Source of the DNA: Coxiellaceae bacterium | Lineage (GTDB): Bacteria > Pseudomonadota > Gammaproteobacteria > Coxiellales > Coxiellaceae | Length of the DNA stretch: 64,000 nucleotides | Reading direction: 5' to 3' | NCBI GenBank assembly: GCA_035290065.1 | Contig: DATDVD010000032.1 | Location: 8,737 to 72,736 of the forward strand | In this document: piece after piece, positions 1 to 64,000 of the stretch | How positions within the stretch are numbered: position 1 is the stretch's first letter | Layout of the letters: every line of letters starts with the position of its first letter | Translations under genes and position numbers: made by a program | The notes under the pieces: generated by a model | The model's input: the letters and a program-made list of their open reading frames with translations, nothing else | What the model was told of the DNA's origin: nothing | Databases searched by the model: none

Positions 1-1530
1 CAAGATCGTGTTAATTTTAAAGAATTAACGAAAGCCACTGAAAAAATGATTGAAGAAAATAAGGGTCTTTTGGAGAAAGCCTTTTCTGTCGACGCAGGTA
101 TGGAAATGCATCACGGCGATGTGGTAATAGCCGCTATTACCAGTTGTACCAATACGTCTAATCCTCACGTGATGATGGGCGCTGGTCTTCTCGCCAAAAA
201 AGCGCTGGAAAAAGGGCTTATGATTAAGCCGTGGGTTAAAACGTCGCTCGCACCTGGCTCCAAAGTGGTGACCGATTATTTGGAAAAAGCGGGACTGTTA
301 GAGCCTTTAAATGCCTTGGGATTTAATTTGGTGGGATATGGCTGTACGACCTGTATTGGAAATTCAGGTCCTCTCAGTGATGTGGTCAGCAAAACCATCA
401 CTGAAAATAATATGACTGTGTGTGCAGTTTTATCGGGCAACCGTAATTTTGAAGGACGCATTCATCCCCTCGTGCGTGCGAATTGGTTAGCCTCGCCTCC
501 TTTAGTCGTGGCGTTTGCATTAGCGGGTACGACACGCATTAATTTAAATGAAGATCCCTTAGGTATTAATAACCAAGGTGAGCCCATTTATTTAAAAGAT
601 ATTTGGCCCACTCAACAAGAAATTGCGCAAACTATACAAGATGTTAGCCAATCGATGTTTAAAAAAGAATATTCGGAGGCGTTGTTTGAAGGCACAGAGG
701 AATGGCAACGCTTAAAAGCCACGGCCAGTGAAACCTATGCCTGGGATGCGCACTCGACTTACATTCAATATCCTCCTTTCTTTGAAGGCATGACAGTAGA
801 CGTTCCCAAAGTAAATGATATTAAAAACGCACGCATTTTGGCGGTGTTTGGGGATTCGATTACTACCGATCATATTTCACCTGCCGGTTCTATTAAAGCA
901 GACAGTCCAGCCGGCCAGTATCTACAAGCTCAAGGCGTAAAGCCTGTGGACTTTAATTCCTATGGCGCTCGTCGTGGCAATCATGAAGTGATGATACGCG
1001 GTACGTTTGCCAATATTCGTATTAAAAATGAGATGATGGAAGGTAAAGAAGGCGGTCTTACACGGCATCAACCCGACGGAAAAGAAATGACCATTTATGA
1101 TGCAGCAATGGCCTATCAACGAGAAAACACGCCATTAGTGGTTATCGCGGGCAAAGAATACGGCACGGGTTCGTCACGCGATTGGGCGGCTAAAGGAACA
1201 TTGTTGTTGGGTGTAAAAGCTGTTATTGCTGAAACGTTTGAACGTATTCATCGGTCCAATTTAGTGGGCATGGGTGTGTTACCCTTACATTTTGAGAATG
1301 GGGATACACACCAATCGCTCGGCATTACCGGTAAAGAAAAAATTTCGCTGGAAGGTTTAAGTCAAAGCATCACGCCTAATATGCGGGTGATGATGAAAAT
1401 TGAATATGAAAATGGGTCGGTAAAAGAAGTGTCTTTATTGTCTCGTATTACCACGCAAGATGAAGCTAACTATTATGAAAACGGCGGTATTTTGCAGTAT
1501 GTTTTACGACAACTATTAGCAAGGGGATAA
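1..1530 (+). CDS. acnA: aconitate hydratase (AcnA-type), C-terminal ~509 aa; 5' end lies outside the window
   Basis: Frame 1 is open from nt 1, with no stop before the first listed Met at 46. The translation has aconitase Fe-S/active-site blocks (AAITSCTNTSNP, GYGCTTCIGNSGPL, NRNFEGR) and the swivel-domain block GKEYGTGSSRDWAAKG. Confidence 0.93.
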   Translation, partial: QDRVNFKELTKATEKMIEENKGLLEKAFSVDAGMEMHHGDVVIAAITSCTNTSNPHVMMGAGLLAKKALEKGLMIKPWVKTSLAPGSKVVTDYLEKAGLLEPLNALGFNLVGYGCTTCIGNSGPLSDVVSKTITENNMTVCAVLSGNRNFEGRIHPLVRANWLASPPLVVAFALAGTTRINLNEDPLGINNQGEPIYLKDIWPTQQEIAQTIQDVSQSMFKKEYSEALFEGTEEWQRLKATASETYAWDAHSTYIQYPPFFEGMTVDVPKVNDIKNARILAVFGDSITTDHISPAGSIKADSPAGQYLQAQGVKPVDFNSYGARRGNHEVMIRGTFANIRIKNEMMEGKEGGLTRHQPDGKEMTIYDAAMAYQRENTPLVVIAGKEYGTGSSRDWAAKGTLLLGVKAVIAETFERIHRSNLVGMGVLPLHFENGDTHQSLGITGKEKISLEGLSQSITPNMRVMMKIEYENGSVKEVSLLSRITTQDEANYYENGGILQYVLRQLLARG

Positions 1531-1534
1531 TCTA

Positions 1535-3337
1535 TTGAAATATTTACTAGGATCTGCGTTATTATGGATTTGCACTTTCGCATTTGCGAGCCCTCCAGAC
1601 CCTTTACCGATGGATGAGGCGTATCAACTCAGTGCCTCCCTGCGAGACAATCAAACCGTAATCGTGCAATGGAAAATTGCACCGGGTTATTATCTTTATA
1701 AAGATCATATTGCCTTTCAATCTCCTGATCAGCAGGCGCAATTAGGGCAGCCTTTAATGCCCCCTGCGAAAGACTTTTATAATCCGACGGTCGGACATTA
1801 TAAAACTTATCAGGGAAATTTAAACATTCCTCTTCCGGTGATTAGTGCTAAATCCTCAAATTGGGTTTTAAAAGTTCATTATCAAGGATGTTCTCAATTC
1901 GGTTATTGTTATCCTCCTACCGATAAGATTTTAAAAATTAATACCACGGCCGATACGAACACGATTTTCAAACCGTTAGCGATTGATGTGCCTGCCATGC
2001 AGTATTCGTTAGGACACTGCCCAGAAGGCGCGCTCGATCGGATCACGTGTTTGCTGGCTCACGCCAATCCTTTATACATTTTATTGGGATTTTTAGGGTT
2101 TGGGTTATTAGTGTCTTTTACACCCTGCGTATTGCCCATGGTGCCTATTTTATCGGCTATCATTATTGGGCAGAAAAAATTATCTACCTTAAAATCCTTC
2201 GCCTTATCAGCGAGTTATGTACTAGGTATTGCTATTACGTACGCAGTCGTCGGGGTGGTATTTGGCGAATTAGGAAATAACTTACAAACGGCCTTACAAA
2301 ATACGTGGGTATTGGTATTATTTAGTTTGTTATTTGTAGTATTGGCCTTATCGTTGTTTGGTTTTTATGAACTACGGTTGCCTACTCGCTGGCAAAATCA
2401 TTTGCATCGACTGACAGAGCCTTCTCAAAAAAGTTCGTTGATCAGCATTTTTGTGATGGGTGTATTATCCACACTGGTCTTATCCCCTTGTGTCACCCCT
2501 CCGTTAGTAGCAGCCTTAAGTTTTATCAGCACGACAGGCAACGCGGTGTTAGGTGCTGCCGCTTTATTTACAATGGGTTTAGGAATGGGAGTTCCTTTAC
2601 TGATTATTGGCACGCTGGGTGGAAAATTTTTACCTCACACAGGCGAATGGATGGAAGGCATTAAAAGATTAATCGGTATTTTATTGTTGGCCGTTGCTAT
2701 TTCTATGTTGAGTCGAGTCATTACCGGTCCAGTCATTGTAGGTTTGTGGGCCCTACTCGCTTTTATTAGTGCTTATTATCTCGACGTTTTCGAAGTGTCT
2801 CAAAAAACTATTGCTAGTTTTATCCGTCGATTATTAGGATTGGTATTATTTGTGTATGCCATTCTAGCGGGAATCAGTGCATTAATGGGTAATTCCGATC
2901 CTCTCAAACCCTGGGGATGGCATGTAAAAAATCTATCACCAGACTATCCTGTCGTTCAGGTCAATACCGTTTTAGATGTCAAACGGGCTTTACATCAAGC
3001 CGTCGTTCACCATAAAGCTGTCATGCTCGATTTTTATGCAGATTGGTGCATAGCGTGTAAAGAACTGGATCGTTTTACTCTTTCCAACCCCCGCGTACAA
3101 GCTTTATTACGTCAAATGATGGTATTGAAAGCCGATGTATCTCAAAACTCAATGGAAGATAAAAATATTATGAAACACTATCACGTGATTGCACCACCCA
3201 CTTTGATTTTCTTTGATGAAAAAGGCCATGAAATTAAAAAGGCGCGAATCGTGGGTGTTATATCAGCGAAACAATTTGAACGCCACTTAAAACAAAATGG
3301 ATTGGTGTCTTCACCAATAAAGGCTCCACCGCCCTAA
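1535..3337 (+). CDS. dsbD: thiol:disulfide interchange protein DsbD
   Basis: TTG start preceded by an AAGGGG Shine-Dalgarno. The N-terminus looks like a signal peptide. The central multi-TM core has the two Cys-containing helices (FTPCVLPM, LSPCVTPP). The C-terminal thioredoxin fold has a WCIAC active site. Confidence 0.88.
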   Translation: MKYLLGSALLWICTFAFASPPDPLPMDEAYQLSASLRDNQTVIVQWKIAPGYYLYKDHIAFQSPDQQAQLGQPLMPPAKDFYNPTVGHYKTYQGNLNIPLPVISAKSSNWVLKVHYQGCSQFGYCYPPTDKILKINTTADTNTIFKPLAIDVPAMQYSLGHCPEGALDRITCLLAHANPLYILLGFLGFGLLVSFTPCVLPMVPILSAIIIGQKKLSTLKSFALSASYVLGIAITYAVVGVVFGELGNNLQTALQNTWVLVLFSLLFVVLALSLFGFYELRLPTRWQNHLHRLTEPSQKSSLISIFVMGVLSTLVLSPCVTPPLVAALSFISTTGNAVLGAAALFTMGLGMGVPLLIIGTLGGKFLPHTGEWMEGIKRLIGILLLAVAISMLSRVITGPVIVGLWALLAFISAYYLDVFEVSQKTIASFIRRLLGLVLFVYAILAGISALMGNSDPLKPWGWHVKNLSPDYPVVQVNTVLDVKRALHQAVVHHKAVMLDFYADWCIACKELDRFTLSNPRVQALLRQMMVLKADVSQNSMEDKNIMKHYHVIAPPTLIFFDEKGHEIKKARIVGVISAKQFERHLKQNGLVSSPIKAPPP

Positions 3338-4698
3338 CGTTCACCAAAGGATTCTGATACGGTTCCTTGTACCGGTTTTAACAGGTATTTTAAGAGGGAA
3401 CGACGATCGGTAATAATATCTGCTTGAACCGACATACCCGGTTTTAATAGATTTTTCTTCGGATCTTTTCCAATATAATTTTTGTTCAACTCAATCGTGG
3501 CCTTGTAATACAGTAAACCGGAAGCGGGGTCTGTATACGTGGAAGGCGAAATAGATACAACAGAGCCTTCTACCCCTCCATAGCGTACATAATCAAAGGT
3601 ATAAATTTTTACATTGACTTTATCGCCCACGGTAATATGACCAATATCCCGTGGCCGCACACGACTTTCCACTACTAATTCCTGATCACTGGGAATAATT
3701 TCCATGATTTTTTGACGCGGAGCTATTATGCTGTCTTTTTTTCCTTCAATGCCTTGTACAATGCCTGAAATGGGCGCCCGGATAACAGTGCGCTGCGCTT
3801 GATCCGATAATTGTTTAAGATTTTGTTGAATGCGAATCAAAGAGGCTTTCGTTTCACTTAATTGTTGGTGAGCAGTTGCTTCTCTGTCGGCTCGAAAACT
3901 CTCCAATTTTGCTTGACTCTCTTTTAAAGCGCCTTCAGCAGCCACCTTTTCACTTTGAAGGTCAGTAATCACTTCCGACGCTTCATTCATTCTTCTCTTG
4001 GCCGTAAGGTAATCTTTTTCAGAAACATAATGCTTCTTCACTAAGTTTTCGTACATAGCCAATTCTCGACTAAAAAGATCGGATTGTGTTTTTGCCGTGC
4101 TAATTTTTGTATCGAGATTGCGAATGCGTTCCTTATCTTGAGCTATTTGATTTTCTTGCTCAGTAATTTTAGAGGCTTGACTGGCATTTTCACGCGCTAA
4201 CTGGGATTGTTCATTTTGAATTAAATCATATATCTGATTTTTATCATTAATCATATCGAATTGCGAGGAAGAAATGGACCCTACCCAATCCACTTCATCG
4301 GGTGCTTTATTATCCAAAAAAGCCTGCAAACGAACTATATCCAACGTCAAATTAACTGCCTGTGCTTCATCAATCGCTAATTGTGACTGAGCATGAATGG
4401 GATCCATTTTGATTAAAGGATCACCTTCTTTTACTTTTTGATCATTGTGGACATATACTTCATCAATAATACCCCCCTCTAAATGCTGAATAGGATAACT
4501 TTTATCGTAGGGTTGTATTTGCCCTACTGTTATCGCCACTTCATTAATAGAAGCGAAGGCAGACCATAGCAGCAACAGAAAAAACACAATTGAAATAACG
4601 AGAACCCCTTTTCGAATGAGACGAAAACGATCCCCCTCTTCTAATACAGTAGCATTTGAAATAAACTGTAGCTGTTTGTAAATATGTCGTCTTTTCAT
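3334..4698 (-). CDS. HlyD-family type I secretion membrane-fusion (periplasmic adaptor) protein
   Basis: Single N-terminal TM, a long coiled-coil middle (Q/E/K/L-rich) and C-terminal beta-barrel blocks typical of HlyD. The start overlaps the upstream ABC gene stop (ATGA at 4695-4698). Confidence 0.87.
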   Translation of the reverse strand: MKRRHIYKQLQFISNATVLEEGDRFRLIRKGVLVISIVFFLLLLWSAFASINEVAITVGQIQPYDKSYPIQHLEGGIIDEVYVHNDQKVKEGDPLIKMDPIHAQSQLAIDEAQAVNLTLDIVRLQAFLDNKAPDEVDWVGSISSSQFDMINDKNQIYDLIQNEQSQLARENASQASKITEQENQIAQDKERIRNLDTKISTAKTQSDLFSRELAMYENLVKKHYVSEKDYLTAKRRMNEASEVITDLQSEKVAAEGALKESQAKLESFRADREATAHQQLSETKASLIRIQQNLKQLSDQAQRTVIRAPISGIVQGIEGKKDSIIAPRQKIMEIIPSDQELVVESRVRPRDIGHITVGDKVNVKIYTFDYVRYGGVEGSVVSISPSTYTDPASGLLYYKATIELNKNYIGKDPKKNLLKPGMSVQADIITDRRSLLKYLLKPVQGTVSESFGER

Positions 4699-6794
4699 TC
4701 TTTCATCTGCCTTATTTTTTCGATTGCCTCACTAGGTTTTCCTAATAATTGCAATCGCCCTTTATCCAGCAATAAGACTCGATCTGCCATTTGAATATGA
4801 GAAAATCGATGGGTACACATAATTATAGTACTTTTGCCTCGCCATTGATGAATAGTGTTGAGAAAGTGTTGTTCAAATTTTTCATCAAAATTACTGACAG
4901 GCTCATCCAAAAGAATGAATCGCGAATTTTTAAGATAAGCGCGTGCCAAACAGAGCCCGAATTGGAAACTTTCTGAGAAACGAAAGCGTGCATAATCTGA
5001 CAAAGGGGTATCAAAACCTGCTTCCAACACCTTAATCATGTCGTAAACACCCGTAATTTTAGTAGCCTCCATTAACTGCTCAGGGGTGGCCAATGGATTC
5101 GCCAATCGCAAATTTTGCTCCACCGTTCCATAAAATAATTGAGAGATTTGAGAACTATAGCTAATGGTTTTTCGATAATTAATTAAGTCAAACTGTCGCA
5201 AATCTACTCCGTCTACATAAATAGTCCCCACTTGAGGCATATACAACCCTAGCAATAACTTTAATAGAGTACTTTTCCCAGAGCCATTCGGTCCAGTCAA
5301 AGCAATTAATTCGCCGGGATAAATATGAAGATTAATATTAACCAGAGCCGGATGGATAGCATTAGGATAGCGAAAACCCACCTGATTCATCACAATATCG
5401 CCCCGAATTTTAGGCAACGTTCTAAAGGTTAAAGGGCTGCCCTCATCCTCTGACTCGATAGTCATTAAGGCATTAAACTGAAGCATACTGCGCCTTATTT
5501 GAAGGAAACGGGGTAAATAAATATAAAGGGATTTTATAGGGGAAAGGGAGCGCCAAATTAAAATCATCACCGCAATCATCGTACCCACATTTAAACGTTG
5601 GTCCATGATCATAACAGCACTTATACCTAATAATACTGTCCCAGCCCCTGCAACAATAAAATCGGATACACTATTATCTAATACTCGTTTCACGCTGTTG
5701 ATAAAATTTTCATACGAGTTATCTCCTGAAATATTCCGTTCTTTTTCAATCCATTTGCCTTCTAATTGAAGCATTTTAATCGTGTGTTGTTTTTGAAGCG
5801 CTTCAATAAGAAATTCCTGTCGTTCATAATTTTTAGAGTTTGCTTCTTCGTCTTTGGAAGAATAAAACTGTTTTATAAATACCATCACTGCAAACAATAC
5901 TGTCGATATAATGGGTATCCACACTAATATTCCACCTAACAAGCCAATGACAAAAAGCAAAACCGCTATAAAAGGAATCTCTAAGAAAGTAATCATCATA
6001 GGGCCACTGATAAAAGAACGTAATGCAGAAAAGTCACGTATTTTAGCAATTTGAGAGCCAATCGAGGCGCCTTCCGTATAAGCAGCGGGTAAAAATAATA
6101 TTTTCTTAAAAACGGCATCACCCATCGATTGGCTAATGTCTGTCCCTATAGAAGAGACTAAACGGCTTCTAATTTTCTGAATCATCGTAGCACCCACGAT
6201 GGCCAACGCCACGCCGATTAAAAACGCTATACTGCTTGAGGGCGCATGGGTTCCCACTACCTGATTATAAATCGCCATAATGAAAAGGGGCGTGCCTAAA
6301 TTTAATAGGCTTAATACAAAACCAAACTCCATAACCCGCGCTAACGTTTTTTTATGTTGTTGCCATACATGGCTAAACCATGGTTGGCGGGATGCTCCTA
6401 CTCTTAATCGCGGACGTTTTTTAAATACATACGCAACACCTTGAAACTGAACCTGTTTAACACGCTTTAAAATTTTTTTCGTGGCGTCATACAGTAATGC
6501 CGAATTTTTTCTCGCATCCAAAATAAGTAGAACATTTCCATCATCGGCCACAAAAAGACACGGCAATAAACGTTTATCCAATTCGTCTAATCTCAAGGCA
6601 AAGGATTCAGAATCAAATCCTAGAATCTGCATAACTTGGCAAAACAACAGCGCATTATGCACCTCTGAAAAATGAGGGAGCGCTTCTATTACATCCCGCC
6701 GAAGTCCTCGCCAATGCAACGCTTGTAATAAAGGAGCAAAGCATCGTTCATACGGTGTGCGATCCAGATTCAGAGGAGAGTCTATTGCTTTCAT
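4695..6794 (-). CDS. type I secretion ABC transporter permease/ATPase with an N-terminal C39-like domain
   Basis: 699 aa. About 130 aa precede the TMD and resemble a C39-like domain. Walker A is GPNGSGKST, Walker B FILLDEP and H-loop CTHR, but the signature motif reads FSESF instead of LSGGQ. There is a 4-nt overlap with both neighbouring genes. Confidence 0.85.
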   Translation of the reverse strand: MKAIDSPLNLDRTPYERCFAPLLQALHWRGLRRDVIEALPHFSEVHNALLFCQVMQILGFDSESFALRLDELDKRLLPCLFVADDGNVLLILDARKNSALLYDATKKILKRVKQVQFQGVAYVFKKRPRLRVGASRQPWFSHVWQQHKKTLARVMEFGFVLSLLNLGTPLFIMAIYNQVVGTHAPSSSIAFLIGVALAIVGATMIQKIRSRLVSSIGTDISQSMGDAVFKKILFLPAAYTEGASIGSQIAKIRDFSALRSFISGPMMITFLEIPFIAVLLFVIGLLGGILVWIPIISTVLFAVMVFIKQFYSSKDEEANSKNYERQEFLIEALQKQHTIKMLQLEGKWIEKERNISGDNSYENFINSVKRVLDNSVSDFIVAGAGTVLLGISAVMIMDQRLNVGTMIAVMILIWRSLSPIKSLYIYLPRFLQIRRSMLQFNALMTIESEDEGSPLTFRTLPKIRGDIVMNQVGFRYPNAIHPALVNINLHIYPGELIALTGPNGSGKSTLLKLLLGLYMPQVGTIYVDGVDLRQFDLINYRKTISYSSQISQLFYGTVEQNLRLANPLATPEQLMEATKITGVYDMIKVLEAGFDTPLSDYARFRFSESFQFGLCLARAYLKNSRFILLDEPVSNFDEKFEQHFLNTIHQWRGKSTIIMCTHRFSHIQMADRVLLLDKGRLQLLGKPSEAIEKIRQMKE

Positions 6795-8596
6795 GCTAAC
6801 TCACGCAAATGTTGATCTAATTCATAAACTCGATCAGCCAACCGGATAGCCGGTTGCCATTCGGTAATAAGAATCATGGTACAATGCTGTTTAATACGAT
6901 GAAGCAACGTCAGTAAATCGCGATTACCGAAAAAATCCAGCGCCGCATTGCCTTCATCAAAAATTAGAATTTTAGGTTGTTTTAAAAGGGCTCGAATAAT
7001 CATCATGCGTTGTTTAACACCTTGCCCAATGACGGTTACTGGATTTTTGCCTACTTCGGTATCAAACCCTCTCGGCATTTCTTTTACCAAATTAATCAAA
7101 CCCAGCACACGCGAAAGCCTTAATGCAACAGGTCTATTAGCCTCGTTAAAGAGCGTAATATTATCCATAATGGTTCCTGCCAACAGATCAGAATTCTGAG
7201 GAATATAGGCGATCTGTTCTCGCACAGAATTTAAGTTATACTCGAAAATATTTTTCCCATCCAACATTATTTTTCCGCTTTCAGGCGGAATATAGCCCAT
7301 AAACAGTTGCGCTAACGTAGACTTGCCTTTTTGGCCATTGGCGCGAATCGCAATAGTCTCACCTTTCTTTACTTGTAAATTAAGATTTTTAAACAAATAA
7401 CGTGTTTGATTGATATTTTTTAACGAAATATTTTCGAGCCTAAGAGTGCCTTGAATAGCACCCATAGATTGTTTTCCCGGTGGACATTCTTGTGGTAATT
7501 GCAACAAATCGATCATTTTTCGTCGCACAAGTTTCACGGTCTGCATCCGTGTCCAAGCACTTAAAATAGAATTAAGCGGTTGAATGCAACGGCCTGTTAA
7601 TAATGTACAGGCTGCTAAACTACCAATGGTTAAAGAACCATTTAGTACTAACAAACCACCAAACAAAGCCACCAAAATTAAAGCGGCTTGTGAACCTATC
7701 TGGCGTCCTAAACCCAGTTCTGTATCTTCTTCATTGCTATAACTATCCAATAGAGAACGCTTAACCTCCAATCGTTCATAGCGTCGTAACATTTGGGATT
7801 CGAGGCCAAAGGATTTAACGGTATGCACATTAGAAAGCGTATTAATAAGAAAGTTAATTTCATGATCGGCTTGTTCTTGTTGAGCAATTTTCAACATTTC
7901 AATATTTTTATTAATTAATCCACTATAAATAAGCAATCCTAATAAAATTATTACCGGTAGAAAAACTAACCATCCTCCAATATACGCAATGAGCCCTAGA
8001 AATAAAAAAATAAACGGCGCATCCATCAACGTACTGAGTGCCTGACTGGCATAAAAACTTCTCACATAATTTAAGGAATTTAAATCATCCAAATGAGCTC
8101 CAATGCCTTTTTTCTCAAAAGCGGTGATTTGTGTATGCATTAAATGAGAAAATACTTTGCAGGTTAATCGATGCTCATACTTAGCATCTACCCACGCGGC
8201 CACATAGGAACGGCCTATTCTTAAAATACTTTCTAAAATGAGCGCTGAAAAAACGCCCAATAACAAGAGTGACAACGTATTTAAGGAATGATTAGGAATC
8301 ACACGATCATACACTTGCAATAAAGCAATCGGGAATGCAATGGATAAAAGATTAATCGCTAAAGAAGCGGCTAAAATAACTACAATCGTTTCACGACTGC
8401 TTAATTTAAGAACTTGGTTGAGTCCTTCCAAAAAAAATGGGGGTTCTTTGAAAGAGATGGAACGAATACCGATGATTTTTAATCGGGCTTTAAGCGCTTT
8501 GAAATTATTTAAATCCCAGTGGGGAATAAAGCGTTTCCAAGCAGAGAGAGTCCGATGTAAGGCGCGTTTATGATCCTTCATAGTGCCCAACTTCAT
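6791..8596 (-). CDS. second type I secretion ABC half-transporter with a degenerate nucleotide-binding domain
   Basis: 601 aa with a six-helix exporter-type TMD followed by an NBD. Walker A is ANGQKGKST, the signature position reads IGQGV, Walker B is ILIFDEG, and the H-loop position reads ILITEW with no His. An alternative ATG lies at 8581. Confidence 0.78.
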   Translation of the reverse strand: MKLGTMKDHKRALHRTLSAWKRFIPHWDLNNFKALKARLKIIGIRSISFKEPPFFLEGLNQVLKLSSRETIVVILAASLAINLLSIAFPIALLQVYDRVIPNHSLNTLSLLLLGVFSALILESILRIGRSYVAAWVDAKYEHRLTCKVFSHLMHTQITAFEKKGIGAHLDDLNSLNYVRSFYASQALSTLMDAPFIFLFLGLIAYIGGWLVFLPVIILLGLLIYSGLINKNIEMLKIAQQEQADHEINFLINTLSNVHTVKSFGLESQMLRRYERLEVKRSLLDSYSNEEDTELGLGRQIGSQAALILVALFGGLLVLNGSLTIGSLAACTLLTGRCIQPLNSILSAWTRMQTVKLVRRKMIDLLQLPQECPPGKQSMGAIQGTLRLENISLKNINQTRYLFKNLNLQVKKGETIAIRANGQKGKSTLAQLFMGYIPPESGKIMLDGKNIFEYNLNSVREQIAYIPQNSDLLAGTIMDNITLFNEANRPVALRLSRVLGLINLVKEMPRGFDTEVGKNPVTVIGQGVKQRMMIIRALLKQPKILIFDEGNAALDFFGNRDLLTLLHRIKQHCTMILITEWQPAIRLADRVYELDQHLRELA

Positions 8597-8612
8597 CCTT
8601 TATATTAGTTGT

Positions 8613-8641
8613 ACTATAGTCAATGGGATTTGCATTCACAA
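8613..8641 (-). promoter_or_regulatory. candidate sigma70 promoter for the T1SS operon (TTGTGA-17 nt-TATAGT)
   Basis: On the minus strand the -35 TTGTGA is at 8641-8636 and the -10 TATAGT at 8618-8613, with a 17-nt spacer. It sits just upstream of the 8596 start in the divergent intergenic region. Confidence 0.4.
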
Positions 8642-8703
8642 GCTTGCACAAAACACCGCTTTTTTCGATCATTAGCTATACTCCTTTAACAAGGAGACAA
8701 ACG

Positions 8704-10482
8704 ATGTCGAAGGATGATTTTTTAGAACATCCCGGTAACCAACCCGATGATAAAAGGCCTGAAGAGAAAACTCCTTCCTCTTTTGACAGAGCCGTACAAA
8801 ATGTGCCTAGCCCAGGCGAAACAGATCCTTCCCGAGACACGGTTCATCGAGGCCTCCATGTTCAACAAGCCACCCCTGCGGAACAAATGGTTCCCACAAA
8901 ACCTGGCAGGCCTCGCTCGATAGCCACGGAAACTTCCACTCCTGAAACCAATAAACTCCCCGCTTCTTCCTCGCCGTCATCGGACGCACCGAGTCCCCAA
9001 ACAACCCCTACGGGAATAGAAGCCACGGAAACTTCCACTCCTTCTGCCACACAAACATTCACCGGACGCCCAGCAGACACCTCTATAGGTGAACGCCCTA
9101 GCCCTCCTGGCACATTCTCCCGTGGCGAAGAAGGCTCCGAAACTCAACCCTTATTCTCGTCTATGCCCACCGACACTGCTTCCCCTGCTCCGTCAGAGGG
9201 AGAGGCTACTCCCACCAGCCCTATCACCTCCACGGCTACTTCTCTTGAGGAAACTACTCCACAAAATGGAAGTACCAGCAATACAGCTGCTTCTCTTGAG
9301 GAAACTACTTCCCCAAATGAAAGCACCGGCAATGAGGGCAATGAAAATGAAGGTGCGAATAACGACGGTGGGAACAGTGACGACGAAGGACAAACATTTA
9401 TTGGAACAGAGTCAACCGATACCCTTACCGGGACACCGTGGGCCGATATTATTGAAGGCCGGGGCGGTAATGACACCCTCACAGGCGAAGCAGGAGACGA
9501 CCTTATCCAAGGAGAAGCGGGCCTGGATACGCTCAAAGGCGGGGAAGGCAATGATACCTTGCAAGGCGGCAGCGACAATGACCTTTTATATGGCGAAGAA
9601 GGCAACGACATTCTCGAAGGCGGATCAGGAAATGATACCCTTCAAGGTGGCGAAGGCAGCGATACATTGTCTGGAGGAGAAGGTAAGGACACTCTCCAAG
9701 GAGAGGGAGGAAAAGATATCCTTCACGGCGGTGACGATAACGACACAGTGGAAGGAGGAGAAGGAGACGATACCCTCTATGGGGAGGGCGGCAAGGATAC
9801 CCTTAAAGGAGGCACAGGCCATGACACACTCGAAGGAGGAGAAAATAATGACACCTTGTATGGAGACGAAGGAGACGACACGCTTCAAGGAGATGCTGGT
9901 AAAGATACTCTTCGCGGCGGCTCTGGTCGTGATATTTTAACCGGGGGCGAAGACGATGATACTCTTTACGGAAACGAAGGAGATGACACACTTCAAGGAG
10001 ACGCGGCCAAAGACACTCTTCGCGGCGGCGCCGGCAATGACCGCTTAGAAGGCGGTGCTGATGCTGATACTTTATACGGCGAAGAAGGCAACGACATTTT
10101 AGAAGGAGGTGAAGGAAAAGATACCCTCCGAGGGGGGGAAGGGAATGACACCCTCTACGGCAATCAAGGAAACGATACCCTTTATGGAGAGGAAGGCTCC
10201 GATTCTTTTGTCTTTGGCGTAGGTGCTGGCAATGACACAGTGGCAGGCGGTAAAGGTGGCGGCTGGACCGATACGATTCGCCTGGAAGGAATAAGCAATG
10301 GTCCCTCCGTTAAGCTCGGCGGCGAAGGTACCTGGATATTAGAATTAGATAAGAAAAGCCCCGATTACACGATCGACCAGGAAAATCACGTCCTGGAATT
10401 TAAAGGCGAAGGAAGCGGCACCATTACCCTTTCCGATGGGAGCGAACTGGACTTTAAAGACATCGAACGGATTGAGTGGTAG
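8704..10482 (+). CDS. RTX-repeat calcium-binding protein, probable type I secretion substrate
   Basis: I prefer the ATG at 8704 (MSKDDF...) because AAGGAG lies 7 nt upstream; the listed ORF start at 8623 has no SD. The N-terminal ~250 aa are P/S/T/E-rich and low in complexity. They are followed by 28 consecutive GGxGxDxLx nonapeptides and a ~90-aa acidic C-terminal tail ending ...DFKDIERIEW. Confidence 0.88.
   Translation: MSKDDFLEHPGNQPDDKRPEEKTPSSFDRAVQNVPSPGETDPSRDTVHRGLHVQQATPAEQMVPTKPGRPRSIATETSTPETNKLPASSSPSSDAPSPQTTPTGIEATETSTPSATQTFTGRPADTSIGERPSPPGTFSRGEEGSETQPLFSSMPTDTASPAPSEGEATPTSPITSTATSLEETTPQNGSTSNTAASLEETTSPNESTGNEGNENEGANNDGGNSDDEGQTFIGTESTDTLTGTPWADIIEGRGGNDTLTGEAGDDLIQGEAGLDTLKGGEGNDTLQGGSDNDLLYGEEGNDILEGGSGNDTLQGGEGSDTLSGGEGKDTLQGEGGKDILHGGDDNDTVEGGEGDDTLYGEGGKDTLKGGTGHDTLEGGENNDTLYGDEGDDTLQGDAGKDTLRGGSGRDILTGGEDDDTLYGNEGDDTLQGDAAKDTLRGGAGNDRLEGGADADTLYGEEGNDILEGGEGKDTLRGGEGNDTLYGNQGNDTLYGEEGSDSFVFGVGAGNDTVAGGKGGGWTDTIRLEGISNGPSVKLGGEGTWILELDKKSPDYTIDQENHVLEFKGEGSGTITLSDGSELDFKDIERIEW
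9457..10212 (+). repeat. 28 uninterrupted 27-bp (nonapeptide GGxGxDxLx) RTX repeats, including a 108-bp higher-order duplication (9835-9942 / 9943-10050)
   Basis: I counted the repeats directly from GRGGNDTLT through GEEGSDSFV. The 36-aa units GGENNDTLYGDEGDDTLQGDAGKDTLRGGSGRDILT and GGEDDDTLYGNEGDDTLQGDAAKDTLRGGAGNDRLE are adjacent. Confidence 0.95.
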
Positions 10483-10510
10483 AAGCGTCTACAACCCATT
10501 ATAATGAATC

Positions 10511-11155
10511 ATGCTACGTACTCTTTTAACATTACCGGATCAGGCAGACCGTCTATTACTGCATTCGTGTTGCGCACCGTGTTCAGGCGAAGTGATGGAA
10601 GCGCTTTTAGCCTCGGGTATTCATTACACGATCTTTTTTTATAATCCCAATATTCATCCCCAACAAGAATACGAAATCCGCAAAAACGAAAACATTCGAT
10701 TTGCTGAAAAACACAGCGTTCCCTTTGTGGATGCCGATTATGATCGCGACCGTTGGTTTGAACGCGCCCGTGGCATGGAATACGAACCAGAGCGGGGACG
10801 CCGATGCACGATGTGTTTTGATATGCGATTTGAACGCACCGCGCTATATGCCCATGAAAATGGTTTCCCGGTTATCACCAGCTCTCTTGGCATCTCACGT
10901 TGGAAAAATATGGAACAGATTAATGAGTGTGGTATTCGCGCAGCCTCGAAATATCCGTCTTTAACGTATTGGACTTATAATTGGCGCAAAGAAGGCGGTT
11001 CTCAACGCATGATTGAAATTTCTAAGCGTGAACAGTTTTATCAGCAAGAATATTGCGGCTGTGTCTATTCGTTGCGAGACACCAATCGTTGGCGCATACA
11101 GAATCAACGCGAGCGTATCAAAATGGGTATTAACTATTACGGAATAGGAAAATGA
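10511..11155 (+). CDS. queH: epoxyqueuosine reductase QueH (DUF208)
   Basis: [14 protein letters not shown], the YNPNIHP block and the C-terminal [10 protein letters not shown] cysteines are characteristic of DUF208/QueH. Confidence 0.82.
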
Positions 11156-11670
11156 CAGTTATTATTAGCCAAAACGTTGCCGTGTTAGTCGATGGCAATA
11201 ACATTGAACGCAGTATTCACGACCTATGCGGTGATGTGGGAGCTATGTTGAATTTTGATAAATTAATTCCCAAATTAATTGGTAATCGTTCCCTCAATCG
11301 ATTAGTGTATTTTCGAGAAGGTCGGCAAATTTCAGAAAAATTGGCAGAACGATTACACAGTTTATTTCATGGTTCGGTACAACCCTGTCACAAGAGTGCG
11401 GATATTCCACTTTCCATTAAAGCCATGCAGCTTGCGAACAAAGTCGATACGATTATTATTATGTCCGGGGATTCCGATTATGTGGAATTGGTGCGGCATT
11501 TAAAATCAGACGGGGTGCGCGTTGAAATTGCAGCCGTTTCCACAACGACTTCCTCGGTGCTCATGGAGGAAGCGGATCACTTTCACGCTATTGTGCAAGA
11601 AGATTGGTTTACCTTAAGCGGAAAAAATAGCAGCCGAAAAAATCCCCGCCATAATCCTAAGCGGGATTAA
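11152..11670 (+). CDS. NYN-domain (LabA-like) protein
   Basis: [11 protein letters not shown] at the N-terminus and [26 protein letters not shown] match the NYN/LabA PIN-like nuclease fold. The start overlaps the queH stop (ATGA). Confidence 0.7.
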
Positions 11671-11758
11671 ACCGTGAAAAAATAGCGCAAGGCATCCAAA
11701 AACTTTGCTTCAAAATGTTCACAAAATACACAAAATAGGTGGGATCTTCTGTGAACAG

Positions 11759-11787
11759 TAGACATTGTCGCCTTCTATGCCTAGAAT
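11759..11787 (+). promoter_or_regulatory. candidate sigma70 promoter (TAGACA-17 nt-TAGAAT) ending 6 nt before the aroQ ATG
   Basis: -35 TAGACA at 11759-11764 and -10 TAGAAT at 11782-11787, with a 17-nt spacer. No SD is visible before the ATG at 11794, so the transcript could be leaderless. Confidence 0.35.
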
Positions 11788-11793
11788 GGCGCG

Positions 11794-12258
11794 ATGGCAC
11801 GTTTATTAGTCTTACATGGTCCTAATTTAAATTTGCTGGGATCCCGGGAGCCTATGCTCTATGGCAACACGCCCTTAACAGCAATCGATCAAGCGCTTAA
11901 ATTAGAAGCGGAAGCCCTGGGCCATCAAATTCAGAGTATTCAGAGCAACGCCGAAGATAAATTGGTGGATGCCATTCAAAGTGCAAAAAAATTTAATGTG
12001 GATTGTATTCTGATCAATCCGGCGGCCTTTACTCATACGAGTATTGCCATTCGAGATGCCTTGCTAGCGGTTCAAATTCCTACGATTGAAGTGCACCTCA
12101 CTATTCCCGAAGCACGAGAACCGTTTCGGCACACGTCATTAATTGCGGATATTGTGATAGGCCGCATCCAAGGGTTTGGCGCATTTTCTTACGAATTGGC
12201 GCTAAGCGCCGCCCACCAATTTTTGCAAACCCAACTCCTGAACGAGGAAACACGCTAA
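11794..12258 (+). CDS. aroQ: type II 3-dehydroquinate dehydratase
   Basis: [21 protein letters not shown] at the N-terminus and the [15 protein letters not shown] block. Confidence 0.92.
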
Positions 12259-12728
12259 TGGATATTCGTACCATTAAAAAATTAATCGAACTGATCAATG
12301 AAACCGGTGTCGGCGAAATCGAAGTCACTAGCAAAGAAGGGGATGCTGTCCGCATTAGTCGACACATGGGAACCACTCCTTTGTATATGCCAACACCTCC
12401 TCCCGCTGTGGTTGCCGCGCTGCCGATGAATGAAAAAGCGCAGCCGGGCAAAACGGAGCACTCTCCTAAAAAAGAAGTGCCAGAAGGACACACGGTTAAA
12501 TCCCCAATGGTAGGAACCGTTTATTTAGCCTCCAAACCCGGCGCTAAACCCTTTGTGGAAGTAGGCCAACGCGTAAGCGCAGGCGACACGCTGTGTATTA
12601 TTGAAGCCATGAAAATGTTTAACGAGATTGAAGCGGACGTATCGGGTGTATTGAGCGCTCGTTTAATTGAAAATCAACATCCCGTAGAGTTTGATCAACC
12701 TCTTTTTGTAATCGACACAGATGCCTAA
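12258..12728 (+). CDS. accB: acetyl-CoA carboxylase biotin carboxyl carrier protein
   Basis: Biotinylation motif [13 protein letters not shown] and a Pro/Ala linker. TAATG overlap with aroQ. Confidence 0.92.
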
Positions 12729-12733
12729 TCATT

Positions 12734-14089
12734 ATGTTTAAGAAAATTTTAATTGCCAATCGGGGTGAAATTGCCCTGCGAATTTTAAGGGCGTGCAAAG
12801 AAATGGGTATTGAAACCGTGGCCATTTATTCCACGGCCGATGCTGAATTAATGCACGTACGGTTAGCCGATGAAACCGTCTGTATTGGACCGCCCAATAG
12901 CGCGGAAAGTTATCTGAATATTCCTGCTGTTATTTCAGCCGCGGAAATCACGGATGCAGATGCACTGCATCCAGGCTATGGTTTTTTGGCAGAAAATGCG
13001 GATTTTGCAGAACGCGTGCAAGAATCGGGCTTTACGTTTATTGGCCCTGCTCCAGAAACTATTCGCCTAATGGGCAATAAAGTGTCTGCGATTCACACGA
13101 TGCGAAAAGCCGGTATTCCCTGTATTCCAGGTTCAAACGGTGCATTAGGAAACGATGAACCACACAATTTAAAACTGGCTAATCAAATTGGCTATCCCGT
13201 CATTATTAAAGCCGCAGGCGGTGGTGGCGGACGAGGCATGCGTGTCGTGCGGGCCGATAACGAGCTGATTAATGCTATTGCAATGACAAAAACGGAAGCC
13301 CAAGCAGCTTTCGGTACCGATGAAGTGTACATGGAAAAATTCTTAGAAAATCCGCGCCATATTGAGATTCAGATATTAGCGGATGGACAAGGACATGCCA
13401 TTCATTTAGGCGAACGAGATTGCTCACTGCAACGACGCCATCAAAAAGTATTGGAAGAAGCTCCTGCACCCGGTATTACCGAAGAACAACGTCAAAAAAT
13501 TGGCCGCCGGTGTGCAGAAGCTTGCATAGAAATTAATTATCGCGGCGTAGGGACGTTTGAATTTTTATACGAAAACGATGAATTCTATTTTATCGAAATG
13601 AATACGCGTATCCAGGTGGAACATCCTGTCACAGAATTGATTACGGGTGTGGATTTAATTAAAGAACATATTAAAGTGGCCTCGGGTTTGCCACTGACAT
13701 TAACGCAAGACGATATTCGTATTAAAGGGCACGCCATTGAATGCCGCATTAATGCAGAAGATCCTAATAATTTCTTACCATGCCCTGGATTAGTCAGTAT
13801 GTATCATGCGCCGGGTGGGCCGGGTATTCGAATGGATTCTCATCTTTACAGTGGTTATAAAGTGCCGCCCTATTACGATTCTTTAATTGGAAAATTAATT
13901 GCTTATGGGGAAACCCGTGAAATGGCGCTACGTCGCATGCACAATGCACTGCATGAAATTGTGGTGGATGGTATTAAAACCAATATTCCCCTGCATCATA
14001 AATTAGTGCAAGATGAGCAGTTTAAACGCGGCGGCGTGAATATTCATTATCTTGAGAAGAAATTAAAGGCGGAGAAGGAAGGGCTCTAA
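12734..14089 (+). CDS. accC: acetyl-CoA carboxylase biotin carboxylase subunit
   Basis: [20 protein letters not shown] start, ATP-grasp blocks ([28 protein letters not shown]), 451 aa. Confidence 0.95.
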
Positions 14090-14844
14090 GAAATTAATTC
14101 CATGGGCGGTAATGAAAGTTGGTATTTTGCGTGAAATTGCCCGCCCCCTGCAATCACCCGTTTCCCTGACCCTAAATCAACCCGTGAAAGATCAATCGAT
14201 TGAAGCCATTCGTGGTGATGCGCTTCTGCTAAAAATAAAAATAACCGCTTTACTTTAACGGACGTACAATCTTCTAATAACGATTGAACCAACAAAGGCC
14301 GTAATGTTTTTACATGGCCCATCAATTGCACAACTTTCTCATAATCCATTTTATTGGGCACCAAATATAAAACTTCCATCACCGCCCGTTCCAGGGTTGA
14401 GATTTTTATCTCAAAATCACCTGCTTGAAAACGCTCAATTCCTAAACGACGATTATGGTTAAATAAGTTAGTTTTAAAGGTGCGAAACCGTCTGCCCCAC
14501 TCCGTTTGTTTAAACCAGCGGGGGATTTTTTCCTCGGGTACCGCAAAGAGCATGACAGGATCCATCTCTAAAAAAGAAAGTTTTTTAATGTAATACTGAA
14601 AGGCACTTAAGCCACCAATATGAACACAGCCATTTAAATGGGTTTGAATGGCGTATAAGCCACCCAAATAATTGATGGGATCCTTAGCTTGGGCATAAGC
14701 CCCATTGGAAAGCCGGTTTAAAAGACCGGATCGAACATAGTTATCAGCTAATTGACGGTAAATACCGAAAGAGGCGAGCCAGGGGAGTACCGCCACTGTC
14801 CCTTGTGGCCAATGATCCATCATCTGTTTGAGCTTCCTACCCAT
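14086..14844 (-). CDS. AbiEi-family (type IV toxin-antitoxin antitoxin-like) domain protein, solo
   Basis: The N-terminal winged-helix-like segment ([36 protein letters not shown]) and the C-terminal block [18 protein letters not shown]...[22 protein letters not shown] resemble AbiEi_3/4 family proteins as I remember them. No AbiEii nucleotidyltransferase lies adjacent. Confidence 0.5.
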
Positions 14845-14939
14845 ATTTATCCTTTATCGATCAAACCCGTTTCCTTGAGTAACTGCTGGACAAAATATCA
14901 CTTTACTAAACAAAATGCAATCCTGTAAGATGCCGGCCT

Positions 14940-15524
14940 ATGGCCATGACACACCCTGAATTTATTGCCTTTGCCGCTCGCCTCGAGGCGATCATCCAAA
15001 ATCCTGGTCTGTTTGAGCAGCCTCGAGAGGCTCTTGAGGCTCAAGTAGCCGGCTTAGATCCCGAGTTAAACCGGTTAAGTGCGGAACAGGTCATCGCTCT
15101 AAAAAAGCACGTGCCAACCCCCTTTGATGTCGCCATAGCTTCTATTCGACTGGAGTGTACAGCAGAACGATTTTTCGATCATCTTAAACTAGCTGGTATA
15201 TTTTTACTGGGGGTTATAGGTACGTATGGGTTTAACCGACTAGCCTGCGACTTTATCGTTAGAAGAAAAGGCAGCGCGGAGTGTGAACCGACTTGCTTAT
15301 CGATAAACCCTCTTCTTCCTATCTTCCTTGGCTTAGTCCTCGTATTAGCCTCCACCTTAGTGCCTACTGCTTCCCGCCGCTCGCTCACGGCAAAAATGGA
15401 ACGTTTAGAGACTCAAATACTCTTATACCAAGCTTTTCAAAGAGTGATCGAAGAAAAATTAAACACTCGGTTAAATAGGCTACAAGAAGAAGCTTCTTCC
15501 ACTGCTCCCCGAAGCAGGCGTTAA
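14940..15524 (+). CDS. hypothetical protein with a central two-helix hydrophobic hairpin
   Basis: 194-aa ORF with visibly higher GC than its surroundings. Hydrophobic stretches are LAGIFLLGVIGTYGF and LLPIFLGLVLVLASTLV. The C-terminus reads ...LQEEASSTAPRSRR. I recognise no family. Confidence 0.5.
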   Translation: MAMTHPEFIAFAARLEAIIQNPGLFEQPREALEAQVAGLDPELNRLSAEQVIALKKHVPTPFDVAIASIRLECTAERFFDHLKLAGIFLLGVIGTYGFNRLACDFIVRRKGSAECEPTCLSINPLLPIFLGLVLVLASTLVPTASRRSLTAKMERLETQILLYQAFQRVIEEKLNTRLNRLQEEASSTAPRSRR

Positions 15525-16294
15525 TTCATGCACGATTCCACATACGTTCGGGCATTATTCAATTCCCACTGCTCATAAATATCATTATATAAATCACAGC
15601 GGCCATCACGAATCAGATGAATACCCCGTATCAGGCGAATTTCTTCCGGGGGCGTTAAGTAGATTTGATTAATGGCATTGAGAAAATCCGGATAATGTTC
15701 ATTGGAATCGTGTAAAATATGATGATCGATATACTGACACGCCAAACGTTTCTGAAAAATTTCTTCCCTTCCATCGGTTTTAGCAATCACAAAACGACTG
15801 GTAAATAAAAAATCCCGAGAAAGTTGAATGGCTCGGAACTCGAGCGGAATAATCCGCTCCGTCATTAAAATAGCGCCTAAGATTTCGTACAAATCACCTT
15901 TTAATTCCATATAGTGCATTTGTTTATTATATTGAATCACCGAACTTAAAGGGCGAGCCCGTTTCAAAACAGCAGGCGTAATATCCAACGCATTTAAAAA
16001 ATGGGATTGCCAAGTGGCATGTGAATTTTCAGGATGCATTTTTCCTTCTGCATCAAACCCTGTTTCATCACACAGATTCCTTCGTAACGATTGAGTCAAA
16101 GGCTCTAATTTTTGTTCTTCAGCAATATCTAATGCCATCGTTAATTGACGAATGAGCTGGGAACGGATAAGGGCTTTCTGGATAATCAAAAGCTTAAATT
16201 GATCCGGATTAATTCGACGCAACATCATACGCCGAATGGCCATGTTCGCCACAACGGATTGCATGGCTTTATTGATCACAGCATGTAAATCCAT
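15521..16294 (-). CDS. hypothetical protein, possible heme-oxygenase-like (PqqC/TenA/CADD-type) helical enzyme
   Basis: AAGGAG SD 7 nt before the ATG. Predicted all-helical. Candidate metal-ligand pattern: CDETG...PENSH, LMTERIIPLEF, IDHHILHDSNEH. Confidence 0.45.
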   Translation of the reverse strand: MDLHAVINKAMQSVVANMAIRRMMLRRINPDQFKLLIIQKALIRSQLIRQLTMALDIAEEQKLEPLTQSLRRNLCDETGFDAEGKMHPENSHATWQSHFLNALDITPAVLKRARPLSSVIQYNKQMHYMELKGDLYEILGAILMTERIIPLEFRAIQLSRDFLFTSRFVIAKTDGREEIFQKRLACQYIDHHILHDSNEHYPDFLNAINQIYLTPPEEIRLIRGIHLIRDGRCDLYNDIYEQWELNNARTYVESCMN

Positions 16295-16389
16295 GGCTGC
16301 AACTCCTTTATTGATGTGAATGAAGATCCTTGAGCAGGTAAAAAACCCAGATCCGTGGCGAGAAGTGCTCGAACAATTCCTGTTGAAAA

Positions 16390-16417
16390 ATTATACGCTA
16401 ATTTTCTTTTGACGCAA
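16390..16417 (-). promoter_or_regulatory. candidate sigma70 promoter (TTGCGT-16 nt-TATAAT) for the 15521-16294 gene
   Basis: On the minus strand the -35 is at 16417-16412 (inside the 3' end of the kinase gene) and a perfect -10 TATAAT is at 16395-16390. Confidence 0.45.
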
Positions 16418-18251
16418 CAAAACTTGCCAGCGTTTCATGCAATTGTTTTAACGTCACCGGTTTGCTTAAAAAGCCATCCATTCCAGCTTCAAAACAACGG
16501 GCTTTTTCTTTATCGGTAACATGAGCCGTTAACGCAATAATCGGGGTATCTTTATTAGGGCCGCCACTTTCTCGAATGGCTTCAGCAACGGCCAAACCAT
16601 CCACATCCGGCAATCCAATATCCATTAAAATTAAATGATACCGTCGGGAAGCAGCACGAATCGCAGCTCTTCCCCCGGAATCTACGGTATCAATTTCGCA
16701 TCCTAATTTTTCCAAAAACATTTGAGCCACCCGTTGACCCATCGCATCATCTTCAACGAGTAAGATGCGGCATTTATCGCGGGGCAATTCCAACACCTGA
16801 AATCGAGTGGGTTCTTCTTCCCGCAAAGACTGATTTCTGGGTAAACGCACTTCGACCGGCAATCGACAGGTAAAGACGCTGCCCTGCCCTTTTTGGCTTT
16901 GAACACTCACCGTTCCACCTAATGCTTCTACCAACTGGCGCACAATGTTAAGCCCTAACCCAATGCCACTATGGCGACCCTTGTAAGAAGGATCAATACG
17001 GGTAAAACGCTCGAAAATAGTGTCTAAATATTCAGGATCAATACCAATGCCTGTATCACTGACCACGAATTCTAGATTGGTTTTTCCATATTTATCGCGC
17101 ATTAAATCTATGATCACTCGAATCTCACCGGTTTCGGTAAATTTTAATGAATTAGTCACAAGGTTAATCAGAATACGCTTTAATACGTCCGGATCGGTTT
17201 GAATGCCTAAGGGATGAGTGCGGAATTCAATCTGAAAACTTAATCCTTTGTCTTCTCCTTGGCGCTTAAGTTGTTTTAATGTTTCGTTTACAAGCTCTCC
17301 AATATTCACTTCGGTAAAATGCAGCGGATAATTGTCTGCTTCCAATTGAGAAATATTCAGAACATCATCTACTAATCGCAATAATACTTGACCCGAAGTT
17401 CGAATATCTTCTAGAAAAGGACGAATTTTAATATTTTGTTCTTCCAATAATAAAGCTTCTGATAATCCTAAAATAGCATTCAACGGCGTTCGAAAATCGT
17501 GGCTCATATTCGCAATAAAATCAGATTTAGCACGATTGGCAATTTCGGCTTTTTCTTTGGCCTTCATTAATTCCTGCTCAATACGTTTTTGCTCAGTAAT
17601 ATCCGCTGAAACCGCTAAAATACCAATGATTCGATTGGAGGGGTCATAGATAGGCACTTTGTTAATTAGCACCGAAATTTTTTTACCGCCTGCTACTGAC
17701 AGTATTTGCTCTACGTCCACAAGGGGCTGGCCCCTTAATACGGCTTTATCTCGTGAGACAAATGTTTCAGCCGTATCGCCCTCCTGAGACCAGGGAAGAT
17801 CGTAATCCGTTTTGCCAACAATCTCTTTAGGGGAATGTAATCCCACTAAACGCGCATAATTTTCATTACAGCCTAAATAAATCGAATGGTTGTCTTTCCA
17901 AAAAATATATTGGGGTAGGTGTTTAACAATCGTATCGAGAAAAATTTGACTATACCCACCGCCGGAGGAATTGTTCTGTGGAATACCTACTAAAAAATAG
18001 CCGTTTTCTATGGGTTGCAAATGCCAAAGATAATCAGAGGTGGTTTCGCCAAACAAGGCATTGTATTGTTTTTCATTTAATAAAGTGACTAACGGTTGAT
18101 CAAACGCTTCCGCTTCCGTACATTCCAACCAATGTTGCGCGGCCGTATTTAAAGCAAGCACATGGAATTGTGGTGTTAATTCAATAACTAGATGATGCCC
18201 TTTGGAAAAATAGTGCACTAACTGGTTTGTATTAAGTGATTTTCTAAGCAT
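16398..18251 (-). CDS. hybrid sensor histidine kinase (PAS - HisKA - HATPase_c - receiver)
   Basis: H-box MSHDFRTPLNAILG, N/G boxes (LINLVTNSLKFT, DTGIGI, GIGLGLNIV) and a C-terminal receiver (ILLVEDD...MDIGLPDVDG...LSKP). No cognate response regulator or Hpt is adjacent. Confidence 0.87.
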   Translation of the reverse strand: MLRKSLNTNQLVHYFSKGHHLVIELTPQFHVLALNTAAQHWLECTEAEAFDQPLVTLLNEKQYNALFGETTSDYLWHLQPIENGYFLVGIPQNNSSGGGYSQIFLDTIVKHLPQYIFWKDNHSIYLGCNENYARLVGLHSPKEIVGKTDYDLPWSQEGDTAETFVSRDKAVLRGQPLVDVEQILSVAGGKKISVLINKVPIYDPSNRIIGILAVSADITEQKRIEQELMKAKEKAEIANRAKSDFIANMSHDFRTPLNAILGLSEALLLEEQNIKIRPFLEDIRTSGQVLLRLVDDVLNISQLEADNYPLHFTEVNIGELVNETLKQLKRQGEDKGLSFQIEFRTHPLGIQTDPDVLKRILINLVTNSLKFTETGEIRVIIDLMRDKYGKTNLEFVVSDTGIGIDPEYLDTIFERFTRIDPSYKGRHSGIGLGLNIVRQLVEALGGTVSVQSQKGQGSVFTCRLPVEVRLPRNQSLREEEPTRFQVLELPRDKCRILLVEDDAMGQRVAQMFLEKLGCEIDTVDSGGRAAIRAASRRYHLILMDIGLPDVDGLAVAEAIRESGGPNKDTPIIALTAHVTDKEKARCFEAGMDGFLSKPVTLKQLHETLASFVASKEN

Positions 18252-18288
18252 GAGAAATGCCGATCCATTAGGGTCTATGGGAGGCTCT

Positions 18289-18317
18289 ATTGTAAAGAAA
18301 ACCCCTCGCTATAGCAA
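18289..18317 (-). promoter_or_regulatory. candidate sigma70 promoter (TTGCTA-17 nt-TACAAT) for the hybrid kinase gene
   Basis: On the minus strand the -35 is at 18317-18312 and the -10 at 18294-18289. It lies about 38 nt upstream of the ATG at 18251. Confidence 0.45.
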
Positions 18318-18367
18318 TTCTCTGGGTCACATTAAGCAAAAGATAACTATATAGAATCCCTAAAATA

Positions 18368-19561
18368 TCAGGGGATTATTGGCTTCTTTTTGACCAGTTT
18401 CCATCGAAGCACACTGGTGAATACGGAAGCCACCACCATCATGATCACCAGCAACCGGAAGGGATGGTGATAAAATAACGAAATGAGCACACTGGCAAAC
18501 ACGGCAGTCCAACTCACTCCCATTGAAAACACAGACATTTTTGCACCGGCAGGCTCTTGACTGGCTTCCATCGCAAACCGTTGGAAGGAAGAAAAAGAAA
18601 GACCAGCGCCCGCTGCAAAGCACATATAACCTGCGACAAGCCAGGAAAGGCTTCCGCCCCATCCGAGCATACCGATTATCGCTATGACGTTGCCGATACC
18701 AATCCATACCAAAGCCACTATCAACAAAATAGTAATAGAATAATGTTCTATAAGCTTTTTTACGCTATGCGTGCCAATCATAAAGGCACCGAAAATAAGC
18801 GCCTGAAAAATGCCAAACATAAAGGGCGTGTAATGAAAGGTTTCAACAATTAGAAAAGGGCCGGCTGTTAACCACGCGATAAGCACCATAAATAATAGGC
18901 AAAAACACGTAAGGTTTGTCATAAATTGTTTATTCGCCAGTACTCGACCAAAACGACGCGTAATATCACGAATATCTAACGAATGTCGATTATCCGACTG
19001 AATGGGTTCAGGCATCACACGATATAAGACACTCAGCGCTACCGCCGCCCACACGGCGAGTAGGATAAAAATCGATTGCCAATTAAAGTAATGAATAATC
19101 ACAGCTCCTACTAAAGGGCCAATGGTCGGTGCTAAAATCGTAATACTGCCCATTAACGCGACGATGCGAATAGCTTCTTCTTTTTGTAACACTTCATGAA
19201 TACAAGCATATCCTGCAACAATCATAGTCGCCACGGAGACACCTTGAATATAGCGTGCGATAAGAATAATGCTGATATCGGGAATCAGTGCACACATGGC
19301 ATTGGCAACGACATACAATAAACCCCCTGCCAACAAAACAGGCCTGCGCCCAAATCGATCCGAAATAGGGCCAATAAAACATTGCAATGTCGCTGTACCT
19401 AAAAACCATAGCGTGATGGTTAACTGGGCTGTATGAGGCGTGATATTGAATTCACGCATAAAGGTAGGCAAAGCCGGTAAATACATATCATTCGACAAAT
19501 AACAGGCGATCTCATAAGCCACGAGCGCAAAAGGAAAGAGCAATAGAAACGATTTCTTCAT
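18368..19561 (-). CDS. MFS transporter, Bcr/CflA-type drug efflux family
   Basis: 12-TM profile and the MFS motif GPISDRFGRRPVLL. I moved the start to the ATG at 19561 (MKKSFLLLFPF...) because the listed 19678 start would overlap the carboxypeptidase gene by 59 nt. Confidence 0.8.
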   Translation of the reverse strand: MKKSFLLLFPFALVAYEIACYLSNDMYLPALPTFMREFNITPHTAQLTITLWFLGTATLQCFIGPISDRFGRRPVLLAGGLLYVVANAMCALIPDISIILIARYIQGVSVATMIVAGYACIHEVLQKEEAIRIVALMGSITILAPTIGPLVGAVIIHYFNWQSIFILLAVWAAVALSVLYRVMPEPIQSDNRHSLDIRDITRRFGRVLANKQFMTNLTCFCLLFMVLIAWLTAGPFLIVETFHYTPFMFGIFQALIFGAFMIGTHSVKKLIEHYSITILLIVALVWIGIGNVIAIIGMLGWGGSLSWLVAGYMCFAAGAGLSFSSFQRFAMEASQEPAGAKMSVFSMGVSWTAVFASVLISLFYHHPFRLLVIMMVVASVFTSVLRWKLVKKKPIIP

Positions 19562-19619
19562 GATAGCGTTAATTATACGTAATGTTGAGGAGTTTTTCCG
19601 AAATCTCTTGTTAGAGAAA

Positions 19620-21107
19620 TTAGGCCTTATACCGCTGATGAATATGCTCAATAAAAAAACGGGGCGAAAGGGTTTCACCCGTGGCTTGGATCAGTAGTTC
19701 ATCCATGGATAATAAAGAACCTTTGGAATGCACATGCTCCTGCAACCAGGCCAGTAAGGCCGTAAAATCACCTTTCTCAATGTGCTGCAATACGTGAGGC
19801 TCTGCTTTTTGGAGAGAAGAAAATAATTGCGCGGCTATTAAACGGCCTACGGTATACGCGGGAAAATAACCAAAAATGCCTGCAGGCCAATGGACATCTT
19901 GCATCACGCCGTTTTTATTGTCGTCCTGCGTTCGAATACCTAATAACGTATGCATATGATGATCCCATGCCTCAGGCAATTCTTTTACCCGTAATCGGCC
20001 AGAGACTAATTGTTGTTCCAATTCATACCGTAAAATAACGTGAAGGGGATAGGTTACTTCATCCGCTTCTACCCGGATAAGGCTCGGTCGAACACGCGTG
20101 CAAAAATAAAAAAGATTATGCGGCTCAAAGGCAGATTGAGGACCAAACGAGTGGTTTAATTTGGGTGATAAAAACCGCAGGAATTCCAAGCTTCTGCACA
20201 CATCCATTTCCATCAACAAGGATTGGCTTTCGTGAACTGCCATGCCGAGTGAGTGCCCAACCGGTTGATTTAACCAATTTGCCGGTAATTGTTGTTCATA
20301 GAGGGCATGCCCTGTTTCATGACACGTACCCATCAAGGCAGACAGTAAAAGATCCGTGGAATAACGCGTGGTTAATCGCACATCCTGCGGAACACCGCCG
20401 CAAAATGGATGATGACTGACATCCAATCGTCCATGGTTAAAATCAAATCCCATCGTTTTCATTAATTCCAAACTGATTTCGCGTTGCGCCTCGATCGGAA
20501 AAGGGCCTTTAGGTTCAACGATAACCTGTTTGGATTGATGAGTGACGATGGTTTGAATGAAGGAAGGCAATGTTTTTTTTAATTCGGCAAACAAAGGGTT
20601 TAAGAAGGCTTGATTAACGCCTGGCAAATAACTGTCCAGCATCACATCATAAGGAGACAATTTAAATAATTCGGCGCGAATCTCGGCAATTTCAATTTGA
20701 TACTGAAGACTGGTTTGCAATAAGGGATAAAACTCTTGCCAATTATTTTCAGCTCGCATCACGCGCCAGGCTTGTTCGCAGCGAATCGAGGCTTGTTTCG
20801 CTTTTTCAATTAAGCTATCGGGCACCCCACAGGCCATCCAATAACTTTTTTCCATCCACTTTAGATTGGCGCGATCCCATTCCGACGATAAGGATTCTTC
20901 GTTAGCTTGATGTAATAAATCTTCCCATTTTTTTTGGGCCATCCTCTCGTGTTTAAGGCGCTCTAAAGTCGCTAATGCCGCTCCCCGAGCCTCGCCTCCG
21001 CCGGCCGGCATCATCACCGCCTCATCCCAGCTGGCCATGGCCGATAAATGTTCCAAATGTGCGATTTGCAGAAAAAACGTTTTCAAGGTTTGGTAGGCTG
21101 AAACCAT
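19620..21107 (-). CDS. M32 family metallocarboxypeptidase (Taq-type)
   Basis: HEXXH site CHETGHALYE, followed by the HESQS and IRVEADEVTYPLH blocks typical of peptidase family M32. Confidence 0.87.
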   Translation of the reverse strand: MVSAYQTLKTFFLQIAHLEHLSAMASWDEAVMMPAGGGEARGAALATLERLKHERMAQKKWEDLLHQANEESLSSEWDRANLKWMEKSYWMACGVPDSLIEKAKQASIRCEQAWRVMRAENNWQEFYPLLQTSLQYQIEIAEIRAELFKLSPYDVMLDSYLPGVNQAFLNPLFAELKKTLPSFIQTIVTHQSKQVIVEPKGPFPIEAQREISLELMKTMGFDFNHGRLDVSHHPFCGGVPQDVRLTTRYSTDLLLSALMGTCHETGHALYEQQLPANWLNQPVGHSLGMAVHESQSLLMEMDVCRSLEFLRFLSPKLNHSFGPQSAFEPHNLFYFCTRVRPSLIRVEADEVTYPLHVILRYELEQQLVSGRLRVKELPEAWDHHMHTLLGIRTQDDNKNGVMQDVHWPAGIFGYFPAYTVGRLIAAQLFSSLQKAEPHVLQHIEKGDFTALLAWLQEHVHSKGSLLSMDELLIQATGETLSPRFFIEHIHQRYKA

Positions 21108-21247
21108 TTATTTATCCTTAAGGCTATTCTATAGCTTAATTCTAACATAAAAACTTGAGCGTAAGGGTCTCTCTAAGGCCTGCAGCCAGGATTGAGTACC
21201 GTAAACATCCAAGCTACGAAAATAATGTTTGAATTTCTCGAGGTGTC

Positions 21248-21280
21248 CTTAAGAAATTCTTAATCTTTCTTCCTTATACT
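21248..21280 (+). promoter_or_regulatory. PmrA-box-like tandem repeat (CTTAAGAAA-TT-CTTAATCTT) followed by a TATACT -10 element
   Basis: TTAA-N7-TTAA (21249-21252 and 21260-21263) with half-sites resembling cTTAATatT separated by 2 nt. The -10 TATACT is at 21275-21280, 9 nt before the ATG at 21290. Confidence 0.4.
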
Positions 21281-21289
21281 GGCTATCCT

Positions 21290-22792
21290 ATGAAAATCTC
21301 CGCGGATGAACGTCGCACAGCCTATGAATTTTTCGCTACGGTGGGCCTTGAGCTTGATCTGTCCAAACCCCACGATCGCGCTCTTGTTCATCATTTATTA
21401 CAGGGCTACCATCAATCGGCTGCGCCTCAACCTCATATCGAACAAGCGTTAGCCTCTTCATTGAAGCTTCAAGAGTATGTTCGTGTCACGCGCCATTTTC
21501 GTGAGAGGGGAATAACAAAACAGCAATGGTCTAATCTCCGATGGTTATTGCTCCGCATACTGTGGGACATACTGGCAGACCATCAAAGTATTACTGACGA
21601 TAGAATAAGCCGCAATCCTTTATTAGCCGCGGCCCTAGGCGAATTGAGCCCGGTTATTAGAAGAATCCACGAGCATCAATTTGAAACACAATGGATAAGA
21701 AACCCTCTGGTCACCGATGCATCCGCTGAAGAACGTTTATTTACTCGAGCTTCCCTCCTGATGGGAATGATCACGATGCTAGGGGCGGCTAAGGTATATC
21801 ATTCTCTTGATCCTCGCCTCTTAGTACTCCGAGAAGAACATTTACCTCCTGGTATGGTATCGCATCCCACCTTTTTTCAGCCCCCCTTTCTCCTCAATAG
21901 TATGAACAAAAATGGCTCTCTTGTCGTACTGGATCGACATGGGCGGCTAGTGACCGCTGTTATTGCCCGGGAGAAAAAAGCGGAAATAGAGGAGTGGGAA
22001 GAAAGCATTAGAATCGTTTCATTTCAGCACGCATATTATGCTCCCGCCGTTACTACCCCAGATGAAGAGAAAGAAGCGTGCATTTTTGCTCATCATTGGG
22101 CGAACTCTTATGAAGATAAAGGCCTGTTCCCTGCTCGAAGTGTTTATGATCCCTTTAAAAAAACCATTGAGTTATCGTCTGTTTGTTTTTTGGAAAAATG
22201 TCCTGAACGTCCTCTCGAATTTCCTCCCTGTGTTACCAGCCTTGGAGCAACGCGTTATGCACTGGTAGCGTCGTCACATACGGCTACTTTATTTACCTCT
22301 CAATTGGCAGAAATAAGCGTCTATTCAGCCGCGGCCTCTGTCCTGGCCCTTCTCATGGTGACTCAATATGCTTGGTGTTCTCAACGTCCGGAATTTTTAA
22401 GAAATCAATCCTATTCTTCTGGGGTACTCTCAATATTTGCTTCGATCATGTTCATTGCGTACCTTCTAGAAACCACCTATGAAAATAAAACCTTTGTGCC
22501 TGTTTTTAGCGAACGAACTCCTTTTCGATATCTCAGTATTTTTTTATATTCTTGGCCTCTTTTTATAGCGATGTGTATGTGGCTCTATAGCCTGAAAAAA
22601 ACAAAAAACTTAGTTTCCCCTCTGGTTTCCCGATGCCTTTTCCGCCCCCCCAATCCACAGGAATTGAAGCCATTACAAGAAGCGTATGATAGGGCACAAC
22701 GTCAGATGGAGGAGGCGCTTCGCTTCGATGTTCCCCAAACGGCAGCTTCTACGGCCTTGATTCCTTCTTCTCCCGAACTTCGTCGTCGGTAG
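21290..22792 (+). CDS. hypothetical protein with C-terminal membrane helices (candidate secreted effector)
   Basis: 500-aa ORF with visibly higher GC than its neighbours and no family I recognise. Several hydrophobic helices lie between about residues 330 and 440. The tail reads ...QMEEALRFDVPQTAASTALIPSSPELRRR. Confidence 0.6.
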   Translation: MKISADERRTAYEFFATVGLELDLSKPHDRALVHHLLQGYHQSAAPQPHIEQALASSLKLQEYVRVTRHFRERGITKQQWSNLRWLLLRILWDILADHQSITDDRISRNPLLAAALGELSPVIRRIHEHQFETQWIRNPLVTDASAEERLFTRASLLMGMITMLGAAKVYHSLDPRLLVLREEHLPPGMVSHPTFFQPPFLLNSMNKNGSLVVLDRHGRLVTAVIAREKKAEIEEWEESIRIVSFQHAYYAPAVTTPDEEKEACIFAHHWANSYEDKGLFPARSVYDPFKKTIELSSVCFLEKCPERPLEFPPCVTSLGATRYALVASSHTATLFTSQLAEISVYSAAASVLALLMVTQYAWCSQRPEFLRNQSYSSGVLSIFASIMFIAYLLETTYENKTFVPVFSERTPFRYLSIFLYSWPLFIAMCMWLYSLKKTKNLVSPLVSRCLFRPPNPQELKPLQEAYDRAQRQMEEALRFDVPQTAASTALIPSSPELRRR

Positions 22793-22797
22793 ACTTT

Positions 22798-22970
22798 TTA
22801 TTCCGGCAAAAATCCATCCGCTTGCATAGTCCACAGTTTGGCAAAATGGCCTTGTGTTTGAAGAAGGGCTGATGACTTGCTTTCTTCAACAATGCGTCCT
22901 TGGTGAAACACTAAAATTCTATCCATATCCGATAACGTGGATGAGCGATGGGCAATAACGAGCAGCGAAT
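22798..22970 (-). pseudogene. remnant of an ABC exporter gene (only the last ~56 codons, H-loop to C-terminus)
   Basis: The minus-strand translation reads KYSLLVIAHRSSTLSDMDRILVFHQGRIVEESKSSALLQTQGHFAKLWTMQADGFLPE*. It is preceded by an in-frame TGA, and no Walker or TMD sequence lies upstream. Confidence 0.6.
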
Positions 22971-23316
22971 ATTTTCAATTAAGCTGTGATGAAACAATAT
23001 AGGGGGAAAGCGTGTCATTGAGGACCCAAGTCAATGAAGCCACCAGAAAAATAACAAATTTAGCCTACTGCTTTCGTACGAAATGAAAAATAAACGGAAA
23101 CGGACTGACTGGTAAATTCATAAAAACCTCAGGTATCAAAAATCGTTAAAAAAGGCTTGCTTTTTAAGCAGGCGCCGATTTTTTAGCCTAGAAGATTTAC
23201 AGATTTACCTTAAAAATTTTAAATTACTCGTATTAATCATATTACTGTTTATTAAACAAATCAATTATTATAGAATCCTCCTTAATGAAGCGCCCTACCG
23301 AAAAACAGGAGATAAA

Positions 23317-23826
23317 ATGAAAACATTTACTTTATTTACGCTGACACTTAGCATAGCATACACGCCTATCTACGCAGGTAATGCGTTAAACCCATCATCT
23401 ACCCAAGAGGCTACACGGATGCAATCTATTGCTATAACCAACAAAAACGAAGGCGAAGCATTTTTAAACCAGAATAAAACCAAACCCGGCGTGGTTACTT
23501 TACCGGATGGTTTACAATATAAAATCATTCATGAGGGTAACGGAGAAAGCCCTACCAAAAATGATAGTGTCACGGTGGATTATGCCGGTACGTTAATTGA
23601 TGGAACCGAATTTGATAGTTCTTACAAACGGGGTGAACCCATCTCTTTCCCGGTATCAGGCGTTATTCCAGGATGGACAGAAGCCCTTCAATTGATGAAA
23701 AAAGGCGCTACGTGGGAACTCTATATTCCATCGGCTTTAGCCTATGGTCAGCGCGGTGCCCCTCCGGCAATTGGCCCTAATGAAACATTAATTTTTACCG
23801 TGCATTTGATTGATATTGAAAAATGA
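23317..23826 (+). CDS. FKBP-type peptidyl-prolyl cis-trans isomerase, short Mip/FkpA-like, secreted
   Basis: AGGAG SD and a signal peptide ([20 protein letters not shown]). The FKBP domain reads [15 protein letters not shown]...[19 protein letters not shown]...[13 protein letters not shown]...[10 protein letters not shown]. Confidence 0.9.
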
Positions 23827-24413
23827 ATCCTTTTCAAACGCTTTCGGCAGAACTAGACCAACTCACCGATGCGAGTAAAGCTTATTTTCCGCTTGTGTTA
23901 AAAATAGTTGCTGTAGTGTGGGCTATTCAAATTCTGAATGCGTTTCTTGGCTATCGGCTGAACGTATTGGGTATTTATCCTCGTCACTTTTTTGGATTAC
24001 CCGGCATTGTGTTTTCTCCTTTTTTACACGGCAATTTTAGCCATCTTTTTATGAACACCCCTCCTTTGATAATTTTAATGATGCTGGTATTAGTGGAGGG
24101 GAATGTTCAATTCTATTCCGTCACGGCCTATATTATTTTAGTCACCGGTGGATTACTGTGGTTATTCGGGCGTCAAGCTATTCATATTGGCGCGAGTGGC
24201 GTTGTGATGGGCTATTGGGGATATATTCTGATGAATGCCTATAATCATTGGAGTTTAACCACACTTATTTTAGCCGGGGTTTGTTTATATTATTTTGGCA
24301 GCCTTTATATGAATATCTTTCCCATTGAAAAACAAGCATCGTGGGAAGCGCATTTATTTGGTTTAATCACAGGAATTAGTGCAAGTATTGTGTTTCCCCT
24401 TCCTTCTTCATGA
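23823..24413 (+). CDS. rhomboid-family intramembrane serine protease
   Basis: Six hydrophobic helices, a GASGVVMGY (GxSG) catalytic block and a downstream AHLFGLITG His. ATGA overlap with the FKBP gene. Confidence 0.72.
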
Positions 24414-24487
24414 GAATAGTGCCTACCGGAAGAGGCGAACCTAGGCCCGCGAAAAAGAAACGAAAAGGCTAGTGCAGAAATAAATAT

Positions 24488-24868
24488 CTACGCTTTTTTA
24501 ACCATCCAATAATCCAGTAACCAATACAATAATCCGATGGGAATCAGCAGCACAAACCCTGCTGTTCCCCATCCAAAAAATAATTTCAATTGATAAAAAC
24601 TTTGTGAAAGTGAAAAAGAATGCCGCGAAGTGAAAGAAAAAAATAGGCTATAAAAAGCTAATAAATAATTAACTATAAACAAAATGCCAAACGCATAAAG
24701 GCTCGAGACACGTACTTTTAGAACAGCTTTTAAAAATAACGCTACCCCAACCGCCAATATTCCAGCTCCTATATAATTCCATATACCCTGTAACCACACT
24801 CTTCCCACTATTAATCCTAGAAAAAAAGCTGGCAATGCGCGAAAAAATAAAGACTGTATTTTATTCAC
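24488..24868 (-). CDS. small hypothetical integral membrane protein (about 4 TM)
   Basis: 126-aa ORF with a GTG start. It is very hydrophobic and I recognise no family. Confidence 0.4.
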   Translation of the reverse strand: MNKIQSLFFRALPAFFLGLIVGRVWLQGIWNYIGAGILAVGVALFLKAVLKVRVSSLYAFGILFIVNYLLAFYSLFFSFTSRHSFSLSQSFYQLKLFFGWGTAGFVLLIPIGLLYWLLDYWMVKKA

Positions 24869-24896
24869 AGCTGGAGTATCCTACATTCTCTCTCTA

Positions 24897-26003
24897 TCAA
24901 GGAATCCCTGCAAAGACCATTTCATCCGACAATCTAGCCAAATCCAATCTATTCTGCAATGAGGGTATATATTCTCCCATCGATTGAATAATTTTATCCT
25001 CGTGGAGTTGGTAAGCGATTTGCGTGGCTAATTCATATGCATCCATTCCAAAATACCACGCCGCCACAATATCAATATTATTTTCTTTAAATGCAGTGGC
25101 CAATGAGGAATCGGTAAAGCAATTAATATGACCTAAAGGATCCAGATGCCTAACGATTGAATTCGAGAAAACGCTTTGAATGGTGGTACTCAAACAATTC
25201 CAGCGAGGAACTTCTGCAATAATTAATCCCTCCCGTCCTGATAAGGCCCGAGAAGCTGTCTGTAACATTCTCATAGGTTCAGGCACATGCTCTATAACGC
25301 CCCAAAATGTTATGATGTCGTAATCACAAAATTTTTCCCATTCTTTTAAAAAATTGTTATCCATTAAATCAAAACCAAATTGTTCTTTACAAAAATCCCT
25401 TCCCGATTCACTAATTTCTACTCCATCTGCCTTTATTCCCATTAGTTTGCAGGCTTGAACAAAATGGCCACTGCCTGCCCCTACGTCTAAAATCGAGTTA
25501 GGTTTTCTCTTATAAATTCTTTCAAATTGCTGAATTGCCCATTTTACTTTCGGGATCGCCACTTCCTGAACACGCTTTTCAGTTGTTTTTTTATCGGCAT
25601 AATTGCTTTGATAATGAATATCTCTCGAATAGAATTTATCCAGCGCCTCTTTGGTAGGCCTTGCCTTAACATAATAATGATGACAATCCTGGCAAGCAAC
25701 ATAGTGTGCACCGTAAACAGAAAATACCTCTGGCATAGTTTCTGTTTTAGCCTTACAAATGGGGCACACATCAACATGCTGTAATGCAGAATTTTGATAC
25801 AAAAAGGTTCTTGAATCTTTGATATGAGCAACACTTTTATTAAAATCATTGATGATGCTGAGCTTAAGAGACAAAATATCAATAGGTTTTCCTAATGTAA
25901 CCTCAACCTCATAATTTTTTTGCTTTTCAGAATCCTTACACGTCCAAATTTCTTTCTGATTATTCTGAGACTCGAAAGGAATTGTCATGGTCCATTTATT
26001 CAT
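24897..26003 (-). CDS. class I SAM-dependent methyltransferase with an N-terminal Cys-rich (zinc-ribbon-like) segment
   Basis: SAM motif I ILDVGAGSGHF. An upstream CPICK...CQDCHH pattern is present. Confidence 0.7.
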   Translation of the reverse strand: MNKWTMTIPFESQNNQKEIWTCKDSEKQKNYEVEVTLGKPIDILSLKLSIINDFNKSVAHIKDSRTFLYQNSALQHVDVCPICKAKTETMPEVFSVYGAHYVACQDCHHYYVKARPTKEALDKFYSRDIHYQSNYADKKTTEKRVQEVAIPKVKWAIQQFERIYKRKPNSILDVGAGSGHFVQACKLMGIKADGVEISESGRDFCKEQFGFDLMDNNFLKEWEKFCDYDIITFWGVIEHVPEPMRMLQTASRALSGREGLIIAEVPRWNCLSTTIQSVFSNSIVRHLDPLGHINCFTDSSLATAFKENNIDIVAAWYFGMDAYELATQIAYQLHEDKIIQSMGEYIPSLQNRLDLARLSDEMVFAGIP

Positions 26004-26045
26004 TATGAATCTAGCCTATTGTCTTTAATGGGATTATATCTTACC

Positions 26046-26981
26046 ATGTTGAAGAAATCTACCCAAGTAAAATCAAAGGATAGTCCAGGCATGGTAAAGA
26101 ACATTAAAAATAAATTTCATTATTGGCTTTCTAGATTTGAGAAATTTTTTTGGTCTAAAAAAAATTATAAGTTTTTTATTAAGGACTGGGCATCTCTCCC
26201 AGATCTTCAGAGTTGTGCCGATGTTATTAAAACTATGCGCTTTAGCAACCAACTCACTCCCGTGCAATTAGAGGGTGTAAAAGCTAAGAAAATATTAGTG
26301 ATTAGTCCACACCCTGATGATGAAATATTTGGTGCGGGCGGCGTTCTGATTAAAGCAATTCAAGAGGGGGCTCAAGTTAAAGTAGTATACTTAACCTCTG
26401 GGAAAACCAATACTCAATCGGAAAGAGAAGCCGAAACATTACTAGCTGCTCAATTAATTGGCTATGAAACAGAATTTTTTAGGCAACCTGTTCATGCTAT
26501 CTCCATCGAAAACCCTATGCTTAAAAAATTTTCTCATCTTGTTAATACCTGGCAGCCTGATGCATGTTTTGTATCAGCCCTATTCGATGATCATCCCGAT
26601 CATCGACGAGCAAGCGAATTACTGTATCGAGCTTACCAATCAGGCTATCTTTCTCGAAATATGATGATTTGGGCCTACCAAATTTATTCTATGATTATAC
26701 CTAATGTGATTGTCGATATTACTGATTTTGTTGAATTAAAGAAAAAAGCCATGCACACCTGGGCCACCCAGCTTAAAATCAGAAACTATGCGCATTACAT
26801 TATAGGTCTCAATGCCTTTAATACACGCTTTTTAAACACCACAGGAACGCGCTATGCAGAAACATTTTTTGTGCTACCTTCTGACGAGTATTTGAAATTA
26901 TGCCAAATTTATTTTTCAGGGAAAAATGCTACCGTTTATGAGTCATCTTTGGAATCCAGAGAAAAAGAGCTAATTAATTAG
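26046..26981 (+). CDS. PIG-L/LmbE-family N-acetylglucosaminyl deacetylase
   Basis: VISPHPDDEIFGAGG and DDHPDHRRAS motifs. The start is uncertain (ATG at 26028, 26046 or 26091). The listed 25920 start overlaps the divergent methyltransferase gene and is unlikely. Confidence 0.75.
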   Translation: MLKKSTQVKSKDSPGMVKNIKNKFHYWLSRFEKFFWSKKNYKFFIKDWASLPDLQSCADVIKTMRFSNQLTPVQLEGVKAKKILVISPHPDDEIFGAGGVLIKAIQEGAQVKVVYLTSGKTNTQSEREAETLLAAQLIGYETEFFRQPVHAISIENPMLKKFSHLVNTWQPDACFVSALFDDHPDHRRASELLYRAYQSGYLSRNMMIWAYQIYSMIIPNVIVDITDFVELKKKAMHTWATQLKIRNYAHYIIGLNAFNTRFLNTTGTRYAETFFVLPSDEYLKLCQIYFSGKNATVYESSLESREKELIN

Positions 26982-28015
26982 ACCAATTTAAAATCACCGT
27001 AGGAAAACAAACCAGGAAACTTTTCCTCAAAAATTTTTCTTTCACTGGAAACAATAAGGTATTGTTGATAAGTTTTTTTTGTCAATTCAAATTTATTTTG
27101 ACTCCATAGCGACTCAAGAGAACTTGAAATAATTTTTGTATTCAGATAAACGCAATATATTTTTTTGGCCAGGACAATAGCAGCGGAAAGCAATTGTTTC
27201 TGAGCAAGAATATCATCGGGAGTAACAATAAACTCACAGATTCTAGCAGAAGATTGAATTTTCTGAATAATCGCTAATCCAAGCAGTTTTCTTCCTTGTC
27301 TTATCTCAATATAAAAATAATGGGATGAAAAGGGGGAATCTAAATAACGCCATTTTAAATAATCGAACTTCTTTTCTATACTACAAAAAGGTACCTTACA
27401 TTGAGAAAGAAAAATTTTTTCAATACTTATTATGTCATCAAAACTAATTTCTGAAAGAAAGTTAATTTTTCCAAATTTAACAAAAAAATCCTGTCTCTTT
27501 AATTGATAAGATGTGAAATTATTCAACCGGGGTTTTATTATTTTTTGAAAAATTTTGTTCTTAAGGCTAACACATTTTTGAAATGTCTTTTCACTATCCT
27601 GCATGAAAGAAGCCCCATAACGCGCCCACAGGGCATGTACTGCTTCTGAAGCATGAGGTGTAATTAAAAGTTCAGTGGGCGCATTTTTAATGCAATAATT
27701 TGAAAAAAATAAAGTGTTTTTGAGCGAGCACCCTACAAAGGCACAAAAATCTGAACCGGATGCAACAATGATTCTTTTATCTCTAAAAATAAAAGGTAAA
27801 TAGGTAAAAATAATGGAGGCCATTAATTTCGAATTTTGATACAAACCATAACCAATAGGCTGACCCTCTCTAAAGGGATTATTCAACAAATTCCATCGCA
27901 TGAACTGAAGCCAATTATCATACCCCCATTGCAAATACAGCTTTTTCTCTTGCAAACTGGCTAATAGTGAAGGCGATAATTGTTCGAATACTAGGGGTTT
28001 GATTTCTGTAGTCAT
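26978..28015 (-). CDS. hypothetical protein, possibly a GNAT/FemAB-like acyltransferase
   Basis: 345-aa ORF. The C-terminal segment (LLGLAIIQKIQSSARICEFIV...QLLSAAIVLAKK) is GNAT-like. The family assignment is weak. Confidence 0.4.
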   Translation of the reverse strand: MTTEIKPLVFEQLSPSLLASLQEKKLYLQWGYDNWLQFMRWNLLNNPFREGQPIGYGLYQNSKLMASIIFTYLPFIFRDKRIIVASGSDFCAFVGCSLKNTLFFSNYCIKNAPTELLITPHASEAVHALWARYGASFMQDSEKTFQKCVSLKNKIFQKIIKPRLNNFTSYQLKRQDFFVKFGKINFLSEISFDDIISIEKIFLSQCKVPFCSIEKKFDYLKWRYLDSPFSSHYFYIEIRQGRKLLGLAIIQKIQSSARICEFIVTPDDILAQKQLLSAAIVLAKKIYCVYLNTKIISSSLESLWSQNKFELTKKTYQQYLIVSSERKIFEEKFPGLFSYGDFKLV

Positions 28016-28053
28016 AGGGTTAATTGCATTTTAATTTTTCCCCGTATTATATT

Positions 28054-28674
28054 ATGATAGGGGGAATTGTGAAGAGGTTAACGCCATTGATTGTATCCCC
28101 AATATCTAACATTATTTTTGAGAAATATCCCTGGCTATCCTTTTACTTGGATAAAATAACCTCCCTTGATTGGAAATATGGCAACCTTCAGATCAATATC
28201 ACGCAAACTCAAACCATCATACAAGCCTGCTGTCAGGATAACCAATGGCTAAGAGCAGACCCTATTCCCTATGATTCAGACGAAGATCATTATTGGTTGC
28301 ATGCAGGGAAAGAGGGTGAACCCATTGTGCTATTAATTGTATGGGCACCAAGGACCGTAGGGATACCTCACAATCATAAAACCTGGGCGGTAGTAGGCTG
28401 TATAAAGGGCTGTGAGAAGCATGTCTTCTGGAATCGGCTAGACGACAGGACAAAACAAGGCTATGCCAAATTAGCCCGCGGCCCAGAAATAGTGTGCTCT
28501 CCTAACAGGGTGATTACCATGCAATCTGATGACATTCATCATGTGGAAAATCAGGCGGGCCCTGGAAAAATCACTCTATCGCTTCATGTATATGGAACCG
28601 ATATCACACAAACCGGAAGAGAACAGTTTAATATAGAAAAACAAACGGTCAGTTTAATGACAGGGTTAAAATAA
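28054..28674 (+). CDS. cupin-fold protein, cysteine-dioxygenase-like
   Basis: IPHNHKTWAVVGCIKG and DDIHHVEN blocks resemble the CDO-type cupin metal site. I prefer the ATG at 28054 over the listed TTG at 28024. Confidence 0.5.
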   Translation: MIGGIVKRLTPLIVSPISNIIFEKYPWLSFYLDKITSLDWKYGNLQINITQTQTIIQACCQDNQWLRADPIPYDSDEDHYWLHAGKEGEPIVLLIVWAPRTVGIPHNHKTWAVVGCIKGCEKHVFWNRLDDRTKQGYAKLARGPEIVCSPNRVITMQSDDIHHVENQAGPGKITLSLHVYGTDITQTGREQFNIEKQTVSLMTGLK

Positions 28675-29297
28675 TGCAGAAAATTATGCCCTTTTTAGGG
28701 AAGCCAGTGTATCATAGCGCGCACAGGGAAGGTCTAACAAAATCAGAGGGGGAAAAGTTGACTTATGAAAACAGGCAGTTAGCTCAATGAGGAAGCTACA
28801 GTAATGAAAAGGAAGGCGATTATATGATTTCTTATTTGTCCCGCTGGATTATCCTGGAATCTTTGTTAAAAAAGGCACACGTGGCAGCTATTAACTTTCA
28901 TCCTGGATCTCCACATTATCCCAGCATTGGTTGCAATAATTTTGCACTCTATGAAAAAGCAGAACAATATGGAGTAACTTGCCACCCTAGGGTAGGAAAA
29001 GTAGATACTGGCGACATTATTACCACCAAACAGTTTCCTATTTTTCCCATTGATAAAGTTTATTCTTTACTTTCAAGAACTTATGATTTTCAACTTACAC
29101 TTTTCTACAAAATCATGGACTTAATTTTAAACGATCAAGCATTACCACAGTCTTCAGAAAAATAGCATAGAAAACCATTTACAAGAAAAGAATTCAAGGA
29201 GCTGACTAAAGTCTCTAGCAATATGAGCAAAAACGAAGTGATGAAGAGAGTGAAAGCGACTCGTTATGGGGCATGGAAATCTATTATAGAAGACTAG
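28675..29297 (+). pseudogene. decayed formyltransferase (sugar N-formyltransferase/Fmt family) gene
   Basis: The 113-aa ORF (28824-29165) carries the catalytic block INFHPGSPHYPSIG...VDTGDII but lacks the N-terminal subdomain. A 38-codon ORF in another frame starts at the cupin stop (TAATG at 28672-28677). An in-frame TAG at 29163-29165 is followed by 43 more in-frame sense codons up to the stop at 29295-29297. Confidence 0.5.
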
Positions 29298-29319
29298 AGT
29301 TCACTGCTAATTAAATAAT

Positions 29320-30399
29320 TTATTCTAGCACCTCTTCTTTCTCATAGTTTCGATTCGCCCGAGTATGCAATATATTCCAATAATCCATAGGCGATCTTCC
29401 ATTATCAGGTCTTTTAGCTATAATGTTGTTTTCGGTAAATCTCGAATTCTTTTGAATTTTCTTTACCGTCATTAAGCTTTTTCGCGCTATATTCCTATTC
29501 CCCATTTCTGAAGAATACACAACTTTTCGAGGAGTACCCAAGCTCTCTTCTACTTGTCGAATAGTAGTAATCATCGCTTTAAGTTCATGGGGTTCTAAAG
29601 ATGCTGCATGATCAGGGCCTTCCATAGAACGAGCCAAAGTAAAATGCTTTTCGATGATCGTTGCTCCTCGTGCCACAGCTGCAATAGGCACAGCTATGCC
29701 TAAGGTATGGTCCGACAATCCAACGTCTAAGCCAAATGCATTATGCATAGTATCCATAGCTAATAAATTAACGTCCCGATAGTTTGTTGGATAACTAGTA
29801 GTACATTGCAATAATGTCACTTTGTTTTTAACGATTTCATAACCTGCCATAGAACAATACGCTTCTTGAAAAGATTTTTTAGAAGGAAATTGATTTGCAT
29901 GCAAATAACCAAAGGCTAATACTGACAAAGCTTGTTCTATTTCTGCTAAGGTGGACATGCCAGTGGACAATATTACATAGGCACCTGAGCGAGCAGCACA
30001 CAGTAATAATAAACCATGTGTTATTTCTCCCGACGGGATTTTAATAATATTTAAATTCAAATCACGTATTAAAAAATCAACAGAGTTCGTGTCAAAAGGA
30101 GAGGCTAAAAATGCTACGCCCTTTTTCTGACAATAATTAGATAATAAATGGAATTCTGAGGCCTTAAGTTCCAATCGTTTCAACATATCGTATTGACTTT
30201 CTTTGATAAGATCATTTCTAATCTGATATTCAGCTTTAGGAGCATTAACACTCGCTAATGCTTCTGCATTAATAATCTGAAATTTAACAAAATCTGCCCC
30301 GGCCTCAGCTGCCACATCCACCATTTCGATGGCAAGATCAATAGAACCATTATGATTGACGCCGGCTTCAGCTATGATGCGAGTTCGTTTTCTTTCCAT
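29320..30399 (-). CDS. neuB: N-acetylneuraminate-synthase family enzyme (NeuB/LegI-type nonulosonic acid synthase)
   Basis: IIAEAGVNHNGS, FVKFQ, GLSDHTLG, IIEKHFTL and GPDHAASLEP blocks, plus a C-terminal SAF domain. Confidence 0.87.
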   Translation of the reverse strand: MERKRTRIIAEAGVNHNGSIDLAIEMVDVAAEAGADFVKFQIINAEALASVNAPKAEYQIRNDLIKESQYDMLKRLELKASEFHLLSNYCQKKGVAFLASPFDTNSVDFLIRDLNLNIIKIPSGEITHGLLLLCAARSGAYVILSTGMSTLAEIEQALSVLAFGYLHANQFPSKKSFQEAYCSMAGYEIVKNKVTLLQCTTSYPTNYRDVNLLAMDTMHNAFGLDVGLSDHTLGIAVPIAAVARGATIIEKHFTLARSMEGPDHAASLEPHELKAMITTIRQVEESLGTPRKVVYSSEMGNRNIARKSLMTVKKIQKNSRFTENNIIAKRPDNGRSPMDYWNILHTRANRNYEKEEVLE

Positions 30400-31553
30400 G
30401 GTGTATAAAACCTTTTCTGAATAATATTATCTAAACTTATTTCTTTTAAAACTTTTTTTATCTTTTGAGAAACGTCCCCATTCCCATAAGGAGAATAAAT
30501 ATTTGATAGTACTTCTTTAAAGTCTTTTGATTGAGAAGTTTTAAGAGCACATAATATTGCTTCACATTTTTCTTCACAGTTAATTACGGAACTGGCTTGT
30601 AATCTATTTTTTTGACGATCTCCTATATTAATAGTCGGCGTACCTACAAATGGAACCTCAATCAATCCACTAGAAGAATTTCCCAAAACTACATCCACGA
30701 TTTTAGCCAAGCTCAAATAATAAGTCAGTCCTAAAGCAGTAAATGAAAATCGATGAATTTCATCTTTAGAAACAAACTGTTTTATTAATTTAGTTATTTT
30801 TCTTCCAGCCTCATCAGCATTTGACTCGGTAAAAATGATAGAGGCATTAGGATAATGCTCTAATGCTTTAAATATTTCTTTTATTCCTTCGTCGAGATTT
30901 TTGTTTTTTGCCGTAGGCGGATGGTAAGTTACTAATATATTAAATTCAAAAAATTGGAGGCTTAAAGCGGAACTCAATTCAGAGTGAGTTAGAAAACGAG
31001 TTCTTTTAATATGATCCAGCCCAGGGGCACCGAAATTGTATACAAAATCAGGAGATTCGCCTAATTGCAAAATCCTCTCATAATATTTTTGAGCAACTGG
31101 AAAGTGTATGTGTGATAATTTTGTTATAGCATGGCGAATAGAATCATCCAGAGCGCCTTCTGTAATTTCTCCTCCATGAATATGAGCAACAGGTATTTTT
31201 AGAATAAAAGATGTCTGTGCCACAGAAAGTGTTTCAAATCGATCTCCCAGTACTACTACTATATCAGGCGACAATCGCTCTAGTGCATCTGCAAACGCTA
31301 TATTTGCTAAGCCCATTGACTTAACAACACCTACAGAAGAATCACTGGATAATAGTATTTCAACCTTAGCATCAATTTCAAAGCCATCTTGTTCAATCAT
31401 ACGATAGGTTAGCCCAAATTCGGGGGACATATGCATACCTGTCGCAATAACTTGTAATTGCAAATGGAGATCATCCGCTATTTCTCGCATAAGCCAAAAA
31501 AGTAGGCCATAATCGGCCCTACTACTGGTTACAACAGCTATTTTTCTTTTCAC
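30372..31553 (-). CDS. neuC: hydrolysing nucleotide-sugar 2-epimerase (NeuC/LegG-type)
   Basis: KIAVVTSSRADYGLLFWLMREI N-terminus and HIHGGEITEGALDDSIRHAITKLSHIHF block. GTG start. Confidence 0.85.
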   Translation of the reverse strand: MKRKIAVVTSSRADYGLLFWLMREIADDLHLQLQVIATGMHMSPEFGLTYRMIEQDGFEIDAKVEILLSSDSSVGVVKSMGLANIAFADALERLSPDIVVVLGDRFETLSVAQTSFILKIPVAHIHGGEITEGALDDSIRHAITKLSHIHFPVAQKYYERILQLGESPDFVYNFGAPGLDHIKRTRFLTHSELSSALSLQFFEFNILVTYHPPTAKNKNLDEGIKEIFKALEHYPNASIIFTESNADEAGRKITKLIKQFVSKDEIHRFSFTALGLTYYLSLAKIVDVVLGNSSSGLIEVPFVGTPTINIGDRQKNRLQASSVINCEEKCEAILCALKTSQSKDFKEVLSNIYSPYGNGDVSQKIKKVLKEISLDNIIQKRFYTPWKENELAS

Positions 31554-31557
31554 TTTA

Positions 31558-32427
31558 CTAACCTATTTTTTCTTGAAAAAAATTCAAGAAGCCTCTGGTA
31601 GAAAAACGGTGATAAGGCTTGTTGTTAATTTCCCAGGGTTCTGCACGCAACCATTGTCGAGAATATCTTTTTATGCGATAGCCTGCCCTGAGAGAAAAAT
31701 ACCCAGGCGCAGTATGGCCTCTCAATATTTTTCGTTCATTGCCTTTGGAAAGAAATCCAGCCCGATGAAAAATATCCGTTCCAAATATAATCAGTGTTCC
31801 CGCTGGCGCAAAAATATCTATGCATTCAGGCAAATCAGTAGGAATAATATCATTCCCCATTTGATAATAAGCTGGGGAACCTACTTCAACAACATTATTA
31901 ATGCCACACCGATCAAACCATTTTCTAAAAATCTCTCTGCCTAACGATTGTGTTCCAGGATGAACACCAAAAGCTCCCCACCCTATTTCTGTAATGTCAT
32001 GAAGATAAATCATGAACTTCAAATTCCATGTCTTATCAAAATGTGAAGCAGCTATCTCACTGTCCCGACCTATATCGTAGGTGGCGTAAACCTCTTCATT
32101 TAGGCAATAAGGATGGCCGACCACTCGATTAGCTAACCTAAAAAAATTTCTATCTGAAAATATTTTATTGATAAATGGAAATTGTTCATTGCCCAATTTT
32201 CTTCTGTTCAATAAAACGTAATCAGCAACATCCCCACCCACCCGCGTAAGGTATTCTATGCCTTCTTGAGTTCGTTGATGATAAATCGCTTCCCATTCTT
32301 CTTGGAGTTTACAAAGATGATCAACATTTATGTAAGAAGGAATAACAACAGCGCCGTATTTTCGCAATGTGTTTTCCACTTCAGGCAATATAAATTTAGA
32401 TGAGACAATTAGATCTTTTAACTTCAC
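31558..32427 (-). CDS. phytanoyl-CoA dioxygenase (PhyH)-family Fe(II)/2-oxoglutarate oxygenase
   Basis: HxD...H facial triad candidates (ASHFDKTW and DIFHRAG) in a PhyH-like length and context. GTG start. Confidence 0.6.
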   Translation of the reverse strand: MKLKDLIVSSKFILPEVENTLRKYGAVVIPSYINVDHLCKLQEEWEAIYHQRTQEGIEYLTRVGGDVADYVLLNRRKLGNEQFPFINKIFSDRNFFRLANRVVGHPYCLNEEVYATYDIGRDSEIAASHFDKTWNLKFMIYLHDITEIGWGAFGVHPGTQSLGREIFRKWFDRCGINNVVEVGSPAYYQMGNDIIPTDLPECIDIFAPAGTLIIFGTDIFHRAGFLSKGNERKILRGHTAPGYFSLRAGYRIKRYSRQWLRAEPWEINNKPYHRFSTRGFLNFFQEKIG

Positions 32428-32430
32428 TAC

Positions 32431-33444
32431 TTATTCCACTATTTCGCGAATATTTTTCCCACTATGAGTGAGGATATTATTTAATGGCTTTGGCTTTTCA
32501 TGGCAGCCCCGAATACAATTCGCACACAATGTTCCACCTAAATCATTATTGATATGCTTTCTACGAAATTCTCTAAAAATATTACTTTCCCATGCTTCTT
32601 TTAAAGGGGTATGATTCAAATCAACCAAAGCTAATAAATTTTCATAATCATTACAGCAGGCTTTCAAATAACCTTCTCGACTAATATGTAATTTATTGAA
32701 GGGGAGGCTGCAATCTCGATAAGGGGGCGCTGGCAATTCTGGCATTTGTCCTGATTGATTAGAAGCCTCGTAATAAATAATTTCATCAACATATTCGTCT
32801 AGCAAATGAATTAGATCCTGAAAAGTATGTCTGGTTTTATCTGTCCCTACAAAAGACACTCCTAAATAAACTTTTTGAGACACTTTCTTTCGATAGGCAC
32901 TTACAAATTTAATATTGTCAATAATTCGGTCAAAATGATCCTTTCCATGAACCTCCAAATAAGTTTCCCGATTACCACCATTAACTGAAAATTTAATAGA
33001 AGATAATCCCGCTTCTAGGATTTGTCGAAATTTTTCTTGATTAGGGAGAGAGCCATTGGTAGAAATATACATGTATTCATAGCCTATTTCCCGACAAAAA
33101 TAAACATAATCGACAATCCATTTACATGTTAAAGGTTCTGCTCCTGCAAATAGCCCAATTTCACGTGCCCCACAGTCATAGGCCTCTTGAACTAGTCGCC
33201 TAAATAAGTTAGGGTCCATATGCCGTCTTGGACGTTCCATAGTAATATACGCACAAAAATTACAATTATGATTGCAGATATTAGTGGTCTCAATTTGTAT
33301 CTGCCTAGGAAAAGAGGGCAACTCTATTCGTTGGGCCCCCTCAATCATGTTGATTAATCGAATACCAACATAACTATTCTCTGCCTTATGTTGGGAAAAA
33401 ATTTCGGATAAATGAGAAATAATAGCTTTATTGTTCTTGTTCAT
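32431..33444 (-). CDS. radical SAM protein with a C-terminal SPASM/twitch-like Cys cluster
   Basis: CNHNCNFCAY (CxxxCxxC) near the N-terminus. The C-terminal cysteines are CSLP...KACCNDY...CANCIRGC. Confidence 0.8.
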   Translation of the reverse strand: MNKNNKAIISHLSEIFSQHKAENSYVGIRLINMIEGAQRIELPSFPRQIQIETTNICNHNCNFCAYITMERPRRHMDPNLFRRLVQEAYDCGAREIGLFAGAEPLTCKWIVDYVYFCREIGYEYMYISTNGSLPNQEKFRQILEAGLSSIKFSVNGGNRETYLEVHGKDHFDRIIDNIKFVSAYRKKVSQKVYLGVSFVGTDKTRHTFQDLIHLLDEYVDEIIYYEASNQSGQMPELPAPPYRDCSLPFNKLHISREGYLKACCNDYENLLALVDLNHTPLKEAWESNIFREFRRKHINNDLGGTLCANCIRGCHEKPKPLNNILTHSGKNIREIVE

Positions 33445-33490
33445 AGTAAATATTCTATTGTATACTTCTCAGAAAGGAAAAGCAATATAA

Positions 33491-34888
33491 ATGAAAAATA
33501 TGACTATCCTATTTATTATCTCCTCAGCAACCAATCTACATCTATTAGAACGCTTATCACTTGATTTATCGAAATGGAATAATACTGTTTTTATTTGTTA
33601 CGATGGAACAGATGCTGATTTATTAAAAAAAATTATCTGTATTTTTTATTCTGAAAGAGTAATAGTGTTTCATAACTATATACTGGAAGATAATAAAAAA
33701 TACATTAAAAAATTAAATCGTATTTATAAAAACAAGCAAGTTCTATTAGCCCATGCGAAAAATCACTATCAAAAATTAGCTATTTCTAATCACATACTTT
33801 CTAAAACAAACCCTGATTTACTCATTACTAGCGAAGACGGTATATCAGGTAATTACTGGCTAATTGGGGCAGCTAAAAAACGCCATATACCTTGTATAAC
33901 AACTCCTTTTGGATTTGGAACTTCTAGAGACCTAGAAAATGTTTTGTCTGTAAAGAAACAAAACAATAATCTTATTACAGTTTCCGGAAAATATGGAAAA
34001 ATCCTCCAAAAAAAATATCCCCACTGGATTAAGACTGGCGACTATGCAGGCGCCTTATTGTTTCCACCCGAATATATTATTCCACTTGAGAAATTGGGTA
34101 TTACTATCCCTCAACCATGGATCATTCAAGGAGGGGTCAGTCATAAAATCGCCGTTGAAAGTAAAAAAATGTATCAGCATTATCTTAACGAAAATATTTC
34201 TTCAACCAAATTAAGTCTGACAGGTACCGTCTACTGCGATATTATTTATGATATCATCCATTCATGCCAAAAATTACAAGAATCCTTTCAAACATCAATG
34301 CCTATTCAGCCGGCTAATCGGTCTATTTTAATTAACTGGCCACCTAATTATGATCCAGAAAAAGGCCAATATTCTGAATTCAAAGATTATGAAGAAGCAA
34401 CCTTAGCAGTGATGAACTTTTTAAAAAGTCTTCCTAATACAACACTTACTATCTGCCCTCATCCGGCCGTTGATAAAAAAGTAAATGATTTATTGGAGCA
34501 CCTAGGTTTCTCAGTTAACGTTCATCATATTATTGAATTGATACCGCAACATGATCTTTATATTTCCAGTTTTTCCAGCAGCATTCGGTATGCTATCGCG
34601 TGTGGCAAACCCGTTGTGAATTATGATTTCTATCATTTTTCTCTTAAGGATTATGAAGGGGAACCGGGTGTAATTACTCTACACTCATTTCATGCCTTGA
34701 AAAATGAAATAACAAAGCTACTAAAAAAAGATGCCTACATAGAGGCTGCTAAACTTCAGAAAACATCAGCCCCTGAATGGGGGATCATCGATGGGAATAA
34801 TTTTTCCCGTATTAATACACTTATCGATACAGTGCTCTATAGACACTCTCGATTACCTACTCGGCTACGGACTCTTCTAGCCAATTAA
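33491..34888 (+). CDS. uncharacterised GT-B-like protein with EDG and HP motifs (paralog of 39831-41363); candidate CMP-ulosonic-acid transferase
   Basis: 465 aa. It shares blocks with the 510-aa protein: PWIIQGGVSHKIAVESKKMYQHY/PWMMNSGYANLIAVESEKMYEYY, IRYAIACGKPVVNYD/IRWAIACGLPVINYD and WGIIDGNNFSRIN/WGYLDGKSSERIN. Motifs are SEDG and TICPHP. It is the only plus-strand gene inside the long minus-strand run. Confidence 0.55.
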   Translation: MKNMTILFIISSATNLHLLERLSLDLSKWNNTVFICYDGTDADLLKKIICIFYSERVIVFHNYILEDNKKYIKKLNRIYKNKQVLLAHAKNHYQKLAISNHILSKTNPDLLITSEDGISGNYWLIGAAKKRHIPCITTPFGFGTSRDLENVLSVKKQNNNLITVSGKYGKILQKKYPHWIKTGDYAGALLFPPEYIIPLEKLGITIPQPWIIQGGVSHKIAVESKKMYQHYLNENISSTKLSLTGTVYCDIIYDIIHSCQKLQESFQTSMPIQPANRSILINWPPNYDPEKGQYSEFKDYEEATLAVMNFLKSLPNTTLTICPHPAVDKKVNDLLEHLGFSVNVHHIIELIPQHDLYISSFSSSIRYAIACGKPVVNYDFYHFSLKDYEGEPGVITLHSFHALKNEITKLLKKDAYIEAAKLQKTSAPEWGIIDGNNFSRINTLIDTVLYRHSRLPTRLRTLLAN

Positions 34889-36047
34889 CCCGCGCCTGTA
34901 TTTCTTCCATAATATTTTTGGCAATATTACTCCAATCAAAATGTTTTTCTGCGTATTGGCGAGCAATAATTTTCATATTCTCTAATTCCGCTTTTTTAGG
35001 GGCTAAATTTAATATAATGTCTGCTAATGCTTCACTATCCTCAGGAGGATGACAAATAAGCCATTGATGCTTAGCTAATTCACTCACACCAGGAATATCG
35101 GCTGCAATGGTAGGTAACCCCGTGGCTGCATAATCTCGAATTTTTAGAGGGGATAGGCCAATGCGTGTATTTCGTTTGATAATAAAAGGTGCGAGGGCTA
35201 TATCAAAAGCATTCAGTATATACTTAAGATCAGGATAAGTGATGTGTCCTAAAAAAATAACACAATCTTCGAGACCCCTATTTTTTGCGGCCATTTTAAG
35301 AGAGGTCAATTCAGGCCCATCTCCCGCAATAATCAGCTTAATTTTTTGATTCACTGTTCTTATTTTATCTAATGCTTTTAAAGCGAATATAACACCTTGC
35401 CAAGCATGCAAAGTTCCAATAAAACCACAGTAAAAATAATTTGGATCCAAATTTAGGTGTCTTAAAGCCTGATTACGTGGAAAAGGTCTGATTGCCTGTG
35501 TATCGGTTCCATTACCCACATAAAATATTTTTTGTTTCTTGACGCCTTTCTCCTCAAACAATGTTCCTAATTTTAATGTAACCACTCGAACAGAATGGGA
35601 AAACTTTGCACTAAGTATTTGTGCTTGTTCCCCTATCCAACTTAATATAGAGGGGCATTTTCTTAATAGTAATTCGTCTGATATCCAACCATTATGCTCT
35701 GAAACAATATGTACCTTTGTCAAACGAAGCAAGGCTATAAGAAAAAAACTAAAATTATAGTTTCTAATATAGACAATATCAAAATGATTTCTGCATACAT
35801 GAAAAAAAATCCATGGTATTTGTAAAATTCCAATGATAAAATTTGGCAACTTAAGAAAACCCACTTTTAATACCATATGGATTTTAAAACCTTGTGTAGC
35901 GATAGCAATGGCTTTCTTATAAGGCTTAAGTATTACTGCCTCAACATAATTACAGAGAGAAAACTGTTTTGCTACAGAAAAAAAATGTAATGTGCTGGCA
36001 TTGCATAAGCCAGCATCAATTACTCCAATCATTAATATTTTTTTCAT
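34857..36047 (-). CDS. glycosyltransferase, GT4 (group 1) family
   Basis: The GT-B C-terminal domain has IIAGDGPE...VIFLGHI and a segment resembling the EX7E motif (LSPLKIRDYAATGLPTIA). Confidence 0.72.
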   Translation of the reverse strand: MKKILMIGVIDAGLCNASTLHFFSVAKQFSLCNYVEAVILKPYKKAIAIATQGFKIHMVLKVGFLKLPNFIIGILQIPWIFFHVCRNHFDIVYIRNYNFSFFLIALLRLTKVHIVSEHNGWISDELLLRKCPSILSWIGEQAQILSAKFSHSVRVVTLKLGTLFEEKGVKKQKIFYVGNGTDTQAIRPFPRNQALRHLNLDPNYFYCGFIGTLHAWQGVIFALKALDKIRTVNQKIKLIIAGDGPELTSLKMAAKNRGLEDCVIFLGHITYPDLKYILNAFDIALAPFIIKRNTRIGLSPLKIRDYAATGLPTIAADIPGVSELAKHQWLICHPPEDSEALADIILNLAPKKAELENMKIIARQYAEKHFDWSNIAKNIMEEIQARVNWLEESVAE

Positions 36048-36058
36048 AAAGGTAATTA

Positions 36059-36808
36059 TTAAGTTACAGAATGTCCCTTGAATCCAATAAAAGCCTGTGA
36101 AGCACCCACATCATAAGCATAATTCACCAATATATTATTTAAGATATTTACCCTAGATTCTTCTCCACACCAAATAGCGTAAGATTGGCCTACTGGAATA
36201 GTATTATTTAATAATTGATTGTTTTCAACTAAACAATTTTTAGATCCTATACCAATCAAAATACCAACATATTCCAATTTTAAATCGGAATTTTCATTTG
36301 AAATAAAGAGATTTTTTATAATATTGTGTTTTATGATTACTTTATCAGCATTAATATTCATTCCTATAAGATAATTATCTTCGGCTTTTCTATTTTGAAA
36401 GGCCATGTTAGAAATTATGTTATTTTCAATATAAATATTTTCTCCCGCCGCACAGATTCCAATATAACGCGAGGCTTCAAAGTTGCAATTTTCCACATGA
36501 AGAATTTTACTTTTTATTGCGTGTAAACCGTAATAAAAACCTATCACTTTGGCATTGATAATTTTTACATTTTTAGATACTTTAATAAAAATTCCAAAAT
36601 TAACCGTTTCTTTTCCTCCCGTAAAATGAAGGCCATTTCCCTGGAAATCGAGCACCACATTATCGGATATAATCCTGATACCATAAGGTTTTTTTTTAAA
36701 TGATTTGTCGTCTAGATAAATATCTTTATCTAAATAATAATGCCCAGGTTTTGATATTTTTCGATTAGTAGAAATCAATAATTTCTTTTTGCCACAAACT
36801 TCAGTCAT
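36059..36808 (-). CDS. right-handed parallel beta-helix repeat protein
   Basis: Repeated about 22-aa I/V-x-N-rich turns (VKIINAKVIGF, LHVENCNFEAS, IYIENNIISN, VIIKHNIIKN, CLVENNQLLNN, VNILNNILVN). Confidence 0.6.
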   Translation of the reverse strand: MTEVCGKKKLLISTNRKISKPGHYYLDKDIYLDDKSFKKKPYGIRIISDNVVLDFQGNGLHFTGGKETVNFGIFIKVSKNVKIINAKVIGFYYGLHAIKSKILHVENCNFEASRYIGICAAGENIYIENNIISNMAFQNRKAEDNYLIGMNINADKVIIKHNIIKNLFISNENSDLKLEYVGILIGIGSKNCLVENNQLLNNTIPVGQSYAIWCGEESRVNILNNILVNYAYDVGASQAFIGFKGHSVT

Positions 36809-37470
36809 GCTATCACCCTTGCTGGTATTCCAAAAGCACGTTTTTTCTCTGGGATATTATGGATAACTACGGCACCTGCTCCAATAACTGCATGACAAGC
36901 TATTCTTTTATTGGGGACTACTGTGGAACTCATACCCATCATCACTAATTCTTCTACAATCACCCCACCTCCTAAAGTAACATTCGGAGAAATATTAACA
37001 AAATCTTTAATACAACAATCATGCTCAATTGTGGCATGAGTATTAATAATACAGTGATCTCCTATAACAGCTGATGCATTCACAACAGCACCCGGCATAA
37101 CCACAGTACCTTCCCCAATACGAGCTGTGCTGGCAACATAAGCACTAGGATGTATGGCTTGGATAAAGGAAAAGTAAGGAAACCTTCTTTTAATATCATT
37201 CACTAACCGATATCGTTGGTGGCAATCACCTATCGCTACCATTCCTTTTGCTTCTTTATATTTCGTGATTATTTTTTCTAATTCATAATCACTGCCCAAC
37301 ACTTCAATAGCATGAAATAACGAGCCTGTCTTTAATGCAATATCAACAATTCCAACCACGCGAAATAATGCAGCTTGGCTGTTTAAAATATCAATCACTA
37401 CCTTAGCCTGTCCACCTGAACCAAAAAGTAATACAGGAATGGCTGACGCAGATTGTATATCAAAGGGCAT
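36805..37470 (-). CDS. NeuD/PglD/LegH-family sugar N-/O-acetyltransferase (left-handed beta-helix)
   Basis: N-terminal Rossmann-like LLFGSGGQAKVVIDIL, followed by hexapeptide repeats (IGEGTVVMPGAVVNASAVIGDHCIINTHATIEHDC). Confidence 0.77.
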   Translation of the reverse strand: MPFDIQSASAIPVLLFGSGGQAKVVIDILNSQAALFRVVGIVDIALKTGSLFHAIEVLGSDYELEKIITKYKEAKGMVAIGDCHQRYRLVNDIKRRFPYFSFIQAIHPSAYVASTARIGEGTVVMPGAVVNASAVIGDHCIINTHATIEHDCCIKDFVNISPNVTLGGGVIVEELVMMGMSSTVVPNKRIACHAVIGAGAVVIHNIPEKKRAFGIPARVIA

Positions 37471-38089
37471 AATTTCCTTCCGTCATTAAAGCATTTAATA
37501 ATCTCAACCCTGATTTTCCGCTTTTTTCAGGGTGAAATTGAAGGCCATAAATATTTTGCTTTCTTACCATCGCTGTTATACGTAGACCATTATACCAACA
37601 ATATGCTACTTCATCTTGTTGATTTTCACATGCAAATGCATAGGAATGCATAAAATAATAACTGCTATCATTGACTCTTTCTGAGTGGCCTTGACTATCT
37701 TGATAGAGCATTTGCCAAGCCATATGGGGAATTTTTAGTGAAATAGAGTTAAAATGTCTCAAATGCTGTACACGTCCTGGAATTAAGCCAAGCCCTTTAT
37801 GGCTTCCAAATTCGTGTCCCTCATTTGCCAATAAATGCATGCCTAAACAAATGCCCATTAACATTTTCTGGTTATTCACGTGGCTTAAAATAGCTGGAAT
37901 AAAGCCGCGCTGCGCCAACGCATGCATACTATCTCCAAAAGCTCCTACACCCGGTAAAACAATACAGTGGGCATTTTCAAGTTGCTTAGGTTGATGACAC
38001 ACCGTTACGGTCACGCCTATGTGTTGAAGCGCCTGAGTTAAGCTAAAAAAATTACCCATTCCATAATCAATAATGTGTGCTGTTTTCAT
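37460..38089 (-). CDS. HisH-like glutamine amidotransferase (glycan-cluster paralog, WbuY-type)
   Basis: Class I GATase blocks (LPGVGAFG, GICLGMHLL, HSY and FHPEKSG). It sits in the glycan operon rather than in a his operon. Confidence 0.85.
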   Translation of the reverse strand: MKTAHIIDYGMGNFFSLTQALQHIGVTVTVCHQPKQLENAHCIVLPGVGAFGDSMHALAQRGFIPAILSHVNNQKMLMGICLGMHLLANEGHEFGSHKGLGLIPGRVQHLRHFNSISLKIPHMAWQMLYQDSQGHSERVNDSSYYFMHSYAFACENQQDEVAYCWYNGLRITAMVRKQNIYGLQFHPEKSGKSGLRLLNALMTEGNYAL

Positions 38090-38852
38090 ACGCCACTTCT
38101 CTGACTAAATAACCTTGTTGAATCAAATGGTGTTTAACATCCATCACGGATAAAACGTTATAATGGAATCGGTGAGCAATCGCAACCCCATCAGCATCCC
38201 CTTGTTGAATAACATCGGACGCATCGCTTAAGGAGCCCATACCTCCACTGGCAATCACAGGAATACTCACAACCTGGGTAACTGCTTTTACGAGCTCGAT
38301 ATCAAATCCCTGACAGAGTCCCTCTCGATCAACGGAGGTTAATAAAATTTCTCCCGCGCCTAAGGATTCCGCTTCTTTTGCCCATTCTACTACATCACGT
38401 CCCGTTTTATTACGTCCTCCGTCGGTATAGACCTCCCATTGCCTATCTCCTTTTTGTTTCGCTTCAATGGATAACACCGTGCTTTGCGAACCAAATCGCT
38501 TTGCAACCTCTGCAATAAAGGCGGGTGATTGTATTGCAGCGGTATTAATAGCCACTTTATCAGCGCCTGCACGCAATATACTGTCTACATCCTCTAAAGA
38601 TCGGATACCACCACCTACTGTTATGGGTACAAATATAGCTTTGGCTGTTTCAGCAATTAAAGAGTTTAAACTGTTTCGACCATACAAAGTAGCCACAACA
38701 TCCATATAAATAATTTCATCGATTCCCCTTTCATAATATCGCCTAGCAAATTCACGAGGGTCACCCACGACTCGAACACCTTCTAAATTCATAGGCTTAA
38801 TTAAGTTAGGCACTTTAATATCTAAGCGTGCAATCACGCGAATATTTTTCAT
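38067..38852 (-). CDS. HisF-like cyclase/synthase subunit (glycan-cluster paralog, WbuZ-type)
   Basis: (beta/alpha)8 HisF blocks ([35 protein letters not shown]). Confidence 0.85.
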
Positions 38853-38874
38853 TATTTTTTATAATATTAATGAA

Positions 38875-39819
38875 TTAAACACCAAACATATTGTGAATCA
38901 ATTGCATTGTACGCATGCTCTCTTTTAGAGTAATCGCCCTGCTTTCTTGGCCCCGTATTTTATTAATCACTTCTCTGGCTTGATGATAAAATCCAGGCTT
39001 AAATTGTTTATCACATTCATCCATGGGGATATCTACGCGCTGCCTTTCTCCTTTTTTCTGGAGAGAAGCAATCTCCAGTGGCTGTAACATCCACCGTTTT
39101 GTAGGCGTATTGACACTGCAAGCCCACGGACCTGGCCCTTGCCAATGGCCCTCATATAAAGCATGGTCTCCACTATCAAACTCAATGTGCACAAGCATTA
39201 CATCCGTTTGCTCGCCTTTCCAAGGTTTAATAGGTTCTATTCGGCTGATTTGACCTCGAGCAAATGCCAGAATCAGATCAATCGTGTGAATAGAATTAGC
39301 ATACATAAATTTTTCAACCACACACGCAGGATGTCCATACTGATAAGCTTCAGAAAAATTTTGTTGATCCTGTATGTGAATATAACGCGATCCTGCTGAA
39401 GAATTTAAATCTTCCATTATCGATCTCACACTTGAATAAAAACGTCGATTAAGTCCTACATATACTTGGGCGTTGGATCGAAGGGCTGCTGCTGCAATAT
39501 CCATGGCATCTACATAATCATAACCTGCAGGTTTTTCCATTAGAACCAACCAGGGGTATTGAAAACATTGTTTGGCCACACAATTCGCTTCTACTTCAGG
39601 AACAGCGATAATAACAACATCAGCTCTCGTTCGATGATATAATTCTTCAATAGAATTGTACACATGTTCAACTTCAAATATTTTCTGCAACGCAAGGGAA
39701 CGTTCTTTGGTGCGGCTGTGAATACCCGCTATTTTAACACCCTCCAGTGCAGAAAAAGCTTTTAGATGCTCTTTTCCCATAGAGCCTGCGCCCACTAATG
39801 CTACTTTTACATTTTTCAT
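38875..39819 (-). CDS. Gfo/Idh/MocA-family NAD(P)-dependent oxidoreductase
   Basis: VKVALVGAGSMGKEHLKAF Rossmann N-terminus and an EKP motif (LMEKPAG). Confidence 0.75.
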   Translation of the reverse strand: MKNVKVALVGAGSMGKEHLKAFSALEGVKIAGIHSRTKERSLALQKIFEVEHVYNSIEELYHRTRADVVIIAVPEVEANCVAKQCFQYPWLVLMEKPAGYDYVDAMDIAAAALRSNAQVYVGLNRRFYSSVRSIMEDLNSSAGSRYIHIQDQQNFSEAYQYGHPACVVEKFMYANSIHTIDLILAFARGQISRIEPIKPWKGEQTDVMLVHIEFDSGDHALYEGHWQGPGPWACSVNTPTKRWMLQPLEIASLQKKGERQRVDIPMDECDKQFKPGFYHQAREVINKIRGQESRAITLKESMRTMQLIHNMFGV

Positions 39820-39830
39820 AGAATACCTTA

Positions 39831-41363
39831 TTAAACAGCTGTTCTTTTTACTTTCTTCAAGTTACACAGTTTTTGAACCAAATGATTAATGCGTTCTGAT
39901 GATTTTCCATCCAAATATCCCCACTTATTTTTTTCTTTATGGGCCAATGCCTGCAGCTCTCTCAATTTTACTTCATTTTTTATAGAATAAACAGCCAAAA
40001 TAAATTCCTCTTTTGTATTGGCGTGCAACACGCTTGGCACATTTTTATAGTCTGTGTATTGGTAATAAAAAACATCATAGTTAATAACAGGCAATCCGCA
40101 TGCAATAGCCCAGCGTATGGTGGCGGAAGCAAAAGCTAAATACACATCGGCTACACTTACCAGAAGATCTGTCGGCATTAATGTGGGAAGAATACCCTGC
40201 TTTTCAAAAAGTTTACTTAATTCCAGGTAATTCGGGTGAGGACGAAAAATAATATGGTATTGCTCTTTTAAACAAGAAAGTGTTTCCACAATAAAACTGA
40301 CAAAACCAAAAATATCTTGGAAATCAAATCGAGGAACTATAGCTGATAACTGGTTAGGAAATCCACCTATAAAAAAAAGAGGTTTGTCGGGAGGAAGATT
40401 TAATTGATAATAAATTTTTTCTCGTTCGCGGATTTTATTCAAAGAATAGCGGGCTAAATAATCATCATAGAGAGCCCCTACCACTTGCATTTTGGATTTA
40501 GGAATTCCTGCCTTTAAATAATATTCATACATCTTTTCACTTTCGACAGCAATGAGATTAGCATATCCACTATTCATCATCCAAGGATCAGGTGGAACGG
40601 TACGCGTGAGGAGGTGGCCATATACATACGGTGCCGGCAATCTTAACACAGAATGCCCTTCTTTTTTCATTATCCATTTACGAAAAATAAAACCAGTTAA
40701 TTTATTGGAAAATAATTGCAGGCTGTAATGAGGTTGGTTTTTTAAAGATTGGAACGCTTCTTCTTGATTGGCAATAGTATAAGGCAAGATTAAACTGGGA
40801 ATATTATAATGATGGCCAGCAGCTATCATTACTGGCGTAACCAATCCAACAATGTCTTCAGGGAGGATAATAATATTAATGTTTAAATGAGAGAGTAATT
40901 TCCTGTAATTTTTTCTATTTTTAAAAAATAATGCGATAATGAAAAATAAAGATTTTATTAATCTAACTCTTTTCTTAATTATATTCTTAATTCTATATTT
41001 AAATTTTTCTAAAGCAGAAATAAAAACGATCATTTTAAAGCGTTTCAAGAAAAAATATAATTTTGAATTTTTTATAAAAAAACGTTTATTTTTCTTTTTA
41101 TTTTTCTTTTTCTGGGTTTTAAAATAATTTTTTTCCGAAAATTCTTCTATAAATCCATCTATTTGGATAAAAATTTTTATTAGTGATTTTTCTATTAATA
41201 TCTTTTTTAATACTAGCGAAAAAACATTATCATTATAGGGACTGAAAACGCAAAGCATAAAACATTCATATCCTTCGGAAGTAAAAAATTCTACAGCCCT
41301 TTTGATTTCATAAAAATCAGAAGGCCTCTGCGTAACAAATAAGATTCTTTTTCGATTAAACAC
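39831..41363 (-). CDS. uncharacterised HP-motif GT-B-like protein with a Lys-rich/hydrophobic insert; candidate CMP-ulosonic-acid transferase
   Basis: 510 aa with a GTG start. It is a paralog of 33491-34888. The HP motif is IIFRPHPNY, followed about 35 aa later by DVYLAFASAT. The insert reads KKKNKKKNKRFF...SLFFIIALFF. Confidence 0.55.
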   Translation of the reverse strand: MFNRKRILFVTQRPSDFYEIKRAVEFFTSEGYECFMLCVFSPYNDNVFSLVLKKILIEKSLIKIFIQIDGFIEEFSEKNYFKTQKKKNKKKNKRFFIKNSKLYFFLKRFKMIVFISALEKFKYRIKNIIKKRVRLIKSLFFIIALFFKNRKNYRKLLSHLNINIIILPEDIVGLVTPVMIAAGHHYNIPSLILPYTIANQEEAFQSLKNQPHYSLQLFSNKLTGFIFRKWIMKKEGHSVLRLPAPYVYGHLLTRTVPPDPWMMNSGYANLIAVESEKMYEYYLKAGIPKSKMQVVGALYDDYLARYSLNKIREREKIYYQLNLPPDKPLFFIGGFPNQLSAIVPRFDFQDIFGFVSFIVETLSCLKEQYHIIFRPHPNYLELSKLFEKQGILPTLMPTDLLVSVADVYLAFASATIRWAIACGLPVINYDVFYYQYTDYKNVPSVLHANTKEEFILAVYSIKNEVKLRELQALAHKEKNKWGYLDGKSSERINHLVQKLCNLKKVKRTAV

Positions 41364-42777
41364 TATAAAATGATTCCGAGATTTCGCGCAAATTTTCTTG
41401 CAATGCCAAATAACGTTGTTCTTGGGCTAAGTACTTTAAATAGTCATATAGTGCAATAGGATCACAAAAATGGGGTATCCATTTTTTTAATTGTTCTAAA
41501 TGATATATCTCACAAAATCCACCATCCTCTTTTTCTCCAATACTAATTGCTGGTATTTGTAACGCTACGGCTTCTATCATCATAAGCGAGCTAAAACCTA
41601 TCACAATATGGGCATCTAATAAAGATAAATAGGAATTAGCTTTAAGAGGCAACACATAACAACTTCTAGGAAAATCAACTGATAATTTTTCATAACAAGA
41701 CGACATTCTCCATTCGGTCGGATGAATTTTAATTATTACTTTGAATAAATTTTCCTTCTTTTTTGCCTGATAGTCTAACAAGGCTTTTAAAAAGTAGATG
41801 CCTTTACTTCTTACATGATTTTGAGTCGGGAACAATAAAATGATAGGTTGATATAAACGAGAAGGACGATTTTTTAATCGTCTATAAAAATTTATTTCTG
41901 AATGTGCAATGACTTTTATTTCACTTTCATGCCAGAATCCATTCGAAAGAAGAATGTCCTTCCAGGCACTTCCATAAACTAGAATTTGATCTGAAACGGG
42001 CATGTAAGACTTTAGTTTTCTAGCTGTTGATTTCCATGAATAATCGACATCATCAGGTCCAAACATGCCATGTTGTATCTCCACTACTGGTATTTTTAAT
42101 AATTTTGCTGCGGCTACTTCTCCTGGCTTTGCATCAGGATCTTGAATGAATAATTTTATTGCCTGCGTACGTCTAAAAAGATATTTGTAAAAATTATATT
42201 TTAGAAAAAAAATGGATAAATTAATGGAGCATTTTTTAAATATAGGGCCCATCAAATCCTCTGGAAAATAATTTTTAATTTCTTGGCACAACTTAAAAGT
42301 TGTATCTCGAATAGGCTTATTTTTTGATATTAAAATCGAAAAAAGAAAAAAAACATTTCCTACATAAGACTCATATAAGGTATTCTTTTTCAATTTCTTA
42401 TTTTTTACATCCCCCCATTCATAGAGAATCTTCAAAGCCTCATTCTCATATTCGTTTAACAATACTTCGAAAATCCTATCAATTTTTTCCCTTCCGTTTC
42501 CATCTTTTGGCGAATAAACAAAAATATACTTGGATTTTGAACAAAAGAAAATAAAAAGGAGGTTAACACATCCTTTGAAGCATCCAATAAATTTATTTAA
42601 TAAATTACTTCTTTTTTTATATTCATTTCTGGTTTTATAAGTAAGAAGAAAAGACCATAATTCACCCTTTATTATCGGCCACGCTAGCCATGAGTCAAAA
42701 TAAGTATTCAAAATCTTTTCATTTCTATCTAAAGACAGAAATATGTCATTTAAACGTCTGTGTGTTAATTGCTCCAT
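41356..42777 (-). CDS. uncharacterised protein with a hydrophobic N-terminal half and an HP-motif GT-B-like C-terminal half
   Basis: I prefer the ATG at 42777 (MEQLTHRR...) over the listed TTG at 42786. The HP motif is IIKIHPTEW, followed by AHIVIGFSSLMMIEAVALQIPAI. N-terminal hydrophobic segments are LLFIFFC and VFFLFSILI. Confidence 0.5.
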   Translation of the reverse strand: MEQLTHRRLNDIFLSLDRNEKILNTYFDSWLAWPIIKGELWSFLLTYKTRNEYKKRSNLLNKFIGCFKGCVNLLFIFFCSKSKYIFVYSPKDGNGREKIDRIFEVLLNEYENEALKILYEWGDVKNKKLKKNTLYESYVGNVFFLFSILISKNKPIRDTTFKLCQEIKNYFPEDLMGPIFKKCSINLSIFFLKYNFYKYLFRRTQAIKLFIQDPDAKPGEVAAAKLLKIPVVEIQHGMFGPDDVDYSWKSTARKLKSYMPVSDQILVYGSAWKDILLSNGFWHESEIKVIAHSEINFYRRLKNRPSRLYQPIILLFPTQNHVRSKGIYFLKALLDYQAKKKENLFKVIIKIHPTEWRMSSCYEKLSVDFPRSCYVLPLKANSYLSLLDAHIVIGFSSLMMIEAVALQIPAISIGEKEDGGFCEIYHLEQLKKWIPHFCDPIALYDYLKYLAQEQRYLALQENLREISESFYSV

Positions 42778-42789
42778 AGAAATCAAGAA

Positions 42790-43914
42790 TTAAACCTTTT
42801 GAGTTATTTTTTCATGAATGAAATTAACTATTTTTTCGGATGCCTTAGTTGGGTCCATAAGTTGCTTACTAGCCTTCCACACTTGATCACGTCCTTCTGA
42901 TGACATGGCAAAATCCAATACAGTCTCTAACACCTCTTTTTTGTTTACATGTAACGCCAAACCTAATTTTACATAAGGTGTTGTATCAATATGGGCTACA
43001 TTCTCACAATAAATATGGATTTCTGAATTAAATAACAAATTAATTGGTACAACGAAAGGGGTTTTAGAAAAATAATTTATGTAACTTGCATCATAGCTAC
43101 AATTTGAAAAAGGACTACAGATAACATCACACATAGAAAAAGCATCTTCTGGTGTAATATCTTTCAAAAAAATAGGATTTATGTCTTGTTCCTCAAACCA
43201 TTTTTTTGTGCAATTAGCATCTGATATGGATTCTCTTGGATGAGGACGATAAGCAATATTTATTGCATTAGTGCTAATTTTTTTAAAAGTTTGAATTAAA
43301 CTTTTTACCGTGTCCTCATATCCTTTTAAATTGTGTAATGCCTGCCCAAAATACCCAATGACAGGTTTTTTTTCATCTAATTTCAGAGCAATTCTGTTAT
43401 TTTTTCTACGGTTGGCGAAATCAATCGTACTATATTTGAAATATTTTGGAGCACCTAGAGCAAATGATTTTACTTGGTATCTAGAAGCAATTAAATCAGC
43501 AGATAAGGAATCAATACAAAAATAATAATCTGCTTTAGAACCATAAGCAGAATTAATATCGCCCCAAGAATCTTGCATAACAGATGTTGGAATTTTTCCG
43601 TGAGCCGAATATATTATATACTCGTCTATTCCACTGTCTCTAGCAGTAGAGTAGCCGGATAAAATAAAATCTGGTATTACTGTATTGATAATTTCTAGAC
43701 AAAGATTTAACCATTCTTGATCTTTATTTTTACTATTTCTCGAAGGAACGGCATCAATCAAGTTAGATATCAATCCATTTTTTTGAAAAAAAGAGAAGGC
43801 GGGTTCTTGAGCATAGATACAAACCTCATCTTTTCCAATTAATTTAATATATTTAACAATCTCAATAATATGAAGCGCAGAACCTACATCTCGAGAAGTC
43901 ACTAGCAATTTCAT
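42790..43914 (-). CDS. uncharacterised HP-motif GT-B-like protein
   Basis: 374 aa with a Rossmann-like start MKLLVTSRDVGSALH. The HP motif is IAYRPHPRES, followed by CDVICSPFSNCSYDAS. Confidence 0.5.
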   Translation of the reverse strand: MKLLVTSRDVGSALHIIEIVKYIKLIGKDEVCIYAQEPAFSFFQKNGLISNLIDAVPSRNSKNKDQEWLNLCLEIINTVIPDFILSGYSTARDSGIDEYIIYSAHGKIPTSVMQDSWGDINSAYGSKADYYFCIDSLSADLIASRYQVKSFALGAPKYFKYSTIDFANRRKNNRIALKLDEKKPVIGYFGQALHNLKGYEDTVKSLIQTFKKISTNAINIAYRPHPRESISDANCTKKWFEEQDINPIFLKDITPEDAFSMCDVICSPFSNCSYDASYINYFSKTPFVVPINLLFNSEIHIYCENVAHIDTTPYVKLGLALHVNKKEVLETVLDFAMSSEGRDQVWKASKQLMDPTKASEKIVNFIHEKITQKV

Positions 43915-44915
43915 GATGATAATATTCGTTTTAATAAATAATTTTTATCTTTAGCTCTATTCAATAAATACAAAAATTTATTCCACTCTTTTGGTTCCGT
44001 TCCAATGTTATTCAAATAACAATATGTTAAAACACAAAATGCTTTCAGAGCTAATAAATCTAAGATGGAAGAATGCCATTTCAAATACTGATAATACCCA
44101 CCCGCTTCACGATAAATTTTCAAAAATTCTCTTCCTTTTTGCACAATGATTTCTTTATCAGTGCATAGAATCATTATAAAACGTTCAATAATATACCCTA
44201 ACTCTACTATCACAGGTAAATAACTATGGGCCGTATCTTCAAAGTCAAAAAAAACAAGGCTGTTTTCAACAAGAAGAACATTACCTGGGTTCAGATCCCC
44301 ATGTAATGATTGGGCTTGGGCAGTATCTATCCAGCAATCAAAATTATATTGCTTTGCTAAGGCGATAACAGCTGGCATATTTTCTCTAAAATGGCATTCA
44401 CCTTTTATTATTTTTTTTCGAATATATTCTAATTCTTTATAGCGTTGCTCTGTTTTTTCCTGCCATTTTTTCGTTTCAGGATGATTCTTCAAAGTGAGAT
44501 GCAACTGCGCTATTGATTTAGCCAATACGCTAAGATCATTGTTCGATGAAGAAACACGCACTCCTTCCCAGTAAGGATATACCATAACTAGATAATTTTC
44601 TCCTTCGTGCTGAAAAAGTTTTTTTACAATACATGCGCATGCATTGATATTATATTCTTGCAGCCACTGGGCAATAACATCATGTTCAAGATAGCTGTGG
44701 CTATTTTTTTCAGGTATCAGCTTAATATAATGCAGAACATGATTACTATTTTTTAATACCAAATGAGCATTATTCGGGAAACTAAATTCTACAGAATAGA
44801 GTTGCCCATTAGCATCTAATGCCTTCAACAATGCATTGGATTTTGGAGTATTGACAGCCCATAATTTAGGCAAGCCAGGATTTAACTCAATCCACGCAGG
44901 ATAATTTGCTAGCAT
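43911..44915 (-). CDS. aminoglycoside/choline-kinase-fold (APH family) phosphotransferase
   Basis: Catalytic loop LHGDLNPGNVLL and the downstream FFDFED (DFE/DFG-like) motif. Confidence 0.65.
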   Translation of the reverse strand: MLANYPAWIELNPGLPKLWAVNTPKSNALLKALDANGQLYSVEFSFPNNAHLVLKNSNHVLHYIKLIPEKNSHSYLEHDVIAQWLQEYNINACACIVKKLFQHEGENYLVMVYPYWEGVRVSSSNNDLSVLAKSIAQLHLTLKNHPETKKWQEKTEQRYKELEYIRKKIIKGECHFRENMPAVIALAKQYNFDCWIDTAQAQSLHGDLNPGNVLLVENSLVFFDFEDTAHSYLPVIVELGYIIERFIMILCTDKEIIVQKGREFLKIYREAGGYYQYLKWHSSILDLLALKAFCVLTYCYLNNIGTEPKEWNKFLYLLNRAKDKNYLLKRILSS

Positions 44916-45996
44916 GAGAGTGATAAAGGTGATCCCAAGTTAAAGGCTGATTAGCTTTTATCGGTTTATTGATACGACATCCTTCGATCATATCCCATTT
45001 TTCGACAGGAATACCTAAGCAGGGAAACGCAAAGCGTATGGTCTCATAATTAATTTTATCACCGGATTTTAAATCTTTTTTAGCTACCAAACACTGACGT
45101 TGGGAAGAGCCTATTACTCCTTTGATGGGTTGACTCATATCACGATGATAATTTCCCAATGCTTGCCACACATCGTATACTTTATGCAGCACGGACTCGA
45201 GTTGATCAATGCCCATCGCATGCACAATATCCTGGTCTAATTCATTAGGATCCGTATAAATGCCTTTTTCCAAGACAACTGCGCCTAGCGCAATGGCTGC
45301 ATATAACATTTCTACACCTTTATAATGATCAGACAAACCGACGGGAACACCAAAACACTGTTGGTAAGTTTCCAGAATCCGAAGATTGTGGGCCTCAGGT
45401 AAGGCGGGATGACCATCCGGGCTATGCTGCACGATAATTGCCTGACAGCCTGCTTTTCTAGCTGTATCCACCGCTGTAAACACTTCTGCCAAGGTAGCAC
45501 GTCCTGTATCAATCACCATCGGAAGGCCCAGTCTCGCCACGTGACGTATTAAAGGAATATGGACCACATTCGCTGAAGCAATTTTCAAGCTACTGGCTCC
45601 TTGTGCTTTAGCAAAATCAGCTGCTTCAAAATCATAGACAGATACAATAAAAGGAACTTTTGATTGCCTTAGGAGTTCAAATAATTGTGCATAATGCTCA
45701 AGGCTCATGCATTTCCGTTCTATTAATGCCCGATAATTTTCGACCTTGATATGGCCTTCCTTATCACAATAGGTTTCATTTAATGCGCTTGGAATACAAA
45801 TATCCGAGTTGCTGAGAATTTCGGTTTTTAGTACGGCAGGCTGATGCGATACTTGCGAGAAAATTGCAATAATACGCTGTACCAAATCCTTGGCTAACTT
45901 TAAATCCCCATTAAAATAACTACCTACTTCTGCAAAAACTAAAGGGGGATGAGCTTCTCCTACTAGAAATTGTCCGAATGTTATTTCATTTTTCAT
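44887..45996 (-). CDS. divergent NeuB-family (PEP-condensing ulosonic acid synthase-like) protein with a SAF domain
   Basis: The overall NeuB layout and GLSDH block are kept, but AEAGVNHNG is replaced by AEVGSYFNG, KFQ by KTE and EKHFT by EKGIYT. A C-terminal SAF-like domain is present. Confidence 0.65.
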   Translation of the reverse strand: MKNEITFGQFLVGEAHPPLVFAEVGSYFNGDLKLAKDLVQRIIAIFSQVSHQPAVLKTEILSNSDICIPSALNETYCDKEGHIKVENYRALIERKCMSLEHYAQLFELLRQSKVPFIVSVYDFEAADFAKAQGASSLKIASANVVHIPLIRHVARLGLPMVIDTGRATLAEVFTAVDTARKAGCQAIIVQHSPDGHPALPEAHNLRILETYQQCFGVPVGLSDHYKGVEMLYAAIALGAVVLEKGIYTDPNELDQDIVHAMGIDQLESVLHKVYDVWQALGNYHRDMSQPIKGVIGSSQRQCLVAKKDLKSGDKINYETIRFAFPCLGIPVEKWDMIEGCRINKPIKANQPLTWDHLYHSHASKLSCVD

Positions 45997-46006
45997 AGTA
46001 TTGACC

Positions 46007-46741
46007 TTAACCCAATTTGGTAACCTTAATAAAGTAATGATCGATTAATAATTTCAATCCATTGGTAAGTTGTCGCGAACGAGAAGCTGTGGTCATAGTC
46101 CACGTCCGGACAGGATCCTCTCGTCTAGGCAAATCCAGTGTGACTTCGAATTTTTCAAAGGCGAAGGCACATGAATAACTAGAAAGGATATCGTGCATTG
46201 TTTCTAAGCTATATATATTCCAACCTTTTTCCCATGACCCTACTCTTGCATTGATCCGTTTTCTATGAATAGTAATGAGGTCCACGCCGTATTCATTTAA
46301 GGGGGAAAAAATATATATCTTTCCACCCGGTTTGGCAGCAGACAGTATATTTTCCCAGAAGGTAACTAATTCTTTTTCATCAAAAATAGACATAACGCCT
46401 ACAGCCGTTATCAAATCAAATTTTTCTGTCATTTCCAATGGAAAATTTAAAACAGATTGATTTAAAAAAGTATGCTTTGGCAAAACATTTTTTGCCTTAT
46501 CCAGTAAGGCATCAAAAATATCTACTCCAGTGAAATGAAAATTAGAATAGTGATTAGATAAGAAATGAATTAACTCCCCCGTTGCACACCCAATATCTAA
46601 ACAATGGCTATTGTTCGGCAATTTATCTTGCTCAACCATATGCAAAAGTCGAAGAAAGGACTGCTTTGGTTGAGAAGACCACTCTTCTTGAATATAATGA
46701 TAATAATTTTTATAACGTGCTTCGTTTTTCTGATTGATCAT
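46007..46741 (-). CDS. class I SAM-dependent methyltransferase
   Basis: SAM motif I CLDIGCATGEL and the post-I/II acidic residues (FTGVDIF). Confidence 0.75.
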   Translation of the reverse strand: MINQKNEARYKNYYHYIQEEWSSQPKQSFLRLLHMVEQDKLPNNSHCLDIGCATGELIHFLSNHYSNFHFTGVDIFDALLDKAKNVLPKHTFLNQSVLNFPLEMTEKFDLITAVGVMSIFDEKELVTFWENILSAAKPGGKIYIFSPLNEYGVDLITIHRKRINARVGSWEKGWNIYSLETMHDILSSYSCAFAFEKFEVTLDLPRREDPVRTWTMTTASRSRQLTNGLKLLIDHYFIKVTKLG

Positions 46742-47459
46742 TGCAATGTTCTTTCATTATTAATTCAGCTAATTGAAAATTGATCTGATTATCAATATCA
46801 ATACTCTCTTCTTTTTTCATAAAATAAGCCATACAAGGCCGCTGATAAAAATTAAATGTTTTTAGAAATCCTTTTACTGTAACCGCATAAATAGCACCAT
46901 TTTGTTGATATACCTTGGGCAATTGCTGCATTTGAGCTTCCATAGCCACATCATCTACAAACGGTTCAATAGCATCTTGATTGATCATTACTGCTTTAGC
47001 AGGATGAGTCTCCACCTCGCAGACACTCATTCCACTAGCCCATTCACCTTGCAAAAAAGTGTGCAAACATGCCGTAAGATGATACTCTGTCCTTAAAGGG
47101 GAAGTAGGCTGTAACAAAACGATTGTGTTAAACTGTTGATTAAGCGCTGCATAATGTTGCAGAACGTGCAGAACTACATCGTTGTTTCGAATCTTATCTT
47201 TTGATAAATCTGAGGGGCGATCCACTACCTCAGCACCTTCCCTAAGTGCCACCTGTTTAATGAAGAGATCGTCTGTAGAAACCACCACTTTATCAATCAA
47301 TCGACAATTCAGCGCTGCCATTATTGTATAAGAAACCATGGGTTTTCCTGCTAGTAATAGTTTATTTTTTTGAGGGAGACGCCTAGAAAAACCTTTAGCA
47401 GGAATAATCGCTAAAATAGGCTGTCGATTTTTTTGCAGACAGGATTCACGTGAAGGCAT
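46710..47459 (-). CDS. acylneuraminate cytidylyltransferase-family (CMP-ulosonic acid synthetase) enzyme, copy 1
   Basis: ILAIIPAKGFSRRLPQKNKLLLAGKPMVSYTI, LLQPTSPLR and QQNGAIY blocks of the CTP_transf_3 family. Confidence 0.8.
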   Translation of the reverse strand: MPSRESCLQKNRQPILAIIPAKGFSRRLPQKNKLLLAGKPMVSYTIMAALNCRLIDKVVVSTDDLFIKQVALREGAEVVDRPSDLSKDKIRNNDVVLHVLQHYAALNQQFNTIVLLQPTSPLRTEYHLTACLHTFLQGEWASGMSVCEVETHPAKAVMINQDAIEPFVDDVAMEAQMQQLPKVYQQNGAIYAVTVKGFLKTFNFYQRPCMAYFMKKEESIDIDNQINFQLAELIMKEHCNDQSEKRSTL

Positions 47460-49251
47460 ATTTTTTTATTAACCCTTGAAATAAACCTTCTGTATTACAC
47501 AGTGTTTCAAATTTTCCTTCCGTAATAATCTTGCCCTGTTCAAGCACATATATCCAATCACAGTTCTTTAAAGTATGTAAACGATGTGATACAAAAACAA
47601 TAGTTTTTTTAGGCCTGAGCGACATGACTCGATTTAAGATATTTTCTTCTAATTCTAAATCTAAATTTGCCGTTGCCTCATCCAAAATTAAAACATCCGG
47701 ATTTAAATACAAAGCGCGAGCAATGCCAATTCGTTGTCGCTGCCCACCGGATAGCGTTAAACCATTCTCACCAATAGGCTGATATAAATAATCCTCTCCT
47801 CGTAATGCACAATCCTCCAATTCTACTAAAAGCATTAACTCTCGCACCCTAGAAATATCAATATCGTTAGGTTCTATCCCATATGCAACATTACTGATGA
47901 TGGAATCTGGAAGAATATAGGTGCTTTGTGGAACATAGCCTACATTATTAAGCCATTTCTTTTTTATCGCGATAGAACTTAAATTCATGCCATCTATTAC
48001 AATTTGCCCATCAGAAGGATCTATCAACCCAGTCAATAAATTGACCAGTGTCGATTTTCCAGCCGCTGATTTTCCTGCAAGACCAACGAACTGGCCTGCA
48101 TGGATGACAATATTAATATTTGAAAAAATCTTCGGGCTATCTTTTTTGTACTGATAACATACATTAGAAAAAACAATCTTCTCTTGAAAAAGAAGCCTAT
48201 CTTGAGTAGCAAAAGAAGAACAAATATCAGATTCCTTTTCATATTTTGATAAATCTGTGGCAATAATGTTTAAATATTCAAGGCCACCACCTAATAGCTG
48301 CATTCCTGAAAAAATTCTATTAATCTGAGGAAGCATCCTAAACATAATCATGAGTAAAACTGTTAGCACGGAAAAAGCATGAGCGTGGTCATTTCTATGT
48401 AAATAAAATAATATTAAAACCAATATACCCACCATAACTCCTGCTTCCAAAACGAGAGGAGGGAAAAAAGAAAGAAATTGCCCTATATGTTTATGAGAAT
48501 AATTCTTTTCTTCCAAAAATGAAAATATATTAATAAAAAAATCTTCTTTCCCAAATATTTTTATTTCTCGTATCGAACTAAAGGATTTAGATAAGGTTTT
48601 TTGCTTTTCCTGGTGAACTTCCTGAGCTTCCTTTTGTAGTTTTTTATTTTTATCTTTAAAAAGAAAATAAAAAAATGCTAAAGGGATTAATAAAGCGGAC
48701 ATTAACAATGCCCCTTGTGGAAAAACCATACAAAGCAACACAACAAGCCCTGTCATAATTGAACTTGCAACAATAATATTAAAAATGGGCATCACATAGT
48801 GATCAAAAACTAATCCTGCTGTTGAAATGTTTCGAATACCATCTGCTGAACCTTGTTCTATATGAAACTGATAATTTGCGTAAAGATACATTTTCATCAG
48901 TCGATTACTTAATTTCGTTTTCCAATCAATCAATAACTTCATTTGAAAATAACGAAATGAAATCATATAGCCTATTCTGAATAAAATTAAAGCTACAATA
49001 GATGAAAGAAAAACAGCACTCAGTGTATGCTCGTTCGTAATATGCATTACCCTGATGACCCATGCTAATGATCTAAAATTATGGATGGCTTCTGGCTTTA
49101 TCAAGAGATAAATAAAAGGAAAAATCAGGGCAATACCAACAGCTTCTATAATGCCTGAAAATATACTCATGCATACCAGGCCAATGACTTTGACTTTTTT
49201 GCTTTTGAACTCGTTTACTAAAAAACGGCTTGCTGCTTTATTGAGAATCAT
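47446..49251 (-). CDS. fused TMD-NBD ABC exporter (MsbA/PglK-like architecture)
   Basis: Six N-terminal TM helices. All NBD motifs are canonical: GKSAAGKST, LSGGQRQRIGIARAL, LILDEATANLD and VSHRL. Confidence 0.87.
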   Translation of the reverse strand: MILNKAASRFLVNEFKSKKVKVIGLVCMSIFSGIIEAVGIALIFPFIYLLIKPEAIHNFRSLAWVIRVMHITNEHTLSAVFLSSIVALILFRIGYMISFRYFQMKLLIDWKTKLSNRLMKMYLYANYQFHIEQGSADGIRNISTAGLVFDHYVMPIFNIIVASSIMTGLVVLLCMVFPQGALLMSALLIPLAFFYFLFKDKNKKLQKEAQEVHQEKQKTLSKSFSSIREIKIFGKEDFFINIFSFLEEKNYSHKHIGQFLSFFPPLVLEAGVMVGILVLILFYLHRNDHAHAFSVLTVLLMIMFRMLPQINRIFSGMQLLGGGLEYLNIIATDLSKYEKESDICSSFATQDRLLFQEKIVFSNVCYQYKKDSPKIFSNINIVIHAGQFVGLAGKSAAGKSTLVNLLTGLIDPSDGQIVIDGMNLSSIAIKKKWLNNVGYVPQSTYILPDSIISNVAYGIEPNDIDISRVRELMLLVELEDCALRGEDYLYQPIGENGLTLSGGQRQRIGIARALYLNPDVLILDEATANLDLELEENILNRVMSLRPKKTIVFVSHRLHTLKNCDWIYVLEQGKIITEGKFETLCNTEGLFQGLIKKYAFT

Positions 49252-50561
49252 ACAGTTTTATAGACAGCGTGGCGTAATGTCCATCTATTTTCCGTCCATC
49301 GCCACAAATGAGGAGATCTAAATCGATTAGTGAGTGCTTCAAGATATTTTCGATCAAAAGGAGGATGTTCCAGTTTTTTATAAGCTATAGGGAATTCTTT
49401 TTCTGGAATGCTCAAATAGGAAAAATTTTCGGACTCAAATCGGTCCGAATACTCCCCATCAAATCGTTTAACCAATGCAATGCCTTCTTCACGCGTAATT
49501 TCTCCGCATCGAATTTCTTGGGAAGAGTCATACGTAGCACGCCCAATACCAAATTTAATGAATGTGGTGTAATAATGTAAATCATCCATTTTATCATCGA
49601 TACTGCTGTATTTGCTGTAGGTCCCTGCTGTTCGTTCAGGCGCTGGTTTAAATCCCCCTTTTTCCATGGCATAATAATAACAGCCTTGTGGATGCCAAGG
49701 TAAATAATATCCCAAGTAATGCACTTCGATTTTTTTAGCGTTCAATGTCTCTGGGTGAGTAGGTAAATAAGGTTCAAGATCTATTAAGGTTAATCCAAAA
49801 TCTCGCTGAAGTTCCTGTACATGGACGCCAGCCAAATAAGTCTCGAAGATATTTGAGGAAGTAAAATAACGAAAATCTTTGGTAGGCTTTTCCCCTTCTT
49901 CAATAGCATTTCCATATTCCATCGGGTTTTCACCATAGAATACAAGTGGAATATTTAATTGAGCGGCTAGTTTAGGTGGAAAATACATTTGGCCCACAAT
50001 AAAAGGCTGGAAGGGATGAAATAATTTTTCCAACGCTAATCGGGTCAATAAACGATGCACACGCCCATTGGGTGTAAACAAATAATTATCAAATCCCGCG
50101 TGAATCCAAGCCTGAAAATTTTTCCATCCCCATTCTGTGTAAATATGAGGAGCCCACGTCACCGTGAGAGGATTCATTCCATATTCATATTTTAATTTAT
50201 GAGCTGCATAAAAACTGTCTTTTCCTCCCGAGCCTGGCACTAAACAATCATAGTGGCCATCCGTTCGACGATATCGGTCACATAATTCTCGCAATAATTT
50301 TTTCCTCGCTACCCAATCAGTGGACTTTTTTCTCTCTGCTACCGAACACGCAGAACAAACACCTTCGTTATTAAAATTCACGGTGGGTTTTTTAGTTTGA
50401 ATAGTATGCTTAAATTCTCGCTCAGAATTCGGTTTTTGATTGCTATAGGTGCACCGTTTGCAAAATTGCACATGAGGAGGCAAGCCATACAAGGCTACTA
50501 AGCCATTTTCTTTCTGGTAATCCTGTACATTAATGTTTTCTGGATAACTAACCATCGACAT
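49248..50561 (-). CDS. N-acetyl sugar amidotransferase (PP-loop ATP pyrophosphatase; WbuX/PtmG-type)
   Basis: N-terminal Cys pairs (CKRCTYSN...CSACS) and the PP-loop VPGSGGKDSFYAA. ATGA overlap with the ABC gene. Confidence 0.8.
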   Translation of the reverse strand: MSMVSYPENINVQDYQKENGLVALYGLPPHVQFCKRCTYSNQKPNSEREFKHTIQTKKPTVNFNNEGVCSACSVAERKKSTDWVARKKLLRELCDRYRRTDGHYDCLVPGSGGKDSFYAAHKLKYEYGMNPLTVTWAPHIYTEWGWKNFQAWIHAGFDNYLFTPNGRVHRLLTRLALEKLFHPFQPFIVGQMYFPPKLAAQLNIPLVFYGENPMEYGNAIEEGEKPTKDFRYFTSSNIFETYLAGVHVQELQRDFGLTLIDLEPYLPTHPETLNAKKIEVHYLGYYLPWHPQGCYYYAMEKGGFKPAPERTAGTYSKYSSIDDKMDDLHYYTTFIKFGIGRATYDSSQEIRCGEITREEGIALVKRFDGEYSDRFESENFSYLSIPEKEFPIAYKKLEHPPFDRKYLEALTNRFRSPHLWRWTENRWTLRHAVYKTV

Positions 50562-50582
50562 TGCTTTTTCCTCAATCTTTCT

Positions 50583-51395
50583 TTACCAACAACTTAAACC
50601 ACCGTCTACCACAATACGTTGCCCTGTTACATAACTTGATGCCTCAGAGGCTAAAAATAATAAAGCGCCTGTTAATTCGGAAGGTTCGGCCATTCTAGCC
50701 AGCGGTACCCGTGCCGCATAATTTTGCTGGAACCGATTGTTTTGACCACTGGCCACCCCTCCTGGCACTAACGTATTTACACGAATACGATGAGGAGCCC
50801 AATAAGTGGCTAAGTATTGTGTTAACCCTATTACACCTGCTTTCGAGGCTGAATACACCGCCGGTGTATTAATTTCCATGCCTAAATAACAAGAGCCTTC
50901 ATAAATGCGCTGATCAGGCGCCACCATACCATAAATAGAAGCGGTTTGAATAATGCTGCCGCCCAAATCCTGTTTCAGCATTTGTTTTCCTACCGCTTGT
51001 GCAACCAGAAACATGCCGTCTAGATTAACCGACATGATGTCTCTCCACGTTTCCAAAGAATATTCTTCAAACGGTGTAAAAAATGCTTCTAAATCATTGC
51101 CTTTTGTAGCAGCATTGTTATGCAAGATATGAATAGCACCAAAATGATCGGCCACTTCGCCAACCATATTTTTCACACTCTTTGAATCCGCTACGTTACA
51201 AGCCATGGCTTTCAAGGTTGCATGAGGGAATTCCCGCAAGAGCGTGGTGACACATTCTTCCGCTCGTGTTCCATCAATGTCCACCACCGCCACCTTGACA
51301 GAAGCACTCACTAGTGCCCGACAAAATTCCTGTCCTAGAACCCCACCTCCTCCTGTCACAATGGCACATTTATCTTTCAAATCAGGATAGCACAC
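50583..51395 (-). CDS. short-chain dehydrogenase/reductase (SDR)
   Basis: TGGGGVLG cofactor motif, YSASK catalytic motif, GTG start. Confidence 0.85.
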   Translation of the reverse strand: MCYPDLKDKCAIVTGGGGVLGQEFCRALVSASVKVAVVDIDGTRAEECVTTLLREFPHATLKAMACNVADSKSVKNMVGEVADHFGAIHILHNNAATKGNDLEAFFTPFEEYSLETWRDIMSVNLDGMFLVAQAVGKQMLKQDLGGSIIQTASIYGMVAPDQRIYEGSCYLGMEINTPAVYSASKAGVIGLTQYLATYWAPHRIRVNTLVPGGVASGQNNRFQQNYAARVPLARMAEPSELTGALLFLASEASSYVTGQRIVVDGGLSCW

Positions 51396-52296
51396 AAGAA
51401 AGCTCCGCCGTTTGTCCTGGTATTAAAGAGTGACCTACTCTTAACACTTCTATGATTTGCGAAACTTGTTTCGGATCAATGGGAGGTTGCCGATCCTTTA
51501 CCATCTGAAAAAACCGAATCAATAAACGTTTAAAGGCAGAAAAATTATCGGTCAATTGGCATTCAAATAAACCTTTTCTACCGTAAATAGATAAATGGAA
51601 TACTTTGGCCACTGCGCCTAAACACGATAAATTAAACACCAAACCACTTTCAAGCTGCATTGAAAAACAGTCATAAGGCGCCTGCAATTTTGTAATGCTT
51701 TTTAATGGCCCCCCATGGAAAGCCGCTACAGCATCTAACATATGGACACCGTATTTTAGAAAATCATTGGCGACAACTGCTTGAATTAAGTAAGGGTCTC
51801 CAATACATTCCGGTGATTGTTTAAAAGAATCCAGCTCTTTAGCATAACGAAACGCAGACGTTGACATGCACAGGCCTTTTTCCAGATAAGGCATAAGATA
51901 ATGTAATTCTTGCTCATTAATCGTAAGCGGCTTATCAATAAAAACGGGTAATCCTGCTTGTAAAAAAGGCTTGGCCAAACTAACATGAGATTCATAATCA
52001 TCCCGCGCTATAATAACCGCATCTACTTGAAACACCATCTCTTCTAAAGAATCAACCGCATGAGGAATATAACAGGCTCGGCATAAAAGTTCCGTCTGAG
52101 TTTTATCTTGCGTCCAAGCATGTGTAACGCGAACATCAGGGATACCTATCTCAGAGGGGTTCCGTACATTTAAATAATCTAAAATAACTGCCCAACCCGT
52201 TTTAGAAAATTCGAGAGGATCATAGCCATTAATAATGGCAGAGAAAGAGAAGGGGTGGCCATTTTGCGGGCTATAACCAATGAGGCCTATTTTCAT
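51382..52296 (-). CDS. Gfo/Idh/MocA-like oxidoreductase
   Basis: I placed the start at the ATG at 52296 (MKIGLIGYSPQNG...), which overlaps the upstream SDR stop as TAATG. The listed 52365 start would overlap that gene by 70 nt. Confidence 0.7.
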   Translation of the reverse strand: MKIGLIGYSPQNGHPFSFSAIINGYDPLEFSKTGWAVILDYLNVRNPSEIGIPDVRVTHAWTQDKTQTELLCRACYIPHAVDSLEEMVFQVDAVIIARDDYESHVSLAKPFLQAGLPVFIDKPLTINEQELHYLMPYLEKGLCMSTSAFRYAKELDSFKQSPECIGDPYLIQAVVANDFLKYGVHMLDAVAAFHGGPLKSITKLQAPYDCFSMQLESGLVFNLSCLGAVAKVFHLSIYGRKGLFECQLTDNFSAFKRLLIRFFQMVKDRQPPIDPKQVSQIIEVLRVGHSLIPGQTAELSCVLS

Positions 52297-53117
52297 TACC
52301 ATATGCCCCATCCTCCATCCACGCAAATATTTTGACCTGTAATATAAGCTCCGGCTTCTGAACACAGCAGTGCAACCACACCTTTAAGCTCATACGGTTT
52401 CCCAATGCGGTTTAGCGGGTTTTTTTCGCTTAATCGTCGAATAAATGCGGGGTTTTCTTTCTGAGTGCTCTCGTAGGGAAAAGGCCCAGGGCTCACACAA
52501 TTGACCCGAATAGGGTGCACTGATAAAAAACTCGCTAAATATTTTGTCAGCTGAATGATGCCGGCTTTAGCAGCCCCATAACTGGGTGGATTGGAAAATT
52601 GTTCACTGTCATATAATCGATAATCCGGCGCCACATGTCCATACATAGACGCAATGTTCACGATATTACCTTTTCTTAAGATCAACAAAGGAACAAATGT
52701 TTTAATAGAACGAAACACTCCGTTTAAACACACTTCTATGTCGTCATTCCAATTTTCATCGGTAATCGACTCAAATGTATTTTTTCGCCCAGACCATCCA
52801 CTGTTAATCAGAATATCCAATCCCTCCGGCACTATTTCTCGAACTGCCTGAAAACATATTTCGAGGGATAATTTCTGAGTAATATCCAGCGATAAAGCGA
52901 TATGTGCGCGTGAGTAATGAGCGTTTAACGTCGAAACAAATGCATCACATTTCACTTTATCACGGCTTGCGACTATGACTCTAGCACCCAATTCAGCGAG
53001 CGCATAAGCCATCTCACCGCCTAATAAACCCGCCCCTCCGATAATAAGAGCTGTTTTATTGTTGAGTGAAAATAATTCAGATAACTTCGGGGCATTTTCT
53101 GAATTGGAGTAAGGCAT
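52296..53117 (-). CDS. short-chain dehydrogenase/reductase (SDR)
   Basis: IIGGAGLLG cofactor motif and YGAAK catalytic motif. I prefer the ATG at 53117 to the listed TTG at 53123. Confidence 0.8.
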   Translation of the reverse strand: MPYSNSENAPKLSELFSLNNKTALIIGGAGLLGGEMAYALAELGARVIVASRDKVKCDAFVSTLNAHYSRAHIALSLDITQKLSLEICFQAVREIVPEGLDILINSGWSGRKNTFESITDENWNDDIEVCLNGVFRSIKTFVPLLILRKGNIVNIASMYGHVAPDYRLYDSEQFSNPPSYGAAKAGIIQLTKYLASFLSVHPIRVNCVSPGPFPYESTQKENPAFIRRLSEKNPLNRIGKPYELKGVVALLCSEAGAYITGQNICVDGGWGIW

Positions 53118-53790
53118 TGGCAATTATAAAATCCTCATGGGTATCAATATCAATCATGTTATCGTTCTCAGTAATCACTGCACCAACACGGCCAAACAGT
53201 AACCCTGATATATCTTCCGGCATTCGGTCTAATCTAAACGCATACACAGCTCCATTCAATTGATAGGCAAGGGGTAACTGCTGCCTGGGCAGCCAGGGGA
53301 TGGCTCCCTCAATAAAAGGCTTGGGCGTTATTCCTTCTAATCGCCACGCCCGATGCGGATTTAATGTAGCCAGTTGAAAGGTGGCAATAGAATCTAAATT
53401 TTCTTCTACCAATCGATGGAGACATTGACGAATTAAACTTTCGGTACGAAAAGGGGAAGTGGCCTCTAGCAACACCATGATAGTAGCTTCTTCATTTTCT
53501 TTGCAAAGAACACGGTAAAGATCTTTAATCACATGAGTGATCAATGCGGAATCAGTAGCCAAGTGGGCTGGGCGCTCATATATTTCTGCCCCATAATGTT
53601 TTGACAGCGCGACAATTTTTTCACTGTCTGTTGAAACCAACACACGATCAATTTCTGGGATATTGATCGCCATTTCAATAGGCCATGCTAACAAAGGTTT
53701 CCCACCCAGAGGATGCAAATTCTTGTCTTTTACTGATTTACTGCCGCTACGCAAAGGAATTAATGCAAGAATGCGATGTCCCTTAAACAA
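53077..53790 (-). CDS. acylneuraminate cytidylyltransferase-family (CMP-nonulosonic acid synthetase, LegF/NeuA-like), copy 2
   Basis: ILALIPLRSGSKSVKDKNLHPLGGKPLLAWPI, LLEATSPFR and QLNGAVY blocks. TTG start. Confidence 0.8.
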   Translation of the reverse strand: MFKGHRILALIPLRSGSKSVKDKNLHPLGGKPLLAWPIEMAINIPEIDRVLVSTDSEKIVALSKHYGAEIYERPAHLATDSALITHVIKDLYRVLCKENEEATIMVLLEATSPFRTESLIRQCLHRLVEENLDSIATFQLATLNPHRAWRLEGITPKPFIEGAIPWLPRQQLPLAYQLNGAVYAFRLDRMPEDISGLLFGRVGAVITENDNMIDIDTHEDFIIANALLQFRKCPEVI

Positions 53791-54853
53791 TTAAACTTTC
53801 CTCATTTTCTTGATAAAGGCTTCTTGCATAATTGAGGTCTTCAATTTGGCCAATATCAATCCATTTTTCATACATATAAAAAACATTGACTTCTTTTTCT
53901 TCTTCAATCAAACGTGTGAGTAAATCCGTCATATTTAAAAAGGTATTACTAGGCACAAAAGGCAGCACTTTGGGTGAAATAATATACGTTCCTGCATTAA
54001 TTAAATATTGATAGGTAGGTTTTTCAACAATACTGACAAGCCTATTTTTGTTCTTTTCAATACAGCCGAAAGGAATTTGGTGAGAATAGCTTCTAACACC
54101 AACAGATGCGATAGCACTACTCTCTTTGAAGCCCGTTAATATTCGACAAAAATTCTCATCAGTAATAAGGTCACTGTTGATCACAAGAATAGGGTTTTTT
54201 ACTTCTCGCATTAAAGATAAACATCCTGCTGTACCCAAAGGCTTTTTTTCCTTTAAATAAATAATTGAAACTCCAAATTTTTCGCCATCTCCCAGAAAAT
54301 TCCGAATCATATGGCCCAAATAATTAATGGAAATATAAAATTTCCGAAATCCCTGATGTCGCAATGATTCCAGGATGCGCATAATAACAGGCTTACCTCC
54401 TATTTCGATTAAGGGTTTAGGAATTTTCTTTGTAAATGGTCTCAATCGTTTGCCAATGCCTCCTGCCACCAGTAGAACAGGGTTTTCCAAGATAATAGGA
54501 TCTTCAAAATGGCTATAATAATAAACTTTCGTAACTCTTCCCTTTGAATCAACCATAGGAAGATAATCAATTTCAAATTCTTTCATTTGAAAATATATTT
54601 GATCTATATCTGTAGAGGTTGCATCCAACAACTTGGGATAAGGATTCATAATATCAACGACAGGAGTATGAGAGAGCAATGAGCGCAAAACAGATCGGCG
54701 AATATCGCCATCGGTTACAGTACCTAATAATTTTCCTTGCTCATTACAGATTAATACAATTCTAAATAAGGTATTTTGTATTACATTAGCTGCATCACGA
54801 ATGGTCGCGCTGGGGGTTAATGTTATGTGATGAATATCCTTAATGACATGCAT
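53783..54853 (-). CDS. CBS-domain nucleotidyltransferase (PtmE-like sugar-1-phosphate nucleotidyltransferase)
   Basis: An N-terminal tandem CBS pair is followed by an NTP_transferase domain (LLVAGGIGKRLRPFTKKIPKPL). Confidence 0.8.
   Translation of the reverse strand: MHVIKDIHHITLTPSATIRDAANVIQNTLFRIVLICNEQGKLLGTVTDGDIRRSVLRSLLSHTPVVDIMNPYPKLLDATSTDIDQIYFQMKEFEIDYLPMVDSKGRVTKVYYYSHFEDPIILENPVLLVAGGIGKRLRPFTKKIPKPLIEIGGKPVIMRILESLRHQGFRKFYISINYLGHMIRNFLGDGEKFGVSIIYLKEKKPLGTAGCLSLMREVKNPILVINSDLITDENFCRILTGFKESSAIASVGVRSYSHQIPFGCIEKNKNRLVSIVEKPTYQYLINAGTYIISPKVLPFVPSNTFLNMTDLLTRLIEEEKEVNVFYMYEKWIDIGQIEDLNYARSLYQENEESLIV

Positions 54854-64000: not shown

Follow-up and report, generated by a model that had tools for sequence, protein, structure and literature searches.

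Within the window analyzed here (the whole stretch of DNA, 64,000 nucleotides), three minus-strand genes form a compact cassette. The first (6791–8596) encodes A601, a short ABC half-transporter of 601 aa that consists of a TMD and an NBD, has no N-terminal C39-like domain and is the degenerate subunit of the two. The second (4695–6794) encodes B699, a long half-transporter of 699 aa with a C39-like domain, a TMD and an NBD, whose catalytic residues are canonical. Both products match Pfam ABC_membrane and ABC_tran. The third gene (3334–4698) encodes a 454-aa periplasmic adaptor of the HlyD family, which is always the third gene of such cassettes. Read directly in the sequence, A601 and B699 overlap by an ATGA at 6794–6791 (context gcATGAaag) and B699 and the adaptor by an ATGA at 4698–4695 (context gaATGAaaa), so that the reading frames, their coordinates, their chaining and the order ABC-ABC-HlyD are exactly as an earlier note on this DNA had described them. 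Divergently, on the plus strand (8623–10482), lies the gene for an RTX protein, the probable substrate (Pfam HemolysinCabind, E = 1e-107). With the longest reading frames the gap between the A601 and RTX genes shrinks to 26 bp. Comparison with the closest relative suggests that the RTX gene likely starts at M28 (8704) and that A601 may start at M6 (8581), starts from which a probable divergent promoter region would span 8582–8703.

The proteins point to type I secretion. The best NCBIfam models for the two ABC proteins are the three type I secretion ABC subfamilies, and in the PDB they match HlyB and PrtD best. The adaptor scores 361 bits against TIGR01843, above the cut-off of 208.65, and its gene overlaps that of B699 by 4 nt, while RTX repeats and a conserved C-terminal module are encoded nearby by a protein whose export is itself putative. 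No TolC-family factor is encoded in the 64-kb window, as the earlier note had remarked: Pfam on the large reading frames gave none, and E. coli TolC matched the window segments of at least 150 aa with E values of 3 or worse in phmmer. Genes for outer-membrane factors are often unlinked from their type I secretion operons. Among the 80 best related loci retrieved from other genomes, 6 have a TolC-like gene no more than 10 kb away, one of them (L063) directly after HlyD.

The register of the motifs, all on the minus strand, was fixed by HMMER alignment to solved structures (HlyB and P-glycoprotein). A601, which has more than 100 relatives of 556–600 aa, aligns to HlyB residues 150–677. Its Walker A (7316–7342) reads ANGQKGKST ('airANGQKGKST' on HlyB 'ivGRSGSGKST'); it lacks the first and fourth Gly and keeps Lys-Ser-Thr, the consensus of the A family being GxNGSGK[ST]T. 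At the A-loop position (7415–7417), the adenine-stacking aromatic residue, Tyr in HlyB and Y, F or H in 77 of 78 A relatives, is replaced by Asn394. The C-loop (7016–7030) is aligned as 'vIGQGVkqr' on HlyB 'LSGGQrqr'; HMMER inserts one residue here, and the ungapped register taken from the KQR anchor gives IGQGV, at a site where the family has L[PS]xG[VI], the fourth residue being Gly in 78/78 relatives. The H-loop position (6860–6862, 'ilITEW' on HlyB 'iiIAHR') holds Glu579 rather than His. Glu is also found in the closest relative, and the family as a whole varies here (H in 44 members, P in 14, Y in 6, Q in 4 and L in 4). Walker B (6950–6967) is LIFDEG, aligned on HlyB 'LIFDEA', and keeps the catalytic Glu, the family reading FD[E/D/N]AN with E in 58, D in 17 and N in 3 members as the catalytic base. 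These four readings (ANGQKGKST, IGQGV, LIFDEG and ITEW) agree with those of the earlier note. The Gly after Walker B, to which the earlier note drew attention, is real but without consequence, since the catalytic Glu is present.

With an A-loop Asn, an altered Walker A and an H-loop Glu, the ATP site of A601 is the most eroded in its family, and this erosion is what would favor regarding it as a functionless, decaying duplicate, with secretion carried out by B699 alone. We consider that explanation extremely improbable. The reading frame of 601 codons is intact, and against the closest relative (L090) the A gene has a dN of 0.270, which equals that of B (0.283) and HlyD (0.257) at saturated dS (at least 1.9). 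That relative also keeps the odd motifs, as AEGQKGKST, VIGQGV, FDEGN and SERS. Within the family, omega is 0.045–0.18 for A, 0.05–0.15 for B and 0.04–0.20 for D; purifying selection on each of the three genes is strong. The transmembrane region of A and its signature Gly-x-K-Q-R are highly conserved, and the gene is retained even in subgroups in which the A site is completely dead (GSGRST, FDTAN, H to D). To judge from these comparisons, the degenerate motifs are a family-wide trait under selection and not a peculiarity of the window locus, and on that ground decay of the 601-aa gene, which the earlier note had allowed for, is ruled out.

B699 presents the opposite picture at most of its motifs when aligned to P-glycoprotein. 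Walker A (5268–5294, GPNGSGKST) and the Q-loop are canonical, Walker B (4899–4916, ILLDEP) and the H-loop (4809–4811, His662 in cTHR) carry a catalytic Glu and a His that are each found in 70/70 family members, and the A-loop Tyr is present in 70/72. The C-loop (4965–4979) is the exception: it reads FSESF, in a family of the form [LMF][PS]x[SG][FL], with 'rFSESFqfglclARAylkn' aligned on P-glycoprotein 'qMSGGQkqriaiARAlvrn'. All four of the motifs read in the earlier note (GPNGSGKST, ILLDEP, CTHR and FSESF) stand. The AlphaFold model of B699 (pLDDT 81) has as its best structural match full-length HlyB (8dck_A), over 689 aligned columns.

Of the two ABC subunits, only B carries a C39-like domain (residues 10–126; 6417–6767). 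A profile search of the PDB finds the HlyB CLD (3zua), and a model of the domain (pLDDT 82) gives 17 top Foldseek hits that are all C39 or C39-like, with TM-scores of 0.5–0.65; the Pfam Peptidase_C39 model is matched weakly, by 3 of 24 B members. The fold is that of the N-terminal domain of PCAT/AMS-type exporters, but the catalytic Cys-His pair is incomplete: Cys18 is conserved, whereas the position of the catalytic His (HlyB H83) is Val88 in B699 and Ala or Val across the family. Another part of the domain has a conserved Pro40-His41. The suggestion that the N-terminus of B699 is C39-like without the catalytic His is borne out by this alignment.

LSGGQ is never carried by A or B across the family, and an xSGGx string is absent from both A601 and B699; the HMMER alignments to solved structures left the degenerate register in place. 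The alignments and the family motif counts agree with the view that neither composite ATP site is of consensus type and that the one based on A601 is without the H-loop His. The two subunits are asymmetric in a complementary way, B being invariant at the catalytic Glu and the H-loop His and A variable at both.

The analysis established the gene structure, the motif register, family-wide conservation, synteny, fusions, purifying selection, the C39-like fold and the shared substrate C-terminus, whereas we infer the physical pairing of A and B, the identity of the active site and the RTX protein as cargo. Probably, the intact operon supplies all of the inner-membrane and periplasmic portions of a type I secretion system that is asymmetric and obligately heterodimeric. 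A601 and B699 would form one ABC exporter as an obligate heterodimer coupled to the adaptor, and a TolC-like channel encoded elsewhere would complete export of the adjacent RTX protein. B699 would contribute the single C39-like docking domain together with the A-loop Tyr, Walker A, the Q-loop, the Walker B Glu and the H-loop His; the IGQGV loop of A601 would close the site on the Walker motifs of B699, which is most likely the hydrolyzing site. The eroded motifs of A601 and the FSESF of B699 would make up a second site, most likely non-hydrolytic and structural or regulatory. In a distant subgroup (L097) the signature Gly sits in B and not in A, so the association of the A signature with the active site may not hold everywhere.

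Hydrolysis at the presumed active site is not assured, as IGQGV/LPxGV resembles known degenerate-site signatures such as CFTR LSHGH and TAP2 LAAGQ. It can be imagined that neither site turns over ATP usefully, nucleotide serving only to gate or assemble the complex while export is powered mainly by another source, such as the proton-motive force or the extracellular, Ca2+-driven folding of the RTX repeats. The family-wide absence of LSGGQ from both subunits, and the likeness of even the better signature to non-hydrolytic ones, are what one would expect of such a pump. Degenerate ABC sites can act as stable ATP-bound hinges (PMC7756269), a role that would suit it too. We nevertheless think it unlikely: the Glu, His and A-loop Tyr of B are maintained at the frequencies given above over very large distances, which is hard to explain without catalysis, and the Gly of the A signature is invariant in its 78 relatives.

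Pairing of the two chains has support from synteny. In all 80 loci, as far as the contig permits, the order A-B-HlyD is kept on a single strand, which answers the earlier call to look for conservation of the pair in relatives, and it is also kept in two more distant subgroups. The 4-nt overlap recurs between A and B in 38/72 loci and between B and D in 32/66. In two loci (L042, 1299 aa; L047, 1305 aa) A and B are fused in frame through a linker, an A-B fusion of 1363 aa occurs in Azospirillum sp. B510 (WP_148219661.1), and in at least 7 further clusters at 50% identity the proteins measure about 1300 aa and have the B N-domain at residues 600–750. Homodimers are the rule among characterized type I secretion ABC proteins (HlyB, PrtD) and A and B share only about 25% identity, so one might picture A2 and B2 as separate homodimeric exporters sharing the HlyD protein or serving different cargos. 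We give this arrangement a low probability, the genes being never apart in 80 loci, usually translationally coupled and one polypeptide in several lineages. In a B2 dimer, moreover, both sites would be closed by [LMF][PS]xS[FL] loops, and in an A2 dimer both would lack the His and, here, the A-loop aromatic residue and a normal P-loop. On synteny, overlaps, fusions and complementary motifs, A601 and B699 very probably work as the heterodimer that the earlier note assumed.

The adjacent RTX protein is the probable cargo of the heterodimer, its secretion being putative and suggested by adjacency. Its N-terminal region is rich in Pro, Ser and Thr, HemolysinCabind matches it 14 times, and its conserved C-terminal module (10225–10479, plus strand) is a putative secretion or recognition domain with the pattern …GG.G.GWTD.I.L…W.L…SGTITLSDGSEL.F..IERIEW-COOH. 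The closest relative has an RTX protein at the matching position (49% identity). Aligned end to end, the module matches the C-termini of RTX or giant proteins encoded beside 13 other cassettes and beside that of the relative, and no NCBIfam model covers it. RTX or giant adhesin-like neighbors are frequent beside related cassettes, and the common module of these substrates ends in IEW. A peptide or bacteriocin cargo, as in C39-type or NHLP-type two-ABC exporters, is very unlikely in our judgment. The C39-like domain of B does retain its Cys, and two-ABC cassettes with HlyD are known for NHLP bacteriocins (PMC6959600), but the C39 His is missing family-wide, proteins with the common module flank cassettes in many unrelated genomes, and the reading-frame list holds no small double-glycine peptide gene beside the cassette of the window. 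The NHLP/Nif11 cassette (TIGR03796 for ABC1, TIGR03797 for ABC2 and TIGR03794 for HlyD; LB2SS in Legionella) is indeed another two-ABC precedent with a HlyD-type protein, in which only one ABC protein has a C39 domain, a functional one (PMC6959600). Its cargo is a leader-peptide bacteriocin rather than an RTX protein, and the scores fall far under all cut-offs (197–208 bits against 853 and 709, and 41 against 156).

The best-scoring curated family for both ABC proteins is TIGR03375, that of LssB (LssB/LssD-TolC, LapB/LapC/LapE). The alignment of B699 spans the entire model, N-terminal C39-like domain included; common features are a HlyD-type adaptor, an RTX or adhesin-like cargo and a usually unlinked TolC. 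With 367.4 (A601) and 425.5 bits (B699) against a cut-off of 693.1 they are not members, and LssB and LapB, each the product of one gene, are regarded as homodimers, whereas here there are two diverged paralogs, one C39-like domain and no LSGGQ. Among solved structures, HlyB/HlyD/TolC (PDB 7SGR, 8DCK; CLD 3ZUA) gives the best match in both sequence and structure. The model of B699 can be superposed on the whole of HlyB, CLD included, and an RTX protein with a C-terminal signal is the cargo there and the probable cargo here. HlyB, however, forms a homodimer in which both ATP sites are canonical and two CLDs are present, identity is about 22–25%, and the HlyB CLD has lost the Cys and kept the His, the reverse of B699. 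Scores against the HlyB subfamily TIGR01846 (277 and 292 bits, cut-off 725.55) likewise exclude membership.

RtxB/RtxD/RtxE of the Vibrio MARTX system, which requires both of its ABC proteins and for which a heterodimer was suggested (PMC3034196, PMC4316617), was the precedent named in the earlier note. It shares two different ABC genes and one adaptor but proves a poor precedent: the order is B-D-E, with two ABC genes, for proteins of about 700 aa, flanking the adaptor gene, rather than A-B-D; RtxB and RtxE of V. vulnificus pC4602-2 are fully canonical (GxSGSGKST, LSGGQ, LLDEATS, AHR); and they are 24–26% identical to A601 and B699, so that we regard MARTX as a different system. The transport genes of the four-component MARTX type (with TolC) are divergent from rtxHCA; homologs of rtxH and rtxC are absent from the window locus.

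A parallel for the ATP sites lies in asymmetric exporters such as TM287/288, TmrAB, BmrCD and TAP1/2, which are adjacent half-transporters with one non-canonical NBD, a non-canonical signature on the partner and fusions (PMC7756269). The model of B699 matches TM287/288 and TmrAB structurally, and degenerate sites have structural or regulatory roles in TM287/288, TmrAB, TAP and CFTR. The motifs of A601 (H-loop Glu, atypical Walker A, A-loop Asn) and B699 (FSESF) follow this pattern, as do those of the family. Invariant synteny, translational coupling and natural fusions suggest that the two half-transporters, encoded side by side, may form one transporter. The active site of TM287/288-type exporters keeps LSGGQ, whereas the presumed active site here is non-canonical too, A supplying IGQGV; nor are those exporters known to work with a HlyD adaptor or to secrete proteins.

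The earlier statement that two-ABC type I secretion systems are rare is true of described systems only. In genomes the A-B-HlyD cassette is common, and we found no published description in open-access papers and preprints. They may, we suggest tentatively and as a possibility short of probable, represent a widespread undescribed class of pump in which one ATP site works with a non-LSGGQ signature, the partner site in this groundwater lineage may have lost nucleotide binding entirely, and the lone C39-like domain, its Cys kept and its His lost, may recognize the '…IEW' module. Large proteins could in that case be exported by type I secretion without a second active ATP site, a second docking domain or the canonical signature motif. 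The cassettes are carried mainly by Alpha- and Gammaproteobacteria, and also by Desulfobulbaceae, and a search with the B-type N-domain returned 326 clusters at 50% identity.

The cassette in the window belongs to a widespread and conserved, apparently uncharacterised family of type I secretion pumps that are probably asymmetric heterodimers. It consists of three minus-strand genes: A601, a 601-aa ABC half-transporter (6791..8596); B699, a 699-aa half-transporter with a C39-like domain (4695..6794); and a 454-aa HlyD-type adaptor (3334..4698). In both half-transporters an ABC exporter membrane domain precedes an ABC ATPase domain, and the adaptor passes the cut-off of TIGR01843, the model for HlyD-family type I secretion adaptors (361 bits against 209). 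The 4-nt ATGA overlaps that an earlier note had described were read directly at both junctions, as gcATGAaag between A601 and B699 and as gaATGAaaa between B699 and the HlyD gene. Divergent from A601 is the gene for an RTX protein, whose longest ORF starts at 8623 and has 14 HemolysinCabind matches (E = 1e-107). The longest ORFs of A601 and the RTX gene leave 26 bp between them (window 8596-8704). Comparison with the closest relative, L090, places the RTX start probably at Met28 (8704) and the A601 start perhaps at Met6 (8581). The divergent promoter region would therefore span about 120 bp and codons 1-27 of the longest RTX ORF would probably be untranslated, since relatives place the starts near 8581 and 8704. 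A promoter/terminator scan gave no useful information, with 14 promoter-like sites where 17 were expected. At the other end of the cassette, a dsbD-like gene (1535..3337, plus strand) is convergent with the HlyD gene, the stop codons overlapping by 4 nt (3334-3337), and a terminator-like hairpin lies on the minus strand at 3318-3301, within the dsbD-like gene.

With the register set by HMMER alignments to solved structures, neither protein has a canonical signature, as the earlier note had proposed, and no xSGGx string occurs in either full protein. B699 is canonical in Walker A (GPNGSGKST), Q-loop Gln, Walker B (ILLDEP) and H-loop (cTHR), as had been read for all but the Q-loop, and its FSESF aligns exactly on the MSGGQ of P-glycoprotein. 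The readings made for A601 likewise hold in the alignment to HlyB: Walker A ANGQKGKST falls on GRSGSGKST, IGQGV-KQR on LSGGQ-RQR, and ITEW on IAHR, with Glu in place of His. LIFDEG aligns on LIFDEA, with the catalytic Glu kept. A further loss, which the earlier note did not mention, is that of the A-loop aromatic residue, the adenine-stacking position (Tyr in HlyB) being Asn394.

Such motifs might be those of a decaying gene, and relaxed selection on A601 had been named as an observation that would count against a functional pair. It was not seen. The metagenome contig L090, whose genes are arranged RTX-A-B-D as in the window, shares 66% (A), 61% (B) and 64% (HlyD) amino acid identity with it, and dN is 0.270, 0.283 and 0.257, respectively, at a dS of at least 1.9. 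Thus, A601 evolves no faster than its partners. The odd A601 motifs are kept in L090 (AEGQKGKST, VIGQGV, FDEGN, SERS), and less diverged Thalassospira/Magnetospirillum pairs give omega values of 0.045-0.18 (A), 0.05-0.15 (B) and 0.04-0.20 (HlyD). Given this purifying selection and motif conservation, we reject decay of A601.

A and B most likely form one heterodimeric exporter, because the genes are never apart and usually translationally coupled in the listed loci, because in-frame fusions exist in several lineages, and because the two subunits are asymmetric in complementary ways, as those of known heterodimeric exporters are. The fusions consist of A, a linker of about 40 aa, and B. Those of Rhodospirillaceae LM-1 and a related MAG (1299 and 1305 aa) are 82% identical to each other. 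The 1363-aa fusion of Azospirillum sp. B510, annotated only as 'ATP-binding cassette domain-containing protein', is encoded beside a HlyD gene and a 16.5-kb gene for an Ig-like protein, and at least seven further fusion clusters (about 1300 aa) were found. In the predicted heterodimer, the strongly degenerate B signature faces the Walker site of A, and the A signature, a conserved variant, faces the Walker site of B.

Homologs are found in many genomes. Among 5.8 billion proteins searched, A601 relatives (556-600 aa, without N-terminal domain) make up more than 100 clusters, all of which carry a non-LSGGQ loop (e.g. LPRGIKQR, LPGGVRQR, TPMGIAQR, SESLLQR). In the relatives of B699, which are about 700-730 aa long, the Walker and H motifs are canonical and the loops are of the kind LAGSF, LPTSF and FSASF, and the B-type N-domain forms 326 clusters at 50% identity among 1.84 billion representative proteins. 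Scanned with an A-family profile, one genome per species yielded at least 80 loci; those listed include Thalassospira, Magnetospirillum, Phaeospirillum, Kordiimonas, Sneathiella, Amphritea, Sedimenticola, Thiodiazotropha, Francisellaceae and Coxiellaceae MAGs, Desulfobulbaceae and Magnetococcales. Every listed locus with enough DNA has A-like, B-like and HlyD genes in this order on one strand, with a 4-nt overlap from A to B in 38 of 72 and from B to D in 32 of 66; two more distant subgroups also keep the order. A metagenome scan with A601 matched distant ABC proteins only. The window sequence itself occurs only in groundwater and soil metagenomes, and its nearest relatives are uncultured Coxiellaceae-like Gammaproteobacteria.

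Among the listed loci, B is nearly invariant at the catalytic positions: Glu in Walker B and His in the H-loop (each 70/70), and Tyr in the A-loop (70/72). The corresponding residues of A are Glu (58), Asp (17) or Asn (3) in Walker B and His (44), Pro (14), Tyr (6), Gln (4) or Leu (4) in the H-loop; the A-loop residue is Tyr, Phe or His in 77 of 78. The B signature reads [LMF][PS]x[SG][FL]. That of A reads L[PS]xG[VI], with Gly in 78/78, and is followed by an almost invariant K/R-Q-R. The motifs indicate more than one shift in the pattern of degeneracy over the family's history. In the distant locus L097 (8001-13200) the signature Gly is present in B (QPPGF) and absent from A (ASESL), and the A site of the distant L096 (8001-13287) is dead throughout (GSGRST, FDTAN, H to D). 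A subgroup in Rhodospirillales (L009, L015, L019, L028, L030, L032, L035-L037) has long B-like genes of 894-1086 aa, with an extra 250-370 aa or so N-terminal to the C39-like domain, in which Pfam gave no match; the A-to-B spacing is larger in these loci and the A H-loop residue is Pro.

The suggestion that the B699 N-terminus is a C39-like domain without the catalytic His was confirmed. A family profile of the first ~130 residues finds the HlyB C39-like domain (3zua), albeit weakly, and HlyB His83 aligns to Ala or Val in the family (Val88 in the window). Over 689 columns, the AlphaFold model of B699 (pLDDT 81) can be superposed on HlyB in its full length, and each of the 17 best matches of the lone-domain model (pLDDT 82) is an ABC exporter domain of the C39 or C39-like type. 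The nucleophile Cys, where helix 1 begins (Cys18, 6741-6743), is kept in 64/72 family members and the His is absent, the opposite of the pattern in the HlyB domain. A different Pro-His pair (Pro40-His41, 6672-6677) is nearly invariant (70/72). Since A601 and its relatives have no C39-like domain, the transporter has one docking domain rather than two.

The neighbouring RTX protein shares its C-terminus with proteins encoded beside other cassettes of this kind. Its last ~110 residues can be aligned from end to end with the C-termini of neighbouring proteins, 520 to more than 3200 aa long, at 13 other cassettes and at L090. The module, which is about 85 aa long and follows the RTX repeats (10225-10479, plus strand), ends in [IV]E.IEW and recurs at L001, L038, L043, L048, L059, L062, L068-L070, L072, L075, L077, L079 and L090; the shared pattern is GG.G.GW[TS]D.I.L … W.L … D.SG.IT..DGS.L.F.G[IV]E.IEW-COOH. 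No NCBIfam model covers this module, only the RTX repeats. Other cassettes adjoin giant RTX, cadherin, Big_9 or Ig-like proteins. As had been noted, the 64-kb window contains no TolC homologue; one lies within 10 kb in 6 of 80 listed related loci, at L063 directly after the HlyD gene.

We propose that the A/B heterodimer, hexameric HlyD and an unlinked TolC-like channel would secrete the neighbouring RTX protein, whose C-terminal module is probably recognised by the C39-like domain of B. ATP would probably be hydrolysed at the Walker A/Walker B/Q-loop/H-loop site of B, closed by the IGQGV loop of A. The other site, made of the eroded A motifs and B FSESF, is probably non-hydrolytic and structural or regulatory, and in the window lineage it may bind no nucleotide at all. 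A division of labour in exporters with a degenerate site serves as the model for this scheme (PMC7756269). The cassette departs from this scheme in that LSGGQ is absent from the presumed active site as well.

None of the known systems compared is a match. The closest curated family is LssB/LapB (TIGR03375), with A601 and B699 far below its cut-off, and the closest solved structure is HlyB, which is however a canonical homodimer; scores under curated cut-offs also led us to reject membership in the NHLP, LssB, HlyB and PrtD groups. The MARTX transporter RtxB/RtxE had been offered as a precedent. Comparison with RtxB, RtxD and RtxE of V. vulnificus pC4602-2, with the NBDs aligned, led us to reject membership in the MARTX group: RtxB/RtxE are canonical at every motif, are 24-26% identical to A601/B699 and have the gene order B-D-E. 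The observation of the earlier note stands, and its interpretation holds in part. NHLP-type bacteriocin cassettes are another two-ABC precedent (PMC6959600). The P. tunicata BapP system was rejected as a MacB/LolD-type pump. No description of an LssB-like short and long ABC pair, or of degenerate-site type I secretion, was found in open-access papers, preprints and a large 2021 review, and an earlier one may exist elsewhere in the literature. What is apparently new here is the recognition of the family and of its two non-canonical signatures.

To our knowledge, what is understood of type I secretion rests almost wholly on homodimeric pumps (HlyB, PrtD, LapB). In these, one ATP site is indistinguishable from the other, and the same holds for the two docking domains. 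A natural heterodimer that has a single docking domain, that pairs a fully equipped catalytic subunit with a degenerate one and that also occurs as a single-chain fusion could allow single-subunit mutations to test how many ATP sites are needed, the role and stoichiometry of the C39-like domain, and recognition of the cargo C-terminus. The conservation of L[PS]xG[VI] across phyla under strong selection calls into question the assumption that an ABC site cannot work without LSGGQ. Cassette ABC genes are now annotated merely as 'ATP-binding cassette domain-containing protein', and because of this generic annotation the pair goes unrecognised as a unit beside many giant RTX adhesin/toxin-like genes.

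Other loci were encountered along with these. From 24000 to 60000 the window holds, mostly on the minus strand, a nonulosonic-acid/glycan synthesis cluster of low GC content (30-40%) with two NeuB homologues, a DegT aminotransferase, a GT1 glycosyltransferase, a CBS-nucleotidyltransferase, a methyltransferase, a GFO/IDH oxidoreductase, a separate 601-aa ABC exporter of its own (47446..49251) and several ORFs of 437-510 aa without a Pfam match. L094, on the Vibrio coralliilyticus plasmid pSNUTY2 (CP020456.1, 2367-11061), is a different multi-ABC secretion locus, neither MARTX nor of the A-B-HlyD family, with HlyD, a response-regulator-like gene and three consecutive ABC-type genes (474, 528 and 712 aa) adjoining a very large ORF. 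Finally, L095, at 6734-11017 of V. vulnificus pC4602-2, has SAVED-domain, Mov34/MPN, ThiF-family and nucleotidyltransferase genes, and this four-gene set, on the plasmid that also carries the MARTX genes, resembles an anti-phage defence operon of the CBASS type.

What the first reader, a model, noticed from the sequence alone, without database searches (positions are those of the whole stretch)
39831..43914. Three tandem uncharacterised HP-motif GT-B-like proteins: candidate novel CMP-nonulosonate transferases or polymerases
**The shared pattern.** Three consecutive ORFs (510, about 473 and 374 aa), plus the inverted paralog at 33491, fit no glycosyltransferase family I can recognise. All four share a hydrophobic strand, then His-Pro, then about 30-40 aa later an acidic residue, a hydrophobic strand and a small Ser-rich turn, then a helix and (K/L/I)P(V/A)(V/I).
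- In the 465-aa protein: TICPHP ... HDLYISSFSSS.
- In the 510-aa protein: IFRPHP ... ADVYLAFASAT.
- In the ~473-aa protein: IKIHP ... DAHIVIGFSSL.
- In the 374-aa protein: AYRPHP ... CDVICSPFSNC.
- The HP lies 122-150 residues from each C-terminus.

**Established knowledge.** An HP motif, and downstream Ser residues contacting the CMP phosphate, characterise bacterial sialyltransferases and polysialyltransferases (GT38/52/80). They also characterise related CMP-Kdo and TagF-like enzymes.

**Context.**
- The cluster makes at least one CMP-activated nonulosonate, yet it has only one conventional GT (GT4).
- The 510-aa and ~473-aa proteins have hydrophobic or basic membrane-association segments.
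- This stretch is the most AT-rich part of the window.

**Hypothesis.** These are the linkage-forming or polymerising enzymes for a legionaminic-acid-type polymer. As far as I know, that enzymology is not established.
Basis: partly seen in the sequence, partly recalled or inferred. Interest (0 to 1): 0.78.

Follow-up and report, generated by a model that had tools for sequence, protein, structure and literature searches.

The report
Uncharacterised HP-motif transferases in legionaminic-acid cluster
Three neighbouring genes and a fourth nearby encode distantly related, unstudied enzymes with a glycosyltransferase-type (GT-B) fold; they sit in a widely conserved gene cassette for a legionaminic-acid-type surface sugar and are the best candidates for the enzymes that attach that sugar, although this has not been proven.

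Summary
All four ORFs exist as described. The motif (HP, then an acidic residue, a strand, a Ser turn, and a Pro) is the only part conserved across all four families.

- **Relatedness:** p510 and p465 are true paralogs. p476 and p374 are remote homologs (hhalign 96%, 92% and 80%).
- **Fold:** AlphaFold2 plus Foldseek give a GT-B fold for p510 and p374.
- **Closest solved relatives by sequence:** a merged C-domain profile hits KpsC, TagF-like polymerases and a polysialyltransferase. All use cytidine-nucleotide donors. It hits no UDP-GlcNAc 2-epimerase, although epimerases are the best structural matches.
- **Context:** the genes lie in a cassette conserved from Legionella to Alphaproteobacteria, Acidobacteriota and Actinobacteriota. 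The cassette carries NeuB, a CMP-synthetase, WbuX, a methyltransferase, a kinase, a fused ABC exporter and an oxidoreductase.
- **Legionella link:** by gene order and size, the cassette matches the uncharacterised ORFs 8-13 of the L. pneumophila serogroup 1 O-antigen locus.

CMP-nonulosonate transferase is the best reading (about 0.55). A polymerase role is unproven, and Legionella genetics argue against an essential one. p374 could instead be the missing LegG-like sugar-nucleotide hydrolase.

These are new families within a known mechanistic class, and the interest is moderate to high.

The parts
39831..41363 (-). p510: GT-B HP-motif protein, from a widespread and strongly conserved family. 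It has a K/R-rich amphipathic helical insertion (aa 76-160) in the N-domain.
   Evidence: ORF. 263 homologs, the nearest named ones from L. pneumophila at 46-48% identity. Invariant E169, D170, P375-H376-P377, S413 and R417. AF2 pLDDT 86.5 with a GT-B fold. Always followed by the GFO oxidoreductase, in 27 of 27 loci.
41356..42786 (-). p476: GT-B HP-motif protein, a remote homolog of p510.
   Evidence: ORF. 744 relatives in the exhaustive HMMER search. Invariant H355; near-invariant K353, P356, Q238, H239, Q322, S400 and E405. Its family profile hits KpsC at E 5e-4 across the HP...S..E region. hhalign against the p510 family gives 95.8%. Lies between p374 and p510 in 11 related loci.
42790..43914 (-). 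p374: compact GT-B HP-motif protein with no insertion. It is always the third gene of the NeuB2-kinase-p374 triad.
   Evidence: ORF. 17-sequence family with invariant R8, D9, D97, E98, Q114, D115, Q191, R223-x-H225-P226-R227-E228, S267, S270 and D275. AF2 pLDDT 70.3 with a GT-B fold. hhalign against the p476 family gives 91.7%. Triad present in about 18 loci.
33491..34888 (+). p465: paralog of p510. It carries an exact E-D-G motif (aa 115-117) and an HP at aa 324.
   Evidence: BLASTP 27% identity over 397 aa, E 1e-29. Shares all the invariant columns of A1. The u289-radical SAM-p465 module recurs in L008, L010, L012, L014 and L016.
40233..40238 (-). HP codons of p510 (H376-P377).
   Evidence: Translation check.
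41719..41724 (-). HP codons of p476 (H355-P356).
   Evidence: Translation check.
43237..43242 (-). HP codons of p374 (H225-P226).
   Evidence: Translation check.
34460..34465 (+). HP codons of p465 (H324-P325).
   Evidence: Translation check.
38875..39819 (-). GFO/IDH/MocA oxidoreductase, the invariable downstream partner of p510.
   Evidence: Pfam PF01408. Adjacent to the p510 homolog in 27 of 27 loci, scoring 340-420 bits in the intact loci.
43911..44915 (-). APH-family kinase, the middle gene of the NeuB2-kinase-p374 triad.
   Evidence: Pfam PF01636. Synteny.
44887..45996 (-). NeuB2: divergent NeuB plus SAF nonulosonate synthase.
   Evidence: Pfam PF03102 and PF08666. 165 bits against the 400-bit NeuB equivalog cut-off.
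46007..47459 (-). Methyltransferase (46007-46741) and CMP-nonulosonate synthetase CMP1 (46710-47459).
   Evidence: Pfam. PseF-like hit in NCBIfam.
47446..50561 (-). Fused ABC exporter (47446-49251) and WbuX-type amidotransferase (49248-50561).
   Evidence: Pfam and NCBIfam. Conserved in the cassette.
50583..59766 (-). Upstream legionaminic-acid genes: SDR, GFO, SDR, CMP2, PtmE-like nucleotidyltransferase, LegC, LegB, GFO, acetyltransferase, GFO.
   Evidence: Pfam and NCBIfam.
29320..33444 (-). Canonical NeuB/LegI (29320-30399), NeuC/LegG (30372-31553), unknown u289 (31558-32427) and radical SAM/SPASM (32431-33444).
   Evidence: Pfam and NCBIfam; NeuB and NeuC score above their equivalog cut-offs.
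34857..38852 (-). GT4 glycosyltransferase, beta-helix protein, PglD/NeuD-type acetyltransferase, and HisH/HisF-like amidotransferase pair.
   Evidence: Pfam and NCBIfam.

Best explanation
**What they are.** p510, p476 and p374, with p465, are four members of one deeply diverged superfamily of GT-B enzymes. They belong to the 'HP-motif' class, which uses cytidine-nucleotide-activated donors. The class includes KpsC/WbbB Kdo transferases, bacterial sialyl- and polysialyltransferases, and TagF-like polymerases.

**Where they sit.** They are the transferase component of a conserved cassette. The cassette:
- makes one or two CMP-activated legionaminic-acid-type nonulosonates carrying acetamidino and N-methyl groups (two NeuB, two CMP-synthetases, WbuX plus HisH/HisF, a methyltransferase);
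- attaches them to a membrane-bound acceptor;
- exports the product through the fused ABC transporter encoded in the same operon.

**Inferred mechanism (not shown).**
- The C-domain binds the CMP-sugar. The invariant His of HP acts on the CMP phosphate as a general acid, and the Ser turn together with the following D, E or R residue holds the phosphate and ribose.
- An invariant acidic or His residue after N-domain strand 4 or 5 activates the acceptor hydroxyl: E169-D170 in p510, E-D-G in p465, D97-E98 and Q114-D115 in p374, Q238-H239 in p476.
- The Asp nucleophile of the retaining Kdo transferases (QxxxD) is absent. An inverting, sialyltransferase-like reaction giving alpha-linked product is therefore the likelier chemistry.
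- The basic amphipathic insertions of p510 and p476 would hold them at the membrane.

**Division of labour.** Each enzyme probably makes a different linkage or uses a different donor, for example priming versus extension. Which one, if any, is a processive polymerase is unknown.
For: - **Fold:** AF2 models of p510 (pLDDT 86.5) and p374 (70.3) match GT-B structures at Foldseek probability 1.00. The matches include TagF, polysialyltransferase 5wcn and MurG.
- **Common origin:** hhalign gives 95.8%, 91.7% and 79.8% with the HP in register.
- **Signature:** HP is invariant, and the D, S and P positions are at least 90% conserved, across all the families.
- **Nearest solved relatives by sequence:** the merged C-domain profile hits KpsC at 2.8e-5, with the PGQ, HP and S..E elements aligned. 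It also hits the TagF-like Cps3D at 2.9e-5, TarL at 1.6e-3, and SiaD polysialyltransferase at 0.06. No Epimerase_2 entry appears at E up to 10. The p476 profile alone hits KpsC at 5e-4.
- **Weak Pfam hits among relatives:** Glyphos_transf, A-2_8-polyST and GT52. One p510 relative carries a precomputed PF04464 assignment.
- **Context:** the cluster encodes a full Leg pathway and two CMP-synthetases but only one conventional glycosyltransferase, and no other transferase candidates.
- **Conserved cassette:** it is found in Legionella, Devosia, Bradyrhizobium, Thalassospira, Asaia, Burkholderiales, Vicinamibacteria and Acidimicrobiia. An independent p476 relative sits in the same kind of cassette.
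- **Multiple paralogs per locus:** up to four per locus, which is typical of glycosyltransferases.
- **Precedent:** the Tannerella Pse/Leg transferases are TagB/GT-B-like proteins with an HP motif. The role of HP in CMP-sugar binding is described.
Against: - No biochemical data exist for any member of these families.
- The best structural matches for both models are UDP-GlcNAc 2-epimerases, which share the equivalent His.
- No family reaches a Pfam or NCBIfam threshold.
- The D/E-D/E-G motif is exact only in p465.
- The related loci lack a canonical NeuC/LegG within 10 kb, so one member may fill that role instead.
- In L. pneumophila serogroup 1 the presumed equivalents are non-essential for the polylegionaminic O-antigen. 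This mapping rests on size and gene order only. The ORF11 mutant only loses one epitope, ORF12 is absent in some strains, and ORF13 is frameshifted in Philadelphia and Paris.
- The conserved pairing of each protein with a tailoring enzyme (oxidoreductase, kinase, radical SAM) is unexplained.
Confidence: 0.55

Rival explanations
1. At least one of the proteins, most plausibly p374, is not a transferase. It would instead be the sugar-nucleotide hydrolase or hydrolysing 2-epimerase (a LegG/NeuC/PseG analog) that releases the 2,4-diacetamido-2,4,6-trideoxyhexose used by the divergent synthase NeuB2. The adjacent APH-type kinase would act on the free sugar or on its product.
For: - The best Foldseek matches of p374 are UDP-GlcNAc 2-epimerases (TM 0.60-0.70, E 2e-10), against TM 0.52 for the polysialyltransferase. 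The same holds for p510.
- p374 has the size of an epimerase (374 aa) and no membrane-association insertion.
- It always directly follows NeuB2 and the kinase. That is the slot NeuC2/LegG occupies next to NeuB in Campylobacter (own knowledge).
- None of the 27 related loci has a homolog of the window's NeuC within 10 kb, and many have NeuB2 as their only synthase.
- Its N-domain is very strongly conserved across phyla, as expected for a fixed small-molecule substrate.
- A transposon mutant of Legionella ORF11, which has the same size and position as p374, changes an epitope but keeps the O-antigen.
Against: - There is no profile similarity to Epimerase_2 or NeuC. Pfam gives 0 of 17 members, while 5 of 17 weakly hit TagF-like Glyphos_transf.
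- hhalign of the earlier 4-sequence p374 profile (A3) against the window NeuC gives 0.1%.
- The N-domain profile finds nothing in the PDB.
- The merged C-domain profile finds KpsC, TagF-like enzymes and SiaD, but no epimerase.
- The early pathway genes, including a LegG, may simply lie outside the 10-kb flanks. The window itself has a canonical NeuC.
Confidence: 0.2
2. They are TagF-like phosphotransferases. They would transfer a phosphorylated unit from a CDP-activated donor and build a phosphodiester-linked, teichoic-acid-like polymer. The APH kinase and a cytidylyltransferase would make the CDP donor.
For: - UniRef names a Legionella homolog 'CDP-glycerol:poly(glycerophosphate) glycerophosphotransferase', and one relative carries PF04464.
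- The merged profile hits the TagF-like Cps3D at 2.9e-5 and TarL at 1.6e-3.
- 5 of 17 p374 relatives and 2 of 55 p476 relatives weakly hit Glyphos_transf.
- A kinase is conserved next to p374.
Against: - Both cytidylyltransferases belong to the CMP-ulosonate type (CTP_transf_3, PseF-like). They are not IspD-, TarI-, TagD- or LicC-type CDP-alcohol enzymes.
- The cassette has no glycerol-phosphate or ribitol-phosphate genes.
- All Glyphos_transf hits are sub-threshold.
- The cassette is otherwise a nonulosonate pathway.
Confidence: 0.1
3. The shared motif is a chance resemblance among unrelated Rossmann-fold proteins, and the ORFs have nothing functionally in common.
For: The motif written as a loose regex occurs in 6 of 48 window ORFs and in 1-3% of shuffled sequences. 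Pairwise BLAST between p476 or p374 and the other proteins is not significant.
Against: Profile-profile comparisons are significant with the motif in register. H and P are the only invariant columns across the 28 sequences. The genes are co-conserved in one cassette.
Confidence: 0.02

Closest known systems
KpsC / WbbB retaining beta-Kdo glycosyltransferases (GT107 / GT99)
   Same: GT-B-derived fold with a CMP-ulosonic acid donor. They share the HP motif, a Gln just after the first strand of the C-domain, and the S-x4-E/D phosphate/ribose turn. They are the best PDB sequence hits: E 2.8e-5 for the merged profile and 5e-4 for the p476 family.
   Different: The catalytic Asp nucleophile of the QxxxD motif is absent from all three families, which have QALHN/H, QNHVR and QLSAI or QSGSC instead. 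A retaining double-displacement mechanism is therefore unlikely. There is no similarity outside the C-domain.
Bacterial sialyl- and polysialyltransferases (GT38, GT52, GT80)
   Same: GT-B fold with a CMP-nonulosonate donor. They have the HP motif plus an acidic pair in the N-domain (D/E-D/E-G), and both were shown to be essential in NmB-polyST and PmST1. p465 has an exact E-D-G, p510 has invariant E-D-x-x-G, and p374 has invariant D-E. Polysialyltransferase 5wcn is a Foldseek hit for both models.
   Different: Sequence similarity is marginal: SiaD scores E 0.06, and only 4 of 55 and 1 of 17 relatives hit PF07388. There is no membership by Pfam or CAZy criteria. p510 and p476 carry a large helical insertion.
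TagF/TagB-like transferases, including the Tannerella forsythia Pse/Leg transferases Tanf_01245 and TFUB4_00887
   Same: GT-B fold, a cytidine-nucleotide donor and an HP motif. The Tannerella enzymes are genetically proven pseudaminic- or legionaminic-acid transferases with a TagB-type domain. TagF is a Foldseek hit, and Cps3D and TarL are profile hits.
   Different: Similarity to PF04464 is sub-threshold. No direct comparison with the Tannerella sequences could be made, because they were not available in the tools.
UDP-GlcNAc 2-epimerase / NeuC / LegG (Pfam Epimerase_2)
   Same: These are the best overall structural matches: E 1e-11 to 1e-10, with TM up to 0.70. They have an equivalent His in the second strand of the C-domain. 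p476 has a weak C-domain hit (17.8 bits against a 30.6-bit cut-off).
   Different: There is no profile-level similarity for p374 or p510. No epimerase appears among the PDB hits of the merged profile. Epimerases do not occur as multi-paralog sets or with membrane-binding insertions.
L. pneumophila serogroup 1 LPS locus ORFs 8-13 (lpg0769-lpg0763)
   Same: Same order and sizes: methyltransferase (228-239 aa), NeuB family (361-368), hypothetical (333), hypothetical (372-375), hypothetical, then ORF13 with a radical-SAM neighbour beside wecA. The window has 244, 369, 334 and 374 aa, followed by the larger HP-motif proteins (p476, p510). Other Legionella species show the same cassette by sequence (L006, L007, L021, L026).
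   Different: The serogroup 1 correspondence is inferred from size and order, and no serogroup 1 sequence was compared. The Legionella loci use Wzm/Wzt rather than a fused ABC exporter. ORF12 (598 aa) differs in size from p476.

Membership tests
GT-B fold glycosyltransferase superfamily | Two Rossmann-like domains with the catalytic cleft between them. | tested here: met
   AF2 models of p510 (pLDDT 86.5, pTM 0.85) and p374 (pLDDT 70.3) give Foldseek probability 1.00 against many GT-B structures. p476 and p465 are assigned by homology to p510.
Bacterial sialyl-/polysialyltransferases (GT38/52/80) | Conserved HP motif in the C-domain. | tested here: met
   H is invariant and P invariant or nearly so in all three families and in the merged alignment.
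Bacterial sialyl-/polysialyltransferases (GT38/52/80) | D/E-D/E-G motif in the N-domain. | tested here: inconclusive
   p465 has an exact E-D-G. p510 has invariant E169-D170-x-x-G173. p374 has invariant D97-E98 with no Gly. p476 has only G-E. Structural equivalence to polyST E153 was not verified.
Bacterial sialyl-/polysialyltransferases (GT38/52/80) | Sequence membership (PF07388, PF07922 or a significant hit to solved members). | tested here: not met
   No Pfam hit for any window protein. Only weak hits among relatives. SiaD scores E 0.06.
Bacterial sialyl-/polysialyltransferases (GT38/52/80) | Transfer of a nonulosonate from a CMP donor. | not testable with these tools
   This needs enzyme assays.
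Retaining beta-Kdo transferases (GT99/GT107: WbbB, KpsC) | Invariant QxxxD motif with an Asp nucleophile. | tested here: not met
   The Gln is conserved (Q338, Q322, Q191), but the +4 position is I/C/S, R or N/H rather than Asp.
Retaining beta-Kdo transferases (GT99/GT107: WbbB, KpsC) | HP motif and significant sequence similarity. | tested here: inconclusive
   The HP is aligned. KpsC scores E 2.8e-5 with the merged C-domain profile and 5e-4 with the p476 family profile. The match covers the C-domain only.
TagF-like CDP-polyol phosphotransferases (PF04464) | Match to PF04464 above threshold. | tested here: not met
   No hit for any window protein. Sub-threshold hits in 5 of 17 p374 relatives and 2 of 55 p476 relatives. 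One p510 relative has a precomputed PF04464 assignment. Cps3D and TarL are profile hits.
TagF-like CDP-polyol phosphotransferases (PF04464) | A CDP-glycerol or CDP-ribitol supply encoded alongside. | tested here: not met
   No TagD-, TarI- or IspD-type gene was found among the cluster ORFs scanned. Both cytidylyltransferases are CTP_transf_3, PseF-like.
Epimerase_2 (UDP-GlcNAc 2-epimerase / NeuC / LegG) | Match to PF02350 or TIGR03568 above threshold. | tested here: not met
   p476 scores 17.8 bits against a 30.6-bit cut-off and 21.8 against 235.9. p510, p374 and p465 give no hit. 0 of 17 p374 relatives match. hhalign of the 4-sequence p374 profile (A3) against the window NeuC gives 0.1%. No epimerase is among the PDB profile hits.
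Epimerase_2 (UDP-GlcNAc 2-epimerase / NeuC / LegG) | Overall structural similarity. | tested here: met
   Epimerases are the top Foldseek hits for both models. This is a property of the fold class and does not prove membership.

The most novel reading that the evidence does not exclude
The cassette would be a self-contained, horizontally mobile machine that builds and exports a homopolymer or oligomer of an acetamidino/N-methyl legionaminic-acid-type sugar. It is found in at least three phyla. Under this reading, p374, p476, p510 and p465 are its dedicated priming, extending and terminating nonulosonate transferases, and they would found new CAZy families. This would identify the long-missing linkage-forming enzymes of the Legionella pneumophila polylegionaminic-acid O-antigen. 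It would also show that this polymer type is far more widespread than Legionella.
Probability: 0.3. Interest if true: 0.75.

Novelty: new variant of a known kind. Interest (0 to 1): 0.6.

Why it matters
Legionaminic and related nonulosonic acids coat important pathogens. The L. pneumophila serogroup 1 O-antigen is a legionaminic-acid homopolymer. Yet I found no paper that identifies the enzyme forming its linkages, and very few nonulosonate transferases are characterised at all.

This analysis defines three or four uncharacterised protein families with no Pfam model:
- They have the fold and the signature of CMP-sugar transferases.
- They are locked into a nonulosonate cassette conserved across phyla.
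- By gene order and size, that cassette matches the 'hypothetical' ORFs of the Legionella serogroup 1 locus.

That gives a short, testable candidate list for Leg/Pse transferases. Such enzymes are useful for glyco-engineering, vaccine antigen synthesis and serotype genetics.

The analysis also flags an unresolved gap: there is no LegG in the cassette. One of these proteins may fill that role in a new way.

Tried and rejected
- **Direct Pfam, NCBIfam and PDB sequence searches of the four proteins.** Nothing significant was found. Family profiles of p510 and p374 against PDB sequences also found nothing.
- **Word-index homology search.** It found only 3-4 relatives of p476 and p374, which would wrongly suggest orphans. 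The exhaustive search and the locus mining showed larger families.
- **p374 or p476 as NeuC-like enzymes, tested by hhalign against the window NeuC.** The results were 0.1% and 38.7%. Neither is evidence of membership.
- **Retaining Kdo-transferase mechanism.** Rejected, because the QxxxD Asp is missing.
- **Transmembrane helices.** Hydropathy scanning finds none. The top windows are Rossmann core strands.
- **Confirming the Legionella serogroup 1 ORF11-13 identity by sequence.** This could not be done. The cluster look-up returned only unnamed 'hypothetical protein [Legionella pneumophila]' entries. The single genome scan returned subsp. fraseri and other species, but no serogroup 1 genome.
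- **Regex statistics for the motif.** These were uninformative.

Full report
**1. The observation**

The four ORFs are present as described:
- p510: 39831-41363 (-).
- p476: 41356-42786 (-). It is 476 aa from a TTG start, or 473 aa from the ATG at codon 4.
- p374: 42790-43914 (-).
- p465: 33491-34888 (+).

A 100%-identical NCBI protein from a 'Coxiellaceae bacterium' MAG is annotated from Met26. Relatives align from about residue 7, so the longer form is right.

Each protein contains a single HP dipeptide, 134, 121, 149 and 141 residues from its C-terminus. The segment 39831-43914 has the lowest G+C of the window, 0.312 against 0.395. None of the four reaches any Pfam or NCBIfam threshold or matches a PDB sequence. 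The only signal is a sub-threshold Epimerase_2/NeuC hit on the C-terminal part of p476.

**2. Is the shared pattern real?**

Pairwise, only p510 and p465 are clear paralogs, at 27% identity over 397 aa and E 1e-29. Family alignments were needed to go further:
- **p510.** It has 263 word-index hits, and the nearest named ones come from Legionella species at 43-51% identity. In a 30-sequence alignment, E169, D170, P375-H376-P377, S413, R417 and N428-Y429-D430 are invariant.
- **p476.** It looked like an orphan in the word-index search, with 3 hits. The exhaustive HMMER search found 744 relatives. H355 is invariant, and K353, P356, Q238, H239, Q322, S400 and E405 are nearly so.
- **p374.** It had 4 word-index hits. 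Mining related loci raised this to 17 sequences with invariant R8, D9, D97, E98, Q114, D115, Q191, R223, H225-P226-R227-E228, S267, S270 and D275.

Profile-profile comparison links the families with the HP in register:

| Comparison | Probability | E-value |
|---|---|---|
| p510 family vs p476 family | 95.8% | 7e-9 |
| p374 family vs p476 family | 91.7% | 8e-7 (covers both domains) |
| p374 family vs p510 family | 79.8% | 1e-5 |

In a merged C-domain alignment of 28 sequences, H and P are the only invariant columns. The preceding acidic residue, the Ser of the turn and the Pro of (K/L/I)P are at least 90% conserved. The correction is that these are three deeply diverged families plus one paralog, not tandem duplicates. 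A regex version of the motif is not informative on its own.

**3. Fold**

- AlphaFold2 with the family alignment gives a confident p510 model: pLDDT 86.5, pTM 0.85. Residues 92-114 are disordered and residues 112-160 form a long helix.
- The p374 model is moderate: pLDDT 70.3.
- Foldseek against the PDB returns only GT-B-type structures at probability 1.00 for both.
- The top hits are UDP-GlcNAc 2-epimerases (E 1e-11 to 1e-10, TM up to 0.70).
- TagF, polysialyltransferase 5wcn, MurG, GT4 enzymes and plant UGTs follow at E about 1e-9.
- The structural ranking raises a rival. Epimerase/NeuC-type enzymes share this fold and have an equivalent His.

**4. Which branch of the fold class?**

Sequence profiles discriminate better than fold here. 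The merged C-domain profile was searched against all PDB sequences:

| PDB hit | E-value |
|---|---|
| KpsC (PGQ, HP and S-x4-E elements aligned) | 2.8e-5 |
| TagF-like capsule polymerase Cps3D | 2.9e-5 |
| TarL | 1.6e-3 |
| a second KpsC | 2.9e-3 |
| KrKA | 0.018 |
| polysialyltransferase SiaD | 0.06 |

- No Epimerase_2 entry appears at E up to 10.
- The p476 family profile alone hits KpsC at 5e-4.
- p476 relatives hit Pfam weakly: Epimerase_2 7 of 55, polyST 4, DUF6716 4, Glyphos_transf 2.
- p374 relatives also hit weakly: Glyphos_transf 5 of 17, polyST 1, GT52 1, Epimerase_2 0.
- The p374 profile shows no relation to the window's own NeuC (0.1% with the 4-sequence profile).
- The p374 N-domain profile finds nothing in the PDB.

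All the closest families by sequence use cytidine-nucleotide donors. In KpsC and WbbB the HP His protonates the CMP phosphate. In NmB-polyST and PmST1 it binds CMP-Neu5Ac.

The Asp nucleophile of the retaining Kdo transferases (QxxxD) is not conserved in any of the three families, although the Gln is. An inverting, sialyltransferase-like mechanism is therefore the more likely inference.

The D/E-D/E-G motif of sialyltransferases is exact in p465 (E-D-G) and approximate in p510 (E-D-x-x-G) and p374 (D-E). It is absent from p476.

**5. Context in the window**

The glycan cluster spans about 24.9-59.8 kb. The flanking genes are unrelated housekeeping genes. The cluster encodes:
- a complete legionaminic-acid pathway: LegB, LegC, a PtmE-like nucleotidyltransferase, PglD/NeuD-type acetyltransferases, NeuC/LegG and NeuB/LegI (the last two above their equivalog cut-offs);
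- two CMP-synthetases;
- a WbuX amidotransferase with HisH/HisF homologs, for acetamidino formation;
- a methyltransferase;
- a second, divergent NeuB with a SAF domain;
- an APH-family kinase, several SDR and GFO oxidoreductases, a radical SAM/SPASM enzyme and one fused ABC exporter;
- only one conventional glycosyltransferase, a GT4.

No WecA/PglC, Wzx/Wzy or Wzm/Wzt turned up among the ORFs scanned.

**6. Context elsewhere: a conserved cassette**

Loci encoding p510 relatives were fetched from several sources. These were public contigs, a scan of one genome per species that gave 22 loci, and two loci for p476 relatives. Window proteins were mapped onto the ORFs of the p510-anchored loci, L001-L027. 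The two p476-relative loci were read from their own gene tables.

The same gene order recurs: GFO, SDR, WbuX, fused ABC, CMP-synthetase, methyltransferase, (p465-like), NeuB2, APH kinase, p374, (p476), p510, GFO, then PglD and HisH/HisF. It occurs in:
- Legionella quateirensis, L. pneumophila subsp. fraseri, L. norrlandica, L. worsleiensis and another Legionella species;
- Devosia, Bradyrhizobium, Thalassospira, Hwanghaeella and Asaia;
- a Burkholderiales MAG, two Vicinamibacteria MAGs and an Acidimicrobiia MAG.

| Feature | Count among the 27 p510-anchored loci |
|---|---|
| p510 immediately followed by the GFO oxidoreductase | 27 |
| NeuB2-kinase-p374 triad | about 18 |
| p476 between p374 and p510 | 11 |
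| u289-radical SAM-p465 module | 5 |

- In L009 and L022 the ABC gene abuts p510 directly. The CMP1-to-p476 block therefore behaves as an insertable sub-cassette.
- A 28%-identical p476 relative lies in an independent NeuB/PtmE/CMP-synthetase/WbuX-like/ABC cluster.
- Up to four p510-superfamily paralogs occur per locus, a pattern typical of glycosyltransferases.
The families track nonulosonate genes very tightly.

**7. The caveats**

*No LegG in the related loci.* No homolog of the window's NeuC/LegG is found within 10 kb in any of the 27 loci. In many of them NeuB2 is the only synthase. A nonulosonate pathway needs a sugar-nucleotide hydrolase. So either that step is encoded elsewhere, or one of these GT-B proteins performs it. 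p374 is the obvious suspect: it is compact, has no insertion, is fixed next to NeuB2 and the kinase, and gives the best TM-scores to epimerases.

*Legionella genetics.* Published tables for the L. pneumophila serogroup 1 LPS locus list ORF8 (methyltransferase, 228-239 aa), ORF9 (neuB family, 361-368 aa), ORF10 (333 aa), ORF11 (372-375 aa), ORF12 (598 aa) and ORF13 variants. One ORF13 variant is a radical-SAM protein, and ORF13 lies next to wecA. ORF10, ORF11, ORF12 and the other ORF13 variants are listed as 'hypothetical conserved'.

The sizes and order match the window's methyltransferase (244), NeuB2 (369), kinase (334) and p374 (374). In non-serogroup-1 L. pneumophila the p510 homolog also sits beside wecA. 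This correspondence is inferred, not sequence-verified.

If it holds, the genetics argue against an essential polymerase role:
- transposon insertion in ORF11 or ORF8 changes a monoclonal-antibody epitope but the strain keeps its O-antigen;
- ORF12 is absent from several serogroup 1 strains;
- ORF13 is frameshifted in Philadelphia 1 and Paris.

Redundancy among paralogs (ORF6, ORF7) could reconcile these findings. I found no paper that characterises any of these genes or identifies the legionaminic-acid polymerase.

**8. Conclusion**

| Reading | Confidence |
|---|---|
| Diverged superfamily of HP-motif GT-B enzymes using CMP-activated nonulosonates; the transferase component of a conserved legionaminic-acid-type assembly and export cassette | about 0.55 |
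| p374 (or another member) is a LegG-like hydrolase | about 0.2 |
| TagF-like phosphotransfer | about 0.1 |
| Chance resemblance | excluded |

- **Shown:** the ORFs, the motif conservation, remote homology, the GT-B fold, the nearest sequence relatives and the conserved synteny.
- **Inferred:** the donor identity, the inverting mechanism, the catalytic roles of the His, Ser and acidic residues, membrane association, and any polymerase activity.
- **Closest functional precedent:** the TagB-like, HP-motif Pse/Leg transferases of Tannerella forsythia.

The finding is a new variant of a known kind: new families, with no Pfam model, within the CMP-sugar GT-B class. It gives a concrete candidate list for an open question in Legionella O-antigen biosynthesis.

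Noticed in passing
window 38875-50561 (-); loci L003-L028: A cassette with fixed gene order (WbuX, fused ABC, CMP-synthetase, methyltransferase, NeuB+SAF, APH kinase, p374, p476, p510, GFO oxidoreductase) is conserved across Legionellales, Alphaproteobacteria, Burkholderiales, Acidobacteriota and Actinobacteriota. The CMP1-to-p476 block behaves as an insertable sub-cassette: it is missing in L009 and L022, where the ABC gene abuts p510.
   Followed up: yes
window 38875-39819 (-) and 39831-41363 (-): The p510 homolog is immediately followed by a highly conserved GFO/IDH/MocA oxidoreductase in all 27 loci examined. This holds even where the rest of the cassette is absent, as in L. pneumophila L001. 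The functional reason for pairing a transferase-like protein with an oxidoreductase is unexplained.
   Followed up: partly
window 43911-44915 (-): An APH-family (aminoglycoside/choline/sugar-kinase-like) kinase always sits between the divergent NeuB2 and p374. No known bacterial legionaminic- or pseudaminic-acid pathway needs a kinase. It could be an anomeric sugar kinase (NahK/AmgK-like), a kinase analogous to the ManNAc kinase of GNE, or a glycan kinase.
   Followed up: partly
window 31558-34888: The module u289 (no Pfam match), radical SAM/SPASM and p465 recurs in L008, L010, L012, L014 and L016. It mirrors the ORF13-c (radical SAM) plus ORF13-A pair described beside wecA in some L. pneumophila serogroup 1 strains.
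   Followed up: partly
window 44887-45996 (-) versus 29320-30399 (-): There are two NeuB synthases and two CMP-synthetases (46710-47459 and 53077-53790) but only one NeuC. NeuB2 scores far below the NeuB and PseI equivalog cut-offs (165 bits against 400), which suggests a second, different nonulosonate, possibly an epimer.
   Followed up: partly
window 47446-49251 (-): The only exporter in the cluster is a fused TMD-NBD ABC protein (MsbA/PglK-like). Among the ORFs scanned there is no Wzm/Wzt, Wzx/Wzy or initiating phosphoglycosyltransferase, so the acceptor and the export route are unclear.
   Followed up: partly
window 41356-42786 (-): The 100%-identical NCBI MAG protein is annotated from Met26 (451 aa). 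Homologs align from about residue 7, so the database start is probably too far downstream.
   Followed up: yes
window 36059-36808 (-): A right-handed beta-helix protein (249 aa) lies between the PglD-like acetyltransferase and the GT4. Weak homologs follow PglD in L015 and L017-L019. Its function is unknown.
   Followed up: no
window 14086-14844 (-): An AbiEi-type antitoxin/transcriptional regulator (type IV toxin-antitoxin system) lies upstream of the glycan cluster.
   Followed up: no
loci L011, L013, L023 (about 14.1-18.6 kb in each): The alphaproteobacterial versions of the cassette add an asparagine-synthase-like amidotransferase (about 660 aa), a second weak WbuX-like gene and an NHL-repeat protein after the GFO gene. 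This points to further amide-type tailoring of the sugar.
   Followed up: no
window 26978-28674: Two ORFs (345 aa on the - strand and 216 aa on the + strand) at the edge of the cluster have no Pfam or NCBIfam match.
   Followed up: no

Follow-up and report, generated by a model that had tools for sequence, protein, structure and literature searches.

The window, a stretch of 64,000 nucleotides from a Coxiellaceae bacterium, carries on its minus strand between 43911 and 47459 four translationally coupled genes, and both the open reading frames and the family matches bore out the coordinates and the arrangement (kinase, NeuB paralog, methyltransferase and cytidylyltransferase) proposed in an initial annotation. 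Together with a fifth gene downstream of the kinase gene, these are:

46710-47459, minus strand: CTPb, a CMP-nonulosonate synthetase-like cytidylyltransferase (249 aa; Pfam CTP_transf_3, 2.3e-23)
46007-46741, minus strand: class I SAM methyltransferase (244 aa; Pfam Methyltransf_12/25/31), ortholog of L. pneumophila ORF8 (lpg0769)
44887-45996, minus strand: NeuBL, a divergent member of the NeuB (alpha-carboxyketose synthase) family, C-terminal domain SAF (369 aa), ortholog of L. pneumophila LPS ORF9 (lpg0768/lpp0833)
43911-44915, minus strand: APH-fold small-molecule kinase (334 aa), ortholog of ORF10 (lpg0767/lpp0832)
42790-43914, minus strand: F374, a 374-aa protein with a GT-B fold closest to UDP-GlcNAc 2-epimerases (NeuC/WecB), ortholog of ORF11 (lpg0766/lpp0831)

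Going from CTPb to the kinase gene, neighbours first overlap by 32 nt, are then separated by 10 nt and overlap again by 29 nt, and the kinase and F374 genes share a further 4 nt.

NeuBL matched Pfam NeuB (1.8e-44) and SAF (1.3e-8) but did not come near the NCBIfam equivalog cutoffs (NeuB 164.7 against a required 399.65, PseI 162.1 against 340.25), with the canonical NeuB copy of the window at 29320-30399 reaching 445.2 bits in the same NeuB comparison (TIGR03569). Using Foldseek, its AF2 model (pLDDT 87.6) matched NmNeuB 1xuu (E 5.6e-28; TM 0.77/0.81), with KDO8P synthases as the next-best matches after the NeuB fold. Alignment with the canonical copy confirmed the motif replacements reported earlier (AEAGVNHNG to AEVGSYFNG, FVKFQ to VLKTE, and IIEKHFTL...GPDH to VLEKGIYT...DQDIVH) as well as retention of the SDH histidine within GLSDH. 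The FVKFQ/VLKTE pairing was ambiguous by HMMER alone, but is supported by the AF2 model, which puts residues 54-59 (AVLKTE) in strand beta-2. The metal ligands of N. meningitidis NeuB are His215 and His236 (PMC11339185), and pairwise and profile alignments to solved NeuB, PseI and SpsE structures placed NeuBL His224 and Gly245, respectively, at these positions, which upholds the claim that the metal-ligand histidine of the EKH block has become Gly. Glycine occupied the His236 position in 149/149 aligned family members and, as these alignments indicate, is more than a chance replacement.

We found 481 NeuBL homologs at E<=1e-10, and in a set of 150 distinct sequences from many phyla (42-100% identity) the changes H236 to G, S154 to D, N184 to D/E, E134 to N, Y186 to H, Q55 to E, M157 to R and R314 to F/W/Y (NmNeuB numbering) were invariant, with E25, K53, K129, S132, S213, H215, E234 and D247 retained. 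The substitutions are therefore family-wide and not private to the window gene, and the gene, as part of a large and strongly constrained family with 77 invariant columns among 22 sequences (51-62% identity), is not a pseudogene. In addition, the beta2-alpha2 loop is replaced by a conserved inserted beta-hairpin bearing R89, which is invariant, and K79 (145/150), and two further arginines, R166 and R300, are newly gained and nearly invariant. In NmNeuB, contacts to the sugar and the N-acetyl group come from R314, Q55, Y186 and D247, and those to the phosphate of PEP from S132, S154, S213 and N184 (PMC11339185), so the NeuBL changes are concentrated in the N-acyl pocket and the metal/phosphate site. 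Exchange of Arg for an aromatic residue and of Gln for Glu is a change that a cationic amidinium would favour, and the co-varying substitutions fit the earlier suggestion of altered metal coordination and a different substrate. NeuBL is also the best conserved cassette protein (42-62% identity vs 22-37% for the kinase and F374), a pattern typical of an enzyme with fixed small-molecule chemistry. Because the active site is rebuilt alike in all ~150 relatives, NeuBL is better read as a specialised enzyme than as a dead gene, and we tentatively regard it as a putative side-branch enzyme of legionaminic-acid-type sugar synthesis.

The window kinase reached 27.7 bits against Pfam APH (cutoff 23.2) and contains HGDLNPGNVLL; the same model matched 6/6 members of the kinase family (best 2.1e-17), in which K65, H205-G-D207...N212 and D224-x-E226-D227 are invariant. 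F374 had no match in Pfam or NCBIfam, however the top 18 Foldseek PDB matches of its AF2 model (pLDDT 91.4) were all sugar-nucleotide 2-epimerases, 17 for UDP-GlcNAc and one for UDP-2,3-diacetamido-2,3-dideoxy-glucuronic acid (for example 1f6d; E 1.2e-13, TM 0.68-0.71). Its N-terminal VTSRD resembles VTSSRAD of NeuC, YRPHPRE is invariant and the NeuC-like motifs are collinear; fold rank and motifs thus make F374 a predicted NeuC/WecB-type epimerase. An hhalign comparison of F374 with NeuC gave no significant match (probability 1.4%, E 0.037), and Pfam polysialyltransferase was a weak hit for one family member (1.6e-4), so F374 could also be a transferase.

We assessed synteny at 37 NeuBL loci. 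The additional window genes considered are:

49248-50561, minus strand: WbuX-type N-acetyl-sugar amidotransferase, which forms acetamidino groups (TIGR03573 1.4e-106, 356.9 bits, over cutoff)
47446-49251, minus strand: fused TMD-NBD ABC exporter, MsbA/PglK-like (Pfam ABC_membrane, ABC_tran; PglK 8.8e-71 but under cutoff)
41356-42786, minus strand: F476, TagF-like cytidine-nucleotide-type GT-B transferase family, a candidate glycan-building enzyme (profile matches TarL 8va1 2.5e-6, Cps3D 8qoy 7.2e-6)
39831-41363, minus strand: F510, another TagF-like paralog, with 29% identity to L. pneumophila ORF6 and 27% to ORF7
38875-39819, minus strand: Gfo/Idh/MocA oxidoreductase (NCBIfam and Pfam)
38067-38852, minus strand: WbuZ/HisF-like amidotransferase partner (TIGR03572 8.3e-86)
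37460-38089, minus strand: HisH-like glutaminase, amidotransferase partner (TIGR01855 6.8e-56)
33491-34888, plus strand: third TagF-like paralog, F463 type (BLAST relations)
30372-31553, minus strand: canonical NeuC/LegG (TIGR03568 450.6 bits)
29320-30399, minus strand: canonical NeuB/LegI

The NeuBL, kinase and F374 genes were consecutive in 31/37 loci, the kinase gene following NeuBL directly in 31 and F374 being present in 35. WbuX was the most constant neighbour of this triad (within 10 kb in 30/37), and an amidotransferase gene (WbuX, HisH or HisF) lay immediately upstream of NeuBL in nine loci. Minimal loci had the order WbuX-NeuBL-APH-F374 or WbuX-HisF-HisH-NeuBL-APH-F374, with WbuX itself immediately upstream of NeuBL in, for example, L015, L017 and L025; several lacked LegB and LegC within 10 kb. 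Canonical NeuB fell within 10 kb in only 6/37 loci, and no phosphatase gene accompanied the cassette in any locus examined. The oxidoreductase travels with the cassette (20/37 loci, 48-59% identity), the fused exporter was present in 18/37, and a gene of the F463 type, which is paralogous to F476 and F510, lay directly upstream of NeuBL in nine; F476 also showed weak Pfam Epimerase_2 and Glyphos_transf matches. The constant core is therefore NeuBL, the kinase and F374, with the WbuX/HisH/HisF amidotransferase nearby in nearly all loci, and the methyltransferase and CMP-sugar synthetase are frequent but optional additions, such that the initial annotation, in taking the four genes as the functional unit, had misplaced its boundaries. 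Homology and gene order indicate that the four genes belong to a mobile cassette with a wide phylogenetic spread, which corresponds to L. pneumophila LPS ORF8-ORF11 (lpg0769-lpg0766), and it is reasonable to see in them a second branch of the nonulosonate type alongside canonical NeuC/NeuB.

The methyltransferase gene was present in 25/37 loci. L. pneumophila ORF8 N-methylates legionaminic acid at its 5-acetimidoyl group (PMC3766260, PMC13306086), and the window protein, at 49% identity to ORF8 of L041, scored 30.5 against the Pse_Me-ase model (cutoff 112). By this orthology the methylated ulosonic acid suggested previously would be an N-methylated 5-acetimidoyl sugar, with no pointer to an O-methyl or methyl-phosphate sugar. 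CTPb scored 144.6 bits with the PseF model, under the cutoff of 205.7, its PDB matches were CMP-Neu5Ac synthetases (6ifd 3.4e-35, 1eyr 1.9e-34), and it shares 30% identity with the other window copy (53077-53790). The cytidylyltransferase is not a fixed partner: 7/37 loci had no CTP_transf_3 gene within 10 kb, L. pneumophila Sg1-type loci had none beside the cassette, and in two loci it was the sole gene of its kind next to a canonical NeuB. A CMP activation of its own, as first supposed, is therefore not constant.

In L. pneumophila, ORF9-11 are dispensable. Transposon insertion in ORF8 or ORF11 abolishes the mAb 20/1 epitope while the O-antigen persists, and separate amoeba-evolved lineages fixed loss-of-function mutations in ORF9, ORF10 and ORF11, including an ORF9 frameshift in 8/18. 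The same epitope loss and the repeated loss of ORF9-11 suggest that ORF8-11 act in one shared, dispensable pathway, in a region that Petzold et al. name "late LPS modification".

The explanation we favour, held tentatively, is that the cassette encodes a parallel branch of NeuC-like, kinase and NeuB-like steps making a modified (amidino/N-methyl, possibly transiently phosphorylated) nonulosonate. F374 would free a hexosamine from a nucleotide sugar, the kinase would phosphorylate some intermediate, and NeuBL, as an active synthase, would join the freed hexosamine to PEP, with a sugar pocket remodelled to take a cationic (acetamidino-type) substrate, a phosphorylated one or both, and with a metal and PEP-phosphate site rebuilt on new carboxylates in place of His236. 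The product would be CMP-activated by the adjacent synthetase or the cell's NeuA, N-methylated on its 5-acetimidoyl group by the ORF8-type enzyme, and would end up as a minor or modifying residue of a surface glycan of the legionaminic-acid type. What the data establish is the structure of the genes, their homology, the residue patterns, the synteny and what the ORF8 ortholog does; the catalytic roles given to NeuBL, the kinase and F374 are all inferred, and the literature searched held no assay of these three enzymes. Several observations weigh against such a branch. The sugars known from the Legionella O-chain are 9-deoxy, which would leave the precursor hexose without a 6-OH to phosphorylate; L. 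pneumophila Sg1 makes Leg5Am7Ac using canonical NeuB; and CMP-Leg5Ac7Ac is believed to be the substrate of amidination in both C. jejuni and L. pneumophila, so an amidino-specific synthase would not be needed. Likewise, PEP use by NeuBL is not assured, since two of four PEP-phosphate ligands are replaced by carboxylates.

An animal-type phosphorylated route, in which F374 is a hydrolysing 2-epimerase, the kinase a hexosamine 6-kinase and NeuBL a nonulosonate-9-phosphate synthase, seems unlikely. It would copy the logic of vertebrate GNE and NANS or of Bacteroides KDN-9-P, giving a 9-hydroxy/9-phospho nonulosonate distinct from legionaminic acid. The translationally coupled triad has exactly the three folds required, Arg314 is missing in both NeuBL and mammalian Neu5Ac-9-P synthase, and the minimal loci without LegB and LegC are consistent with it; the NmNeuB beta2-alpha2 loop touches ManNAc O6, and in the model K79/R89 of the NeuBL hairpin, with R166 and R300, could bind phosphate. 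However, the additional acidic residues in the active site give no hint of phosphate binding, which substrate an APH-family kinase uses is not predictable, the loci lack a phosphatase gene, and the reported L. pneumophila O-chain residues, N-methylated ones included, are 3,5,7,9-tetradeoxy sugars.

It is similarly improbable that the triad remodels a ready-made nonulosonate or finished chain. Legionaminic acid might be converted to its 4-epimer, the D-glycero-D-talo sugar of the non-Sg1 L. pneumophila O-chain, with the kinase activating a hydroxyl and NeuBL acting as a metal-dependent aldolase- or hydratase-like enzyme; alternatively, a phosphorylated, N-methylated terminal cap might stop chain growth, as E. 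coli O9a does with its kinase/methyltransferase terminator WbdD. NeuBL has lost two PEP-phosphate ligands and gained two carboxylates and an arginine, which makes its site resemble those of class II pyruvate aldolases, and the C4 centre is set at the synthase step, but NeuB-fold epimerases or aldolases are without known precedent and changed facial selectivity would need only NeuBL, not the kinase and F374. Non-Sg1 strains, with a 4-epi-Leg5Am7Ac homopolymer as O-chain (Knirel 2001), have the full cassette in the serogroup-specific region, and both the term of Petzold et al. and the ORF9-11 mutants, which keep O-antigen and change only in epitopes or fitness, agree with remodelling. Against a cap, the methyltransferase acts on N and not on phosphate, and phosphate has not been reported in the Legionella O-chain. 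Finally, a catalytically dead NeuBL, an option raised in the initial annotation, is very improbable. It would serve the kinase and F374 as a scaffold or sugar-binding subunit, but although NeuBL lacks one metal-ligand histidine, Arg314, which is essential, and E134, a member of the trio of catalytic Glu residues, the other catalytic and PEP-binding residues are invariant, as are the replacements D163, D/E194, H196, N143 and R166, in the best conserved protein of the cassette.

Our proposed branch can be compared with several known systems. The L. pneumophila ORF8-ORF12 operon (lpg0769-lpg0765; lpp0833, lpp0832 and lpp0831 being ORF9, ORF10 and ORF11) has the same gene order of methyltransferase, NeuB-family protein, phosphotransferase and then a 372-aa protein; ORF8, ORF9, ORF10 and ORF11 of L041 are 49, 54, 34 and 36% identical to the window proteins, and ORF9 belongs to the same Gly-for-His family (P0014, P0048, P0065). 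Within ORF8-11 only ORF8 has an assigned function. The window organism, in contrast, is an uncultured groundwater/soil bacterium, carries the cytidylyltransferase and the fused ABC exporter upstream, in the place of the Wzm/Wzt of Sg1, and lacks the ORF3 polysialyltransferase-like gene and ORF12 homolog that L. pneumophila has. Canonical NeuB/LegI/PseI (NmNeuB 1XUU, 1XUZ, 2WQP) share with NeuBL the TIM-barrel and SAF/antifreeze-like domain (TM ~0.8) and the eight retained residues listed above, but differ at H236, E134, S154, N184, Y186, Q55 and R314 and in the hairpin insert, with ~22-24% identity and equivalog scores under cutoff.

Vertebrate GNE and NANS likewise unite an epimerase fold, a kinase and a NeuB-fold synthase, with NANS (Neu5Ac-9-phosphate synthase) lacking the Arg314 equivalent as NeuBL does; the GNE kinase is ROK-type, whereas the putative kinase of the cassette is APH-fold, and no phosphatase gene was found with it. 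KDO8P synthase, of the same alpha-carboxyketose synthase superfamily, exists in metal-dependent and metal-independent forms and is a precedent that losing a metal ligand need not abolish catalysis, an analogy that is mechanistic only as it is another family with other ligands (Cys/Asn). We know of no NeuBL-kinase-F374 triad in C. jejuni. Its PtmG/PtmH, which carry out acetamidino formation and N-methylation of CMP-legionaminic acid, likewise tie a WbuX-type amidotransferase and a SAM methyltransferase to the legionaminic pathway; the window methyltransferase falls in the Philadelphia-type ORF8 group, whereas PtmH was related to the other ORF8 group by Petzold et al.

The initial annotation had placed four overlapping or adjacent genes at 43911-47459, and all four are present as minus-strand ORFs exactly as described, with the gene for a 374-residue protein (F374) next in order.

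46710-47459, minus strand: cytidylyltransferase, 249 aa, CTP_transf_3 domain
46007-46741, minus strand: class I SAM methyltransferase, 244 aa
44887-45996, minus strand: divergent NeuB-family protein (NeuBL), 369 aa, NeuB and SAF domains
43911-44915, minus strand: kinase of the APH family, 334 aa, motif HGDLNPGNVLL
42790-43914, minus strand: F374, 374 aa

The junctions across the first four genes are a 32-nt overlap, a 10-nt gap and a 29-nt overlap, and the F374 gene shares 4 nt with the kinase gene. The window sequence was found solely in DNA metagenome runs from groundwater or soil, and its source organism is uncultured.

NeuBL matches the Pfam NeuB TIM-barrel (PF03102, 1.8e-44) and has a C-terminal SAF/antifreeze-like domain (1.3e-8), with scores far below both NCBIfam equivalog cutoffs (TIGR03569, NeuB: 164.7 vs 399.65; TIGR03586, PseI: 162.1 vs 340.25); the gene at 29320-30399 (-) encodes a regular NeuB/LegI at 445.2 bits. 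Searching for homologs at E<=1e-10 gave 481 proteins, from Legionella species, Devosia, Bradyrhizobium, Thalassospira, Betaproteobacteria, Vicinamibacteria and others. We aligned NeuBL to Neisseria meningitidis NeuB (NmNeuB), Campylobacter jejuni PseI, Bacillus subtilis SpsE and a Leptospira NeuB, using pairwise and profile alignments. Every motif replacement that had been listed against the regular copy is present. Conservation mapped across 150 distinct family members, 42-100% identical to window NeuBL, showed the substitutions to be fixed.

Substitutions in the NeuBL family at NmNeuB positions (members carrying the change; window residue where assigned)
His236 to Gly: 149/149; Gly245
Ser154 to Asp: 150/150; D163
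Asn184 to Asp or Glu: 149/150; D194
Glu134 to Asn: 150/150; Asn143
Tyr186 to His: 149/150
Gln55 to Glu: 150/150; E59
Met157 to Arg: 149/150
Arg314 to Phe (138), Trp (10) or Tyr (1): 149/149; Phe324

In NmNeuB the metal ligands are His215 and His236, the PEP phosphate is bound by Ser132, Ser154, Ser213 and Asn184, and ManNAc is contacted by Gln55, Tyr186, Asp247 and Arg314, the last being an essential SAF-domain residue which binds the N-acetyl carbonyl and is completely conserved among bacterial enzymes, while missing in the mammalian 9-phosphate synthase (PMC11339185). The predicted exchange of a metal-ligand His for Gly was borne out, as Gly245 aligns with His236 in both kinds of alignment, and the His of the SDH motif is retained (His224, opposite His215), leaving one half of the two-His site. 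No conserved His lies close to position 245 that could supply the ligand from a shifted position: residue +2 from Gly245 is His in only 82/150 members and Tyr in the window protein. The family-specific H196, H203 and H259 might reach the metal site. Of the catalytic residues listed as E25, E134 and E234 (PMC8208679), NeuBL keeps E23 and E243 and has Asn143 for E134. Within the PEP-ligand set (K53, K129, T110, S132, S154, S213, N184) it keeps K57, K138, S119, S141 and S222, with D163 replacing S154 and D194 replacing N184, and at the Arg314 position an aromatic residue is found throughout the family. Residues kept family-wide are Glu25, Lys53, Lys129, Ser132, Ser213, His215, Glu234 and Asp247 (NmNeuB numbering).

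As the substitutions map to known ligands, they fall on two defined places, the metal/PEP-phosphate site and the N-acyl pocket. NeuBL lacks several features that define NeuB, LegI and PseI but retains their fold, along with half the catalytic set. A catalytically dead protein, one of the options first offered for the lost ligand, is the least likely reading, since the replacement residues are fixed family-wide, which favours changed chemistry or a changed substrate over decay. The AlphaFold2 model (pLDDT 87.6) has a NeuB fold, with 1xuu as Foldseek match (E 5.6e-28, TM 0.77/0.81) and KDO8P synthases ranking next. Strand beta-2 of the model carries AVLKTE, which supports the predicted equivalence of K57 with K53 and of E59 with Q55, and the beta2-alpha2 loop contains a conserved, family-specific beta-hairpin (residues 73-87).

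The kinase passes the Pfam APH gathering threshold (PF01636, 27.7 vs 23.2 bits), and 6/6 family members match APH (best 2.1e-17). The ATP-binding Lys, the HxDxxxxN catalytic loop and the metal-binding Asp of the DFx motif are all present, K65, H205, D207, N212 and D224 are invariant in the family, and all catalytic residues are kept. Relatives were uninformative as to substrate, the only matches being distant ones (YihE at 1.3e-6, amicoumacin and corramycin kinases, maltokinase).

F374 gave no match in Pfam, NCBIfam or PDB profile searches, and its homolog searches returned 4 and then 12 proteins. Its predicted structure (pLDDT 91.4) is a two-Rossmann GT-B fold, and the best 18 Foldseek PDB matches are sugar-nucleotide 2-epimerases (E down to 1.2e-13, TM 0.62-0.71), 17 of them UDP-GlcNAc 2-epimerases, WecB, MnaA and SiaA included, and the eighteenth a UDP-2,3-diacetamido-2,3-dideoxy-glucuronic acid 2-epimerase; MurG and MshA rank after these. 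Local hhalign alignment with the NeuC family is non-significant (probability 1.4%), yet full-length and collinear, and places VTSRD opposite VTSSRAD, pairs two acidic motifs and sets YRPHPRE opposite the PNAD region, so that the motif types TxRxD, acidic and His match. A polysialyltransferase was also considered, as one of six members matches Pfam A-2_8-polyST (1.6e-4) and the HP motif fits; no sialyltransferase or TagF occurs among the top 50 Foldseek matches, and we set this assignment aside, while keeping it as a caveat, because the structure search puts the 2-epimerases first. From its predicted fold we take F374 to be a NeuC/WecB-type enzyme that has diverged strongly; alternatively, it could be a glycosyltransferase.

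Loci around NeuBL homologs were gathered by context look-ups and by scanning a single genome of each species, and their ORFs were BLAST-mapped to the window proteins, giving 37 non-redundant loci of +/-10 kb per homolog, to which span any absence refers. The four-gene box of the initial annotation did not hold as the unit: the real one is larger and different, with NeuBL followed directly by the kinase and F374 (together, the triad) in 31/37 loci. Taken singly, the kinase is present in 34/37 loci and an F374 homolog in 35/37, and at least two loci without one or the other (L012, L040) end at contig edges. The WbuX amidotransferase, any CTP_transf_3 gene and a TagF-like paralog each occur in 30/37 loci (WbuX within 10 kb), the methyltransferase in 25/37, and a canonical NeuB within 10 kb in 6/37. 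Minimal loci consist of WbuX-NeuBL-kinase-F374 or WbuX-HisF-HisH-NeuBL-kinase-F374 and belong to Desulfarculus, Bdellovibrionales, Methylococcaceae and MAGs labelled Rickettsiales. The triad and its usual neighbours (the cassette) are spread over Gammaproteobacteria, Alphaproteobacteria, Betaproteobacteria, Bdellovibrionota, Desulfobacterota and Acidobacteriota. This demonstrates that the triad is conserved, co-inherited and tied to an acetamidino-forming amidotransferase, often together with an N-methyltransferase and a CMP-nonulosonate synthetase. In one locus, from an Asaia bogorensis MAG (L024, around 10001-11062), the kinase and F374 genes are flanked by two NeuBL-like genes, 33% and 55% identical to window NeuBL, which could reflect duplication or represent a second subtype.

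The cytidylyltransferase at 46710-47459 matches CTP_transf_3 (PF02348, 2.3e-23) and the CMP-Neu5Ac synthetases 6ifd (3.4e-35) and 1eyr (1.9e-34) in the PDB, and does not reach the PseF equivalog cutoff (144.6 vs 205.7). Its similarity to solved CMP-Neu5Ac synthetases is 124.8 bits, against 95.7 bits for the copy at 53077-53790, to which it is 30% identical. In two loci (L031, L036) its homolog is the sole CTP_transf_3 gene beside canonical NeuB/NeuC, and in Legionella pneumophila serogroup 1 (Sg1)-type loci the cytidylyltransferase is not adjacent to the cassette. Together with the similarity to CMP-Neu5Ac synthetases, this indicates that a CMP activation of its own, as first proposed for the NeuBL product, is not a defining property of the cassette. 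The methyltransferase is 49% identical to L. pneumophila ORF8 over 233 aa (E 7e-85) and lies directly upstream of the NeuB-family gene, as in the order ORF8-ORF9; by homology and position it is assigned to the ORF8 type of legionaminic acid N-methyltransferase, N-methylation activity having been shown for the L. pneumophila ortholog only.

Three neighbouring proteins of 465, 476 and 510 aa are paralogs without family assignment, related to L. pneumophila ORF6 and ORF7.

33491-34888, plus strand: TagF-like paralog
39831-41363, minus strand: TagF-like paralog
41356-42786, minus strand: TagF-like paralog

Their joint profile matches the TagF-like teichoic-acid/capsule polymerases TarL (8va1, 2.5e-6) and Cps3D (8qoy, 7.2e-6), an HP motif (H355-P356) is invariant and the C-terminal nucleotide-binding domain is similar, making them candidate glycan-building enzymes. 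A CDP-linked, teichoic-acid-like polymer built by the kinase, cytidylyltransferase and TagF-like enzymes was set aside on two grounds: the cytidylyltransferase is typical of CMP-nonulosonate synthetases, and the Legionella chains known so far are glycosidic.

Several other features of the window were recorded. A four-gene unit at 50583-53790 (-), comprising CTP_transf_3, SDR, Gfo/Idh/MocA and SDR genes, has intact counterparts in roughly half of the related loci, ranging from Legionella to Alphaproteobacteria and Vicinamibacteria (42-71% identity), and seems to be a module of its own that acts on a CMP-sugar. Next to it, 53783-58083 (-) holds a complete GDP-type legionaminic acid front end plus an extra Gfo/Idh/MocA gene, with a PtmE-like CBS and nucleotidyltransferase protein (MurU-like match, 9e-33), a LegC aminotransferase that scores above its cutoff at 458 bits and a LegB dehydratase that scores 470.7 bits vs a cutoff of 475. 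At 31558-33444 (-) lie a radical-SAM gene (product of 337 aa) and a gene for a protein of 289 aa without family; the former occurs in 7/37 related loci, at 59-66% identity except in a Desulfovibrio locus (L038, 31%), and its partner in five of those seven (L008, L018, L022, L025, L028). This pair could C-modify the nonulosonate; a 2026 preprint (10.64898/2026.04.20.719630) describes a CMP-activated ulosonic acid of Magnetospirillum with a backbone one carbon longer. On the border of the glycan locus, 24897-26981 encodes a 368-aa protein with a methyltransferase domain and a 353-aa de-N-acetylase of the PIG-L type, both of which may tailor sugars as well. A type I secretion set at 3334-10482, an HlyD-like protein with two ABC exporters, has no relation to the glycan locus; beside it is a protein of 619 aa in which 14 RTX calcium-binding repeats were matched.

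From sequence, predicted fold and synteny we infer that the triad may form a parallel branch of nonulosonate synthesis, in which the NeuC-like F374 would liberate a hexosamine and NeuBL would join it to PEP, the product then being CMP-activated, N-methylated at the acetimidoyl group and entered into the glycan as a minor or modifying residue. Asp163 and Asp194, beside His224, may stand in for His236 and hold a metal that bridges the PEP phosphate, and the exchanges of Arg314 for an aromatic residue and of Gln55 for Glu would fit a cationic amidinium substituent, a pocket which would explain the tight linkage to WbuX, HisH and HisF. A more far-reaching reading, which we put forward tentatively and consider unlikely rather than probable, is that NeuBL is a mechanistically new NeuB-fold class, with a carboxylate metal site for His/His and an aromatic plus Glu for Arg314 and Gln55, which with the kinase and a NeuC-fold enzyme makes a nonulosonate beyond the canonical synthases, possibly an amidino-bearing, 4-epi or transiently phosphorylated sugar. 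If this is true, bacteria would have a counterpart to the epimerase-kinase-synthase route of animals, and the biosynthetic step so far missing for the O-antigen variants of Legionella would be accounted for.

The kinase could be explained by an animal-like route through a 6-phosphorylated intermediate, which fits the three-fold logic of epimerase, kinase and synthase and agrees with the new Lys/Arg residues of NeuBL. However, the known sugars of Legionella are 9-deoxy, and whereas the vertebrate GNE/NANS/NANP route has a dedicated sugar-phosphate phosphatase, no HAD-type or other phosphatase gene is present in the window locus or the surveyed loci. The triad could instead act on legionaminic acid that is already made, 4-epimerising it for instance, or cap the chain. 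The O-chain of non-Sg1 L. pneumophila is reported to be homopolymeric, built from the D-glycero-D-talo (4-epi) isomer of Leg5Am7Ac, and in our survey non-Sg1 strains have the fuller cassette.

In L. pneumophila the cassette is already annotated as "NeuB family", "phosphotransferase" and "hypothetical", and we found no biochemical study or characterised function of ORF9-11 in the literature searched. New with respect to that literature are the loss, throughout the family, of His236, Glu134 and Arg314, accompanied by compensating residues that are themselves invariant, the predicted NeuC-like fold of ORF11, and the distribution of the triad and WbuX over many phyla. The absence of these three residues from all NeuBL members challenges the list of "essential" sialic acid synthase residues, and the triad, as three small soluble proteins, offers a defined, testable way into an unassigned step of bacterial nonulosonate diversification, possible targets being the origin of 4-epi-legionaminic acid and of N-methylated residues.

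The cassette occupies the serogroup-determining part of Legionella LPS loci, influences monoclonal-antibody subgroups of L. pneumophila and is repeatedly selected on during amoeba passage. ORF8-12 (lpg0769-lpg0765) are a predicted single operon in a region termed "late LPS modification", and transposon insertion in ORF8 or ORF11 abolishes the mAb 20/1 epitope while O-antigen remains (Petzold et al., PMC3766260). N-methyl groups are missing from an orf8 mutant of strain 130b, for which orf8 by itself suffices as complement (PMC13306086). When strain Paris was evolved experimentally, mutations (frameshift, nonsense and indel) reached fixation in lpp0833, lpp0832 and lpp0831, those in lpp0833 (ORF9) in 8/18 lineages and those in lpp0832 (ORF10) and lpp0831 (ORF11) only in Acanthamoeba-passaged or host-switching lineages (PMC12308824). 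The L. pneumophila triad is shown to be dispensable and to affect O-antigen epitopes. In the Sg1 strains Corby, Alcoy, Uppsala 3, Ulm, Camperdown and Heysham, ORF8 and ORF9 are ~31% identical to the Philadelphia type but ORF10 and ORF11 >93% identical (PMC3766260, Table 3), which indicates that the kinase and F374 are able to function alongside a markedly different NeuB-family protein. A second ORF9 type, that of the Corby/Knoxville group, has 30.6% identity.

The window has the gene arrangement that Petzold et al. (PMC3766260) gave for the LPS locus of L. pneumophila. The Sg1-type locus in our survey (L041) reads GT2, GT2, polysialyltransferase-like ORF3, wzt, wzm, ORF6, ORF7, ORF8-ORF13 and wecA, and its ORF8 (methyltransferase), ORF9 (NeuB-family), ORF10 (APH) and ORF11 (372 aa) are 49, 54, 34 and 36% identical, respectively, to the window proteins. 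Export differs: a fused ABC exporter of MsbA/PglK-like type serves the window (47446-49251, minus strand) and the majority of non-Legionella loci, whereas the Sg1-type locus (L041, 3283-5555) has split Wzm/Wzt and adds the polysialyltransferase-like ORF3. One and the same cassette therefore seems to be combined with different systems for assembly and export.
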